Assembly: GCA_002352485.1 (NCBI GenBank)
Contig: DEIM01000078.1
Coordinates: 1 to 38,084 of the forward strand
Direction of reading: 5' to 3'
Length of the DNA: 38,084 bases
Source of the DNA: Candidatus Dadabacteria bacterium UBA2774
Lineage (GTDB): Bacteria; Desulfobacterota_D; UBA1144; Nemesobacterales; UBA2774
The translations under genes were made by a program, and so were the position numbers. The notes beneath the pieces were generated by a model. That model saw nothing but the letters and a program-made list of their open reading frames with translations. It ran no database searches and was not told the DNA's origin. Position 1 is the stretch's first letter. Every line of letters begins with the position of its first letter. Positions 1-38,084 of this stretch are shown in pieces.

Positions 1-142
1 CCGGATACAGGCAAAGCTATTAATTGAATATATGGGATTATATCTGGTAAATCAGAAAATTTATAAGTAATATTATATCAACCAGGTGATTCCGGTATAC
101 TAGGTCAAGCTATTTAAATCAACAAACTAGGGATTATACTAG
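1..142. repeat. Imperfect ~50-bp direct repeat, two copies (1-47 and 92-142), upstream of the first response-regulator gene
   Basis: Blocks CCGG(T)ATAC (1-8 / 92-100), AAGCTATT (14-21 / 107-114) and GGGATTATA (34-42 / 130-138) occur in the same order in both copies, with a 3-nt indel between blocks. Copy 1 abuts the window edge. Confidence 0.5.
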
Positions 143-213
143 AATATAGAAGCTCATATGAGTATAGTGCTTATATCAAAGCGCCCAGGCCATAGAAGGA
201 GACTGACAACATT

Positions 214-741
214 ATGAAACAGGTTTTAACATTAGAGGAAGCTGCACAGTATCTTAAGATCGCTAAACCGACTCTTTACCGTTTGCTCGAAGACGGCAAG
301 ATCCCCGCGTTTAAAGTTGGAAACCAGTGGAGATTTACGAGGGAGCTTATAGATAAATGGCTTTGGGACCAGCTGCCGAAGAAAAAGAATATACTTGTCG
401 TAGACGACGACAACGTAATATGCATGGATCTGAAGAAAATAATTACCTCAGACGGCCATGATGTCGTAACCACAAAAAGCGGTGAAGAAGCAAGCAACTT
501 GATTGATGATTCAAATTTCCACCTTGTATTTTTAGATTTGATGCTGCCTGATATGGACGGCTTAGAGGTGCTTAAAAGAATAAAGGAATATAAGACCAAT
601 TTGCCTGTCGTTATTATAACCGGGTATCCGGATAGTGAACTAATGAACCAAGCCCTTGAGCTCGGACCGATATCTGTTCTTAAAAAACCGTTTAGCCGAA
701 AACAGATTCAGAGTTTACTTAAGGTTCTAAGCACTCCGTAA
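214..741 (+). CDS. Response regulator with N-terminal excisionase/MerR-type HTH (HTH_17-like) fused to a C-terminal receiver domain
   Basis: 175-aa ORF, ATG 214 with AAGGAG at 196-201. N-terminal LTLEEAAQYLKIAKPTLYRLLEDGKIPAFKVGNQWRF is a classic excisionase-family HTH. The C-terminal half has receiver signature residues VVDDD, FLDLMLPDMDG (phospho-Asp), VVIITGY and KKPF. Confidence 0.85.
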   Translation: MKQVLTLEEAAQYLKIAKPTLYRLLEDGKIPAFKVGNQWRFTRELIDKWLWDQLPKKKNILVVDDDNVICMDLKKIITSDGHDVVTTKSGEEASNLIDDSNFHLVFLDLMLPDMDGLEVLKRIKEYKTNLPVVIITGYPDSELMNQALELGPISVLKKPFSRKQIQSLLKVLSTP

Positions 742-825
742 ACGGATATAGCCGACATATAGTACAGATACTATTGTGATATAGTAGGGTGTTCCGTTAT
801 GAAATAACTATAGAAGACAATTTAC

Positions 826-1200
826 GTGGCAACTATAATAATCGCTGAAGACGAAAAGATTGTAGCCAAAGACTTAGAGAATAAATTAAAAAAATCCGGC
901 TATGAGATTCTGGGTGTAGTATCTACAGGGTTAGAGCTTTTGAATAAAGTGTCGGAGTCAGCACCCGACCTTGTGCTTATGGATATTAAGCTCGATGGGG
1001 AAATGGACGGGATTGAGACTGCAATGAAGCTTAGGGATGGATATGGAGTGCCTGTCGTTTACCTTACAGCATATGCCGACAAGCTGACACTTACGCGTAT
1101 TAATGAGACCAAGCCAGGCGGTTATGTGCTTAAGCCCTTCAAACTAACTGAGCTAAGAGAGAGTATAGAAGTTGCTCTTGGGAATAGCTCGACACAATAA
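826..1200 (+). CDS. Single-domain CheY-like response regulator
   Basis: 124-aa ORF with GTG start at 826 (no strong SD seen). Receiver signature IIIAEDE, LVLMDIKLDGEMDG, VVYLTAY, LKPF. No output domain. Confidence 0.8.
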   Translation: MATIIIAEDEKIVAKDLENKLKKSGYEILGVVSTGLELLNKVSESAPDLVLMDIKLDGEMDGIETAMKLRDGYGVPVVYLTAYADKLTLTRINETKPGGYVLKPFKLTELRESIEVALGNSSTQ

Positions 1201-1290
1201 TAGAATAACACTTATAAATCGTATAATCTTTTATAATAAAAACCATCCTTATTTTGATTTTGCAAAAAACAACTTGGGAGGTACACAGCC

Positions 1291-2766
1291 CTGGGAAACA
1301 ATATAAGAAAATACGGCCTATTTATAGACGGTAAAGAACAAGATTCTTTATCAGGTAAAACTTACATAAGAGAAAACCCCGCAACGGAGGAGCCGTTTGC
1401 CGAAGTTTCCGAAGCAGGAGTAAAAGATGTAGATGTAGCTGTAGGGGCTGCGCAGCGCGCATTCGAAAAATGGTCGAGAACTCAGGCGTCTGAGAGAATC
1501 GGGTATTTACGATTAATCGCAGAAGTGCTGAATAAAAATAGAGAAAGTATAGCGCTAACTAACACTCTTGAGACTGGAAAACCGATACGTGAGAGCAGGC
1601 TCGTGGAAGTGGGAGGAGCCATAAAAACTTTAGAGTACTACGCTAGCATAGCCGGAAATTTAAGCGGCGAGAGTATGTCGATTTCCGAAAATCAACTGAC
1701 CGTAACGCTTTTAGAACCGATCGGCGTGGTGGGACATATAATCCCCTGGAATTTTCCCCTTCTTTTATCTTTTTGGAAGATAGCTCCAGCATTGGCCGCG
1801 GGATGTACCATTGTGCTAAAGCCCGCAGAGCATACACCGTGCGCTATATTGGAAGTGGCGAAACTTGCCTCCGAAGCAGGGCTGCCAGACGGCGTGCTCA
1901 ATATCATTCCGGGGCTTGGGGAAGTGTCAGGACAGGCGCTGGTGGAGCATCCCGGCGTGAGTAAAGTTGCTTTTACAGGTTCGACCGAAGTTGGAAAAAT
2001 AGTAATGAAAACAGCCGCTCAGGAGATAAAGAAAGTGTCGCTTGAGCTAGGCGGCAAGGCACCCTGCGTTGTTTTCGATGACGCGAATATTGAAAACGCA
2101 ATAGAAGCTACGCTCAGAGGCGGATTTTTCAATCAGGGAGAGAACTGTACGGCAGTAACGCGACTCTTGCTGCATGAGGATATATACGACAAATTCCTCC
2201 CCCCGTTTATAGACAGGGTGCAGAAGATCAGGATCGGAGACCCTACGCTTGACGACACGGAGCTTGGAGCGGTTATATCAAAAGAACACTTCGAAAACGT
2301 TTCATCATACTTTGACAAAGGCGTGAAAGAGGGAGCGGAGGTCCTTCACGGTGGTGGACGCCCCAAGGAGCTTAAGAAGGGCTATTTCTTTGAGCCCACA
2401 GTACTGGCGGATGTGACCCCTAAAGCGACCGTGGCATGCGAGGAAATATTCGGGCCGATTGTAGCTGTGATTCCGTTTAAAACAGACGAGGAAGCCATAA
2501 GCATCGCTAACGATACGGTATATGGACTTGCCGGGGGGATTTGGACTGAGAATTTAAAAAGAGCCATCAGAACGGCAAAGGCAATAAAAGCAGGATATCT
2601 CTGGGTCAACACTTACGGAGGTATAATCCCCGAGACCCCGTACGGCGGCTTTAAACAGAGCGGTATTGGAAAAGAGCTCGGCTCTGACGGGCTTGACATG
2701 TATCTTGAGAAGAAGACTGTGAATATTTTTATAGGGGATAAAATTCCAAGCTGGTATGCGGGGTAA
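1291..2766 (+). CDS. NAD(P)+-dependent aldehyde dehydrogenase family protein; start probably a non-canonical CTG at 1291
   Basis: The ORF track starts at GTG 1525 (413 aa), but the same frame is open from 1258. That upstream stretch encodes a conserved ALDH N-terminus (KYGLFIDGKEQ...ENPATEEPFAEVSEAGVKDVDVAVGAAQRAFEKW). GGGAGG at 1276-1281 lies 9 nt before CTG 1291, giving 491 aa, a typical ALDH length. Catalytic motifs LELGGKAP and FFNQGENCTA are present. Confidence 0.8.
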   Translation: MGNNIRKYGLFIDGKEQDSLSGKTYIRENPATEEPFAEVSEAGVKDVDVAVGAAQRAFEKWSRTQASERIGYLRLIAEVLNKNRESIALTNTLETGKPIRESRLVEVGGAIKTLEYYASIAGNLSGESMSISENQLTVTLLEPIGVVGHIIPWNFPLLLSFWKIAPALAAGCTIVLKPAEHTPCAILEVAKLASEAGLPDGVLNIIPGLGEVSGQALVEHPGVSKVAFTGSTEVGKIVMKTAAQEIKKVSLELGGKAPCVVFDDANIENAIEATLRGGFFNQGENCTAVTRLLLHEDIYDKFLPPFIDRVQKIRIGDPTLDDTELGAVISKEHFENVSSYFDKGVKEGAEVLHGGGRPKELKKGYFFEPTVLADVTPKATVACEEIFGPIVAVIPFKTDEEAISIANDTVYGLAGGIWTENLKRAIRTAKAIKAGYLWVNTYGGIIPETPYGGFKQSGIGKELGSDGLDMYLEKKTVNIFIGDKIPSWYAG

Positions 2767-2768
2767 TG

Positions 2769-4253
2769 TTAAGGTAAATCCGTAGAGCCCATTAAGTAAC
2801 GGTCGCACTCCCTTGCGGCTTCCCTTCCCTCGTTAATTGCCCAAACAACAAGGCTCTGACCGCGGCGGGCGTCGCCTGCTGCGAATACGCCTTCTATGTT
2901 AGTTACATATTTCCCGTACTCAGCCTTGGCGTTCGAGCGCTCATCAAGCTCAACACCCATCTGTTCGAGTAAGGTCGCCTCCGGGCCTAGAAATCCCATT
3001 GCAAGAAGCACTAACTGTGTATCCCAGACCTTTTCTGTTCCCGGTATTTCTCTGAATGAAGGCCGTCCGTTATCTCCGGTGCTCCATTCAATTTCAATTG
3101 TATGGAGCTCTTTTACGTTACCGTCGCCGTCGCTCTCAAACTTTGTAGTCAGGACCTGATAGCACCTGGGGTCTTCGCCGAAGATAGACATTGCCTCTTC
3201 CTGACCGTAACTAAGAGTGTATATCTTGGGCCACTGAGGCCAGGGATTATCGGGGGCGCGCTCCTCTGGGGGCATGGGAAGTATCTCGAATTGAAGGAGA
3301 CTTCTGCATCCGTGACGAATGGAAGTAGCAACGCAGTCAGTACCAGTGTCACCTCCGCCGAGCACTATGACGTCTTTATTTTTTGCCGATATATAGTTTC
3401 CGTCCTGAAGATTACTGTTTAGTAAACTCTTGGTGTTTAATGTGAGGAATTCCATGGCGAAGTGAATACCGTTAAGATCCCTTCCCTCTATGGGCAGGTC
3501 GCGGGGTCTGGTGGAGCCTGTGCAGATAACAACGGCATCAAAGTTAGCTTTTAAATCTTCTGAAGCATAGTCCTCGCCGATTGCGGTATTTGTAACAAAC
3601 TTGACCCCTTCCTCGGCCAATAGATTTACTCTTCGGTCAACTACAGCTTTGTCTAGATGGGGGTTCGGTATGCCGTACATAAGAAGTCCGCCGATTCTGT
3701 CCTCCCTCTCAAACACGGTTACGCTGTGACCGGCCTTATTGAGCTGTGCAGCGCAGGAAAGCCCCGCAGGACCAGACCCTACGACAGCAACGCTCTTACC
3801 TGTTCTCGACACGGGAGCCTCGGGCACAATCCAGCCTTCTTCAAACCCCTTGTCTACTATTGCACACTCTATGGTTTTAATAGTAACTGCGGGCTCGTTA
3901 AGTCCGAGCACACAAGAGCCCTCACACGGGGCGGGACATACCCTTCCTGTAAATTCCGGGAAGTTATTGGTCTTATGGAGTCTCTCTAGAGCCTCTTTCC
4001 ACAGGCCCTTGTAAATCAGATCGTTCCATTCGGGAATGAGGTTATTTACGGGGCAACCAGCAGTCAGGCCATCGAGCATGGTGCCGCTCTGGCAAAAAGG
4101 TATACCGCAGTCCATACACCTTGAGCCCTGCACCTTGAGCTTATTCTCGGGAAGATGCTTGTGGAACTCTCCCCAGTCCTTTACGCGCTCTTGTGGAGAG
4201 CGGTCGGGCTCGAGCTCTCTATCATGTTCCATAAATCCTGTGGGGTCACCCAT
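2769..4253 (-). CDS. gltD: Glutamate synthase (NADPH) small subunit
   Basis: 494 aa. N-terminal Cys clusters [10 protein letters not shown] and CPAPCEGSC (Fe-S). Dinucleotide folds [14 protein letters not shown] and [13 protein letters not shown]. Lies 74 bp downstream of gltB in the same orientation. Confidence 0.9.
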
Positions 4254-4327
4254 TAATATTCCTCCAGATGCCGATCAAGCCTAAATTGTTCATTGAACCA
4301 GACTACAAGGCAGGTCGAGTCAGCTTA

Positions 4328-7300
4328 TCAGTTTCCGCTGACCCGCGCAAGGTCACTTTTATTTTTCTCAAATGCCGCCATAAGCGCTTCATCGCCGCTA
4401 AGCCCCGATTCTTGTACGCGCTCTATTGCTTCAAGCATTCTCTTGTAATCCTTAGGCATAACTTTCACAAATTTATCCTGTAAGCTAGTAAGATGAGAGA
4501 GTATATCCTTTCCTCTTTCGCTATTTGTATATTCGACATGTCGTTTTATCATATCTCTAAGCTCTTCCATATCACTGTCCTGAACCGGGTCTAGATCGAC
4601 CATGCTCTGATTGCATAGAATGGGAAAATCACCATTTTCGTTGAGCACGTATGCTATACCGCCTGACATTCCCGCAGCGAAATTTCTGCCGACAGGGCCG
4701 AGCACTACAACCCGCCCGCCTGTCATATATTCGCAAGCATGATCACCTACGCCCTCTACGACAGCATGTACTCCGCTGTTTCTGACGCAGAATCGCTCCC
4801 CTGCCACGCCTCTTATATAGGCCTCTCCCCCTGTGGCGCCGTAAAAAGCAACGTTTCCGATAATGACATTTTCTTCAGGCACAAAGGTCGAGCCCTTGGG
4901 CGGATAGACGATTATCTTGCCTCCTGAAAGGCCTTTCCCTATGTAGTCGTTTGAATCGCCCTCCAGTATAAGGGTCATAAAACCCGGTATGAACGCGCCG
5001 AAGCTCTGACCGGCCGATCCGTTAAAGTGAAGACGAACTGTATCTTCGGGGAGACCCTCTCTGCCGTAACGCCTGGTAAGCTCGCTTCCAAGTATCGTAC
5101 CTGCGGTGCGGTTAACGTTTCTGATCGGGATAATCGCTTCTACAGGCTCGCCGTTTTCGAGAGTAGGCTTACATATATCTAATAATACTTTGTTATCGAG
5201 TGCTTCCTCAAGCCCGTGGTCCTGCTTGATCTGAGCGTATCTGCCCCAATCTGCCGGCACGTCGGGCTGATAAAGAATATCGCTTAAATCAATCCCCTCG
5301 GCCTTCCAGTGATCGATTGCCCCCCTCATTTCGAGTTTGTCCGAGCGGCCTATCATTTCGTCTATTGTCCTGAAGCCGAGCTCGGCCATGATCTCTCTAA
5401 CTTCCTGTGCGATAAACTCCATGAAATTAACTACGTGTCCCGGATCGCCCGAGAATTTTTTGCGAAGCTCTGGGTTTTGAGTGGCAACACCTACGGGGCA
5501 GGTGTCCAAGTGACAGACGCGCATCATAATGCAGCCGAGAACTATGAGTGGAGCTGTGGAAAAACCGTATTCCTCGGCTCCGAGAAGAGCTGCTATTACG
5601 ACGTCCCTTCCGGTTTTCATCTGTCCGTCGGTCTCTAAAACGACCCGGCTTCTGAGGTTATTTGTCAGAAGGGTCTGGTGGGTCTCGGCGAGACCGAGCT
5701 CCCATGGGAGTCCCGCATGCTGTATGCTGCTCTGAGGCGATGCCCCCGTGCCCCCGTCGTAGCCGCTTATGAGTATCACGTCGGCGTGCCCCTTTGCCAC
5801 TCCTGCTGCAATGGTGCCTACACCTACTTCTGAGACAAGCTTTACGTTAATCCTGGCTTTATGATTTGCGTTCTTTAAATCATGTATTAGTTCTGCAAGG
5901 TCCTCAATCGAATATATATCGTGGTGCGGAGGCGGGGAAATTAACCCTACTCCCGGAGTGGAAAGCCTGACCTTGGCAATCCAGGGATACACCTTTTTGC
6001 CCGGAAGCTGCCCCCCTTCACCGGGCTTTGCGCCCTGAGCGATTTTTATCTGTATCTCCTCAGAGTTAACGAGATAATCGTTCGTAACGCCGAAGCGTCC
6101 GGACGCCACCTGTTTGATGGAGCTTCGTCTTGAATCACCGTTTTCATCGGGTGTATTGCGCGCTGTGTCTTCTCCCCCTTCACCTGTATTGCTCATCCCT
6201 CCGATCCTGTTCATCGCAATAGCGAGACTCTCGTGGGCTTCTTTACTTATCGCGCCGTAAGACATAGCCCCGGTCTTAAAACGGGCGCAGATCGATTCCA
6301 CCGACTCAACTTCCTCAATCGGTACGGGTTTTGACTCGGACTTTATATCTAATAGGCCCCTTAGTGTACAGAGATTTTTTGATTCATCGTTTACAAGACT
6401 CGTAAATTTTTTGAACTCTTCGTAATCGCCGCTGCGACAGGCGCGCTGAAGCATGTGAACCGATTTGGGGTTATAAGCGTGATGCTCACCCCCCGGGCGC
6501 CACTGGTACATACCGCCCTCTTCGAGAGTGTCCGTAATGACCTCTCTCTTGGGATAAGCGGTCTCGTGCCTGAGCCTTATTTCCTCTGCAATGACTTCAA
6601 TACCGGCCCCTTTGATCCTTGTAGGGGTCCATGTGAAATATTTATCGATAAATTCGTGGTTTAGACCTATGGCTTCGAATATCTGGGCGCCGTGGTAGCT
6701 CTGCACAGCAGAGATACCGATTTTTGACATTGTTTTCACAACGCCCTTTGTAACGCTCTTATTGTAGTTCGTAAAGGCAGTTTCAAAATCTATGCCCGTG
6801 AGTAAGCCCTCACTTATCATATCCGAGAGAGACTCGTAAACGAGATAGGGGTTGACGGCGCTTATGCCGTAGCCAATTAGAAGAGAGAAGTGATGCGTTT
6901 CCCTGGGCTCTCCGGACTCTAAAACCAATCCTACTTTCATCCTGTTGCCGTTTCTTATGAGGTGATGATGCAGGCCTGCCGAGGCAAGCAGCGCCGGGAT
7001 CGGTGTTTTTTCCGGCCCGAAGCCTCTATCTGAGAGAATGAGTATATTTGCACCCTCTGAAATGGCTCTGTCGGCCTCTGAGAAAAGGTTTTCAAGGGCC
7101 TGTTCAAGCCCGCGGGTACCTTGATCGATGTTAAATAAAATACTTAGCGTAGTGGATTTGAAATTCCCGTCGTTAAGCTCCTTTAGCTTACAAAGCTCGG
7201 AGTTTCCGAGCACCGGGGTCGGAATTCTTATCTTACGACAGTTCTCGGGACCCGGGTTTAAAATATTGCGCTCGAGACCTAAAGTCATTTCGGTCGCAGT

Positions 7301-8932
7301 TATCAGCTCTTCACGTATAGCATCGATTGGAGGGTTTGTTACCTGTGCGAATAGCTGTTTAAAGTACTCGTACAGAAGCCTTGGCTTACTGGAAAGAATA
7401 GCTACAGGGGTGTCTTTACCCATTGAGCCCAGGGGCTCGACCGCGCTTCCGGCCATGGGACCTATAATTACCCTTAGATCTTCATATGTGTATCCAAATG
7501 CCCTCTGGCGCGTGAGAACCGTTTCATGATCATTTTCATCGTTAACAGACTCTTTATCCGAACCATCTATATCGCTGAGAGCGACCAAGTTATCGTTAAG
7601 CCAATCCCTGTATGGATTTTCCCCGGCGAGCTTATTTTTAAGCTCCTCGTCCTCGACTATTCGTCCTTCTACGGTGTCAATTAAGAACATTCTCCCTGGC
7701 TGGAGCCTTCCTTTCTTAAGCACCATGTCGGCCGGGACCTCTAGCACACCGACTTCTGAGCCCATTATAACCATATCGTCCTTAGTCACGTAGTAGCGTG
7801 AGGGGCGGAGTCCGTTTCTATCCAGAATCGCTCCTACCTTGGAGCCGTCAGTAAAGGCGATCGAGGCAGGGCCGTCCCAGGGCTCCATGAGACAGCTGTG
7901 ATATTCATAAAAAGCCCTTCTATCGTCGCTCATGGTCTCGTGGTTGGACCAAGGCTCGGGGATCATCATCATCACCGAGTGCTCTATGGGTCTTCCAGCG
8001 AGTGTGAGAAACTCAACACAGTTATCGAAGTTCCCGGAGTCGCTGCTCTCGGGTGCAATTATAGGAAATATCTTCTTGAGATCATCTCCGAAGAGATCTG
8101 TGGACAGCACGGCCTGGCGGGCGTGCATCCAGTTAATATTTCCTCTTAGCGTGTTTATCTCGCCGTTATGAATAATGTAGTGGCAGGGTTGAGCGCGGTC
8201 CCAACTTGGGAAAGTATTAGTGCTGAAGCGAGAATGTACCAGTGCAATGGCCGACTCAACATCGGTATCGTTTAGATCTGGGTAGTACTCATCCAGCTGC
8301 CAAGTGGTGAGCATACCTTTATATACAATTGTAAGGTGTGAGAGACTCGGGACATAAAAATACTCTCCGCCCTTCATCCCCGAGAACCTTATTTCATTTT
8401 CGGCCCTTTTTCTTATGACATATAGCTTACGCTCAAATGCCATATCATCAGTTAGCTCTGGGTTCCGAGCGATAAAAACCTGCTTTACGACAGGCTCAGA
8501 CTGCTTTGCCATATCCCCTAGAGAGGAGTTATCGGTAGGAACCTCTCGCCAGCCCAAAACAGTTTGTCCCTCTTCCCGGGCTATCCTCTCAAAAGCTTCT
8601 ACAGAAGCTCTTAGATCATCAGCATTCGGAGAGAGAAATACCATTCCCACTCCGTATTCACGAGGGGATGGAAGCTCAAATCCCTGTGCGTTGCATACCT
8701 TCATTAGAAACGCGTGGGGAATCTGCATTAATATACCTGCCCCGTCCCCAGTGTTTTCCTCGCAGCCGCAAGCTCCTCTGTGCTGAAGATTCATCAGCAC
8801 GGTTATAGCGTTTCGGACAATCTGGTGTGATTTTTTTCCCTTAATATTCACCACGAACCCTATACCGCAGGAATCGTGCTCGAATTGAGGGTCGTATAGA
8901 CCCTGTTTAGGTGGAAATCCAACTGGCTTCAT
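4328..8932 (-). CDS. gltB: Glutamate synthase large subunit
   Basis: About 1535 aa. Ntn-amidotransferase Cys in DSCGIGFVV, central/FMN domains, and a C-terminal beta-helix region ([23 protein letters not shown]). ATG 8932 ([25 protein letters not shown]) is preferred over the upstream ATG 8956. Confidence 0.95.
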
Positions 8933-9019
8933 ACAATACCATCCTAAAAAGTTCAAATTTAAATGTTTGTTGTTTAATAAAAGGATTGACTTACAGTTAC
9001 AGCCGATTAACCCAGCAAT

Positions 9020-9048
9020 AATTTAAGATGAAACAGGGCACAAGTCAA
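9020..9048 (-). promoter_or_regulatory. Candidate sigma70-type promoter for gltBD (TTGACT - 17 nt - TAAATT on the minus strand)
   Basis: Minus-strand TTGACT at 9043-9048 and TAAATT at 9020-9025, separated by 17 nt. Lies 64-88 nt upstream of the two candidate gltB starts. Confidence 0.3.
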
Positions 9049-9053
9049 CACGG

Positions 9054-9069
9054 AGCACATACTATGCCA
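9054..9069 (-). promoter_or_regulatory. Candidate sigma54-type (-24/-12) element upstream of gltBD
   Basis: The minus strand reads TGGCAT-AGTAT-GTGCT (consensus TGGCAC-N5-TTGCW), with the GG and GC dinucleotides 12 nt apart. Confidence 0.25.
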
Positions 9070-9124
9070 ACCCGGGGACTATTATACCATGGATAAGGAG
9101 AATACGCATACAGGCTTAAACTTT

Positions 9125-10858
9125 TCAGCCTCTGTAGAGGTTAGTGATAGGGAATCGGCGGTCTTTGCCGAAAGCGCGTGCGGTGATTTTGATACCCGGG
9201 GGGCCCTGCCGGCGTTTATACTCGTTTTGATCGACCATACCTACCACTCTCTTAACTAGCCTCTCTGTGTATCCAAGAGCTACAATCTCGGCTGCGCTAA
9301 GATCGTCTTCTACATAGGCCTTGAGTATAGGGTCAAGTATGTCATACGGAGGAAGTGAATCTGTATCGAGCTGGTCTGGCCTGAGCTCTGCGGACGGGGG
9401 CTTCTCAAGAATAGACTTAGGGATTATTTCTTTACCCTTATACTCATTGATGAAGAGCGAGAGTCTGAACACCATGGTCTTGGGAACGTCTTTAATGACC
9501 GCAAAGCCGCCTGCCATGTCGCCGTATATAGTACAGTAGCCCACGCTCATCTCGCTCTTGTTACCAGTAGTAAGAACTAACCACCCGAATTTGTTGGAAG
9601 CTGCCATGAGAATGTTTCCTCGTATTCTGGCCTGGAGGTTCTCTTCTGTTATATCCTCCTTAGTATCTGTAAATGTGTCGGAAAGCATATTTATATATGA
9701 ATTATATGCCTTAGCGATCGGTATCTTTATAAGCTCGATCCCAAGGTTCACCGATAGCTTCTCGGAATCTGTTACGCTGCCCCTAGAGCTGAATTTGGAG
9801 GGCATTGAGATGCCTACGACATTTTGTTTACCGAGAGCTTGTACAGCTACCGCTGCAACCAAAGCAGAGTCGATGCCGCCGCTTAGTCCGATTACGACTT
9901 TCTTGAAGCCGTTTTTGGATACATAGTCCTTTGTCCCTAGAACCAGGGCATTGAGTATTTCCTCTTCAACACTAAAAAATTCAGTCACTTTGGATTTTAC
10001 AGCCGATTTTTCATGACGCCACGCTTTCCTATCTTTGATCACGATAACTTCCGCACGCTTTTTATACTCTTTAAGATCTTTTTTTCTCTTTAAATCTTGC
10101 TTACGGGAACGGAGTACGCTTTTGATATTTATATCTGTAACCAGAAGCTCCTCTTTAAAACCACCCGCCCTGACTAGAATCTCCCCGCGCTCCCCCACGA
10201 CTACACTATGACCGTCAAAAACGAGCTCGTCCTGGCCGCCTACCAGGTTGCAGAAAGCAATAACTGCAGAATAGGTTTTGGCTCTTTTTACGAGCATCTG
10301 CTCACGAGAGGCTACTTTTGAGGAATAGTAGGGAGAGGACGAAATATTTATGATAACCTGCGCGTCGCCGACAATTGACTGCTTTCTTGTTGGATCGCCC
10401 GGATACCATATATCCTCACAAATATTTACACCGAATATAAACTTACCGAGCCTATATACGGGTGCTCTTTGCCCGGACTTAAAATACCTCTCTTCATCGA
10501 ATACGCCGTAGTTTGGAAGATAGTGCTTACGGTATACGTCTATAAGCTCCTTATTGTGTAGAATGGCGGCAGCGTTGTATAAGTGGCCATTATCTTGATC
10601 GGGATATCCTACTACTACGGTAATACCGGCTGTCGCCTTTCTTATCTCGTCAATTGCATGAACGCTGTCCTGAATGAATTTGGGCTTTAGAAGCAGGTCC
10701 TCGGGTGGGTACCCGGTGATTGTAAGCTCGGGGAAGGCAAGGACATCCACACCCAAGTCTTTTGCCGAGCGTATATATCTTAAAATCTTTTTCAGGTTGC
10801 CCCGGATATCTCCGACCCTGACATTTATCTGCGCTAAAGCGATTCTTACTGTGTCCAT
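9125..10858 (-). CDS. nadE: Glutamine-dependent NAD+ synthetase
   Basis: N-terminal carbon-nitrogen hydrolase domain (RIALAQINVRVGD, FPELTITGYPPEDL, VNICEDIWYP) fused to an NAD synthetase domain with PP-loop GLSGGIDSALVA. ATG 10858 (MDTVRIALAQ) is preferred over the upstream ATG 10933. Confidence 0.9.
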   Translation of the reverse strand: MDTVRIALAQINVRVGDIRGNLKKILRYIRSAKDLGVDVLAFPELTITGYPPEDLLLKPKFIQDSVHAIDEIRKATAGITVVVGYPDQDNGHLYNAAAILHNKELIDVYRKHYLPNYGVFDEERYFKSGQRAPVYRLGKFIFGVNICEDIWYPGDPTRKQSIVGDAQVIINISSSPYYSSKVASREQMLVKRAKTYSAVIAFCNLVGGQDELVFDGHSVVVGERGEILVRAGGFKEELLVTDINIKSVLRSRKQDLKRKKDLKEYKKRAEVIVIKDRKAWRHEKSAVKSKVTEFFSVEEEILNALVLGTKDYVSKNGFKKVVIGLSGGIDSALVAAVAVQALGKQNVVGISMPSKFSSRGSVTDSEKLSVNLGIELIKIPIAKAYNSYINMLSDTFTDTKEDITEENLQARIRGNILMAASNKFGWLVLTTGNKSEMSVGYCTIYGDMAGGFAVIKDVPKTMVFRLSLFINEYKGKEIIPKSILEKPPSAELRPDQLDTDSLPPYDILDPILKAYVEDDLSAAEIVALGYTERLVKRVVGMVDQNEYKRRQGPPGIKITARAFGKDRRFPITNLYRG

Positions 10859-10993
10859 GATTTGGTATTGGTAATTATAATACTCTAAGAAATAAAATTT
10901 CCACAGTTGATTATAAGGAAAACACTCTGGCAAATTGCTTGGTATTAATTGAATTTAATGACCAGGGGACGCAACAAAACCCTGCCCAAAGGC

Positions 10994-11635
10994 TTAGGAA
11001 AGGCCTATAGCGATATGGACTACATTGGCCAGAAAATGAAAGAGGATACTCGCCCAGAGCGTGCCAGTGGTTAAATAGAGATACCCCATGACTAAAGAGG
11101 GGAAGAAAGTGAGTATGGCCTGAGAGCATAACGAGAGATTATGATTTCCTCCTAGACATAACGTTATAAAATGACCGATTGCAAAGAGCAGGCTTACGAT
11201 TATGACGCCTTTTAAGTTGTTCCCGAGCTTATTCTGAAGGTAGCCTCTGAAAAACACTTCTTCAGGGAGCGCTACCAAAAGGAGCTGTACGAGAATAAAA
11301 GTATAGGAGAGCATACGAAACGAAAGAGATTTGTTTGTATAAAGACCTATGAGCGCTATGGCTCCTGTGTATATGAGGAGTAGGACGACGGAGACTATTA
11401 TCCCGATGATAACCCCTCTTAAATCCCACCTGAGCGCTGAAGAGCCCGTTCCGGTGAAAATAGGTACGGACAGCATTAAAAGGGCTGCAACGGAAGTAAC
11501 ATAGGGCCAGGGGATAAATAACTTCATAGCCACAATAGCTATAATGATTAGTGCGTAAATGGATAACGGGACAAGGTATCTGGACTCGCGAAGACTTGTT
11601 ATCATATGGAAAGCTCGGAATACATTTTCAGGCAA
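10994..11635 (-). CDS. CPBP-family (CAAX protease/Abi-type) intramembrane glutamic protease
   Basis: 213 aa with about 6 hydrophobic segments. Diagnostic motifs EEVFFRGY, FAIGH and HFLAN. The track start is TTG 11635; ATG 11605 is an alternative. Lies only 30 bp downstream of, and co-oriented with, the GT-C gene at 11666-12931. Confidence 0.8.
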   Translation of the reverse strand: MPENVFRAFHMITSLRESRYLVPLSIYALIIIAIVAMKLFIPWPYVTSVAALLMLSVPIFTGTGSSALRWDLRGVIIGIIVSVVLLLIYTGAIALIGLYTNKSLSFRMLSYTFILVQLLLVALPEEVFFRGYLQNKLGNNLKGVIIVSLLFAIGHFITLCLGGNHNLSLCSQAILTFFPSLVMGYLYLTTGTLWASILFHFLANVVHIAIGLS

Positions 11636-11665
11636 ACCTAAAAATACTTAAGATGGCTGTATAGG

Positions 11666-12931
11666 TCAATAAAGCTGATACAATTCGAATTTATTTATGA
11701 ATAGAACCCCCCAGAGATTTACTAAGATACCGAGAACAATTAATAATTTGTGATACCACTTGAGCTTGTCGGGAATACCCTTAAATGTAAGCAAAAGAAG
11801 AAACGGATAGAAATCGAGTGCATAACGGTAACCGAACTGAGTCCATCCCGTGCCGCTCTTTGTAAAGATCAAAAGAGCCGGGGGGATGATAGCAAGCCAG
11901 CACGCGAGGGCAAGGCGGTTTCTGATTCCAGCGGCGAAAGCGAATATGAACACCGGGGTAGTGATAAGTACACTGAGCCCCACTTTTGACGGGACGATGT
12001 AGGGCCAGCTTTCTATGAAAGCCGGCGGCTGTAGGAGGAAAGTATATAGGTGATGGCGCATATAGGAGAGGCTAAAAAGTCCCTGATCGAACCATGGGGA
12101 TACCTTGGCTTTGGCCTCTGAAATGGTATGCATGGAATACGCGACATCAAATGGCGAGCCGAAGCGTACATAGTTGTAGAGAAAGTTAAGACAGATAAAA
12201 ACCCCGACTCCGAGTGACAAAAGTAAAAGCGGTCTTAATTTAATCCGTTTTAATATAGAGCGACCAGGGGACAAAGGAAGCCAGAGATCTGAGAGCATGA
12301 TTATAAAAAACGGGAGTGTTAAAACTGTCAGAATCCTGGACCAGTATGAAGCCCCTAAAAGAAGACCGATCAAAAATACTCTGCGCTTACCAAAAGTTTC
12401 GTATATAGCGAGAAAGAGGAAAAAGAGCGAGACTATATGCGCAAAATACCAGACCGATCCGATGGTGGACGTGTACCAGTAAATGGTTCCGTATCCAAAG
12501 AGAAGAGTCATCCAAATCTGCTTTTCAAAACTCTCAGTAAGCCTTCTCATTAATAAGAAAACGAGTGAGACATTTATGCTGCCCAGTAATATTGATGCGA
12601 ATACCTGACTAAAAGACAGACCCCATACTGCTACGAACGGTACTAAAAGCAAAGCCGGCATTGGGGGATAAATGGTATATGAGAGGCCGTCTCTTAAGAT
12701 GAGCTCTTCAAAATAAAACGGGGTGTCCTGGAGATAAAGCCTGCCGGCAAGCAGGGCGTCTGCCAGGTATATGAAATAGTTAAAGGGATCGGGGTTAGCA
12801 GGCTGCGTTATAAAATATAAAACAAACGAAAACAAAAAGAATAGTGCTGCTGCAATCAGTGCGGAGTTTCTTTTATAACCCGGATTCGATATATTCATTG
12901 TAACCTTCTTATAAAATAACATTATATTCAA
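11666..12931 (-). CDS. Polytopic GT-C-type glycosyltransferase, PimE/PIG-M-like (GT87/DUF2029-like) by motif; paralogue of 16031-17257
   Basis: 421 aa with at least 9 hydrophobic segments. First-loop motif NYFIYLADALLAGRLYL...SYTIYPPMPALLLVP resembles the acidic/aromatic loop followed by Y.YPP..A.L..P that I recall for PimE/PIG-M-type polyprenyl-P-mannose transferases (not searched). Roughly half the residues are identical to the 16031-17257 product, including the identical block VNVSLVFLLMRRLT and near-identical blocks (FLIGLLLGASYW / FLIGLLLGAAYW; FFIIMLSDLW / FFLIMLSDLW). Alternative starts at M4 and M12 (12898). Confidence 0.55.
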   Translation of the reverse strand: MNIMLFYKKVTMNISNPGYKRNSALIAAALFFLFSFVLYFITQPANPDPFNYFIYLADALLAGRLYLQDTPFYFEELILRDGLSYTIYPPMPALLLVPFVAVWGLSFSQVFASILLGSINVSLVFLLMRRLTESFEKQIWMTLLFGYGTIYWYTSTIGSVWYFAHIVSLFFLFLAIYETFGKRRVFLIGLLLGASYWSRILTVLTLPFFIIMLSDLWLPLSPGRSILKRIKLRPLLLLSLGVGVFICLNFLYNYVRFGSPFDVAYSMHTISEAKAKVSPWFDQGLFSLSYMRHHLYTFLLQPPAFIESWPYIVPSKVGLSVLITTPVFIFAFAAGIRNRLALACWLAIIPPALLIFTKSGTGWTQFGYRYALDFYPFLLLLTFKGIPDKLKWYHKLLIVLGILVNLWGVLFINKFELYQLY

Positions 12932-12992
12932 GCATGAATAGAACGGTCAAGATATTATGGAGATGCGGCTTGATCGATGGCATATATAAGCA

Positions 12993-14084
12993 ATGAACCG
13001 CAAAGACACACTTAAAGAAATACTGCCCGTAATAATCATTACTATATTGGGCACATACTTTTTTTCTTATGTCTCTTACATACTGATTCAAAATCTGTAT
13101 CCCGAAAGCTTGCTTGGAATATGGACAAAATGGGATACAGGAAACTATTTAACAATTGCTGAAAACGGATACGGCTCCTCAGCTAATACACTTATCGCCT
13201 TTTTCCCTCTTTACCCCTACCTCACTAAAGTCTTTACCCTACTCTTTCAGAATTATATGTTGTCCGCCTTAGTAATATCAAATCTGGCATATGCAGTAGC
13301 CGCTTATTTCCTGTACGAGCTAGTAAAACTGGACTATGAGAAAGAAGACGCATTAAGGGCTATAATATATTTGTCCGTTTTCCCGACGGCTTATTTCCTG
13401 CATGCCGCCTATACAGAGAGCTTATTTCTGGCTCTCACGATTTCGAGCTTTTATTACGCAAGAAACGGAAGATGGGCAATTTCGGGCATACTCGGTATGC
13501 TGGCAGCGGCTACAAGAATTACCGGCATCCTGCTTCTCCCGGTGCTCATTGTGGAGTACTTATCACAGAAGAGCTATAAGATAAGGAATATAAGGCCTGA
13601 TCTTTTGTGGATAGGAATAATAGGACTTGGCTTACTCGCATACTTAATCCTGAATTATGTAGTAGCCGGAGATCCGTTTTATTTTCTCGAAGTACAGCAG
13701 GCGAGCTGGTCGAGGAAGATCGCACTTCCGTACGAGGGGTTTGTAAATGCAATTGGCGGAATGCAGGGGCGAGTTCCTTCAGGAGCTCTGACAGGAGACT
13801 GGGCCGAGATCATATTCGCGGCGCTTGGACTTGCAGGAGTTATTTACAGCTTTTTTAGACTACGTCTCTCCTATAGCCTGTACATCTTACTAACCTGGCT
13901 CCTCGTAACTTCGAGCGTGATCTGGCTTAGTATACCGAGGTTTACGCTTACAATGTTTCCGCTGTTTATTCTCATGGCACTGTTTGGCAGGCGCAGAGGT
14001 GTTAACTTCATAATAATTTTCTTCTCACTAATATGCTTTGCTTTATTTTTATCACAGTTTGTAAGGTTCAGGTGGGCTTTTTAG
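12993..14084 (+). CDS. PIG-V/Gpi18-like GT-C mannosyltransferase family membrane protein (copy 1 of a tandem pair)
   Basis: 363-aa polytopic protein. WDTGNYLTIAENGY...IAFFPLYPYL matches the WD..H(Y/F)L.IA..GY...AFFP signature I recall for the PIG-V/Gpi18 family. Stop TAG 14082-14084 is 2 nt before the next start. Confidence 0.65.
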   Translation: MNRKDTLKEILPVIIITILGTYFFSYVSYILIQNLYPESLLGIWTKWDTGNYLTIAENGYGSSANTLIAFFPLYPYLTKVFTLLFQNYMLSALVISNLAYAVAAYFLYELVKLDYEKEDALRAIIYLSVFPTAYFLHAAYTESLFLALTISSFYYARNGRWAISGILGMLAAATRITGILLLPVLIVEYLSQKSYKIRNIRPDLLWIGIIGLGLLAYLILNYVVAGDPFYFLEVQQASWSRKIALPYEGFVNAIGGMQGRVPSGALTGDWAEIIFAALGLAGVIYSFFRLRLSYSLYILLTWLLVTSSVIWLSIPRFTLTMFPLFILMALFGRRRGVNFIIIFFSLICFALFLSQFVRFRWAF

Positions 14085-14086
14085 TT

Positions 14087-15214
14087 ATGAGTAGAAAGAA
14101 ACTTGAAGATATATTAGACATTCTTCCCATCATACTCACAGTTATTATAGGCACATTCCTGTTCGGAATCGCGTCCCACTTGGTGATAGAGAACAGATTT
14201 CCGGACAACATACTTAATTTATGGAATGCCTGGGACGCTCAGCACTATGTAAATATAGCCAAGTACGGATACGCCGCTTTAACTGAAGACGGGAGACACC
14301 TGCAGATCGTGTTCTTCCCGTTATTTCCTTATCTTACCAAATTATTTTCCTTCATCTTTCAGAACTATATCGTCTCTGCCCTTTTCGTATCAAATCTGTC
14401 TTATGCAGCAGCTGCTTATTATCTGTATAAGCTCGTAAAATTAGACTTTGAAAGGCAAGACGCTTACAGGGCTGTTATCTATTTTTCTGTATTCCCGACG
14501 GCTTATTTCCTGCATGCAGCTTATACCGAGAGCTTGTTTCTGGCTCTCACGATTTCGAGTTTTTACTATGCAAGAAACGGGAGGTGGCCTATTGTTGGCG
14601 TACTTGGAACGCTTGCGGCAGCCACAAGAATTACGGGAATACTTCTGGTTCCGATCCTCATAATTGAATACTTATCACAAAAGGACTATAAGATAAGGAA
14701 TATACGGTTGGACATAATCTGGATCGGGGTGATCGGGCTTGGTTTACTCGCCTACCTGATATTAAACTATGTAGTTGCCGGAGACCCGCTGTATTTCATG
14801 GAAATACAAAGAGAGCACTGGAATAAGAAACTTGATTTCCCGTATGAAGGGTTTATAAGCGCATGGAATATTATGACCGGGAAGTTCACGCTTAACATCG
14901 ACACTCCCTCAGCTAGAATGCTTGGGGGCCCGGCTGAGATTATATTCGCGCTCTTAGGACTTTCACTTACTATATATAGTTTTTTCAGGATAAGACTTTC
15001 TTACTGTTTATACGCCCTGGCCACCTGGATTATCGTGACCTCTACAGGGTTCTGGCTGAGTATTCCCCGCTATACGCTTGCCATGTTTCCAATCTTTATA
15101 ACTTTGGCTCTCTTGGGAAGAAGAAAGTATGTCAATTATCTCATAATTTTCATATCGATACTATTCTACGCGCTCTTTTTATCGTCTTTTGTCAGGTTCC
15201 AATGGGCCTTTTAA
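14087..15214 (+). CDS. PIG-V/Gpi18-like GT-C mannosyltransferase family membrane protein (copy 2 of a tandem pair)
   Basis: ATG 14087 (MSRKKLEDIL) is preferred over ATG 14033, which would overlap the previous gene. Motif WDAQHYVNIAKYGY...VFFPLFPYL. About 60-70 percent identical to the upstream paralogue, including a 33-aa identical block. Confidence 0.65.
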   Translation: MSRKKLEDILDILPIILTVIIGTFLFGIASHLVIENRFPDNILNLWNAWDAQHYVNIAKYGYAALTEDGRHLQIVFFPLFPYLTKLFSFIFQNYIVSALFVSNLSYAAAAYYLYKLVKLDFERQDAYRAVIYFSVFPTAYFLHAAYTESLFLALTISSFYYARNGRWPIVGVLGTLAAATRITGILLVPILIIEYLSQKDYKIRNIRLDIIWIGVIGLGLLAYLILNYVVAGDPLYFMEIQREHWNKKLDFPYEGFISAWNIMTGKFTLNIDTPSARMLGGPAEIIFALLGLSLTIYSFFRIRLSYCLYALATWIIVTSTGFWLSIPRYTLAMFPIFITLALLGRRKYVNYLIIFISILFYALFLSSFVRFQWAF

Positions 15215-15324
15215 ACTCGGTTCTATCGTCTAGTACTTCTTAATAGATTTATATCTGTTCTTTCGTACTTAGAACGGAAGTTTCACACTGATATATAAGG
15301 TGTTATTATAATTGACTGAAAATT

Positions 15325-16017
15325 ATGGATATTAGTATTGTCATCCCCACGTATAACGAATCTGAGAATCTGCCTATTCTTATCGATAGAATAGTAAAAG
15401 TCCTTGAACAGAGCGGCATCGAGGGACAAATTATAGTAGTAGACGACGATTCACCCGACAAGACCTGGGAAATTGCCAATGACCTTAATAAGACCTACGG
15501 CAATATAGAGGTAGTGCGAAGACAGGGAAAGAGAGGACTTTCATCCGCGGTGCTCGACGGGTTTACCGAGTCCGGGAGCCCGATACTAGGGGTGATGGAC
15601 GCAGATTTAAGCCATCCGCCAGAGAAGATACCCGAGCTTGTGGAGCCTATATTAAATCGTGAGGCCGATATCACAATAGGAAGCAGGTATATAAACAGTG
15701 GGGAAATAGAGCAATGGCCATTGATGAGAAAATTATCTTCCAAGCTGGCTACACTGGCAGCTTGCAAACTTACCAGCGTTAAAGACCCGATGTCGGGCTT
15801 TTTCTTTCTGAGACGAGAGGTGATTGAGAACATCGAGTTAAACCCCAAAGGGTTTAAAATAGGTCTCGAGATCCTTGTAAGAGGAAAGTACGGAAACGTA
15901 ATAGAGGTACCTATAAAGTTTCGGGATCGAATATACGGGGAAACCAAATTGAGCCAAAAGGTAATTATTGATTACCTGATCCACGTAACTAGGCTATACA
16001 TATATAAAATCTTTTAA
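15325..16017 (+). CDS. GT2 polyprenyl-phosphate mannose synthase-like (Dpm1/Ppm1-type)
   Basis: 230 aa, soluble. Motifs ISIVIPTYNESENL, VVDDDSPDKT, MDADLSHPP (DxD) and DPMSGFFFLRR. Size and motifs are typical of Dpm1/Ppm1-type synthases. Confidence 0.75.
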   Translation: MDISIVIPTYNESENLPILIDRIVKVLEQSGIEGQIIVVDDDSPDKTWEIANDLNKTYGNIEVVRRQGKRGLSSAVLDGFTESGSPILGVMDADLSHPPEKIPELVEPILNREADITIGSRYINSGEIEQWPLMRKLSSKLATLAACKLTSVKDPMSGFFFLRREVIENIELNPKGFKIGLEILVRGKYGNVIEVPIKFRDRIYGETKLSQKVIIDYLIHVTRLYIYKIF

Positions 16018-16030
16018 GACGATATATGAA

Positions 16031-17257
16031 ATGAATATTCGCCTATTTACAAATAAAAATTTTCACATAATAGCGGCTCTTATCTTTTTTTCAGTAACAT
16101 TCTTAGTATATGCCCTAACGGGGGAGGGAAGAAAAACACCATACGACTATTTTGTACCGCTTGCTGACGCGCTCCTACACGGAAGGACATACCTTTTAGA
16201 AAACATCCCCTGGCTCAACGAGCTATTATTAATTGACGGAAGATACTATGTAATTTATCCGCCTGTACCTGCGCTTCTACTACTGCCGCAAGCCGCTATA
16301 TCGGGTATGGAAGCCAATCAGACCCTGGCTTCCGTTTTTTGGGGCAGTGTAAACGTATCATTAGTATTTTTACTGATGAGGCGACTCACAAATAATGTGC
16401 GAATTCAGATTTGGATGACGATCCTTTTTGGCTTCGGGACAATACATTGGTACCTCGCAAGCCTGGGGAAAGCCTGGTTTTTTGCTCATATTACATCTTT
16501 TTTTTTCCTTACAGCCGCAATTTTCGAAACATTGGGTAAAAGACGACCATTTCTAATAGGGCTATTACTGGGAGCCGCATACTGGTGCCGACTGCCAATT
16601 ATACTTTCAGCACCTTTCTTTCTAATAATGCTCTCGGACCTATGGTGGAGAAGGGATAACACTTTAACCCCGCTCAAAAGGATTGATTTGATTCCACTCG
16701 TAAAATTCGGCCTCGGCGTAGGCGTATTTATTATATTGAATTTCGCTTACAACTACATAAGGTTCGGTACTATGGCCGACATCGCCTATGACATTCAAGC
16801 GGCAAGGGAGCCCTGGTTTTACCCAAAAGGCTTATTCCATATATCCTATATTCGAGATCACCTGTGGACCTTTTTTCTCAAACCCCCCGCATTTAGCACA
16901 CAAGCCCCTTACGTCAAACCAGATTATATGGGAATGTCTATTTTAATAACCACGCCTGCATTCATTTATGCTGTTTTTGCGGGAATCAGAAAGAGAATCT
17001 CTCTAGCGTGCTGGGCTGGAATAATACCTGTAGCATTTATATTATTTATCCACGGAGGCGTCGGGTGGCAACAGTTCGGTTATAGATTTGCCCTGGATTT
17101 CTACCCGTATCTCTTAATATTGACGGCGCTTGGGATAAACAGGGGCCTGAAGGCCGAATCGGATTTGGAATGGCACCAAAAAACCCTTATTATAGCAAGT
17201 ATTCTTGTTAACTTGTGGGGGGTTATATGGATAAACAAATTCGGGTGGGTGATATAG
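16031..17257 (+). CDS. Polytopic GT-C-type glycosyltransferase, PimE/PIG-M-like by motif; paralogue of 11666-12931
   Basis: 408 aa. Motif YDYFVPLADALLHGRTYL...YYVIYPPVPALLLLP. Long blocks shared with the 11666-12931 product. Lies 13 bp after the Dpm1-like gene. Confidence 0.55.
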   Translation: MNIRLFTNKNFHIIAALIFFSVTFLVYALTGEGRKTPYDYFVPLADALLHGRTYLLENIPWLNELLLIDGRYYVIYPPVPALLLLPQAAISGMEANQTLASVFWGSVNVSLVFLLMRRLTNNVRIQIWMTILFGFGTIHWYLASLGKAWFFAHITSFFFLTAAIFETLGKRRPFLIGLLLGAAYWCRLPIILSAPFFLIMLSDLWWRRDNTLTPLKRIDLIPLVKFGLGVGVFIILNFAYNYIRFGTMADIAYDIQAAREPWFYPKGLFHISYIRDHLWTFFLKPPAFSTQAPYVKPDYMGMSILITTPAFIYAVFAGIRKRISLACWAGIIPVAFILFIHGGVGWQQFGYRFALDFYPYLLILTALGINRGLKAESDLEWHQKTLIIASILVNLWGVIWINKFGWVI

Positions 17258-17267
17258 TAATTTAACG

Positions 17268-18512
17268 ATGCGTAAATTTCTGGTGGTCTCAATATCGGTA
17301 GTAATCACATTACTCATTTGCGAGGGGGCATTACGTTTTTTAACAAACCAATCCGGAAATAAGCCCCCTATACTTGATATTCAATTCCCGTCTAGAGAGA
17401 TCTTCCCTCATGACCAAATTATGACACCGGAAGAAAAACTGCTGATGAGTAATTATTGGTATAATTTCCTGATTGTAGACGGGGAAAAAATTACAAAGGG
17501 CGATCTTTGGGGGATTCTGAGAGAGGATGACGGGCTCGGCTTCACGGCAAAGGAAAACGCTTCATCTACAAACAGATGGTGGCAATCTAATAATATCGGC
17601 GCTCGGTCAAATGTAATTACTACTAGAGCCAAATCACCCGGCAGGGAGAGGATTCTCCTATTCGGCAACTCTTACGCTCAAGCAAGCAGGGTCCCGCAGA
17701 ACATGACTATAGATTTCTATCTGAACTCGAGAAGGCCGAATATTGAAGCGATTAACTTTGGAGTCGACGGTTATGGTATGGCACAGTCATACTTGCGATT
17801 TAAGATACTCAAAAATGAGCTTGAATACGACAGGGTATTCATGATTTTTGTGCCCGGAGCAGACCTGGAGAGAGAGATTAACGCCAGCAGATACTTAGGG
17901 CTCGGCTGGTTCAGCAGCTATTCTATAACGATCCAACCGAGGTTTGTGATCGAGAACGGAGAGCTAAGCCTTATTCCCAGTCCGTATAAGAACCTTGACG
18001 AGATGATCGAACAAAACGGCGATCATGTATCTGAGAGATTAAAACACCACTTAAGGAAATACGATTCTTTTTATTTCCCGCTCTGGCACGAGGAAACGCC
18101 TGTGCTTGACAAACTATTGCTTGTTAAACTTATTAAGTATGGGTTATACAAACATAGGAAAAACACGATCAACCAAAATTTAATGAATGCCGACTCTGAA
18201 TCGGTACAGATAACAAAAAAAATCACCGAAACGATGGCCAAAGAGGTGGAAGAAGACGGAGGAGCTTTTACTTTGATTGTTCTTCCGACTATATGGGATA
18301 TTCATTATTATCGATCTGATCCAGATTTTAAGCATAAATGGAATGTTATGGTCAGTGAAGTTTGCACATATCAAATTAGTTGTCTGGACATAATGAAAGA
18401 TTTTCAGGCATTGCCTATTGAGTTTTTCGACACCGGTTATGACCAGACGCATTACGGTCCGAAAACCAATAGTCTTATAGCAGACATAATCTTGCGAAAA
18501 AAAATGCAGTGA
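17268..18512 (+). CDS. Membrane-anchored hypothetical protein, possibly an SGNH/GDSL-like esterase or acyltransferase
   Basis: 414 aa. N-terminal anchor MRKFLVVSISVVITLLICEGALRF. Candidate block I LLFGNSYAQAS (GDS-like, with Asn for Asp) and C-terminal block V DQTHYG (DxxH). The assignment is tentative. Confidence 0.4.
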   Translation: MRKFLVVSISVVITLLICEGALRFLTNQSGNKPPILDIQFPSREIFPHDQIMTPEEKLLMSNYWYNFLIVDGEKITKGDLWGILREDDGLGFTAKENASSTNRWWQSNNIGARSNVITTRAKSPGRERILLFGNSYAQASRVPQNMTIDFYLNSRRPNIEAINFGVDGYGMAQSYLRFKILKNELEYDRVFMIFVPGADLEREINASRYLGLGWFSSYSITIQPRFVIENGELSLIPSPYKNLDEMIEQNGDHVSERLKHHLRKYDSFYFPLWHEETPVLDKLLLVKLIKYGLYKHRKNTINQNLMNADSESVQITKKITETMAKEVEEDGGAFTLIVLPTIWDIHYYRSDPDFKHKWNVMVSEVCTYQISCLDIMKDFQALPIEFFDTGYDQTHYGPKTNSLIADIILRKKMQ

Positions 18513-18581
18513 TCATAGCTAAAAATCTTATCTTGACTATTATGCTTTATTGATCCGATATGCTATGTATTCCAAATGAAC

Positions 18582-19199
18582 CTATTTTTTAAACACCAGA
18601 AACTTATATCCCAGGAAATTCCAGGCTACTACTATAAACACGGAGGCAAGGGCTGATATATTAGCCCAGAGCACAGATGATACCCCTCCTATCGGTCCGA
18701 CGAAATTAACCAGAAAAGACGCTACCGCTACGTTTATAACGAAACCCACGCCAGCAACTATGAGAAATTTAAAAAACTGCTTTCCCATACCTTTAGTCTC
18801 AATGCTCTCAAAAGTCCAGAACTTGTTCCATAAATAGCTGTTAGTAGCGGCTGAGAGAAAAGACACCGCTTTAAAAACCGAAAACAAATAACCTTTTTCG
18901 ACACCGGACAAGAATATAAGAAGGTTAAGTATCCCAAAGTCTATTGAGATATTGGACATGCCTATGGGAATGAATTTGCCGAATTGAAAGAGTGAGTGCC
19001 GAAAGGAGCCGAGGCGCGAGAAAACATATACCCATAACGCGACTAAGGGGGGAATAATGATTAGTACAAATGGCCAGTACGTGAGATACGAATGATAGTC
19101 CTCGGGAATTTCGGCTTTTAGGGCATTTAGCATCACCACGGCGAAAACCGATATTATGAGTCCGATAACAAGTGAGGATATTAAGTCTGATCTTTTCAT
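18582..19199 (-). CDS. GtrA-family membrane protein (candidate polyprenyl-phosphate-sugar translocation factor) with an N-terminal 2-TM extension
   Basis: 205 aa. The C-terminal ~130 aa has four hydrophobic segments, the GtrA-type motif [11 protein letters not shown] and a terminal GYKFLVFKK. There are two extra N-terminal hydrophobic segments. Confidence 0.65.
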
Positions 19200-19287
19200 A
19201 ATCTGAGATGTGTAAATTTAAACCGGCCAGAGTATATAGTTACATAATCTTAAGGAATAATAGCATGTACTTGTATGTCCAACGACG

Positions 19288-20601
19288 TTATCTCCAGGAT
19301 TCAAGCCACATATATTGTTCGTGTTTATAATTTTCTATATTTACTGCCGCCGTAATCGGATAAAAATAGAAGAACACTCCAGCCGCTACGAGCAGATATA
19401 GGACCACAAGTATTTTCCCAAATTTAGAATTCGTGTTCCAAAGGCGGTTGAGAAAATAGGCGCTTATTATGAGAATGAAGATGAAAGCGGGCAAAAAATG
19501 GTATAAGAATGTAATCTTTCTCGGAGAGACCGCCCACGGAAGCCAAAGCGCAAGCACGCTTACGACGGCGAATATGAGAGGCGGATACTCTTTTCTAATG
19601 GCCTGAACCGCGCCCAGAACAAAGAATACGCACCCAGTCCACCATATAAACGGGTTGCCGAGCATGTAAATATACGCTCTTATACCTTCCCCTAAATCGT
19701 CATAGTGAAGATATACGGGTTCGAGCAAAAGCGGCCATGTCCACCACAGGGATTCATGGGGGTGATGAGTTTCCACTCCACCGTGGTAACCGTACATTGC
19801 GTCCTGAAGACTGAGGAAATCTACAAATGAATTGCCAAAATAGAAAAAGGGAATGTAAGTGGCAACGTATACAAGTAAAGGCAACACTCCGAATGCGAGA
19901 GCCATTCTCGGAATAATATTTGCAACCGACTTGATATAGGAGCGGTCTTTTGATTCGGACAGGCTGACTTCATAGTAATATATAAGAAAAAAAGAGACCC
20001 CTGCAAGGAATATCCATATGTATACACCACTCCATTTAATAGACATCGAGGCCCCTGCAAATAATCCTGCCAGCATGAGGAACAAGTTCTTTCTAGTTCT
20101 TGCGTATTTTATTACGAATAGAGACGCCAGAAGCAAAAAATCGACCATAAATATATCAACCATAGTTATACGGCTGAGCACGAATATGAATGTATCGAGA
20201 CTATAGAGTACAGCCGCAATCAGTCCCACCCCTTTACTTAGAAAGAGGCTCTTTGCTACAAGGTATATCAGAAGCGCGCCCAAGCCGCCGAAGAATGCCT
20301 GAAAAAACCGCCAGCCGAAGGTATTATTGCCGAATATCTTAATGCCGATTGCGCTCAGCTCCTTACCCAGAGGAGGGTGTGTCCATTCATATGCAAGATC
20401 CTCGGGAGCATGACCGGTATTCTGCCAGGCGTGCTGGTTTCCCTTGGCCATCTCCTGGGCAGTGAAAGCATAATATACTTCGTCGAAATAGTAATTTGGG
20501 GGTATTTCCAAACGGTATAATTTACTGCCGAAGCTGAAAATAAGTACTAAAAACAAGAGAATTTCGAATCTGTATTTATATAGTAGCGAATTTGAAGACA
20601 T
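19288..20601 (-). CDS. PMT/GT39-family protein O-mannosyltransferase-like GT-C enzyme
   Basis: 437 aa. Loop-1 motif YYFDEVYYAFTAQEM (acidic DE pair) and WTHPPLGKELSAIGIKIFG...FGWRF are hallmarks of PMT/GT39 enzymes such as actinobacterial Pmt. Confidence 0.75.
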   Translation of the reverse strand: MSSNSLLYKYRFEILLFLVLIFSFGSKLYRLEIPPNYYFDEVYYAFTAQEMAKGNQHAWQNTGHAPEDLAYEWTHPPLGKELSAIGIKIFGNNTFGWRFFQAFFGGLGALLIYLVAKSLFLSKGVGLIAAVLYSLDTFIFVLSRITMVDIFMVDFLLLASLFVIKYARTRKNLFLMLAGLFAGASMSIKWSGVYIWIFLAGVSFFLIYYYEVSLSESKDRSYIKSVANIIPRMALAFGVLPLLVYVATYIPFFYFGNSFVDFLSLQDAMYGYHGGVETHHPHESLWWTWPLLLEPVYLHYDDLGEGIRAYIYMLGNPFIWWTGCVFFVLGAVQAIRKEYPPLIFAVVSVLALWLPWAVSPRKITFLYHFLPAFIFILIISAYFLNRLWNTNSKFGKILVVLYLLVAAGVFFYFYPITAAVNIENYKHEQYMWLESWR

Positions 20602-20603
20602 TT

Positions 20604-21968
20604 CTAATTTCCTGAATGAATATGTGCCAAGTTCTCTTTAGTGGATTCCAGATGCTCTTTTGAAGCTCCTTCGTATCTGATCGTATTTTTTATAAAATCA
20701 TAGAACAAAAACAAGAAGACAAAAAGGTATAGCAAAAACATCCCGGGTATGAATAAATCTTCATAGCTTTCAGGAATCCCCTTGTATGACGTGGTCAATT
20801 GAATATAGGAATAGACCATATTCAGAACGTAAACAAGGGAGACGATAGCATATAAATACCACAATATCCAATGGCGGTAAGTGAGCAGGGTGAAAAATAC
20901 GATTGCAGGGAGGAGGTGTCTTTCGTGGGCGCGTGTGATAAACAAAAAGAGAGAGAATATAATAAGGGTAATCGCCTGGTATATAAAATAGGAAAAATCC
21001 TTACCGCGCTCTCCGCGGCTTTTGTAGACTACACGGACAAGGAGAGCACCGATCAAAGTATATATAGATGCAAAAATCACTGTACCCCAGCTTTTGTAAG
21101 AGATGCCGAGAAATAAAGTGCCGTCATTCCTCCACATAGCAAAAGATCCCCAGAAATTAAAGGCGTTTAGAGAGGCATATGTGTACTGATCATAGGCTGC
21201 TGAGAATCTGGCTCTGATAAGTTCCAGAGGTCCGGTGAATATATATCCGAAGGCATCGAGCTTGTCCCATATAAAGGGTAGGGTTAGAATTACAGATGTT
21301 ATTACTATTGCCAGTACTACTTTGAGTGTTGGTATAAATGTTTTAATAGTGGGCTTCCTATATTCCCTGAATAAGGGCTCAATGGCGATAAGCCCGATTA
21401 ACGGGAACACCACGATGCTCGGGGGCTTAATCATAAACGCCAGAGCCGCGAATATGCCTGAGAGTACATAACGCCTTCCCAGAGCAGTAATTATGGAAAG
21501 AAGTATGGGCAGGGCATGAAAAGAATCCACCTGCCCCCAAAATGTTGAGTTCGAAAGAGAAGCTGGATTGAAAAGATAGACAACTGAGGCGATCATAGCG
21601 TTTCTGACAGTCGTAATTCGCCTAAGCGCGTAGAATATTGAAACGGATATACCAAGGTCTGCAAGATTTGCCGGTATTTTAAACAGTATATCTGTTAAAA
21701 ATACGGGGAAAGTGGATTTCACCCCGTCAAGCGCCCGCAGGACATAGAGATAGCCGGGCATATAGTCACACCAGAAATTGTCGTAAAATTTGCTAAAGCC
21801 GACCTCTGTAATCTGACTACCCCATATTTTCCAGGTCAGAAAGTCGGGCTCATAAGTAAGGAACAGAGAAAATATAATTCTCAGTAAAAACCCTGCTGCC
21901 AGTATCAGAATAAAACGGATGTAGGGATCTTTCAGGTTTGTGTATCTGCCTGCTTTAGCGGAGCTCAT
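20604..21968 (-). CDS. Polytopic GT-C-type glycosyltransferase (ALG6/ALG8- or Gpi18-related by loop motif)
   Basis: 454 aa with at least 10 hydrophobic segments. First loop EPDFLTWKIWG...FYDNFWCDYMPGYLYVL resembles the D..F..W ... DYPP..Y loop of ALG6/8- and Gpi18-related enzymes (recalled, not searched). ATG 21968 overlaps the upstream GT2 gene by 14 nt. The stop is 2 nt before the PMT-like start. Confidence 0.5.
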   Translation of the reverse strand: MSSAKAGRYTNLKDPYIRFILILAAGFLLRIIFSLFLTYEPDFLTWKIWGSQITEVGFSKFYDNFWCDYMPGYLYVLRALDGVKSTFPVFLTDILFKIPANLADLGISVSIFYALRRITTVRNAMIASVVYLFNPASLSNSTFWGQVDSFHALPILLSIITALGRRYVLSGIFAALAFMIKPPSIVVFPLIGLIAIEPLFREYRKPTIKTFIPTLKVVLAIVITSVILTLPFIWDKLDAFGYIFTGPLELIRARFSAAYDQYTYASLNAFNFWGSFAMWRNDGTLFLGISYKSWGTVIFASIYTLIGALLVRVVYKSRGERGKDFSYFIYQAITLIIFSLFLFITRAHERHLLPAIVFFTLLTYRHWILWYLYAIVSLVYVLNMVYSYIQLTTSYKGIPESYEDLFIPGMFLLYLFVFLFLFYDFIKNTIRYEGASKEHLESTKENLAHIHSGN

Positions 21969-22662
21969 TTCTAAGTTTCCAGGATTCTTTGAACATTCTT
22001 AGTATTACTTTAATATTGGCGCCTGATTGCGTGCCGAATCTTCGGGGAAAGTGGCGTATGGGGAATTCCTTTAGCTTATACCTTTGGTTTTTTAGCTTAA
22101 TTAGAAACTCGGCTGTAAAAAGCGCTCCGCCAGAGATAATGGGTCTAACGGAGCGATAAGCCTTAGTGGGGATGAGCTTAAAAGCGCAGTCCATATCTTT
22201 TACTTTTAGTCCGAACATAAAATATATATACATCGCATAAAACCAAGCGTTCAGTGATCGCACGGGTGAGTCCGCCCTATCTTCTCTATAGCCGATAAAC
22301 ACTTCGCTTTCATTAACTGAGGGCAGCATACGGTCAAGATCGCTTATGTCGAATTGCCCGTCACTATCCATGAAGAATATGTAGTCAAGGGAAGCTTCTT
22401 CAAAACCACTCAGGAGCGCCCCTCCATAACCTCTATTTACTTTGTGGTTAACCATTATGACTGAGGGATTTGTGGATGCGATCTCATCCACAATGCCCCG
22501 GGTATTGTCGCTAGAGCCGTCGTTTACAACTATTACCTCGTAAGTACCAACATTTTTCTCAAGATACGAAACACACTGGTTTACAGTAGTTTCAATATTT
22601 TCCTCTTCATTATGTGCAGGAAGAACTGCGGATAGAGATATATCTGCTCTCATATTATTCAT
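21955..22662 (-). CDS. GT2 polyprenyl-phosphate hexose synthase-like (ALG5/GtrB-type)
   Basis: 235 aa. Motifs LSAVLPAHNEEENI, VVNDGSSDNT, NRGYGGALLSGF, FMDSDGQFD (DxD) and DMDCAFKL (compare D.QCGFK of ALG5/GtrB-type enzymes). Confidence 0.75.
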   Translation of the reverse strand: MNNMRADISLSAVLPAHNEEENIETTVNQCVSYLEKNVGTYEVIVVNDGSSDNTRGIVDEIASTNPSVIMVNHKVNRGYGGALLSGFEEASLDYIFFMDSDGQFDISDLDRMLPSVNESEVFIGYREDRADSPVRSLNAWFYAMYIYFMFGLKVKDMDCAFKLIPTKAYRSVRPIISGGALFTAEFLIKLKNQRYKLKEFPIRHFPRRFGTQSGANIKVILRMFKESWKLRNELR

Positions 22663-22688
22663 CCACCATTGAATCTAAGCCCCTGTCT

Positions 22689-24266
22689 TTACTTATAGGA
22701 CTTGTCTATAGCTATGATATCACACTTTATTTCACTAATCTGAAACTCTCTGTGGAGCTCTACAGAGATGTCTTTAAATGAACATTCCTTTCCGCTCGGC
22801 CAGATGACTTGAATATCGGCTTTATCGAACTTCCCAAGCCCGAAATAAAGGGGAAGCATATCCTGTTCGGTGCCGCCCCTACCACCTGAGACCTCTCTTA
22901 GTTGGGATCCTCCCGGGGTCGACAAAACTACGCGCGCTCCTATGGCAGAGCGGTTGCTCCGAAGCCCGTCACCAAGTAGCTGCAAAGTAATGGATTTATT
23001 GGAATTGCCTTCGTTTCTCTTGAGTGAGTTTCCGATGTGCCCGTTTAGATAGACATCGAGGAAACCGTCTCGGTCATAATCTGCCCAGGTCACTGCGAAA
23101 ACGTCTATGGGCTTGGCTAGATTAACCTCTACAGCAGCATCCCGGAACGCACCGTTTCCGAGATTTCTATAAAGCTTATTGTTCCAGGTATGGTTTGTGG
23201 TAAAGAGATCGACCCTGCCGTCAGCGTCAAAATCTATCCACGCACACGTTCTACCGTCACCCAAATCACGGGTGCCGGTTTCCCAAGTTACGTCGGTAAA
23301 AGTTCCGTCTTTGTTGTTCTTGTAAAGCGTGTTTTTCTTGGCTTTCCCTATGTTCGTTACGTATATATCTAAATAGCCGTCTTCATTATAATCGCCACTA
23401 CAAACAGATGTGGTTTGCCAGTAAGGGGCGCCATCTAATCCGGAGCTCACCGAAGCATCGGTAAAAGTGCCGTCTCCGTTGTTCATATAAAATTTGTTAT
23501 AGCCTCCGTTTGCGAGGAATAAATCCGGCCATCCGTCGTTATTCGAATCGAAGAATATGGCGGAGAGTCCGTTGCTACTCTCGGCGATGCCGGCAAGTGA
23601 AGAGGCATCCTCGAATTTGCCATCGCCTTTATTGCGGTAAAGGTAGGATCGCTCGTTTCCTGCGGCGAATAGATCGAGAAGACCGTCACGGTCATAATCT
23701 ACCCAGATTACATGCCTTGTAGTGGAACCGGCTTGTGTTATGCCCGCCTCTTGAGAAATATCTATAAACGATACACCATCGTAGTTTTGGTAAAGAAGCG
23801 GCGGGGTAGCAGCTTTGATAGTGGCAATAGCCAGGTCAAGTAATCCGTCGTTGTCATAATCGGCCCATGAGGCGGCTTTAATGTTATGGTTTGGAAGACC
23901 TGAGATATTTGCAACGTTGCTAAATTTGACGCCTGACTCATTTTTGAATAAGAATAGCTTTGTTAGTTTACTGGTACTAAAAGGTTTAGCAGCTGCGGGC
24001 CTTCCGCGCTTTCTCCTGTCCCTGCGGGGTTGTCTGGAACCTCTTTTCCGGTCGGTATTGGATATAAGAAGATCCTGCCACCCGTCACCGTTGTAGTCGC
24101 CCCAAACAGCAGTTTGTCCGAGTGAGCCGGTATCGAATATACCTACAGCATTTTCCGAGTCTGTAAATACGGGAAGCTCATCTGAGGATTGGTCCTGCGC
24201 AAACACTACACAGGATATAGAGAAAATAACATAAAAAACGATTGGATTTAAAACGAATTGAATCAA
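22689..24266 (-). CDS. Secreted FG-GAP/VCBS-repeat beta-propeller protein with C-terminal ASPIC/UnbV domain (CRTAC1-like)
   Basis: 525 aa. Signal peptide MIQFVLNPIVFYVIFSISCVVFAQD. Seven Ca-binding-type repeats (WGDYNGDGWQDL, WADYDNDGLLDL, WVDYDRDGLLDL, FFDSNNDGWPDL, SGDYNEDGYLDI, WIDFDADGRVDL, WADYDRDGFLDV). C-terminal NRSAIGARVVL...GGRGGTEQD..LYFGLG. Confidence 0.8.
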   Translation of the reverse strand: MIQFVLNPIVFYVIFSISCVVFAQDQSSDELPVFTDSENAVGIFDTGSLGQTAVWGDYNGDGWQDLLISNTDRKRGSRQPRRDRRKRGRPAAAKPFSTSKLTKLFLFKNESGVKFSNVANISGLPNHNIKAASWADYDNDGLLDLAIATIKAATPPLLYQNYDGVSFIDISQEAGITQAGSTTRHVIWVDYDRDGLLDLFAAGNERSYLYRNKGDGKFEDASSLAGIAESSNGLSAIFFDSNNDGWPDLFLANGGYNKFYMNNGDGTFTDASVSSGLDGAPYWQTTSVCSGDYNEDGYLDIYVTNIGKAKKNTLYKNNKDGTFTDVTWETGTRDLGDGRTCAWIDFDADGRVDLFTTNHTWNNKLYRNLGNGAFRDAAVEVNLAKPIDVFAVTWADYDRDGFLDVYLNGHIGNSLKRNEGNSNKSITLQLLGDGLRSNRSAIGARVVLSTPGGSQLREVSGGRGGTEQDMLPLYFGLGKFDKADIQVIWPSGKECSFKDISVELHREFQISEIKCDIIAIDKSYK

Positions 24267-24272
24267 GGCGCA

Positions 24273-25919
24273 TTAACCTTTCTTGATAGATTCTAAAAGT
24301 AGCTCTGCAGAACGCAAACTCAAAGCCTCTATTGTCAATGAGGGCGCCTCACCTCCGCCTGAGGTGGGGAAAACACTCGCATCGGTTACTAAAAGATTCG
24401 GGATACCATGATATCTGAGGCTTGAGTCTACAACCGAGTTTGCGGGGTCGTTGCCCATCCTGCATGTTCCGAAGACATGCGTTGCAGCAAATAAGTCGTA
24501 GGAGGAGCTTTGCTCTACTATTTCACCAGCACCTGAGGACTCTAAAATTTCTTTTGTCTTTTTTTGCATGAAATCAAGACTTTTAAGCTCAGGCTCGCCT
24601 AGAAATGATTGTATGCTTGCTACAGGGAACCCGAATTCGTCTTTTTTATCTGGATCAAGGGTAACAAATGAATTGTCGTTTGGTAAGAACTCCGATATAC
24701 CACCCACGGATATAGCATGACCGAATGTATTTTTCATGCCGTTTGCCAAATCTTCCCCCCAGCCCTTTCTGTAATACCTAAGGGCATAATTTAGCGGCCC
24801 CACGGCGCTGCCTACTGTAGGAAACATTCTTAATCCACCTGGAAAACCGCGCTTGGGGTCCGGATCGTTCCATTCCCATATAATGCCGTCAATAGGTATT
24901 CCTCTGTATGAATCCGTCCGTTCGGGATGGAAAGCGACGGCTTCATAAAAATTAGTCTCCATGAAATTCTTGCCGACATTACCGCTCCCATTAAGCTCTG
25001 AATTTAAAAGGAGCTTTGGCGTTTCGACTGCGCCGCATGCTACAGCAACGTAGTCAGCTTCTACAAAATGCTCTTTCTTAGCCTGGTCAAAATAAGTTAC
25101 ACCCTTAACTTTCCCGCTTTTTTTATCCACTTCTATTTTCTCTGCAAAAGCGAAGGGTAGAATCTCACAGTTCCCGGTATCCTCAGCCAGGGGTACGAAT
25201 GTTACATCAACACTGCCTTTATCCTTTCGCGGGCATCCCCAGACGCATCCGTTACAGTAATTACACGGAGGGGCGTCTCTATAGACCTCAGATAATATGG
25301 CAACGGTGTTGGGCTCTATATTAATACCAAGCTTATTGCACCCTTTGTTTACAACCTGGCTTGAGTAACTGAGATCATGGGGTTTAAGCGGATAGGGCTT
25401 GGTCCTGGACCGAAAAGGGACTTTCTCAGGTCCAGCCACTCCTATGATATTTTCAACACTCGTGTAATATGGCTCCAAATCCTTATATTCAATAGGCCAG
25501 TCTACAGCAACACCGAAAAGAGTTTTCATTCGGAATGCCTTTTCATTTAGCCGGTGTGCTTCTCCCTGGTAATGAAGCGTAGTGCCTCCGACACCCGGGA
25601 CCTGCTGGTACATGAGGTATTTTCTTTGATCCGTCTTATTGAAAGTACCAGAGCCCAGATTCCAGGACTTGAGCTTTTCGTATTGTGAATCTAGGTTTTG
25701 TGCCTTTCCGTATGCGACTCGTATCCTTTTCCTGTAAGGGAAACCCTTTGTTTCCCAATCAAGATCGGCAAGCGCATAGTCTTTTAAGGGATTATAACGG
25801 GCTCCCGCTTCAAGCACTAAAACTTTCATCCCGGAAGACGCAAGCTTCCATGCAAACGGAGCTCCGCCGGGACCAGAACCTATTACTACGCAGTCGTATT
25901 TTTTAGCTTTAGATGGCAT
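24273..25919 (-). CDS. GMC-family FAD-dependent oxidoreductase (large subunit)
   Basis: 548 aa. FAD fold YDCVVIGSGPGGAPFAWKLA. C-terminal GMC signature GTCRMGNDPANSVVD...LLVTDASVFPTSGG. No signal peptide of its own. Confidence 0.85.
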   Translation of the reverse strand: MPSKAKKYDCVVIGSGPGGAPFAWKLASSGMKVLVLEAGARYNPLKDYALADLDWETKGFPYRKRIRVAYGKAQNLDSQYEKLKSWNLGSGTFNKTDQRKYLMYQQVPGVGGTTLHYQGEAHRLNEKAFRMKTLFGVAVDWPIEYKDLEPYYTSVENIIGVAGPEKVPFRSRTKPYPLKPHDLSYSSQVVNKGCNKLGINIEPNTVAILSEVYRDAPPCNYCNGCVWGCPRKDKGSVDVTFVPLAEDTGNCEILPFAFAEKIEVDKKSGKVKGVTYFDQAKKEHFVEADYVAVACGAVETPKLLLNSELNGSGNVGKNFMETNFYEAVAFHPERTDSYRGIPIDGIIWEWNDPDPKRGFPGGLRMFPTVGSAVGPLNYALRYYRKGWGEDLANGMKNTFGHAISVGGISEFLPNDNSFVTLDPDKKDEFGFPVASIQSFLGEPELKSLDFMQKKTKEILESSGAGEIVEQSSSYDLFAATHVFGTCRMGNDPANSVVDSSLRYHGIPNLLVTDASVFPTSGGGEAPSLTIEALSLRSAELLLESIKKG

Positions 25920-26018
25920 ACTCGTGAGCGGTTGATAATATAAAGAACCTATTGCTTTATGTCAATTTATAAGTTATACATTTGCCTTTATTCCACTAGT
26001 AGAAGAGAGGATTTAATT

Positions 26019-26852
26019 ATGAAAAAATTATTGGTACTGCTCATTCTGCCGGCCGTGATTATAGCCGCTTGCGGAGCTCCGGACAAGGGTGAGGATAAAG
26101 CTGAGAATAAGACCGTAAACGAATCGAGCAATAAATCTCCGGAACAAGCGCAAAGCACATTAAAAATAGACCCTAAACCGCAAAGAGACAGTAAAGTGCT
26201 CGCGAGGGTGAATGGGGTACCAATATACGAGGACGAGCTGAAAGGTAGACCATTACAGCATTTGATCACTGAGGAAGTGATTTATCAAAAAGGGCTCGGG
26301 CTCGGACTTGACGAAAAATATGCTGAGAAAGTGCGGGATTACAATAAACAACTGATTGTTCACGATTTAAAAATGGAGGTGCTTGAGAATTTACCTCCTA
26401 CAAAAGAGGTATCTGATGAGGATATTAAAACCTATTATGATAATAACCCTGAAAGGTACACTTTCGTACGTATGCATGAAGTAGGCTTTGTGGATAAAAA
26501 ACTGGGTGATGAAATATTGGCTAAGGTGAAGAGCGGAGAAGACTTGACTGAGATTGTAAATGCTTACGTAGAATCAGGCGCTAATGTAGTAGGCAGGGAC
26601 CTTGGTTTCAACAGAGAGATGGTGAAAAAATTCGACACCGTGGAGCTTGGCTCAGTAACCGATATAATTACCAAGCCTGACGGCTCGTACGGAGTAATTA
26701 AAATTGTGGAGATAAAACCGATCCCCATCCGCCAAACGGAACGCGCTATCAGGCAGCTGCTCGAGGCAAAGAGAAAATCTTACGCAAATGACAATTATGC
26801 AAATCAAATTATAGAGGAAAACGGCGTAGAAGTAGAGATTATAGATAATTAG
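26019..26852 (+). CDS. Parvulin-type peptidyl-prolyl isomerase lipoprotein (PrsA/SurA-like)
   Basis: ATG 26019 with AGAGAGG upstream. Lipoprotein signal MKKLLVLLILPAVIIAAC (lipobox IAAC). C-terminal parvulin-like region (DLGFNREMVKKFDTVELGSVTDIITKPDGSYGVIKIV). Confidence 0.65.
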   Translation: MKKLLVLLILPAVIIAACGAPDKGEDKAENKTVNESSNKSPEQAQSTLKIDPKPQRDSKVLARVNGVPIYEDELKGRPLQHLITEEVIYQKGLGLGLDEKYAEKVRDYNKQLIVHDLKMEVLENLPPTKEVSDEDIKTYYDNNPERYTFVRMHEVGFVDKKLGDEILAKVKSGEDLTEIVNAYVESGANVVGRDLGFNREMVKKFDTVELGSVTDIITKPDGSYGVIKIVEIKPIPIRQTERAIRQLLEAKRKSYANDNYANQIIEENGVEVEIIDN

Positions 26853-26892
26853 CAGCAGTATTTAGAAAAGTGCGGGAGCATTTAGAATAATA

Positions 26893-27423
26893 ATGGTGAA
26901 TTCAAGAAGAGCGTTTATAAAAACACTAACTGTCGGGGTATTGGGCACAGAGGCTATATCCGGATTGCCAACAAAGGCTTTTGCCAAAGACGAGACCAGG
27001 TCATCGGGTATCGAAATTCAAAAAGGATATATGGTATTCGAACCCAATACACAAAAAACGATGGAAGCGCTTACAGAAGCTTTGATACCCGGCTCAGGGG
27101 CATTCGGCATTAACGAAAAAATCTTTAGCTATGTTCAAAGAGACAGGCCCGCTGCAACTTTTTTTGACGCTGGGCTTTGGAATATAGATGCTGTATCCAG
27201 ACAGAAATACGATAAGCCCTTCTATGAGCTGACTAATAAAGAAGAAATACTGGAAATTGTAAATCATATTAAAAGCAAAAATAGAAGGTTTTTTGCACAA
27301 TTCAGATACTTAGCAATGAGGCTATTCTATGCCGACCCTAAAGTTTGGAAAAGCCTATCTTACGACGGCCCGCCGCAGACAAAAGGTTTTTTGGATTACG
27401 CAAAGCCCCCGAAAGCTCAATAA
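26893..27423 (+). CDS. Tat-signal small subunit, gluconate 2-dehydrogenase subunit 3-like (probable partner of the GMC flavoprotein)
   Basis: 176 aa. Twin-arginine-type N-terminus NSRRAFIKTLTVGVLG. The ALTEALIPGSG region resembles small subunits that partner GMC dehydrogenases. Tentative. Confidence 0.55.
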   Translation: MVNSRRAFIKTLTVGVLGTEAISGLPTKAFAKDETRSSGIEIQKGYMVFEPNTQKTMEALTEALIPGSGAFGINEKIFSYVQRDRPAATFFDAGLWNIDAVSRQKYDKPFYELTNKEEILEIVNHIKSKNRRFFAQFRYLAMRLFYADPKVWKSLSYDGPPQTKGFLDYAKPPKAQ

Positions 27424-27461
27424 TAAGCTCGCGAGCTGAAAAATTATCCTTTGATAATTTA

Positions 27462-28586
27462 TTAAGGTTTGTAAACAGATATAAGATCGTGCGTCTTATC
27501 CACTAGATTATCTATGTCGATCTGCTCCTCTAGCTCTTTTATGTATCTTCGGTTGGCCCTGGTTCTGGGATTTGAAGACACAATTGAGCAGCAGTCCTTA
27601 TATGATACGATTGAGTCCTCGTAAGTTCCTATTTTCTTGGCAAGATCCACAATCTCCTGTTTATCATAAGATATGAGTGGTTGAAATAGAGGCAAAGTAA
27701 CCGCTGAGCTAACCTCCGCTATATTATCCAGAGTCTGTGAGGCCACCTGCCCCAGACTGTCGCCAGTCACAAGGGCCTTACAGCCGTTTTTAATAGCTAA
27801 GCGCTCAGCTACTTTAACCATAAACCTTCTGAATAAAACAAGCTCGTGCCCCTTTGTGTTTATTTCCCTCAGCATCTCAGTCTCAAAAAGATAGTAAGGG
27901 GCCAAGTATAGTGTGTATTCTTTCTGAAATTTGCCTAAGCGGCTTAATATTTGAGCCATTTTGGTATTTTTTACATATTCGTTCTCTGAGAAAACGTGAA
28001 AATGAAGATAATGCACAGTGCAGCCTCTTTTCATCATTAGGTATGACGCTACCGGTGAGTCGATACCTCCGGATAGAAGCGAGAGTACTTTGCCGCTCAC
28101 ACCGACAGGGAGGCCTTTTAAGCCCTGATATTTCCTAAAATAGATATAAACCTCGTCAGCAATCTCAATAAATACACTGAGCCCCGGATTTTTTAGATCA
28201 ACCTTCAAACCGTACTGAGTAACAACCTGATTACCTATTATTTTAGCCGTCTCGACAGAGTCATATGGAAAAGCTTTATCCGAGCGTTTGACATATATGC
28301 CGAAGCTCGGCAAGGATTGATTTCTCTTACCAACCTCATCTAACGTGACTCTACTGATAGAATCCAGATCCTTATCCACGATAAGGGCCTCCGCAAACCA
28401 AGAAATTCCAAATATATCTTCCAGTTTATCGGGGTTTCCACCATTGAGCACAAACCGTCCTCTAAAGCGCTTAACCCGACCCCCTGTGGCAGCCTCTATA
28501 TTATCTTTTAACCTTATTTCGAATAAATCTCTATTCCTGCCTTTTAGAGACAACTCGCCATAATGAATCAGTGTTACTTTTTTCAT
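27462..28586 (-). CDS. thiI: tRNA 4-thiouridine synthase (THUMP + PP-loop ATPase, no rhodanese domain)
   Basis: 374 aa. N-terminal IHYGELSLKGRNRDLFE, PP-loop LLSGGIDSPVA. Overall length fits the short ThiI form. Confidence 0.85.
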   Translation of the reverse strand: MKKVTLIHYGELSLKGRNRDLFEIRLKDNIEAATGGRVKRFRGRFVLNGGNPDKLEDIFGISWFAEALIVDKDLDSISRVTLDEVGKRNQSLPSFGIYVKRSDKAFPYDSVETAKIIGNQVVTQYGLKVDLKNPGLSVFIEIADEVYIYFRKYQGLKGLPVGVSGKVLSLLSGGIDSPVASYLMMKRGCTVHYLHFHVFSENEYVKNTKMAQILSRLGKFQKEYTLYLAPYYLFETEMLREINTKGHELVLFRRFMVKVAERLAIKNGCKALVTGDSLGQVASQTLDNIAEVSSAVTLPLFQPLISYDKQEIVDLAKKIGTYEDSIVSYKDCCSIVSSNPRTRANRRYIKELEEQIDIDNLVDKTHDLISVYKP

Positions 28587-28717
28587 ATGTTTTACCGAAT
28601 TTTAAATTTTGATATACAGCAGTTTATAAAATGGGTGGTTTCTTCATAAGCGTACAATATGGAACCTAGGATTTCATCAGCACCTATAAACCTGATCTTA
28701 AAAGGATATATCAATAT

Positions 28718-28755
28718 AAAAAAACCCGGAAGAGCTAATTTCTAACTCTTCCGGG
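28718..28755 (-). terminator. Rho-independent terminator (second of two) downstream of the secreted-protein operon
   Basis: Perfect 10-bp stem CCCGGAAGAG (28725-28734) / CTCTTCCGGG (28746-28755) with an 11-nt loop. On the minus strand it is followed by a run of 7 T (plus-strand A7 at 28718-28724). Confidence 0.8.
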
Positions 28756-28795
28756 GTTAATTGTTATCTTAATGTAAAACGAAGAAAGAATAAGA

Positions 28796-28822
28796 GACGG
28801 CAGGACCAGAGGTCCCGCCGTC
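28796..28822 (-). terminator. GC-rich hairpin 21 nt after the stop codon (first of two terminator-like structures)
   Basis: GACGGCAGGACC-AGA-GGTCCCGCCGTC: 11 of 12 positions pair, with a 3-nt loop. The minus-strand downstream sequence is T-rich (TCTTATTCTTTCTTCGTTTT). Confidence 0.6.
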
Positions 28823-28842
28823 AATGGTTATCTAATTTCAAG

Positions 28843-30828
28843 TTATTTCTTTCTTCTTCTCATAGCTCTGATACCGAATACGAATGCTACAGGTACCAGC
28901 GGAATCAGTACGTTGGCGAATGCTGTGCCAAGCTGTACAGGGTTTCCGGCGATTGCGCAGCTACCACTTCCGCCACTAGGCCTATTGGTCGGAGTTGACG
29001 TCGGTCCGAGTGTCGGAGGAGCTGTTGTCGGTCCGAGTGTCGGAGCAGTCGTAGGTCCTACGAAGTTGTCGCTGAGAATAAGCGCTTCGTCGATTCCGAG
29101 TCTTACAAAACAAACTGGGAGCTCGCCGCAACTCGTGAACTTCTCTACGTCGTTCCAAATACCGACTACCGCATTGATGTAAGCTGCCTGCGGTGTGTAG
29201 CTAGGCAGATATTCATCATAGAAGTTGATGTGAACTACATCAGCTCCAGCGGAACCATTCTGAGCGTCAAACTGTCCGGCGAATACGTTCGGGACGATTA
29301 CGTCTAGGAACGCATTATCTGATCCGTCAAGGATGCCGTCACAGAAGAGTGTTTCTTCTACAGTGTCGAGCACTCTGAAGTTATCTACAAAAGCTCCGGT
29401 GTTGTTGTTTACGACAGTATTATCGGTACACGCAACGTCTCCCATTTGACCTGTGATGAACTGAACGGCATAAGTACCAGGATTGTTGATAGAAAGCTGC
29501 TCGTTTTGGAAGAAACCGGAACGGCCTCCATCAAACATGAAGTTTCCACCACCGCCAACTACGCTGTATGTGTCGCCGTCATTAGTCGCCAGCGTACATT
29601 GGCCACCAGACGGTGCATTACCTTGACCAACCGAGTTATAACACCTGCAGGCCTCGAAGTTAGCAACACCAGTCGTGTCATCAATCACACAAACCACTGC
29701 ATAGTTTTCGCAAGGCACTATATCTACTTCAGGGCTTAGGAACGACAGATCATAGAAGAGAGTCTTACTCTCATCCGTTACAAATATGTTACTCGTAACA
29801 ACCGTTACGTTGGTCTGAAATTCGCCAGGTACCTGTAAACCAGTGACGAGTTGTGGCCGTGCAAGCTCGGTAAACGGACCGCCGCCGTAAATACCTGACG
29901 TATCGACAACCGATGAAACGGCGAAGCCCATGAACAGGTTAGAGTTGGGGTTGGCAGCGTCAGGTCCTGAAGCAGCCGGTATCGGCACAGTTCCATCAGA
30001 GATACTAGCCGAGTTTACTCCACTTGCATTACCTTGGTTGGTTAGCCATGGTGAGAAGTTAAGTCCATTCTGGAAGCTACCGTTTAGTACAAGGTTAACA
30101 GTCGTTGTTGTTGTTATATCAAAGCAAACACCCTCTCTGTGATAGGTAGCAAAACCATACATGTAATCTGAGGAAGCAACACTCTTAACAAAAGTGTTAC
30201 CAGCTAGATAGTCATGTTCTACCGCCTGTCCAGGAGTCGGGCAGTTGTCAACAGCCGTTACTGTTACAAAACCCTCTTTACCCTGAAGGTTAGCATCGGC
30301 TTCGTCAACACCTAAGTTTGAAATGATGTCACCGAAGTTGTATACGTGAGTATCAAACTCAGTGTAAAAATCACAGAAGTTTCTGATTTCAACACAGTTC
30401 TCGTCAAATATATGCACGTGAACCCAGGTACCAGCATCTGGTGTTTGGTTACCTATAGCGTTGGTTACCTGAAGGGACGTGTTCCTTCCGTCTTTCTGCG
30501 TCCACCAAGAAACAATCTGTGAACCAGTTTCGTTTGTCGGAGTAGGACTGAAGAAAGAGGTGAAATCTACATGCTGCCAGTCCATACCACCGTGTAGCGG
30601 GCCTCCAATTAGGCTATCTACGCTACCGATGAGCGCGCCCGAGAAGTCCGGGAACGGCAAGGCAGGAGCGGCCTCTACATTTACTTCAAGCCAACCTGTA
30701 GTGTCTGGTACAGCCGGGCAGAACAGGCCATCAGTGCCAACTTGGGCCTGAGCCTGGTTCTGAAAACCAAACCCTAGCAAGACAAGCATTATTACAGCTA
30801 TCAAAGAAAATCTTAACTTGCTTATCAT
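28843..30828 (-). CDS. Secreted/anchored protein of unknown family with a C-terminal sorting-type tail (paralogue of 30901-31977)
   Basis: ATG 30828 (signal peptide MISKLRFSLIAVIMLVLLGFGFQNQAQA) with AGGAGG 8 nt upstream (30837-30842), preferred over ATG 30873. Asn/Thr/Gly/Val-rich with many Cys. No motif of any family I recognise. Confidence 0.75.
   Translation of the reverse strand: MISKLRFSLIAVIMLVLLGFGFQNQAQAQVGTDGLFCPAVPDTTGWLEVNVEAAPALPFPDFSGALIGSVDSLIGGPLHGGMDWQHVDFTSFFSPTPTNETGSQIVSWWTQKDGRNTSLQVTNAIGNQTPDAGTWVHVHIFDENCVEIRNFCDFYTEFDTHVYNFGDIISNLGVDEADANLQGKEGFVTVTAVDNCPTPGQAVEHDYLAGNTFVKSVASSDYMYGFATYHREGVCFDITTTTTVNLVLNGSFQNGLNFSPWLTNQGNASGVNSASISDGTVPIPAASGPDAANPNSNLFMGFAVSSVVDTSGIYGGGPFTELARPQLVTGLQVPGEFQTNVTVVTSNIFVTDESKTLFYDLSFLSPEVDIVPCENYAVVCVIDDTTGVANFEACRCYNSVGQGNAPSGGQCTLATNDGDTYSVVGGGGNFMFDGGRSGFFQNEQLSINNPGTYAVQFITGQMGDVACTDNTVVNNNTGAFVDNFRVLDTVEETLFCDGILDGSDNAFLDVIVPNVFAGQFDAQNGSAGADVVHINFYDEYLPSYTPQAAYINAVVGIWNDVEKFTSCGELPVCFVRLGIDEALILSDNFVGPTTAPTLGPTTAPPTLGPTSTPTNRPSGGSGSCAIAGNPVQLGTAFANVLIPLVPVAFVFGIRAMRRRKK
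28846..28977 (-). other. C-terminal sorting-signal-like tail: SGGSGSC-AIAG, spacer, ~20-aa hydrophobic helix, RAMRRRKK
   Basis: The last 44 codons read SGGSGSCAIAGNPVQLGTAFANVLIPLVPVAFVFGIRAMRRRKK (Cys codon at 28957-28959). The tripartite layout (small-residue/Cys motif, TM helix, basic cluster) is that of exosortase/rhombosortase/myxosortase-type C-terminal signals. Confidence 0.6.
29000..29045 (-). repeat. 27-nt-period tandem repeat encoding a Pro/Thr-rich linker
   Basis: The identical 19-mer GTCGGTCCGAGTGTCGGAG occurs at 29000-29018 and 29027-29045 (plus strand). It encodes TLGPTTAP(P) units within GPTTAPTLGPTTAPPTLGPTSTPTNRP. Confidence 0.8.
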
Positions 30829-30900
30829 TAATTTATCCTCCTTTTTGAATTTTGTTACGCAATTGTAAGTCATTGTTGTTTACCTTTGTCATTTTTTATT

Positions 30901-31977
30901 TTATATCTCTGACGGCTCAAACGTAGGAGGAATATCATCGTCATCCTCCGAAGATAGCCATGAATCCATAGATCCAGTACCGTTTCCGTTGTTAAGGCCT
31001 AAGAAACCAACGAAGAAGACATCTTCCTCAGGATCTTCGAAATCGAACCTGTTGACCGGCAAGAACAACCAACCGGCGTCATTGGATTCGCTGAGCGTGC
31101 TGTCGTTGCATATACGGTTATTCAAAGCAGCCTGTTTACTGTTAGGAATAGAGTTGTCTATACCCCTGTTGAAATTGCCTATCGAGCAATCAAAGAAAGT
31201 CGGGCTGCAAGAAGTACCGTCTTCAAACTCATCGAATATGTGAACCTGCGGGTTAAAACCGTCAAACGGATCACCTGAGTTGCCTCCAAAAGCTATACTT
31301 ATAAATGGAGCCGCAAAAACAGTATCGAAGTCAGTCTCTTCATAGACGATACCAACAACATCTGAGAGGTTATTACCGTCTACGTTATTGAAGTTCAATA
31401 TGAAATCTGTTGTGTCATCGCCAAAGAAGTCTTCTCCCGCAGCGTTAGTCCTGTATTCATAACCGCCAGGACCGTCTAATATGCGGAATAAGCCTATCAT
31501 CGCGAAGTCATCACCTGAAATAAGCGATATCGAAACGAAACCGTAACTGTTAGACAGATCCGGGTTTGGAGCCGACTCACACTCAGCATCTGGTAATTGG
31601 TCGGCTGTACAGTTGCTTACTAAGTTCTCAATATCGTAAACGTGTGTATCGCCCTTAGTGTAAACATCGTCCCAGTTTACCTCTTCGCATGAACCAAAAG
31701 GTTGGTCAACAGTAGTTGAACCAACATTAAAAATCTGTACGTGAACAACTATTGTGCTCGTCGATGTATTGGTCAGCTGAAATAGGGTGTCCCTATCTCT
31801 TGTATCCCAATAGTAGATAAGCCTGTTCACTCCAGTATCTGTCTGGTCAACCAGCGGTAATACGTTTCCGCCGGGGCCGCCAGCAATTGACTGCGTCGGT
31901 AGTACCAGCATTGGTAAAACCAAAAGAAAAGCAAGTACTAATAAGTACTTTATTTTGGACATAATATCCTGTAGCAT
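30901..31977 (-). CDS. Secreted protein of unknown family, shorter paralogue of 28843-30828 without the anchoring tail
   Basis: ATG 31977 with AGGAGG (31987-31992) 9 nt upstream. Alternative ATG 32028 also has AGGAGG 6 nt upstream. Signal peptide ...MSKIKYLLVLAFLLVLPMLVLPTQSIAG. Shares N-terminal (LFQLTNTS...VHVQIFN...C...THVYDIENLVSN) and C-terminal (QVHIFDEF..TSC....C....GID) modules with the downstream gene. Acidic C-terminus SSEDDDDIPPTFEPSEI. Confidence 0.7.
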   Translation of the reverse strand: MLQDIMSKIKYLLVLAFLLVLPMLVLPTQSIAGGPGGNVLPLVDQTDTGVNRLIYYWDTRDRDTLFQLTNTSTSTIVVHVQIFNVGSTTVDQPFGSCEEVNWDDVYTKGDTHVYDIENLVSNCTADQLPDAECESAPNPDLSNSYGFVSISLISGDDFAMIGLFRILDGPGGYEYRTNAAGEDFFGDDTTDFILNFNNVDGNNLSDVVGIVYEETDFDTVFAAPFISIAFGGNSGDPFDGFNPQVHIFDEFEDGTSCSPTFFDCSIGNFNRGIDNSIPNSKQAALNNRICNDSTLSESNDAGWLFLPVNRFDFEDPEEDVFFVGFLGLNNGNGTGSMDSWLSSEDDDDIPPTFEPSEI

Positions 31978-32165
31978 TGAACCTTTCCTCCTTGTTATAG
32001 TATTGTTGATTATGTTTCCTTTATTCATATACATCCTCCTTTTATTTTTCAAATTTCAGTGAATATCCAGGATTTGCAAGCGTTAGGCAAGCTCCATCTC
32101 CTTTAAATTAGCATAAAAACATCCGCAAAAACACAAACTTATAAACAAATTCACAACTGCACAGA

Positions 32166-32194
32166 ATTACAACATAGAATAAAAGCCTTGTCAA
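32166..32194 (-). promoter_or_regulatory. Sigma70-type promoter P1 for the secreted-protein operon (TTGACA - 17 nt - TGTAAT)
   Basis: Minus-strand TTGACA at 32189-32194 and TGTAAT at 32166-32171 with an exact 17-nt spacer. Confidence 0.6.
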
Positions 32195-32269
32195 GTCCTT
32201 TTATCTGGTAATTACACGGAACTTGGGGGCTATGTTGTTTTATGTTCTGCCTCCTTCAAAATTAAAGCA

Positions 32270-32298
32270 ATTACATCATAAATAAAAGCCGATGTCAA
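32270..32298 (-). promoter_or_regulatory. Sigma70-type promoter P2, a duplicated copy of P1 104 bp upstream (TTGACA - 17 nt - TGTAAT)
   Basis: Minus-strand TTGACA at 32293-32298 and TGTAAT at 32270-32275 with a 17-nt spacer. The spacer shares GGCTTTTATT with P1. Confidence 0.55.
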
Positions 32299-32983
32299 GC
32301 GTTTTAAGAATGCAAGTAAAATTCGATCCGAGCACGTATTTATGATGAAAAACTAGCCTGTGATTTCTAATTATAAACATTTTTGAACCTTTTGTACATA
32401 GTTCTAAGTGATATTTACAGGAGGGACATGATATTCGGTATCAAAATCATATTGAATCTTAAGAGACTATCTTACCTTAATATACTACGTCCTGAAGCTG
32501 CCCAACTGTATTTTGATTTCCGTTAGGGGTATTTGATACCCACCTGGGAGTATTGAACATCCTTTTGGTTTTCTCACATCCCGGCACACATCGCTACGCT
32601 TTCGTTTCCCTTTGGGTTCTCTGATTATCCGAAGAGTTGAAGCATACAACAATCCACTAAACTTTAGAGTCCTAATACCGAACAGCGGAGCTCGAAGCGG
32701 AGTGGAGCAAACAACATAGGGCATATAAGTATATATAGACGATATGATATATATTGCATGAAACCGAAGTAGTTCATAATAAATACCCACCTAATATAAA
32801 AATCGGTTAAAATATCTTTCGTACAAAGAGCGAAGGTGTGTATCTTTTTTTGCAAGAGCCTAAGGCGTGTATTTTTGTGATGGTATGAGTAATTGAAACT
32901 CAGGACAAAAATGTTAACCTAGCCAAATTAATTAAGAGACGGCACATAGCCATACATAGCCTGACAATTATGATAAAGATTTG

Positions 32984-33029
32984 GCCTTACATTTATTATG
33001 AAGAATGCCTTACATTTATTATGAAGAAT
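32984..33029 (+). repeat. Perfect 23-bp tandem duplication abutting the SD of the S41 peptidase gene
   Basis: GCCTTACATTTATTATGAAGAAT at 32984-33006 is repeated exactly at 33007-33029. It is followed directly by AAGGAG (33030-33035) and TTG start 33044. Confidence 0.95.
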
Positions 33030-33043
33030 AAGGAGAATATATA

Positions 33044-35992
33044 TTGAAGAGATTTACAAACACATCCAAAAAACTATCACTTATACTCATAACAGCCGCA
33101 ATCACCTACATTCTACTCGTATCACCCTGGCCAGGAAATCTGAGAAATCCTCACGGACTGGAATCCCAAGCCCAAACAAACAATCTGAATATCACACACG
33201 TTGTAATGCAGTACGTAAAACGCTACTACGTCAACCAGGGGAATATCGAACCCAAAGCTATGCTGATCGAGGGTCTTGGAACGCTTGAGAGAATACACGA
33301 CCAGATACTTGTGAGCTTTCCAAACGGGGAGGAGAGCGCGAGCTTTGAAGTCCAGACCGTAGCCGAAAAAGCGAGCTTTGACATGAGCCAGGTGGATGAC
33401 CTGGATGATGTTACTAAAACGCTCGAGCAGGTATTCGAATTCATAACTCCCCGCATATCTGACAAGGAACCTGAAATACAGAAGGTGGAATACGCTGTAC
33501 TTGACCAGATGCTTAAGTCTCTTGACCAGCACTCGGGAATAATTACTCCTGAGGTATATAAGGAATTTATGATTGAGACCGAGGGGAGCTTCGGAGGGCT
33601 CGGAATCGTGATCGGTATAAGGGACGGTGAGCTTACCGTAATATCTCCTATCGAAGGGACACCCGCCTACAGGGTTGGAATCAAACCAAATGATAGAATA
33701 GTTCAGATAGAGAACGAATCCACAGTAAACATGTCGCTTATTGAAGCGGTAAGTAAGCTCAGAGGTCGTAAGGGCACCGATGTTACTATATATATAGATA
33801 GGGAGACCTTCCCTAAGCCTAAGGAATTTAGTATCACTAGGGACACTATAAAAATCGAAAGCGTGGAGACTTTCGAGCTCGATGACGGGATAAGGTATGT
33901 GAGGATAAGGGATTTTCAAAAAAACACTCTTGACAGCATTGTTGAAAATTTGAACAACTCCCCGAACAGCCCAAGCGGTATGATAGTTGACTTAAGGGGC
34001 AACCCCGGAGGGCTGCTGGATCAGGCAGAGAGAATTTCAGACCTCTTTCTGACAAGTGGAGTAATAGTTACAACAAAGGTCGGGAACTCTGCAAAACGTT
34101 ATCATGCAAACGACAAGGACCGCCAGTACGAGGGCAAGGTTGTAGTGCTGGTGGATTCGGGCTCGGCCAGCGCATCAGAGATTGTGGCAGGAGCGCTTAA
34201 GAACAATGAGCGGGCCGTGGTGATAGGGGAGAGGACTTTCGGAAAGGGCTCTGTGCAGCAGATATTCGATATGACCGACGGCTCTGCCCTCAAACTCACA
34301 ATAGCGCAGTACCTGACCCCAGGAGATATATCCATACAGGACGTGGGCGTAACCCCGGATATTGTTCTCCATCCCGCTATTATTACCGAGGACACAGTCG
34401 TATTTGACACCACAGCGCCCAAACTCAGAAGAAATGGAAATGATAAATCTAAAAAGTCCGAGCAGGAGCTTGAAAAACCGATACATTCAATTAGATACCT
34501 GGAGAGTAATGTTGTAGAGAACGAAGAGGAGGAACCCACACCAGAGGAGGCTTTAACCCGCGAAGAAAGGCTCGAGAAGCTTGAAAAGGATTTTTATGTT
34601 TCCCTTGCCAAAGACATCCTGCTATCTTCAAATTCCCCTACAAGAAAGGACTCTCTGGACAATATACAAAATAACATCGGCCAAATAACAAAGGAGCAGG
34701 AAGATAAGATAGTGGATAAATGGCAGCTCATGGGAGTTGACTGGTCTACATCTAAAACTAATCCAGGGAGCTCGTCTGTATCGGTTAATGTATTGCCGCC
34801 GCTTCCCACTGGAAATGCAGGTGAGGAGCTCGAAGTAACAGTAGAAGTAGAAAACACAGGTCCTGAGCCAATCTACAGACTGCACGGTACTACTGATTCG
34901 GAGAACGCGATATTCGCAGGAAAGGAATTTATATACGGCAAGCTTGCTCCGGGAGAAAAGAAATCCTGGACTACCACGGTAGAGCTGCCCAAATGGTCCC
35001 TCACTAGACAGGACAGTATTACACTTGATTTTGTAGACGCAAATGATTCGAAGATAGGGGACTTTACTTTTAACGCATCGATAGAAGCGCTGCCGAGACC
35101 GCTCTATGCCTTTAATTACGAAATAGTTGATGACGGTAGATTAAACTCAAGTGGGAACGCTAACGGGATAGCCGAGACCGGTGAGATGGTAACGCTACAA
35201 CTCAGGGTCAAAAACATAGGTACCGGAGCTTCGGAGAAAACGGTTTTATCATTAAAGAACGAGTCCGGTGAAGACATATTTCTCGATAAAGGCCGGGTTG
35301 AGCTTGAAATGCTTGAGCCCGGGGAAACAAGGCAGGCCGTATTTTCCTTCCATTTACTTAAACCCTCTAATCTTGTAGAGATGGAGCTACAGATTGTGGA
35401 TGAGATATTCAGGGAAGGTATTATGAGTAAAGTGTTGATACCGGGAAAGATAAAGGATACCGAGTTTACACCAGAGGAGTCTTTTGTAACTGTGCCGCAG
35501 GCGAGTACACCTATCAGAGGCGGCAGTTATCAGGAAGCCCCTATAATAGCAATCTCGGAAAAGGATGCCGTATTCAAAACGATTGGAACAAACGGCACCT
35601 GGATAAAAATAGAGCTTGATGAGAAGCTTTTGGGCTGGATAAATAAAAGTAAAGTACAGCCTGTAGAGAACTCAAACGGCAATTTAAACGCAAAATCCTC
35701 ATACATTGAAACTTTTGAAACCCCGCCGATAATCAGCATCAGCAACCCTCCGCTCTTTACGAGCACAGGGACAGTAACCCTTAGCGGGGATGTAAATGAT
35801 AGCGACGGCATAGAGCTCATATCGGTCTTCGTTGGAGATGATAAGGTAGCGCTGCTGCCGTCTTCACAAACCAAGGTTCCCGTATCACTTGAGCTCGAAC
35901 TGAATGAGGAAGTAAACCTGATCACGATTATTGCCAAAGATACTAAGGGGCTCCTCTCTAAACAGAGCTTTGTTGTTAGAAAAGAGGGCTGA
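33044..35992 (+). CDS. Large membrane-anchored S41-family (C-terminal processing, Tsp/Ctp-like) serine peptidase with PDZ domain and a ~500-aa multi-domain C-terminal extension
   Basis: 982 aa. TTG 33044 with AAGGAG 8 nt upstream. TM anchor LSLILITAAITYILLV. PDZ domain (GGLGIVIGIRDGELTVISPIEGTPAYRVGIKPNDRIVQI). S41 blocks DLRGNPGGLL, VVLVDSGSASASEIVAGALK and GERTFGKGSVQ. The C-terminal part has two CARDB-like beta-sandwich segments, an SH3b-like segment (GTWIKIELDEKLLGWINKSKV) and an Ig-like end. Confidence 0.85.
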   Translation: MKRFTNTSKKLSLILITAAITYILLVSPWPGNLRNPHGLESQAQTNNLNITHVVMQYVKRYYVNQGNIEPKAMLIEGLGTLERIHDQILVSFPNGEESASFEVQTVAEKASFDMSQVDDLDDVTKTLEQVFEFITPRISDKEPEIQKVEYAVLDQMLKSLDQHSGIITPEVYKEFMIETEGSFGGLGIVIGIRDGELTVISPIEGTPAYRVGIKPNDRIVQIENESTVNMSLIEAVSKLRGRKGTDVTIYIDRETFPKPKEFSITRDTIKIESVETFELDDGIRYVRIRDFQKNTLDSIVENLNNSPNSPSGMIVDLRGNPGGLLDQAERISDLFLTSGVIVTTKVGNSAKRYHANDKDRQYEGKVVVLVDSGSASASEIVAGALKNNERAVVIGERTFGKGSVQQIFDMTDGSALKLTIAQYLTPGDISIQDVGVTPDIVLHPAIITEDTVVFDTTAPKLRRNGNDKSKKSEQELEKPIHSIRYLESNVVENEEEEPTPEEALTREERLEKLEKDFYVSLAKDILLSSNSPTRKDSLDNIQNNIGQITKEQEDKIVDKWQLMGVDWSTSKTNPGSSSVSVNVLPPLPTGNAGEELEVTVEVENTGPEPIYRLHGTTDSENAIFAGKEFIYGKLAPGEKKSWTTTVELPKWSLTRQDSITLDFVDANDSKIGDFTFNASIEALPRPLYAFNYEIVDDGRLNSSGNANGIAETGEMVTLQLRVKNIGTGASEKTVLSLKNESGEDIFLDKGRVELEMLEPGETRQAVFSFHLLKPSNLVEMELQIVDEIFREGIMSKVLIPGKIKDTEFTPEESFVTVPQASTPIRGGSYQEAPIIAISEKDAVFKTIGTNGTWIKIELDEKLLGWINKSKVQPVENSNGNLNAKSSYIETFETPPIISISNPPLFTSTGTVTLSGDVNDSDGIELISVFVGDDKVALLPSSQTKVPVSLELELNEEVNLITIIAKDTKGLLSKQSFVVRKEG

Positions 35993-36007
35993 TCAAGGGT
36001 TCCGGGC

Positions 36008-36940
36008 TTGATATTAAAATTCATACTGAGCCGACTATTCACCGGAATTTTCGTCATAATTGCAGTAGTCACGATTACTTTTTTTCTATTGAGGGCGCTT
36101 CCCGGAGGTCCCTTTGATACGGAAAAGAAACTACCCCCCGAGATCCAAAAAAATATAGAGGCGAAGTATAATCTGAATGAACCTGTTTGGAAGCAGTACA
36201 TCCTGTACATAAAAGGGCTTGCGAGCGGAGACTTCGGACCTTCCTATAAATACATAGACCGATCGGTTAACGACATAATAAAAGAGACTCTGCCGGTTTC
36301 TGCAGAGCTTGGGGTCATAGCGCTCTTTGTTTCCATAGCAATAGGGAGCGTTTTCGGCATCTTATCGGCAACAAAGCCTAGCGGTTTTTTGGACTTTCTG
36401 TCTGTGTCTGTTTCAACTGCTCTTGTCTCTGTCCCGAGCTTTGTAGTAGGTGCTGTGCTCATATACGTGTTCGCGGTTAAACTGAGGTGGCTTCCGGCAG
36501 CGCTCTGGGATGGTCCTGCATATATCGTGCTTCCCGCGCTTACTCTTGCCGCGGGGCCTGCAGCCTATCTGGCCCGCCTAATAAGGGCGAGCATGCTTGA
36601 GACCTCGGGGGCGCTCTTCGTCAGAACCGCCCGGGCAAAAGGACTTAGTGAATTTGCAGTAACGACAAAACACATTCTGAGAAATGCCCTGATCCCCGTA
36701 GTAACGGTAATGGGGCCGATTACGGCTTTTCTGATTACAGGCTCTTTCGTTGTAGAGCACATATTCGCTATTCCTGGAATCGGGAGATTTTTTGTGCTCG
36801 CGGTCTCGAACAGAGACTATCCGCTGGTGATGGGAATCACGATTGTGTATACGATAGTTCTGGTGTTGGCCAACCTCTTGGTGGACCTTTGCTATGTGCT
36901 TTTAGATCCTCGGATAAAGTTCGACAAGGGCGGCATATAG
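36008..36940 (+). CDS. ABC transporter permease, OppB/DppB-type
   Basis: 310 aa, TTG 36008. N-terminal LSRLFTGIFVIIAVVTITFFLLRALPGGPF and EAA-like loop FVRTARAKGLSEFAVTTKHILRNALIPVVT are typical of OppB/DppB permeases. Confidence 0.8.
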   Translation: MILKFILSRLFTGIFVIIAVVTITFFLLRALPGGPFDTEKKLPPEIQKNIEAKYNLNEPVWKQYILYIKGLASGDFGPSYKYIDRSVNDIIKETLPVSAELGVIALFVSIAIGSVFGILSATKPSGFLDFLSVSVSTALVSVPSFVVGAVLIYVFAVKLRWLPAALWDGPAYIVLPALTLAAGPAAYLARLIRASMLETSGALFVRTARAKGLSEFAVTTKHILRNALIPVVTVMGPITAFLITGSFVVEHIFAIPGIGRFFVLAVSNRDYPLVMGITIVYTIVLVLANLLVDLCYVLLDPRIKFDKGGI

Positions 36941-36943
36941 CGG

Positions 36944-37681
36944 ATGAGAAACATAAAGCTCGTTATAGAGTATGACGGCTCTGAGTACTACGGGTGGCAA
37001 CGCCAAGCAGACGGCCCTACCATTCAGGAAATGATCGAGAGCTCACTTAGTGAAATTACTGGAGAGAACATCTCTCTCTACGGTTCGGGCAGGACGGACT
37101 CCGGGGTGCATGCGTTAGGACAGGTTGCTAACTTTAACACTGATAGCAGAGTAACTGCAGAGGAATTTCAAAAGGGACTAAATTCGATACTGCCAAAGGA
37201 CATAGTAATACTTGGCTCAGAGGAAGCCGAGCCCGAATTCCATGCGCAGTTTTCCTCGAAAAGTAAGATATACCTATATAAGGTTTTAAACCGCTCGTAC
37301 AGATCGGCCCTTTTGAGAAAGAGGGTGTGGCAAGTTCCCTACAGACTTAAATTAGGCACTATGAATGAAGCCGCATGTGAGCTTGTCGGTGAGCATGACT
37401 TCAGCGCTTTCGCTCAGGCAGGTATAGAGGTGAAGAGCAAAGTAAGGACTGTGATCTCGGCGGAATTTAAGAAAAGCGGTGATGATATTCTCGAATTTAC
37501 CATAGAGGCAAACGGATTTCTGAAACGGATGGTAAGACTAATCGTAGGGACTCTGATACAGGTAGGAAAGGAGAGAATTAGCCCCGGGGAATTTGCCGTT
37601 ATATTGAATTCGGGGAATAAGAATAAGTTTGTTTTAGCGGCGCCTCCTTCGGGCTTATACCTTAAAGAGGTTAAATACTAA
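36944..37681 (+). CDS. truA: tRNA pseudouridine(38-40) synthase
   Basis: 245 aa. IEYDGSEYYGWQRQ and catalytic Asp in GSGRTDSGVHALGQV. Confidence 0.9.
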   Translation: MRNIKLVIEYDGSEYYGWQRQADGPTIQEMIESSLSEITGENISLYGSGRTDSGVHALGQVANFNTDSRVTAEEFQKGLNSILPKDIVILGSEEAEPEFHAQFSSKSKIYLYKVLNRSYRSALLRKRVWQVPYRLKLGTMNEAACELVGEHDFSAFAQAGIEVKSKVRTVISAEFKKSGDDILEFTIEANGFLKRMVRLIVGTLIQVGKERISPGEFAVILNSGNKNKFVLAAPPSGLYLKEVKY

Positions 37682-37785
37682 AGCACAGTTGCTACCTGAT
37701 ATTAAAGAAGGATCAATTAACCACCCGGCGATGCTAAATCTAATTCCCAGCAAACTGAGACTTATTCTTTCTTCTTTTGCATGAT

Positions 37786-38030
37786 CACACACGAAGTGTG
37801 AATTACTAAAAGCTGGCAAAAATCACCGACTGGACACACACATAGTGTGAATCTACGATCGTGCCTTAAAGTCTGAATATTTCCATAACAATTCGATGTT
37901 AAGTAGAAATCGTATGTCTGTACGCACAGCGTATACGCTAAAAATAAATTCTGGTAGTTGTATGATCCTTATAATTCCACCCACACCCCGTATAAGGTTT
38001 TTAACGCGGACACATAGTGTCCATTCATAC
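37786..38030. repeat. Three dispersed copies of a short palindromic motif, (C/G)ACAC-N3-GTGT(G/C) followed by (A)ATTC/AAT..TAC
   Basis: CACACACGAAGTGTGAATTAC (37786-37806), GACACACACATAGTGTGAATCTAC (37833-37856) and GGACACATAGTGTCCATTCATAC (38008-38030). All lie in the 400-bp non-coding stretch after truA. Confidence 0.6.
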
Positions 38031-38084
38031 GGTTTCTACATAGCTTATGAGTTAGGATAAACAGATGAGCTTCTCGTGAACCTC

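What the first reader, a model, noticed from the sequence alone, without database searches (positions are those of the whole stretch)
11666..22662. Dense lipid-carrier-dependent glycosylation island: six GT-C enzymes, two polyprenyl-phosphate-sugar synthases, GtrA and an SGNH-like protein in 11 kb
Eleven consecutive genes look like one extracytoplasmic glycan-assembly machine.
- Two PimE/PIG-M-like GT-C paralogues.
- Two tandem PIG-V-like GT-C paralogues.
- One PMT/GT39-like enzyme with the DE loop.
- One further GT-C with a DYxPxY loop.
- Two soluble GT2 synthases of the Dpm1 and ALG5/GtrB types, which make the lipid-linked monosaccharide donors.
- A GtrA-family protein (donor translocation).
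- A membrane-anchored SGNH-like protein (possible O-acyl modification).

Gene spacing points to tight operons: 2 nt, 13 nt, 10 nt, a 14-nt overlap and 2 nt.

I see no Wzx/Wzy/Wzz, no O-antigen ligase, no initiating phosphoglycosyl transferase and no nucleotide-sugar biosynthesis genes. It therefore does not look like a classical O-antigen or capsule locus. This concentration of GT-C enzymes is known mainly from actinobacterial LM/LAM/PIM assembly and from eukaryotic ER pathways. Its product and acceptor here are unknown.
Basis: partly seen in the sequence, partly recalled or inferred. Interest (0 to 1): 0.8.

Follow-up and report, generated by a model that had tools for sequence, protein, structure and literature searches.

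The report
Dadabacteria periplasmic glycosylation gene island
Ten neighbouring genes in an uncultured Dadabacteria genome encode a sugar-attaching machine that works outside the cytoplasm from lipid-carried sugars, with six membrane transferases (two from an undescribed family), and it probably decorates cell-surface proteins.

Summary
Window 11666-22662 carries ten genes, not eleven:
- six polytopic GT-C-fold glycosyltransferases;
- two TM-less GT2 polyprenyl-phosphate-sugar synthases;
- a GtrA/DPMS_TM protein;
- a membrane-anchored SGNH protein.

All five quoted gene spacings are exact.

Family assignments:
- g8 is a PMT (GT39-type) enzyme.
- g2/g3 are PIG-V-like.
- g9 is ALG6/PIG-M-like by profile and by structure.
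- g4 matches the catalytic domain of archaeal Dol-P-Man synthase (E 5e-70).
- g1/g5 have no Pfam family but model confidently as GT-C. They are an orphan family, not specifically PimE/PIG-M-like, and occur in at least 561 loci across bacteria and archaea.

The block sits at the same chromosomal place in about 18 Dadabacteria species genomes, with variable copy numbers. In some relatives g4 is fused to g5. No Wzx, Wzy, WaaL or nucleotide-sugar genes are present.

Most likely function (inferred): stepwise periplasmic O-glycosylation of secreted proteins. Candidate acceptors are Pro/Thr-rich linkers in a Dadabacteria-specific surface-protein family. That family carries an unmodelled Cys-containing C-terminal sorting signal. 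A myxosortase-like protease gene abuts the island.

Verdict: a new variant of a known kind. Interest is moderate to high.

The parts
11666..12898 (-). g1: orphan GT-C-fold glycosyltransferase (410 aa), paralogue of g5; 30 nt upstream of the myxosortase-like gene on the same strand
   Evidence: 55% identical to g5. No Pfam hit. Weak NCBIfam hit to LA_3751/LA_3752 putative GT, 26.7 bits against a cutoff of 200. The 410-aa start is taken from the gene call. About 11 hydrophobic segments.
12993..14084 (+). g2: PIG-V-like (GT76-like)/PMT_2 GT-C enzyme, 363 aa
   Evidence: PF13231 at 39.8 bits and PF04188 at 37.4 bits, both above the gathering score. The family has invariant W47 D48 Y52 A56 Y60.
14087..15214 (+). 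g3: tandem paralogue of g2, 375 aa
   Evidence: 62% identical to g2. PF13231 and PF04188. Most relatives carry only one copy.
15325..16017 (+). g4: TM-less GT2 polyprenyl-phosphate-mannose-synthase-like enzyme (DPMS/Dpm1/Ppm1 type), 230 aa
   Evidence: Matches P. furiosus DPMS 5mlz at E 4.9e-70, residues 1-225 against 23-247. PF00535. No TM segment. Fused in frame to a g5-type GT-C in P0015 (61% identity).
16031..17257 (+). g5: orphan GT-C-fold glycosyltransferase, 408 aa
   Evidence: AF2 pLDDT 90.6, pTM 0.91. Foldseek top hits are all GT-C: AglB 3.5e-5, ArnT, ALG12, Pmt4, ALG9. No Pfam, NCBIfam or PDB sequence hit. Family invariants are E64 (E/D in 100%), W149, R187, R244, QFGYR352 and D356.
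17268..18512 (+). g6: N-terminally anchored SGNH-type esterase/acyltransferase-like protein, 414 aa; lineage-specific accessory
   Evidence: Invariant F132-G133-x-S135, N163, G168, and D392-x-x-H395. Homologues hit PF13472, and one is named an SGNH/GDSL hydrolase. The family profile weakly matches TesA/GDSL structures. Present only in L001/L002 among the Dadabacteria loci.
18582..19199 (-). g7: GtrA/DPMS_TM-family membrane protein, 205 aa
   Evidence: PF04138 at 66.5 bits, covering the full profile. 5-6 hydrophobic segments.
19288..20601 (-). g8: PMT (GT39-type) GT-C enzyme without MIR domains, 437 aa
   Evidence: PF02366 at 73 bits, PF16192 at 79 bits, PF13231 at 65 bits. Nearest NCBIfam model is the actinobacterial Pmt equivalog at E 7e-31, far below its cutoff. 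FDEVYY motif at residues 39-44.
20604..21968 (-). g9: ALG6/PIG-M/GT87-like GT-C enzyme, 454 aa; start overlaps g10 by 14 nt
   Evidence: Family profile against PDB: ALG6 6snh at 1.3e-10, GPI-MT-I at 4e-10. AF2 pLDDT 93.8. Foldseek: ALG6 TM 0.68/0.65, GPI-MT-I 0.62/0.69. Pfam GT87 is below cutoff for g9 itself, but 23 of 60 family members hit it.
21955..22662 (-). g10: TM-less GT2 polyprenyl-phosphate-sugar synthase (ArnC/GtrB-like), sugar unknown, 235 aa
   Evidence: ArnC structures at 8e-14, GtrB sll0501 at 8.6e-11, DPMS at 1e-10. PF00535. No TM segment.
10994..11635 (-). Possibly associated: CPBP/Rce1-like intramembrane protease, myxosortase-like
   Evidence: PF02517. The top NCBIfam hits are all myxosortase models (MrtP 74 bits, Mrt_core 73 bits, MrtC, MrtS), all below their cutoffs. 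EExxxR, FxxxH and HxxxN motifs are present. Found in 20 of 23 Dadabacteria loci, usually beside g1.
28843..30828 (-). Candidate acceptor (inferred): secreted 661-aa surface protein with a Pro/Thr-rich linker and a Cys-containing C-terminal sorting signal
   Evidence: Translation. 79 Dadabacteria homologues share a PT-rich linker followed by the near-invariant SCAIAGxPVQLGTAxANVLIPLVPVAFxFGxRAxRRRKK. No NCBIfam or Pfam model hits it.

Best explanation
The island is an extracytoplasmic glycosylation system that depends on polyprenyl-phosphate monosaccharides. It most likely O-glycosylates secreted or surface proteins.

Cytoplasmic face:
- g4, a DPMS-type GT2, makes polyprenyl-P-mannose from GDP-Man.
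- g10, an ArnC/GtrB-type GT2, makes a second polyprenyl-P-sugar of unknown identity.
- Both synthases lack TM helices. The GtrA/DPMS_TM protein g7 anchors or partners them and/or helps move the lipid-linked sugars to the outer leaflet.

Periplasmic face:
- The PMT-type GT-C g8 puts the first sugar on Ser/Thr of Sec-exported proteins.
- The other five GT-Cs extend or branch the chain one sugar at a time. These are orphan g1/g5, PIG-V-like g2/g3 and ALG6/PIG-M-like g9.
- g5 is fed by g4, and g9 is fed by g10.
- In this lineage the SGNH protein g6 adds or removes an O-acyl group.

The likeliest acceptors are the Pro/Thr-rich linkers that precede the Cys-containing C-terminal membrane anchor of an abundant Dadabacteria surface-protein family. 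The adjacent myxosortase-like protease would process that anchor.

Shown: the fold and family of each protein, the operon layout, the conservation of the block, and the g4-g5 fusion. Inferred: the sugar identities, the order of steps, the flippase role and the acceptor.
For: Component identities.

Operon coupling: g10-g9 overlap by 14 nt, g9-g8 are 2 nt apart, g4-g5 are 13 nt apart, g5-g6 are 10 nt apart.

In-frame fusion of g4 to a g5-type GT-C in P0010, P0013 and P0015.

The block is conserved in about 18 Dadabacteria species representatives with variable paralogue numbers.

The same GT-C types co-cluster independently in Chloroflexota, Pseudanabaena and Patescibacteria. 37 of 62 loci have another island-type GT-C within 10 kb, and 27 of these are PMT-like.

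GT39 enzymes are known only as protein O-mannosyltransferases. They use PPM made by Ppm1 and act on S/T-rich linkers (PMC5882110, PMC11727336).

PT-rich linker plus Cys-CTERM proteins lie 6 kb away and are multi-copy in Dadabacteria.

A myxosortase-like gene lies 30 nt downstream of g1.

Haft notes that Thr/Ser-rich stretches before Cys-CTERM signals suggest O-glycosylation (10.1101/2023.06.07.544157).
Against: There is no biochemical evidence.

The acceptor link rests on adjacency within a phylum whose synteny here also spans housekeeping genes (nadE, gltB, thiI). Adjacency alone is therefore weak evidence.

Most paralogous surface-protein genes lie about 130 kb from the island in the 2.67-Mb genome.

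g8 scores far below the curated Pmt equivalog cutoff (107.6 against 800 bits) and has no phmmer hit to solved PMTs.

g8 is co-operonic with g10, not with the DPMS-like g4, so its donor may not be mannose.

The eukaryotic relatives of g2/g3 and g9 (PIG-V, PIG-M, ALG6) act on lipid-linked glycans, not on proteins.

The myxosortase assignment is below NCBIfam cutoffs.
Confidence: 0.5

Rival explanations
1. Lipoglycan or glycolipid assembly, analogous to LM/LAM, PIM or GPI. The GT-Cs extend a lipid-anchored glycan on the periplasmic face from polyprenyl-P-sugars. The product is a surface lipoglycan rather than a glycoprotein.
For: g2/g3 match PIG-V. g9 matches ALG6, GPI-MT-I and PimE. All of those enzymes act on lipid-linked acceptors. 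Multiple mannosyltransferase-like paralogues resemble the MptA/B/C logic of actinobacteria (own knowledge).
Against: The window has no cytoplasmic GT4/PimA/PimB-type initiator, no acyltransferase of the PIM pathway and no Emb/Aft homologues. A bona fide PMT + PMT_4TMC enzyme sits in the core operon.
Confidence: 0.22
2. The island is a collection of separate three-component (GtrABC-like) systems. Each adds a side-branch sugar to a pre-made polysaccharide that is encoded elsewhere, such as LPS O-antigen or core, capsule, or a peptidoglycan-linked polymer.
For: GT2 synthase + GtrA + GT-C is the defining trio of such systems (PMC11127046). Paralogue number varies between species, as expected for antigenic diversification. 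G+C is slightly lower than in the flanks. A g6 homologue lies inside a Wzx-type polysaccharide locus elsewhere. In Patescibacteria, g5-type genes sit near LCP and MurJ genes.
Against: There are six GT-Cs for only two synthases and one GtrA. The block occupies a fixed chromosomal site in the core genome and is not inside any polysaccharide locus. GT39 has no known polysaccharide acceptor.
Confidence: 0.2
3. The polytopic proteins are not glycosyltransferases. They would be transporters, O-antigen ligases or polymerases, or inactive scaffolds like PIG-U.
For: PIG-U, a non-catalytic GT-C-like subunit of GPI transamidase, is among the structural matches of g9 and g5. 8 of 60 g9-family members hit Pfam PIG-U.
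Against: The top structural and profile hits are catalytic GT-Cs. Acidic residues are conserved in the first outer loop: E64 in g1/g5, D48 in g2/g3, DE in g8, and D42/D68 in g9. Transporters and WaaL score at noise level. The genes are tightly coupled to lipid-sugar synthases and fused with one.
Confidence: 0.03

Closest known systems
Actinobacterial protein O-mannosylation (Ppm1 polyprenyl-P-mannose synthase + Pmt/GT39; PMC5882110, PMC11727336)
   Same: A DPMS/Ppm1-type GT2 (g4) is paired with a MIR-less bacterial-type PMT carrying PMT + PMT_4TMC domains and the DE motif (g8). The donor is lipid-linked and transfer is extracytoplasmic. Pro/Thr-rich linkers are the likely acceptors.
   Different: The phylum is unrelated (Dadabacteria/Thermodesulfobacteriota). 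All genes sit in one island with five further GT-Cs, a second synthase, GtrA and an SGNH protein. g8 is very distant from the curated Pmt equivalog (107.6 against 800 bits). g8 is co-operonic with the non-DPMS synthase.
Three-component periplasmic glycosylation systems (GtrA/GtrB/GtrC; GT136 pentofuranose systems, PMC11127046)
   Same: The logic is the same: a GT2 polyprenyl-P-sugar synthase, a small membrane protein or flippase, and a GT-C transferase acting outside the cytoplasm.
   Different: Those systems add single side-branch residues to O-antigens and usually have one GT-C per synthase. Here there are six GT-Cs, two TM-less synthases and no associated polysaccharide locus.
Eukaryotic ER-lumenal Dol-P-sugar pathways (DPM1, ALG6/8, PIG-M, PIG-V, PMT)
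   Same: Homologues or fold relatives of DPM1/DPMS (g4), ALG6/PIG-M (g9), PIG-V (g2/g3) and PMT (g8) act together downstream of lipid-phosphate-sugar donors.
   Different: The genes are bacterial and operon-encoded. No OST/STT3 or LLO-initiating enzymes are present. Similarities are at superfamily level (12-17% identity in structural alignments). Acceptors are unknown.
Mycobacterial PIM/LM/LAM assembly (PimE GT87, MptA-C, Emb, Aft)
   Same: Several PPM-dependent GT-C mannosyltransferases act in series on the outer face of the membrane.
   Different: No GT4 PimA/B, no Emb/Aft and no DPA pathway. g9 is only weakly GT87-like (18 bits, below the cutoff of 25). In the g5 search, PimE ranks 20-21 with E above 0.1.
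Myxosortase / MYXO-CTERM sorting (Haft 2023 preprint; PMC11980579). Applies to the flanking gene and the candidate acceptor only.
   Same: A CPBP-family protease with EExxxR and HxxxN motifs. Substrates have a tripartite C-terminal signal: a Cys signature, a TM helix and a basic cluster, preceded by a low-complexity S/T/P-rich region.
   Different: The signal sequence (SCAIAGxPVQLGTA...RRRKK) matches no existing CTERM model. The protease scores below the myxosortase cutoffs. No link to glycosylation genes has been reported for myxosortases.

Membership tests
GT39 / PMT (g8) | PMT N-terminal domain (PF02366) and PMT C-terminal 4-TM region (PF16192), both above Pfam gathering scores | tested here: met
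   73.1 bits (cutoff 22.7) and 79.1 bits (cutoff 32.4)
GT39 / PMT (g8) | Asp-Glu motif in the first extracytoplasmic loop | tested here: met
   FDEVYY at residues 39-44 in the translation
GT39 / PMT (g8) | Scores as the curated bacterial Pmt equivalog (NF058602) | tested here: not met
   107.6 bits against a cutoff of 800. No phmmer hit to solved PMTs at E of 0.01 or less.
GT39 / PMT (g8) | Transfers mannose from polyprenyl-P-Man to protein Ser/Thr | not testable with these tools
   Needs an enzyme assay or glycoproteomics
GT-C fold superfamily (g1/g5) | Polytopic fold superposable on solved GT-C enzymes | tested here: met
   Model pLDDT 90.6. The top 28 Foldseek hits are all GT-C-fold proteins, nearly all enzymes (three are the non-catalytic PIG-U subunit). 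The best are AglB at 3.5e-5 and ArnT at 4.1e-5, with TM about 0.5.
GT-C fold superfamily (g1/g5) | Conserved acidic residue in the first extracytoplasmic loop | tested here: met
   E64 is E or D in 101 of 101 family members; D46 in only 65%. The position in loop EL1 is inferred from the model's secondary structure.
   No Pfam or NCBIfam GT87/PIG-M hit. No precomputed Pfam on 120 homologues. GPI-MT-I ranks 18 (E 0.047) and PimE ranks 20-21 (E 0.11-0.13).
GT76 / PIG-V (g2/g3) | PF04188 Mannosyl_trans2 above the gathering score | tested here: met
   37.4 and 33.9 bits against a cutoff of 22.4. Only profile positions 46-244 of 443 are covered, and PF13231 scores equally well.
GT76 / PIG-V (g2/g3) | Structural or profile match to a solved PIG-V-type enzyme | tested here: inconclusive
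   The family profile found no PDB sequence at E of 10 or less.
GT57 (ALG6/ALG8) / GT50 / GT87 (g9) | Homology to ALG6 or PIG-M detectable by profile and by fold | tested here: met
   ALG6 at 1.3e-10 over profile positions 32-394 (A3 family profile); GPI-MT-I at 4e-10. Foldseek TM 0.68 and 0.62.
GT57 (ALG6/ALG8) / GT50 / GT87 (g9) | Passes the curated threshold of any one of these Pfam families | tested here: not met
   GT87 at 18.1 bits against a cutoff of 25 for g9. Family members scatter over GT87 (23/60), PMT_2 (13), PIG-U (8), Alg6_Alg8 (7) and ALG3 (3).
Polyprenyl/dolichyl-phosphate mannose synthase (g4) | Full-length similarity to the catalytic domain of a characterised DPMS | tested here: met
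   5mlz at E 4.9e-70 and 238.8 bits, residues 1-225 against 23-247
Polyprenyl/dolichyl-phosphate mannose synthase (g4) | C-terminal TM domain as in archaeal type DPMS | tested here: not met
   230 aa with no hydrophobic segment. A separate PF04138 GtrA/DPMS_TM protein (g7) is encoded in the island.
GtrABC-type three-component system | GT2 polyprenyl-P-sugar synthase + GtrA-family protein + GT-C encoded together | tested here: met
   g10/g4, g7 and g8/g9
GtrABC-type three-component system | Association with a polysaccharide (O-antigen) locus or prophage | tested here: not met
   No Wzx/Wzy/WaaL, nucleotide-sugar or phage genes in the 38-kb window
SGNH/GDSL hydrolase superfamily (g6) | Block I Gly-x-Ser nucleophile and block V Asp-x-x-His, both conserved | tested here: met
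   F132-G133-N-S135 and D392-Q-T-H395. S135 and H395 are invariant in 31 sequences.
SGNH/GDSL hydrolase superfamily (g6) | Pfam/NCBIfam model hit for the protein itself | tested here: not met
   No hit. Ten homologues carry PF13472. The family profile gives weak TesA hits at E 0.02-0.04.
Actinobacterial PIM/LM/LAM pathway | GT4 PimA/PimB initiators and Emb/Aft arabinosyltransferases | tested here: not met
   None in the window
Myxosortase family (flanking Rce1-like gene) | Passes the NCBIfam Mrt_core or Mrt equivalog cutoffs | tested here: not met
   The best hits are all Mrt models, but at 73-74 bits against cutoffs of 100-250.
Myxosortase family (flanking Rce1-like gene) | Genome encodes proteins with a Cys-signature + TM + basic-cluster C-terminal signal | tested here: met
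   Window 28843-30828 and 70+ homologues. The signal was seen on one protein family only.

The most novel reading that the evidence does not exclude
Dadabacteria build a multi-sugar, possibly branched, O-glycan entirely on the periplasmic face. They do so one residue at a time from two polyprenyl-phosphate monosaccharide donors. The enzymes are a PMT, ALG6/PIG-M-like and PIG-V-like transferases, and a previously unrecognised GT-C family (g1/g5) that is widespread in bacteria and archaea. The acceptors are the membrane-proximal Pro/Thr linkers of surface proteins that carry a new Cys-containing C-terminal sorting signal, which the neighbouring myxosortase-like protease cleaves. This would be a bacterial counterpart of ER-lumenal glycan elongation, genetically linked to a C-terminal protein-sorting system.
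Probability: 0.3. Interest if true: 0.8.

Novelty: new variant of a known kind. Interest (0 to 1): 0.6.

Why it matters
Outside Actinobacteria, bacterial GT39 enzymes and multi-GT-C pathways are essentially unstudied. PMC11727336 notes GT39 in more than 3,800 bacterial genomes with minimal characterisation.

This island offers:
- a compact, conserved, operon-encoded set of DPM1-, PMT-, ALG6/PIG-M- and PIG-V-like enzymes in a deep-branching uncultured phylum, which bears on the prokaryotic roots of ER-lumenal glycosylation;
- an orphan GT-C family with a confident model, a clear invariant motif set and a natural fusion to its presumed donor synthase, which is a ready target for biochemical definition and a new CAZy/Pfam family;
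- concrete candidate acceptors, which make the pathway testable by heterologous expression;
- a possible genetic link between surface-protein sorting and glycosylation.

Tried and rejected
- Sequence-only searches of g5, g6, g8 and g9, and of the g1/g5 and g2/g3 family profiles, against PDB chains gave nothing usable. Only the g9 profile and the GT2s gave hits.
- hhalign of the g1/g5 profile against the g9 profile showed only a marginal local match (probability 50%). The two are separate GT-C families.
- Transporter, WaaL or Wzy identity was rejected. Those hits are at noise level in Foldseek.
- Neighbourhood clustering of non-Dadabacteria loci found mostly lineage-specific synteny (UvrD, LCP, MurJ, PilN/O in Woesebacteria). 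It gave no universal partner beyond other GT-Cs.
- I looked for the C-terminal sorting signal on unrelated proteins. It was found only on architecture variants of one family, so 'portable sorting signal' remains unproven.
- Known CTERM models do not match the signal.
- The surface-protein genes are not strictly linked to the island. They form tandem arrays about 130 kb away in another genome.
- The genomic context of g6 homologues is mixed: one lies in a polysaccharide locus and one next to an LMF1-like gene.
- Four literature searches for Dadabacteria glycosylation, for GT-C in CPR/Chloroflexi, and for LA_3751/AZOBR_p60025/GT76 found nothing relevant.
- Promoter and terminator scans were not above shuffle expectation and were not used.

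Full report
**1. What is there**

The interval 11666-22662 holds ten ORFs. Gene calls on public contigs that carry identical proteins agree. The genes form three transcription groups.
- Minus strand: g10 (21955-22662), g9 (20604-21968), g8 (19288-20601), g7 (18582-19199).
- Plus strand: g2 (12993-14084), g3 (14087-15214), g4 (15325-16017), g5 (16031-17257), g6 (17268-18512).
- g1 (11666-12898, minus) is divergent from g2. It lies 30 nt upstream of an Rce1-like gene on the same strand.

A simple hydropathy scan finds no TM segment in g4 or g10, one N-terminal segment in g6, and 7-12 segments in the six large proteins.

**2. What each gene is**

- **g8** carries PF02366 (PMT), PF16192 (PMT_4TMC) and PF13231, all well above threshold. 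It has FDEVYY in the first loop. Its nearest NCBIfam model is the actinobacterial Pmt equivalog (E 7e-31), but it scores far below that model's cutoff.
- **g2 and g3** are 62% identical. Both pass the PIG-V (PF04188) and PMT_2 thresholds. Their family has an invariant W-D...Y...A...Y block.
- **g9** has only a sub-threshold GT87 hit on its own. A profile of 60 relatives, drawn from 3,239 representative clusters, matches yeast ALG6 at 1.3e-10 and GPI mannosyltransferase I at 4e-10. Its AlphaFold model (pLDDT 93.8) superposes best on ALG6 (TM 0.68/0.65) and GPI-MT-I (0.62/0.69).
- **g1 and g5** are 55% identical. They have no Pfam, NCBIfam or PDB sequence match, and their 120 best homologues are all "hypothetical". 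The g5 model (pLDDT 90.6, pTM 0.91) matches GT-C enzymes almost exclusively: AglB, ArnT, ALG12, Pmt4, ALG9, DPY19 and EmbB. GPI-MT-I and PimE rank only 18-21. These two are therefore GT-C enzymes of an orphan family, not specifically PimE/PIG-M-like. Across 101 members the first outer loop keeps an acidic residue at E64 (100% E/D). W149, R187, R244, the QFGYR352 motif and D356 are nearly invariant.
- **g4** matches the catalytic domain of Pyrococcus Dol-P-Man synthase at E 4.9e-70.
- **g10** is closer to ArnC and GtrB, so its sugar cannot be named.
- **g7** is a full-length PF04138 "GtrA/DPMS_TM" protein. It belongs to the same family as the membrane domain that g4 lacks.
- **g6** has the SGNH block I Ser and block V DxxH conserved in all 31 relatives. 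Several of those relatives hit PF13472.

**3. Surroundings**

The rest of the window is housekeeping: glutamate synthase, NadE, ThiI, TruA, an ABC permease and response regulators. It also holds a few envelope-related genes.

**4. Distribution**

Homologues place the window in Candidatus Dadabacteria, which NCBI labels Thermodesulfobacteriota. The block sits between nadE/Rce1-like and FG-GAP/GMC genes in 23 Dadabacteria loci, about 18 species representatives. Its content varies:
- one to three g1/g5 paralogues;
- one or two PIG-V-like genes;
- one to three g9-type genes;
- g6 only in the window's own species.

In some genomes g4 is fused in frame to a g5-type GT-C (P0015, 61% identical to g4 over its full length). 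This fusion links that GT-C to the DPMS-type donor.

The g1/g5 family is broad. It gave at least 561 confirmed loci among GTDB species genomes, in Patescibacteria, Chloroflexota, Pseudanabaena, Bathyarchaeia and Nitrososphaerota. In 37 of 62 non-Dadabacteria loci another island-type GT-C lies within 10 kb; 27 of these are PMT-like. A Dehalococcoidia locus repeats GT2, g9-type, PMT, g1-type and PIG-V-like genes (L077). The families therefore co-cluster independently of Dadabacteria synteny.

**5. Mechanism**

The system fits the logic of extracytoplasmic glycosylation from polyprenyl-phosphate monosaccharides. Known examples are the GtrABC-type three-component systems (PMC11127046) and the actinobacterial Ppm1/Pmt pathway (PMC5882110).
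- Two cytoplasmic synthases load mannose (g4) and a second sugar (g10) onto polyprenyl phosphate.
- g7 anchors the synthases and/or assists translocation of the lipid-linked sugars.
- Six GT-Cs then transfer sugars on the periplasmic side.

Translational coupling pairs g10 with g9 and g8. The fusion and the 13-nt spacing pair g4 with g5. Sugar identities, the order of steps and the flippase role are all inferred.

**6. Acceptor**

GT39 enzymes are known only as protein O-mannosyltransferases, and they act on S/T-rich linkers (PMC11727336). Three observations point to protein acceptors here.
- Six kilobases from the island, ORF 28843-30873 (mature gene call 28843-30828, 661 aa) encodes a secreted protein. 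It ends in a Pro/Thr-rich linker, a Gly/Ser run, and SCAIAGNPVQLGTAFANVLIPLVPVAFVFGIRAMRRRKK.
- This protein has 79 homologues, all from Dadabacteria-type MAGs, with at least 11 on one 2.67-Mb contig. Nearly all full-length homologues keep the linker, and their last 40 residues are almost invariant even though the proteins are only 42-80% identical overall. No Pfam or NCBIfam model matches it.
- The design is a Cys signature, a TM helix and a basic cluster. That is the design of the myxosortase-processed signals (10.1101/2023.06.07.544157; PMC11980579). The best NCBIfam hits of the Rce1-like gene next to g1 are all myxosortase models, though all are below their cutoffs.

While such a protein is tethered by its C-terminal helix, the linker lies at the membrane surface, where GT-C active sites sit. 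I therefore favour protein O-glycosylation of these linkers.

This step is inference, and it has caveats:
- Synteny in this phylum also spans housekeeping genes, so adjacency is weak evidence.
- Other copies of the surface-protein genes lie far from the island.
- The signal was seen on one protein family only.

**7. Rivals**

- A lipoglycan pathway. This fits the PIG-V, PIG-M and ALG6 relatives, but the window has no initiating GT4.
- Several side-branch systems that modify a polysaccharide encoded elsewhere. This fits the copy-number variation, the slightly lower G+C and one g6 homologue inside a Wzx-type locus. It does not fit six GT-Cs sharing two synthases at a fixed core-genome site.
- A non-glycosyltransferase identity is essentially excluded.

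**8. Novelty**

The following appear to be new; four literature searches found no description:
- this combination and density of GT-Cs in a non-actinobacterial phylum;
- the orphan g1/g5 family and its fusion to a DPMS-type synthase;
- the possible link to a new Cys-type C-terminal sorting system.

I rate it a new variant of a known kind, with interest 0.6.

Noticed in passing
window 28843-30873 (-): A secreted 661/676-aa protein with no Pfam or NCBIfam match. It ends in a Pro/Thr-rich linker plus a near-invariant Cys-containing C-terminal signal: SCAIAGxPVQLGTAxANVLIPLVPVAFxFGxRAxRRRKK. It has 79 Dadabacteria-only homologues, with at least 11 paralogues in one genome. No existing CTERM model matches, so this looks like an undescribed sorting signal.
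   Followed up: partly
window 10994-11635 (-): A CPBP/Rce1-like intramembrane protease 30 nt downstream of g1. Its best NCBIfam hits are all myxosortase models (MrtP, Mrt_core, MrtC, MrtS), though all are below their cutoffs. It has EExxxR, FxxxH and HxxxN motifs. It is present in 20 of 23 Dadabacteria loci, usually next to the island.
   Followed up: partly
window 30901-32052 (-); L086 8906-18610: A 383-aa protein that shares a weak N-terminal similarity with the CTERM protein (28% identity over 110 aa, E 3e-8) but has no anchor. It sits directly upstream of the CTERM protein gene. In another Dadabacteria genome, a ~345-aa gene (not compared here) precedes each ~650-aa gene, and this pair is repeated three times in tandem. 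This suggests a two-component surface structure.
   Followed up: partly
window 33044-35992 (+): A 982-aa S41 C-terminal-processing peptidase with PDZ and CARDB-like regions. It passes the cutoff of TIGR03900 (MXAN_5808 family, 'prc_long_Delta'), a family named after Myxococcus. It lies next to the CTERM surface-protein genes here and in a sister species (L087).
   Followed up: no
window 22689-27423: A secreted FG-GAP/UnbV_ASPIC protein (26 nt upstream of g10) and a GMC oxidoreductase (6 nt further upstream) are probably co-transcribed with the g10-g7 operon. Both are syntenic in all Dadabacteria loci. A gluconate-2-dehydrogenase-subunit-3-like gene lies nearby at 26893-27423. Together these could form a periplasmic sugar or glycoside dehydrogenase.
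   Followed up: no
P0010, P0013, P0015 (L006 10001-11941): Natural in-frame fusions of the DPMS-like GT2 (g4) to a g5-type GT-C, about 646 aa long. Many g9-family members are also fused, either to an N-terminal extension of about 250 aa or to long C-terminal extensions (800-1,300 aa proteins).
   Followed up: partly
L008, L015, L019, L030, L031, L035 and others: Several 'binchicken' MAG records labelled Spirochaetia or Gammaproteobacteria carry loci that are syntenic with Dadabacteria or that resemble the Woesebacteria/Patescibacteria loci in gene content. Their organism labels look unreliable.
   Followed up: no
L088 6289-9254: A g6-family SGNH protein in a Thermodesulfobacteriota MAG sits divergently next to a bacterial LMF1 (lipase maturation factor 1) homologue, which is an unusual pairing.
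   Followed up: no
L033, L038, L039: In Bathyarchaeota and in one MAG labelled Gammaproteobacteria (L039; label doubtful, possibly Patescibacteria) with a g5-type GT-C, nearby ORFs encode large proteins with Ser/Thr/Pro-rich linkers followed by a C-terminal TM helix and a basic tail. This is anecdotal, because no background rate was computed.
   Followed up: no

Follow-up and report, generated by a model that had tools for sequence, protein, structure and literature searches.

A cysteine-containing C-terminal sorting tag of the uncultured phylum Dadabacteria and a candidate CPBP protease for its processing

The tail that ends a predicted surface protein of Dadabacteria is an uncatalogued sorting tag used across this uncultured phylum, and a previously uncurated member of the Cys-containing class of tripartite C-terminal signals. 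We analysed it in a stretch of 38,084 nucleotides (the window) from Candidatus Dadabacteria bacterium UBA2774. It is likely, in our judgement, that the tail is a phylum-specific signal of the Cys class, cut by the myxosortase (Mrt)-like CPBP protease encoded at 10994-11605 of the same window. C-terminal sorting tags set which proteins reach display on the cell surface, and very few pairs of tag and enzyme have been described. Dadabacteria are widespread and lack a cultured representative. The phylum would gain one such pair, which marks its probable main surface protein together with dozens of other surface proteins. Entries now called 'hypothetical protein' could be reannotated phylum-wide as 'surface-anchored, tail-processed'.

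Architecture and conservation of the tail

The tail-bearing gene and its parts are as follows.

28843..30828, minus strand: tail-bearing surface protein gene, 661 aa, starting at M16 of a 676-aa open reading frame
30745..30828, minus strand: predicted Sec signal peptide MISKLRFSLIAVIMLVLLGFGFQNQAQA, hydrophobic at residues 2-20, with an N-terminus conserved in the family
28978..29064, minus strand: Pro/Thr-rich disordered linker FVGPTTAPTLGPTTAPPTLGPTSTPTNRP, residues 589-617
28846..28977, minus strand: whole C-terminal sorting signal, residues 618-661 (44 residues)
28948..28977, minus strand: signature motif, a G/S run (SGGSGS) up to the invariant Cys624, then a CaaX-like A-I-A
28933..28947, minus strand: spacer G-N-P-V-Q between the Cys box and the helix, part of an x-P-V-Q-L-G-T block
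28870..28932, minus strand: transmembrane segment LGTAFANVLIPLVPVAFVFGI, with conserved G-T-A-x-A-N and P-L-x-P elements
28846..28869, minus strand: predicted cytoplasmic basic cluster RAMRRRKK, a positive-inside stop-transfer element as judged by basic-residue counts in 71 tails

The maximal open reading frame (28843..30873, minus strand, 676 aa) ends in ...NRPSGGSGSCAIAGNPVQLGTAFANVLIPLVPVAFVFGIRAMRRRKK. Translation probably begins at M16 (MISKLRF...), with AGGAGG lying 8 nt before it; the resulting 661-aa form is also deposited in a public protein collection (P0001). Two hydrophobic segments were predicted, a signal-peptide-like one at the N-terminus and a transmembrane one at the C-terminus, and the protein is laid out as signal peptide, all-beta multidomain ectodomain, PT-rich linker and sorting tail. 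The signal peptide would be cleaved after AQA. An AlphaFold2 (AF2) model (mean pLDDT 82) was all-beta with a disordered linker, pLDDT falling below 50 across residues 596-641. Foldseek searches with the ectodomain returned CBM, MAM, viral jelly-roll and generic beta-sandwich matches, all at low TM-scores; these similarities are generic and therefore no specific function can be assigned. The linker gave a weak match to the Pfam PT repeat, and almost every tail-bearing protein has a PT-rich linker ahead of its tail. It may serve as a stalk and is a candidate O-glycosylation region. We regard the protein as the probable main surface protein of Dadabacteria. Rfam and tRNA scans of the window returned no matches.

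A preliminary description of this DNA had proposed a tripartite sorting signal at 28846-28977. The feature lies on the minus strand: the stop codon occupies 28843-28845, so that 28846-28977 is exactly the last 44 codons of the gene, encoding SGGSGSCAIAGNPVQLGTAFANVLIPLVPVAFVFGIRAMRRRKK, and the plus-strand translation of the interval is unrelated to the tail. The tripartite design was borne out and goes well beyond what chance would produce. All 72 protein clusters matched by a tail profile carry it at the extreme C-terminus, and among 54 homologs mean pairwise identity was 85% in the tail as opposed to 49% in the body (ectodomain). The consensus consists of the G/S run, the invariant Cys, a CaaX-like [AST]-[IVLM]-[AG], a PVQLGT spacer, A-N-x-L-I-P-L-x-P within the helix, and RRRKK.

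Cys was present in 71 of 71 unique tails, upholding the earlier expectation that it is invariant, and it is likewise invariant in alignments A1 and A2. In the same 71 tails, positions -5 to -1 are mostly G/S, and Cys is followed by A/S/T at +1 (65 tails), I/V/L/M at +2 (61) and A/G at +3 (54). P12 of the spacer is invariant in alignment A1 and V13 nearly so; G16, A20, N21, P25, L26, P28, A30, F33 and G34 of the helix segment are all invariant. Prolines at N+4 and N+7 of the helix occur in 63/71 tails, and at least five basic residues among the first nine cytosolic residues also in 63/71. A TM-like segment was predicted at residues 635-653, the hydrophobic stretch being LGTAFANVLIPL..., and the AF2 model breaks the helix at residues 642-643; the G-T-A-x-A-N and P-L-x-P elements are modelled as giving a kinked helix. 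At the DNA level, codon differences in the tail comprised 1854 synonymous and 880 non-synonymous changes. The tail is under strong purifying selection on the protein, and the dominance of synonymous changes led us to reject gene conversion, or an element acting in the DNA or RNA, as the source of its conservation.

Passenger proteins and relation to catalogued signals

A 43-position tail profile scanned against 1.84 billion representatives matched 72 protein clusters at E<=1e-3, 32 of them at E<=1e-10. A word-indexed search for homologs with just the 45-aa tail as query had returned two fragments and missed the known family, and the full HMM scan took its place. The tail is carried by at least 13 passenger groups unrelated by BLAST, including S8 subtilases, SBBP and lactonase propellers, DUF4394, DUF7453, FG-GAP and galactose-binding domain proteins. 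The full-length proteins have signal-peptide-like N-termini. At least 15 tail-bearing paralogs occur in a single Dadabacteria genome of 2.67 Mb, and all 26 tail-bearing loci from named genomes belong to Dadabacteria-type MAGs. Within the window a tail was found only on the target protein. The tail is a dedicated sorting signal, independent of its passenger, rather than an anchor private to one protein.

This breadth bears on a different reading, in which the tail is a permanent, uncleaved membrane anchor whose conserved residues serve partner docking or the assembly of an S-layer-like lattice. A structural docking role is conceivable inasmuch as one superfamily makes up 37 of the 55 representative passenger bodies, generally with a partner gene, and in an mrtX mutant some uncleaved MYXO-CTERM protein was still surface-exposed (PMC11980579). 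We consider a permanent anchor unlikely, since 12 or more further, unrelated passenger groups carry the same tail, among them enzymes (S8 proteases, for example), and since a Cys outside the helix, followed by small and aliphatic residues, with Pro, Gly and Asn inside the helix, is typical of an intramembrane-protease substrate.

Neither the full protein nor a C-terminal piece of 75 aa nor any of 19 diverse tails had a significant match in NCBIfam 20.0 or Pfam. The placement of the tail outside the PEP, LPXTG, PGF and IPTL signals therefore stood once the comparison was run: neither these models and motifs nor GlyGly-CTERM gave a match at E<=10 in either collection. The preliminary description had also named two outcomes to look for, a tail confined to one protein and a match to an existing model, and neither was found. 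The sub-threshold traces were to JDVT-CTERM (best E 1.2, 6 of 19 tails), GC_trans_RRR (E 0.21) and MYXO-CTERM (E 5, 1 of 19 tails); TIGR04564 (Synerg-CTERM) gave none at E<=10. The extreme C-terminal motif/TM/basic layout, the invariant Cys and the unrelated secreted passengers place the tail in the Cys-containing tripartite class, where MYXO-, JDVT- and Synerg-CTERM are nearest; the preliminary description had named MYXO- and Synerg-CTERM. Among the top results of a literature search on Dadabacteria and sorting signals, none mentioned Dadabacteria.

MYXO-CTERM of Myxococcota, processed by MrtX (TIGR03901, NF040593, NF040914), shares with the Dadabacteria tail a Gly-rich run with an invariant Cys, a TM helix and an Arg-rich end. 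Both systems have many unrelated secreted substrates per genome, a disordered linker before the tag, a housekeeping CPBP that is not adjacent, and an S41 peptidase of MXAN_5808 type; the best curated matches of the Dadabacteria CPBP are myxosortase models. In contrast to MYXO-CTERM, which often reads GCGC, the Dadabacteria tail has a single Cys, followed by a CaaX-like aliphatic box and a conserved spacer of 8-10 residues. Its helix carries two conserved Pro and an Asn, whereas that of MYXO-CTERM is devoid of Pro and charged residues (bioRxiv 10.1101/2023.06.07.544157). The single Cys, the two helix Pro, the Dadabacteria host and the E of 5 led us to reject assignment to TIGR03901.

JDVT-CTERM of Pseudomonadota, paired with MrtJ (NF033191, NF033192), gave the best, though faint, model resemblance, and likewise has a single invariant Cys, a CPBP enzyme and conserved residues, Pro among them, inside the helix or close to it. 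Whereas JDVT-CTERM has about one substrate per genome, encoded beside MrtJ, and a DP motif nine residues past the Cys, the Dadabacteria tail lacks the DP motif, has at least 15 substrates in one genome, and its candidate enzyme is not adjacent; it was not accepted as a member of NF033191 (cutoff 27 bits). Synerg-CTERM of Synergistota, paired with MrtS (TIGR04564, NF040589), resembles the tail in a Ser/Gly cluster ending abruptly in one invariant Cys and in a helix Pro. It has no spacer between Cys and helix, whereas in the Dadabacteria tail the conserved C-A-I-A-G-x-P-V-Q comes next, and with no model match this assignment was discarded as well. PGF-CTERM with archaeosortase A, acting on the Haloferax S-layer glycoprotein, offers a parallel in an abundant surface protein with a Thr-rich stalk and a tripartite C-terminal tag. 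In Haloferax that stalk is O-glycosylated, and a lipid anchor takes the place of the tag after its removal. The PGF signal lacks a Cys, and both its motif and the Cys-protease archaeosortase are unrelated to the Dadabacteria system.

An alternative is that the gene for the processing enzyme lies elsewhere in the genome and that the enzyme is of another class, namely a sortase, a rhombosortase or a member of the exosortase/archaeosortase family. The genome is visible here over 38 kb only, and three tandem IPTL-CTERM proteins in one Dadabacteria genome imply that an exosortase-family enzyme is probably present in the phylum. Their tails are clearly distinct from the Cys tail, however, and coexist with it as a separate signal in the same genome. 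In the window itself, in line with the first description, no exosortase, rhomboid or sortase family was found among the scanned open reading frames (all except a few at the window ends), and none of these Pfam families among the called genes of six Pfam-annotated loci. Together with the missing PEP, IPTL, GlyGly, PGF or LPXTG motif and with the invariant Cys and CPBP adjacency of a related Nitrospirota system, which favour the CPBP class, this makes a different enzyme class quite improbable.

The candidate protease and a related system in Nitrospirota

10994..11605, minus strand: candidate sorting enzyme, a glutamic intramembrane protease of CPBP/Rce1-like type (203 aa, counted from M11)

A CPBP protease had been reported at 10994-11635. 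The gene is real, matching Pfam Rce1-like PF02517 at E 7e-20 (71.6 bits; gathering score 22.4), though its extent needed correction, the likely start at M11 shortening it to 10994-11605. The catalytic motifs EEVFFR, FAIGH and HFLAN are intact, corresponding to EExxxR, FxxxH and HxxxN, with the putative active site at Glu115/Glu116/His145/His190, and the subfamily signature of the 203-aa protein is LTFFPSLVMGYLY. Its AF2 model (pLDDT 87) found MmRce1 (4CAD) as the best PDB match, with TM-scores of 0.58/0.50, a probability of 0.96 and a Foldseek E of 0.29. The protein belongs to the CPBP/Rce1-like family, with a predicted Rce1 fold.

The window CPBP scored below every cutoff of the curated myxosortase models (NF040914 Mrt_core and the MrtX/C/P/Z/S/J equivalogs), with 73 bits for Mrt_core (cutoff 100), 74 for MrtP (250), 58 for MrtS (130) and 37 for MrtJ (75), and it was not assigned to any of them. 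Across Dadabacteria CPBPs the scores were 71-77 (Mrt_core), 74-85 (MrtP), 55-73 (MrtC; cutoff 195), 53-67 (MrtS) and 36-42 bits (MrtJ). Three unrelated CPBPs reached 31-41 bits with Mrt_core and 27-32 with MrtP, about half the Dadabacteria scores. We regard the system as a variant of the myxosortase-type class.

CPBP is 57-90% identical across the phylum, and an ortholog lies on the same contig as the tail gene in at least nine assemblies. In canonical Dadabacteria genomes 15-17 kb separate it from the main tail gene; in deep-branching relatives, where the glycosyltransferase cluster between the two is missing, the distance is about 6 kb. Since no CPBP was found within +-10 kb of the tail genes at 28 Dadabacteria loci, direct adjacency fails in this phylum. 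Gene order over the entire 35-kb region is conserved throughout the phylum, and the linkage in canonical Dadabacteria may therefore be plain synteny; and as CPBP is a phylum core gene, its co-occurrence with the tail does not discriminate. Haft reportedly met the same core-gene co-occurrence problem with CGP-CTERM. A search of loci L001-L032 (roughly 0.5 Mb) and of the window turned up no further paralog of the CPBP.

Adjacency was observed in Nitrospirota. CPBP homologs 34-44% identical to the Dadabacteria protein were gathered at 26 Nitrospirota-type loci by the motif patterns TFFPSLVM and PEE[VA]FFRG, a selection that does not by itself prove them the nearest relatives. In 22-23 of the 26, the neighbour of the CPBP gene, at a distance of 0-262 bp, encodes an S8 protease with a related Cys tail at its end. 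The related tails follow the pattern GGGGGGCSIGARQNxPTAxADLAVLLxPLL..RRRR and are matched by the Dadabacteria tail HMM at E 3e-8 to 1e-2. Named hosts are Thermodesulfovibrionales and Nitrospiraceae. These S8 tails gave sub-threshold JDVT-CTERM matches and share with JDVT-CTERM the adjacency of substrate and protease, from which the MrtJ/JDVT-CTERM pairing was first argued (bioRxiv 10.1101/2023.06.07.544157). The top model for Nitrospirota-type CPBPs was MrtS, at 64-74 bits. Such genetic pairing of related tails with a CPBP also argues against a permanent anchor. The adjacency belongs to a homologous system of another phylum, not to Dadabacteria itself. On this comparative-genomic basis the window CPBP is most likely the tail-processing enzyme.

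Proposed pathway and neighbouring genes

As we picture processing by the CPBP, the N-terminal signal peptide would direct the precursor to Sec for export, as the sequence suggests. Topology rules would have the C-terminal helix tether the precursor in the inner membrane with RRRKK in the cytoplasm. The invariant Cys in G(n)-C-[AST]-[IVLM]-[AG] would then be modified, probably with lipid, by analogy with Rce1 and MrtX only; MrtX cuts MYXO-CTERM Cys-dependently in M. xanthus and E. coli (PMC11980579). Judging from comparative genomics, the CPBP may recognise the spacer and kinked helix (PVQLGT..AN..PLxP), cut distal to the Cys and remove the helix. The mature beta-sandwich protein would be kept on the cell surface via its Pro/Thr-rich stalk, probably with a tail-less partner. 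We infer the cleavage, the cut site, the lipidation of the Cys and the route of export across the outer membrane.

The C-[small]-[aliphatic]-[small] box recalls CaaX processing by Rce1/MmRce1 (PDB 4CAD), as do the fold and catalytic motifs of the candidate enzyme. In contrast to eukaryotic and archaeal CaaX boxes, which are the last four residues of cytosolic substrates, the Dadabacteria box is internal, with a TM helix after it, and the substrate is exported. We know of no prenyltransferase for this system, and the Cys-modifying transferase is, to our knowledge, the missing step of all myxosortase-type systems. A far-reaching proposal would be that Dadabacteria, and in a cousin form some Nitrospirota, process exported proteins by a genuine bacterial CaaX pathway. 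The Cys of C-[AST]-[IVLM]-[AG] would be lipidated in the periplasmic leaflet and the protein cut by the Rce1-like CPBP, anchoring a major, O-glycosylated, S-layer-like coat protein with its partner. The transferase would be a conserved uncharacterised multi-TM protein encoded beside the CPBP, such as that at 11666-12931. This 421-aa gene, directly upstream of the CPBP on the same strand, has nine TM segments and is a paralog of another uncharacterised protein of the glycosyltransferase cluster; Pfam returned no family for it even at E<=1. We think this full scheme doubtful.

If the Mrt-like CPBP processes the tail, the myxosortase (CPBP) paradigm, validated only recently, would reach two more phyla. 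Two systems lend themselves to experiments, a very strongly conserved CaaX-like signal and, in Nitrospirota, a compact two-gene S8-protease/CPBP cassette, and either could serve to find the Cys-modification step.

Two further genes adjoin the tail gene.

30901..32052, minus strand: partner gene directly upstream of the tail gene (maximal open reading frame; the likely start lies further in)
33044..35992, plus strand: S41/PDZ peptidase of C-terminal-processing type (MXAN_5808 family), oriented divergently to the partner/tail operon

The partner is a secreted, tail-less protein with an acidic C-terminal stretch. It matches residues 104-194 of the target by BLASTP (E 2e-8) and is a remote paralog of the target's N-terminal domain. 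The gene occurs at 22 of 28 loci, paralog loci included, and immediately precedes the tail gene in L001-L003; the two are co-duplicated. The partner was rejected as a second substrate because its only sorting feature is a signal peptide and its C-terminus is acidic.

The S41 peptidase exceeds the cutoff of TIGR03900 (827 versus 661 bits) and lies beside the partner/tail operon at 15 of 28 loci. In Myxococcales the distribution of the MXAN_5808 S41 family parallels that of MYXO-CTERM. The peptidase might accordingly be held to remove or release the C-terminal region itself, the CPBP being unrelated. We judge this very improbable. S41 C-terminal processing peptidases are soluble, periplasmic enzymes whose PDZ domain binds free C-termini, whereas the C-terminus of the tail is predicted to be cytoplasmic; the gene is absent from paralog loci (for example L001); and its adjacency is weak evidence because the whole block is collinear. 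With the CPBP as the processing enzyme, the S41 peptidase may be an accessory or shedding protease, which could act secondarily, for example by shedding within the disordered linker.

The tail, its gene and its passengers

The preliminary description had read a tripartite end in the last 44 residues of a protein, and this end was located exactly at 28846-28977, with the minus strand as the coding strand; read on the plus strand, the same bases give a meaningless peptide. The open reading frame (28843..30873, minus strand) terminates in ...TNRPSGGSGSCAIAGNPVQLGTAFANVLIPLVPVAFVFGIRAMRRRKK, with its stop codon at 28843-28845. Because its second in-frame ATG is preceded by AGGAGG at a gap of 8 nt and a public-collection protein (P0001) is the 661-aa form, we assigned the gene as follows.

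28843-30828, minus strand: tail-protein gene (ribosome-binding site AGGAGG; 661-aa public form)
28846-28977, minus strand: coding bases of the 44-residue tail (last 44 codons)
28978-29064: Pro/Thr-rich linker of the protein, preceding the tail

The N-terminus is signal-peptide-like (MISKLRFSLIAVIMLVLLGFGFQNQAQA) and only one further hydrophobic segment is found, at the C-terminus; the protein is therefore expected to be exported and to adopt initially an N-out/C-in topology with RRRKK in the cytoplasm. With a mean pLDDT of 82, the AF2 model of the ectodomain is confident; its fold is all-beta, and its Foldseek matches are only generic (CBM22/CBM16/CBM4, MAM and viral jelly-roll, at low TM-scores), so that the product is predicted to be a surface protein of several beta-sandwiches with no obvious enzymatic character.

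Residue statistics were taken over 71 unique tails. The Cys that had looked invariant in one sequence (position 0) was present in 71 of 71. It is preceded by mostly Gly/Ser at -5 to -1 and followed by A/S/T at +1 (65/71), I/V/L/M at +2 (61/71), A/G at +3 (54/71) and G/A at +4 (60/71), which by sequence resembles a CaaX box. Beyond this lies a spacer, x-P-V-Q-[LIV]-G-T-[AG]-x-A, and then a conserved Asn 14-17 residues past the Cys, with Pro at N+4 and N+7 in 63/71 tails (N-V-L-I-P-L-V-P). The first basic residue follows 14-18 residues past the Asn, and in 63/71 tails the next 9 residues include 5 or more basic ones. In the AF2 model the terminal helix is broken at P-L-x-P, and the PT/G-rich linker is disordered. 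Conserved polar or helix-breaking residues within the membrane segment have been taken by Haft to indicate recognition by an intramembrane protease (bioRxiv 10.1101/2023.06.07.544157).

Each of the 79 homologs of the whole protein derives from a MAG that carries the label Candidatus Dadabacteria, Thermodesulfobacteriota or Deltaproteobacteria. Their C-termini are near-identical, while the ectodomains share just 43-50% identity with the query; among 54 aligned homologs, mean pairwise identity was 85% from the Cys to the end versus 49% in the body. The tail-coding DNA of 17 distinct loci (75% DNA and 82.5% protein identity) carried 1854 synonymous versus 880 non-synonymous codon differences. This synonymous excess indicates purifying selection on the peptide and rules out recent gene conversion or a nucleic-acid element as the cause of conservation.

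A 43-position profile built from 19 diverse tails matched 72 clusters at E<=1e-3 and 32 at E<=1e-10 among 1.84 billion representative proteins, always at the extreme C-terminus; the matched sequences span 25-806 residues, and the shortest of them are fragments. After tail and linker were cut off, 55 bodies were 120 aa or longer; by BLAST they fell into 13 unrelated groups, one a large superfamily including the present protein. Other passengers include S8 subtilases, DUF7948 with an SBBP beta-propeller, a lactonase-type propeller, DUF4394, DUF7453, FG-GAP and a galactose-binding domain; tags of the PEP-CTERM or MYXO-CTERM type are usually found on passengers like these. The complete 2.67-Mb genome OZ244991.1 encodes at least 15 tail paralogs by tail HMM, in tandem arrays. 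A tail-derived pattern scan of species-representative genomes returned 26 loci, all in Dadabacteria-type MAGs; two were automatically labelled 'Spirochaetia' and share the synteny of the others. With 13 unrelated passenger groups and this paralog set, the tail is not peculiar to a single protein. A permanent anchor or docking element is an explanation that we rank lower; the tail is very probably a dedicated sorting signal.

Comparison with known sorting signals

Searches of NCBIfam release 20.0 and Pfam (E<=10) with the protein, its 75-aa C-terminal fragment and the 19 tails gave no significant match, in line with the original view of the tail as unclassified. Sub-significant traces were seen for JDVT-CTERM (6 tails, best E 1.2), GC_trans_RRR (E 0.21) and MYXO-CTERM (E 5), all within the Cys-containing class. 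MYXO-CTERM often has GCGC and a helix without Pro (bioRxiv 10.1101/2023.06.07.544157); in JDVT-CTERM, as described, a DP motif lies nine residues past the Cys and each genome has roughly one substrate. Synerg-CTERM, as published, has a G/S cluster terminating in Cys, as here, but lacks the spacer found in the Dadabacteria tail. Since these descriptions differ from it, the Dadabacteria tail shares the design and fails each family's defining features; the proposed likeness to MYXO-CTERM/Synerg-CTERM-type signals is one of design.

The kind of system, a Cys-type tripartite tag with a CPBP 'myxosortase', is already known. What is absent from curated libraries and searchable literature is the Dadabacteria tag (CaaX-like box with conserved spacer and P-L-x-P helix), Dadabacteria as a taxon and the sub-threshold CPBP clade; the top-ranked results of a literature search include no paper mentioning Dadabacteria. 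The system carries a paradigm of recent validation into uncultured phyla on solid, testable grounds; it is not a new principle.

Another sortase class, encoded elsewhere, might instead process the tail. At locus L001 (15460-18634, minus strand) three tandem paralogs terminate in a clear IPTL-CTERM tag (..QIPTLSEWVLILLSIAFGAICVYYL..); the Dadabacteria genome concerned also encodes 15 or more Cys-tail proteins, so that two C-terminal sorting systems coexist there. We rank processing by another sortase class below CPBP processing. Cys-containing tripartite tails of different sequence occur on the Dadabacteria-related contig L024 (13807-16305, minus strand; GGGGCSMAGGQGQSGSLSTIVIILLLPLLLTGLRLFRKKLSR) and on P0071, a PF23657 protein (GTSSCSLSAPGPMGKNILSDLFVLLFAPAIIIFARRYKKRIKS); they could represent substrates that have diverged or yet another type of signal.

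The CPBP protease and the tail neighbourhood

The CPBP protease noted earlier in the window is real, with a gene running from M11.

10994-11605, minus strand: CPBP candidate, 203 aa from M11, Pfam Rce1-like

It passes the Pfam Rce1-like model and keeps the EEVFFR, FAIGH and HFLAN motifs. The sole meaningful PDB match of its AF2 model (pLDDT 87, pTM 0.81) was MmRce1 (4CAD; TM 0.58/0.50, Foldseek probability 0.96), at a non-significant Foldseek E of 0.29. Its best NCBIfam matches were myxosortase models, all under their cutoffs: MrtP (74 bits), Mrt_core (73), MrtC (59) and MrtS (58). Three unrelated CPBPs, from Yersinia, Haloarcula and Chloroflexota plasmids, scored only 31-41 bits with Mrt_core and 27-32 with MrtP, and three other Dadabacteria orthologs 71-77 and 74-85. 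The enzyme is therefore distinctly myxosortase-like, and not a member by the curated test.

The CPBP is 57-90% identical across the phylum, shares large contigs with tail genes and has no paralog in L001-L032 or the window. Its distance from the main tail gene is 15-17 kb in canonical genomes, where no tail gene comes closer than 10 kb; this linkage is weak evidence because the whole neighbourhood is generally collinear across the phylum: S41/PDZ peptidase (MXAN_5808 family), partner, tail protein, ThiI, ..., FG-GAP/ASPIC, GT2, an unknown, PMT-type GT-C, GtrA, further GT-C/GT2 genes, a 9-TM unknown, CPBP, NadE, GltB and GltD.

MrtX cleaves MYXO-CTERM in a Cys-dependent manner, as shown experimentally in M. 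xanthus and E. coli (PMC11980579). By analogy, the tail protein would pass through Sec, be tethered to the membrane by its tail helix, be modified at Cys624, be cut by the CPBP distal to the Cys and be displayed at the surface on its PT-rich stalk. Lipidation of the Cys before cleavage is a tentative proposal on the same analogy. A dedicated signal with a CPBP processing pathway is the likely overall reading; that this particular CPBP is the enzyme is also probable, if marginally less so.

The partner (30901-32052, minus strand), directly upstream of the tail gene, is secreted and tail-less, and is a remote paralog of the N-terminal domain of the tail protein (BLASTP E 2e-8). It occurs in 22/28 loci, paralog arrays included, and directly upstream in 3/3 loci inspected gene by gene, which suggests an anchored subunit with a bound partner. 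OZ244991.1 carries 15 or more copies of the pair (L013, L014, L016, L019, L021, L023), an amplification that could reflect phase variation or the diversification of surface proteins; in other genomes a single main tail locus is seen.

The 982-aa S41/PDZ/CARDB peptidase (33044-35992, plus strand) scored 827 bits against a cutoff of 661 for TIGR03900 (MXAN_5808 family), a family described as essentially restricted to Myxococcales and co-distributed with MYXO-CTERM. It adjoins the partner/tail operon in 15/28 loci and might itself process the tail, which we consider less probable than processing by the CPBP. The peptidase gene and the operon are separated by a divergent intergenic region of ~1 kb (32053-33043), whose sole ORF (101 aa, 32485-32790) is poorly conserved and matched, at 45%, by a single genome, the closest. 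Scans of the whole window for Rfam families and tRNAs were negative.

The cluster between the CPBP and tail genes (11666-22662) encodes glycosyltransferases of the GT-C/PMT (protein O-mannosyltransferase-like), PIG-V-like and GT2 types, together with GtrA and several unknown proteins with multiple TM segments. In the window's tail protein and in most others, the tail is immediately preceded by a Pro/Thr-rich linker, a plausible O-glycosylation target. Two cluster members, 11666-12931 (minus strand) and 16031-17257 (plus strand), encode paralogs with 9 and 7 TM-like segments, respectively, which have a common N-terminal motif, PYDYF..LADALL-x-GR-x-YL, and no Pfam family even at E<=1. The former immediately precedes the CPBP gene, in the same orientation and with a 60-nt gap; 3/3 other genomes inspected (L030-L032) have a similar-size gene in its position.

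CPBP loci in metagenomes

A metagenome scan from the CPBP side gave 80 loci, in three tiers by identity: Tier 1 (>=55%, canonical Dadabacteria), Tier 2 (43-52%, deep relatives keeping the NadE-GltBD context) and Tier 3 (34-44%). No Tier 1 locus has a tail gene within 10 kb of the CPBP. Four Tier 2 loci (L071, L073, L074, L078) lack the glycosyltransferase cluster, and in L071 and L073 a tail-protein gene is only ~6 kb from the CPBP. In Tier 3, a generic detector found a gene with a related tail 0-262 bp from the CPBP in 22/26 loci (23/26 with one further HMM match), usually on the same strand; as background, tails of this kind occurred on 4 ORFs in the ~537 kb of Tiers 1 and 2. Two examples are:

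L103: S8 ORF 3016-4866, CPBP ORF 4943-5437
L113: cassette at 7839-9830 and 10001-10393

The Tier 3 tail, G(6)-C-S-I-G-x-[RK]-Q-N-x-P-T-A-x-A-D-x-x-V-L-L-x-P-L-...-RRRR, aligns element for element with the window tail and is matched by the Dadabacteria HMM (E 3e-8 to 1e-2). The CPBPs of Tier 3 and the window have in common the catalytic motifs and an LTFFPSLVMG-x-LY block, the block being part of the retrieval pattern. Tier 3 tails (12.8-15.4 bits against JDVT-CTERM, cutoff 27) and CPBPs (64-74 bits against MrtS, cutoff 130) all fall under the JDVT-CTERM, MrtS and MrtJ cutoffs. MrtJ was assigned to JDVT-CTERM by the same kind of adjacency argument (bioRxiv 10.1101/2023.06.07.544157); the arrangement ties this CPBP clade to Cys tails of the Dadabacteria design, indirectly for Dadabacteria themselves.

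Nitrospirota-type contigs (L089-L115) carry a two-gene cassette of a tailed S8 subtilase (tail like GGGGGGCSIGARQNxPTAxADLAVLLxPLL..RRRR) and a small adjoining CPBP protease, which appears to be uncurated. Named Tier 3 members belong to Thermodesulfovibrionales or Nitrospiraceae. The 15 Tier 3 passengers compared form one family, and 4/4 scanned against NCBIfam were S8 proteases. Lipoprotein-type signal peptides (L-x-S-C-G) were present in 10/10 of the S8 N-termini inspected; with the Cys tail, these proteins could therefore be Cys-modified at both ends.
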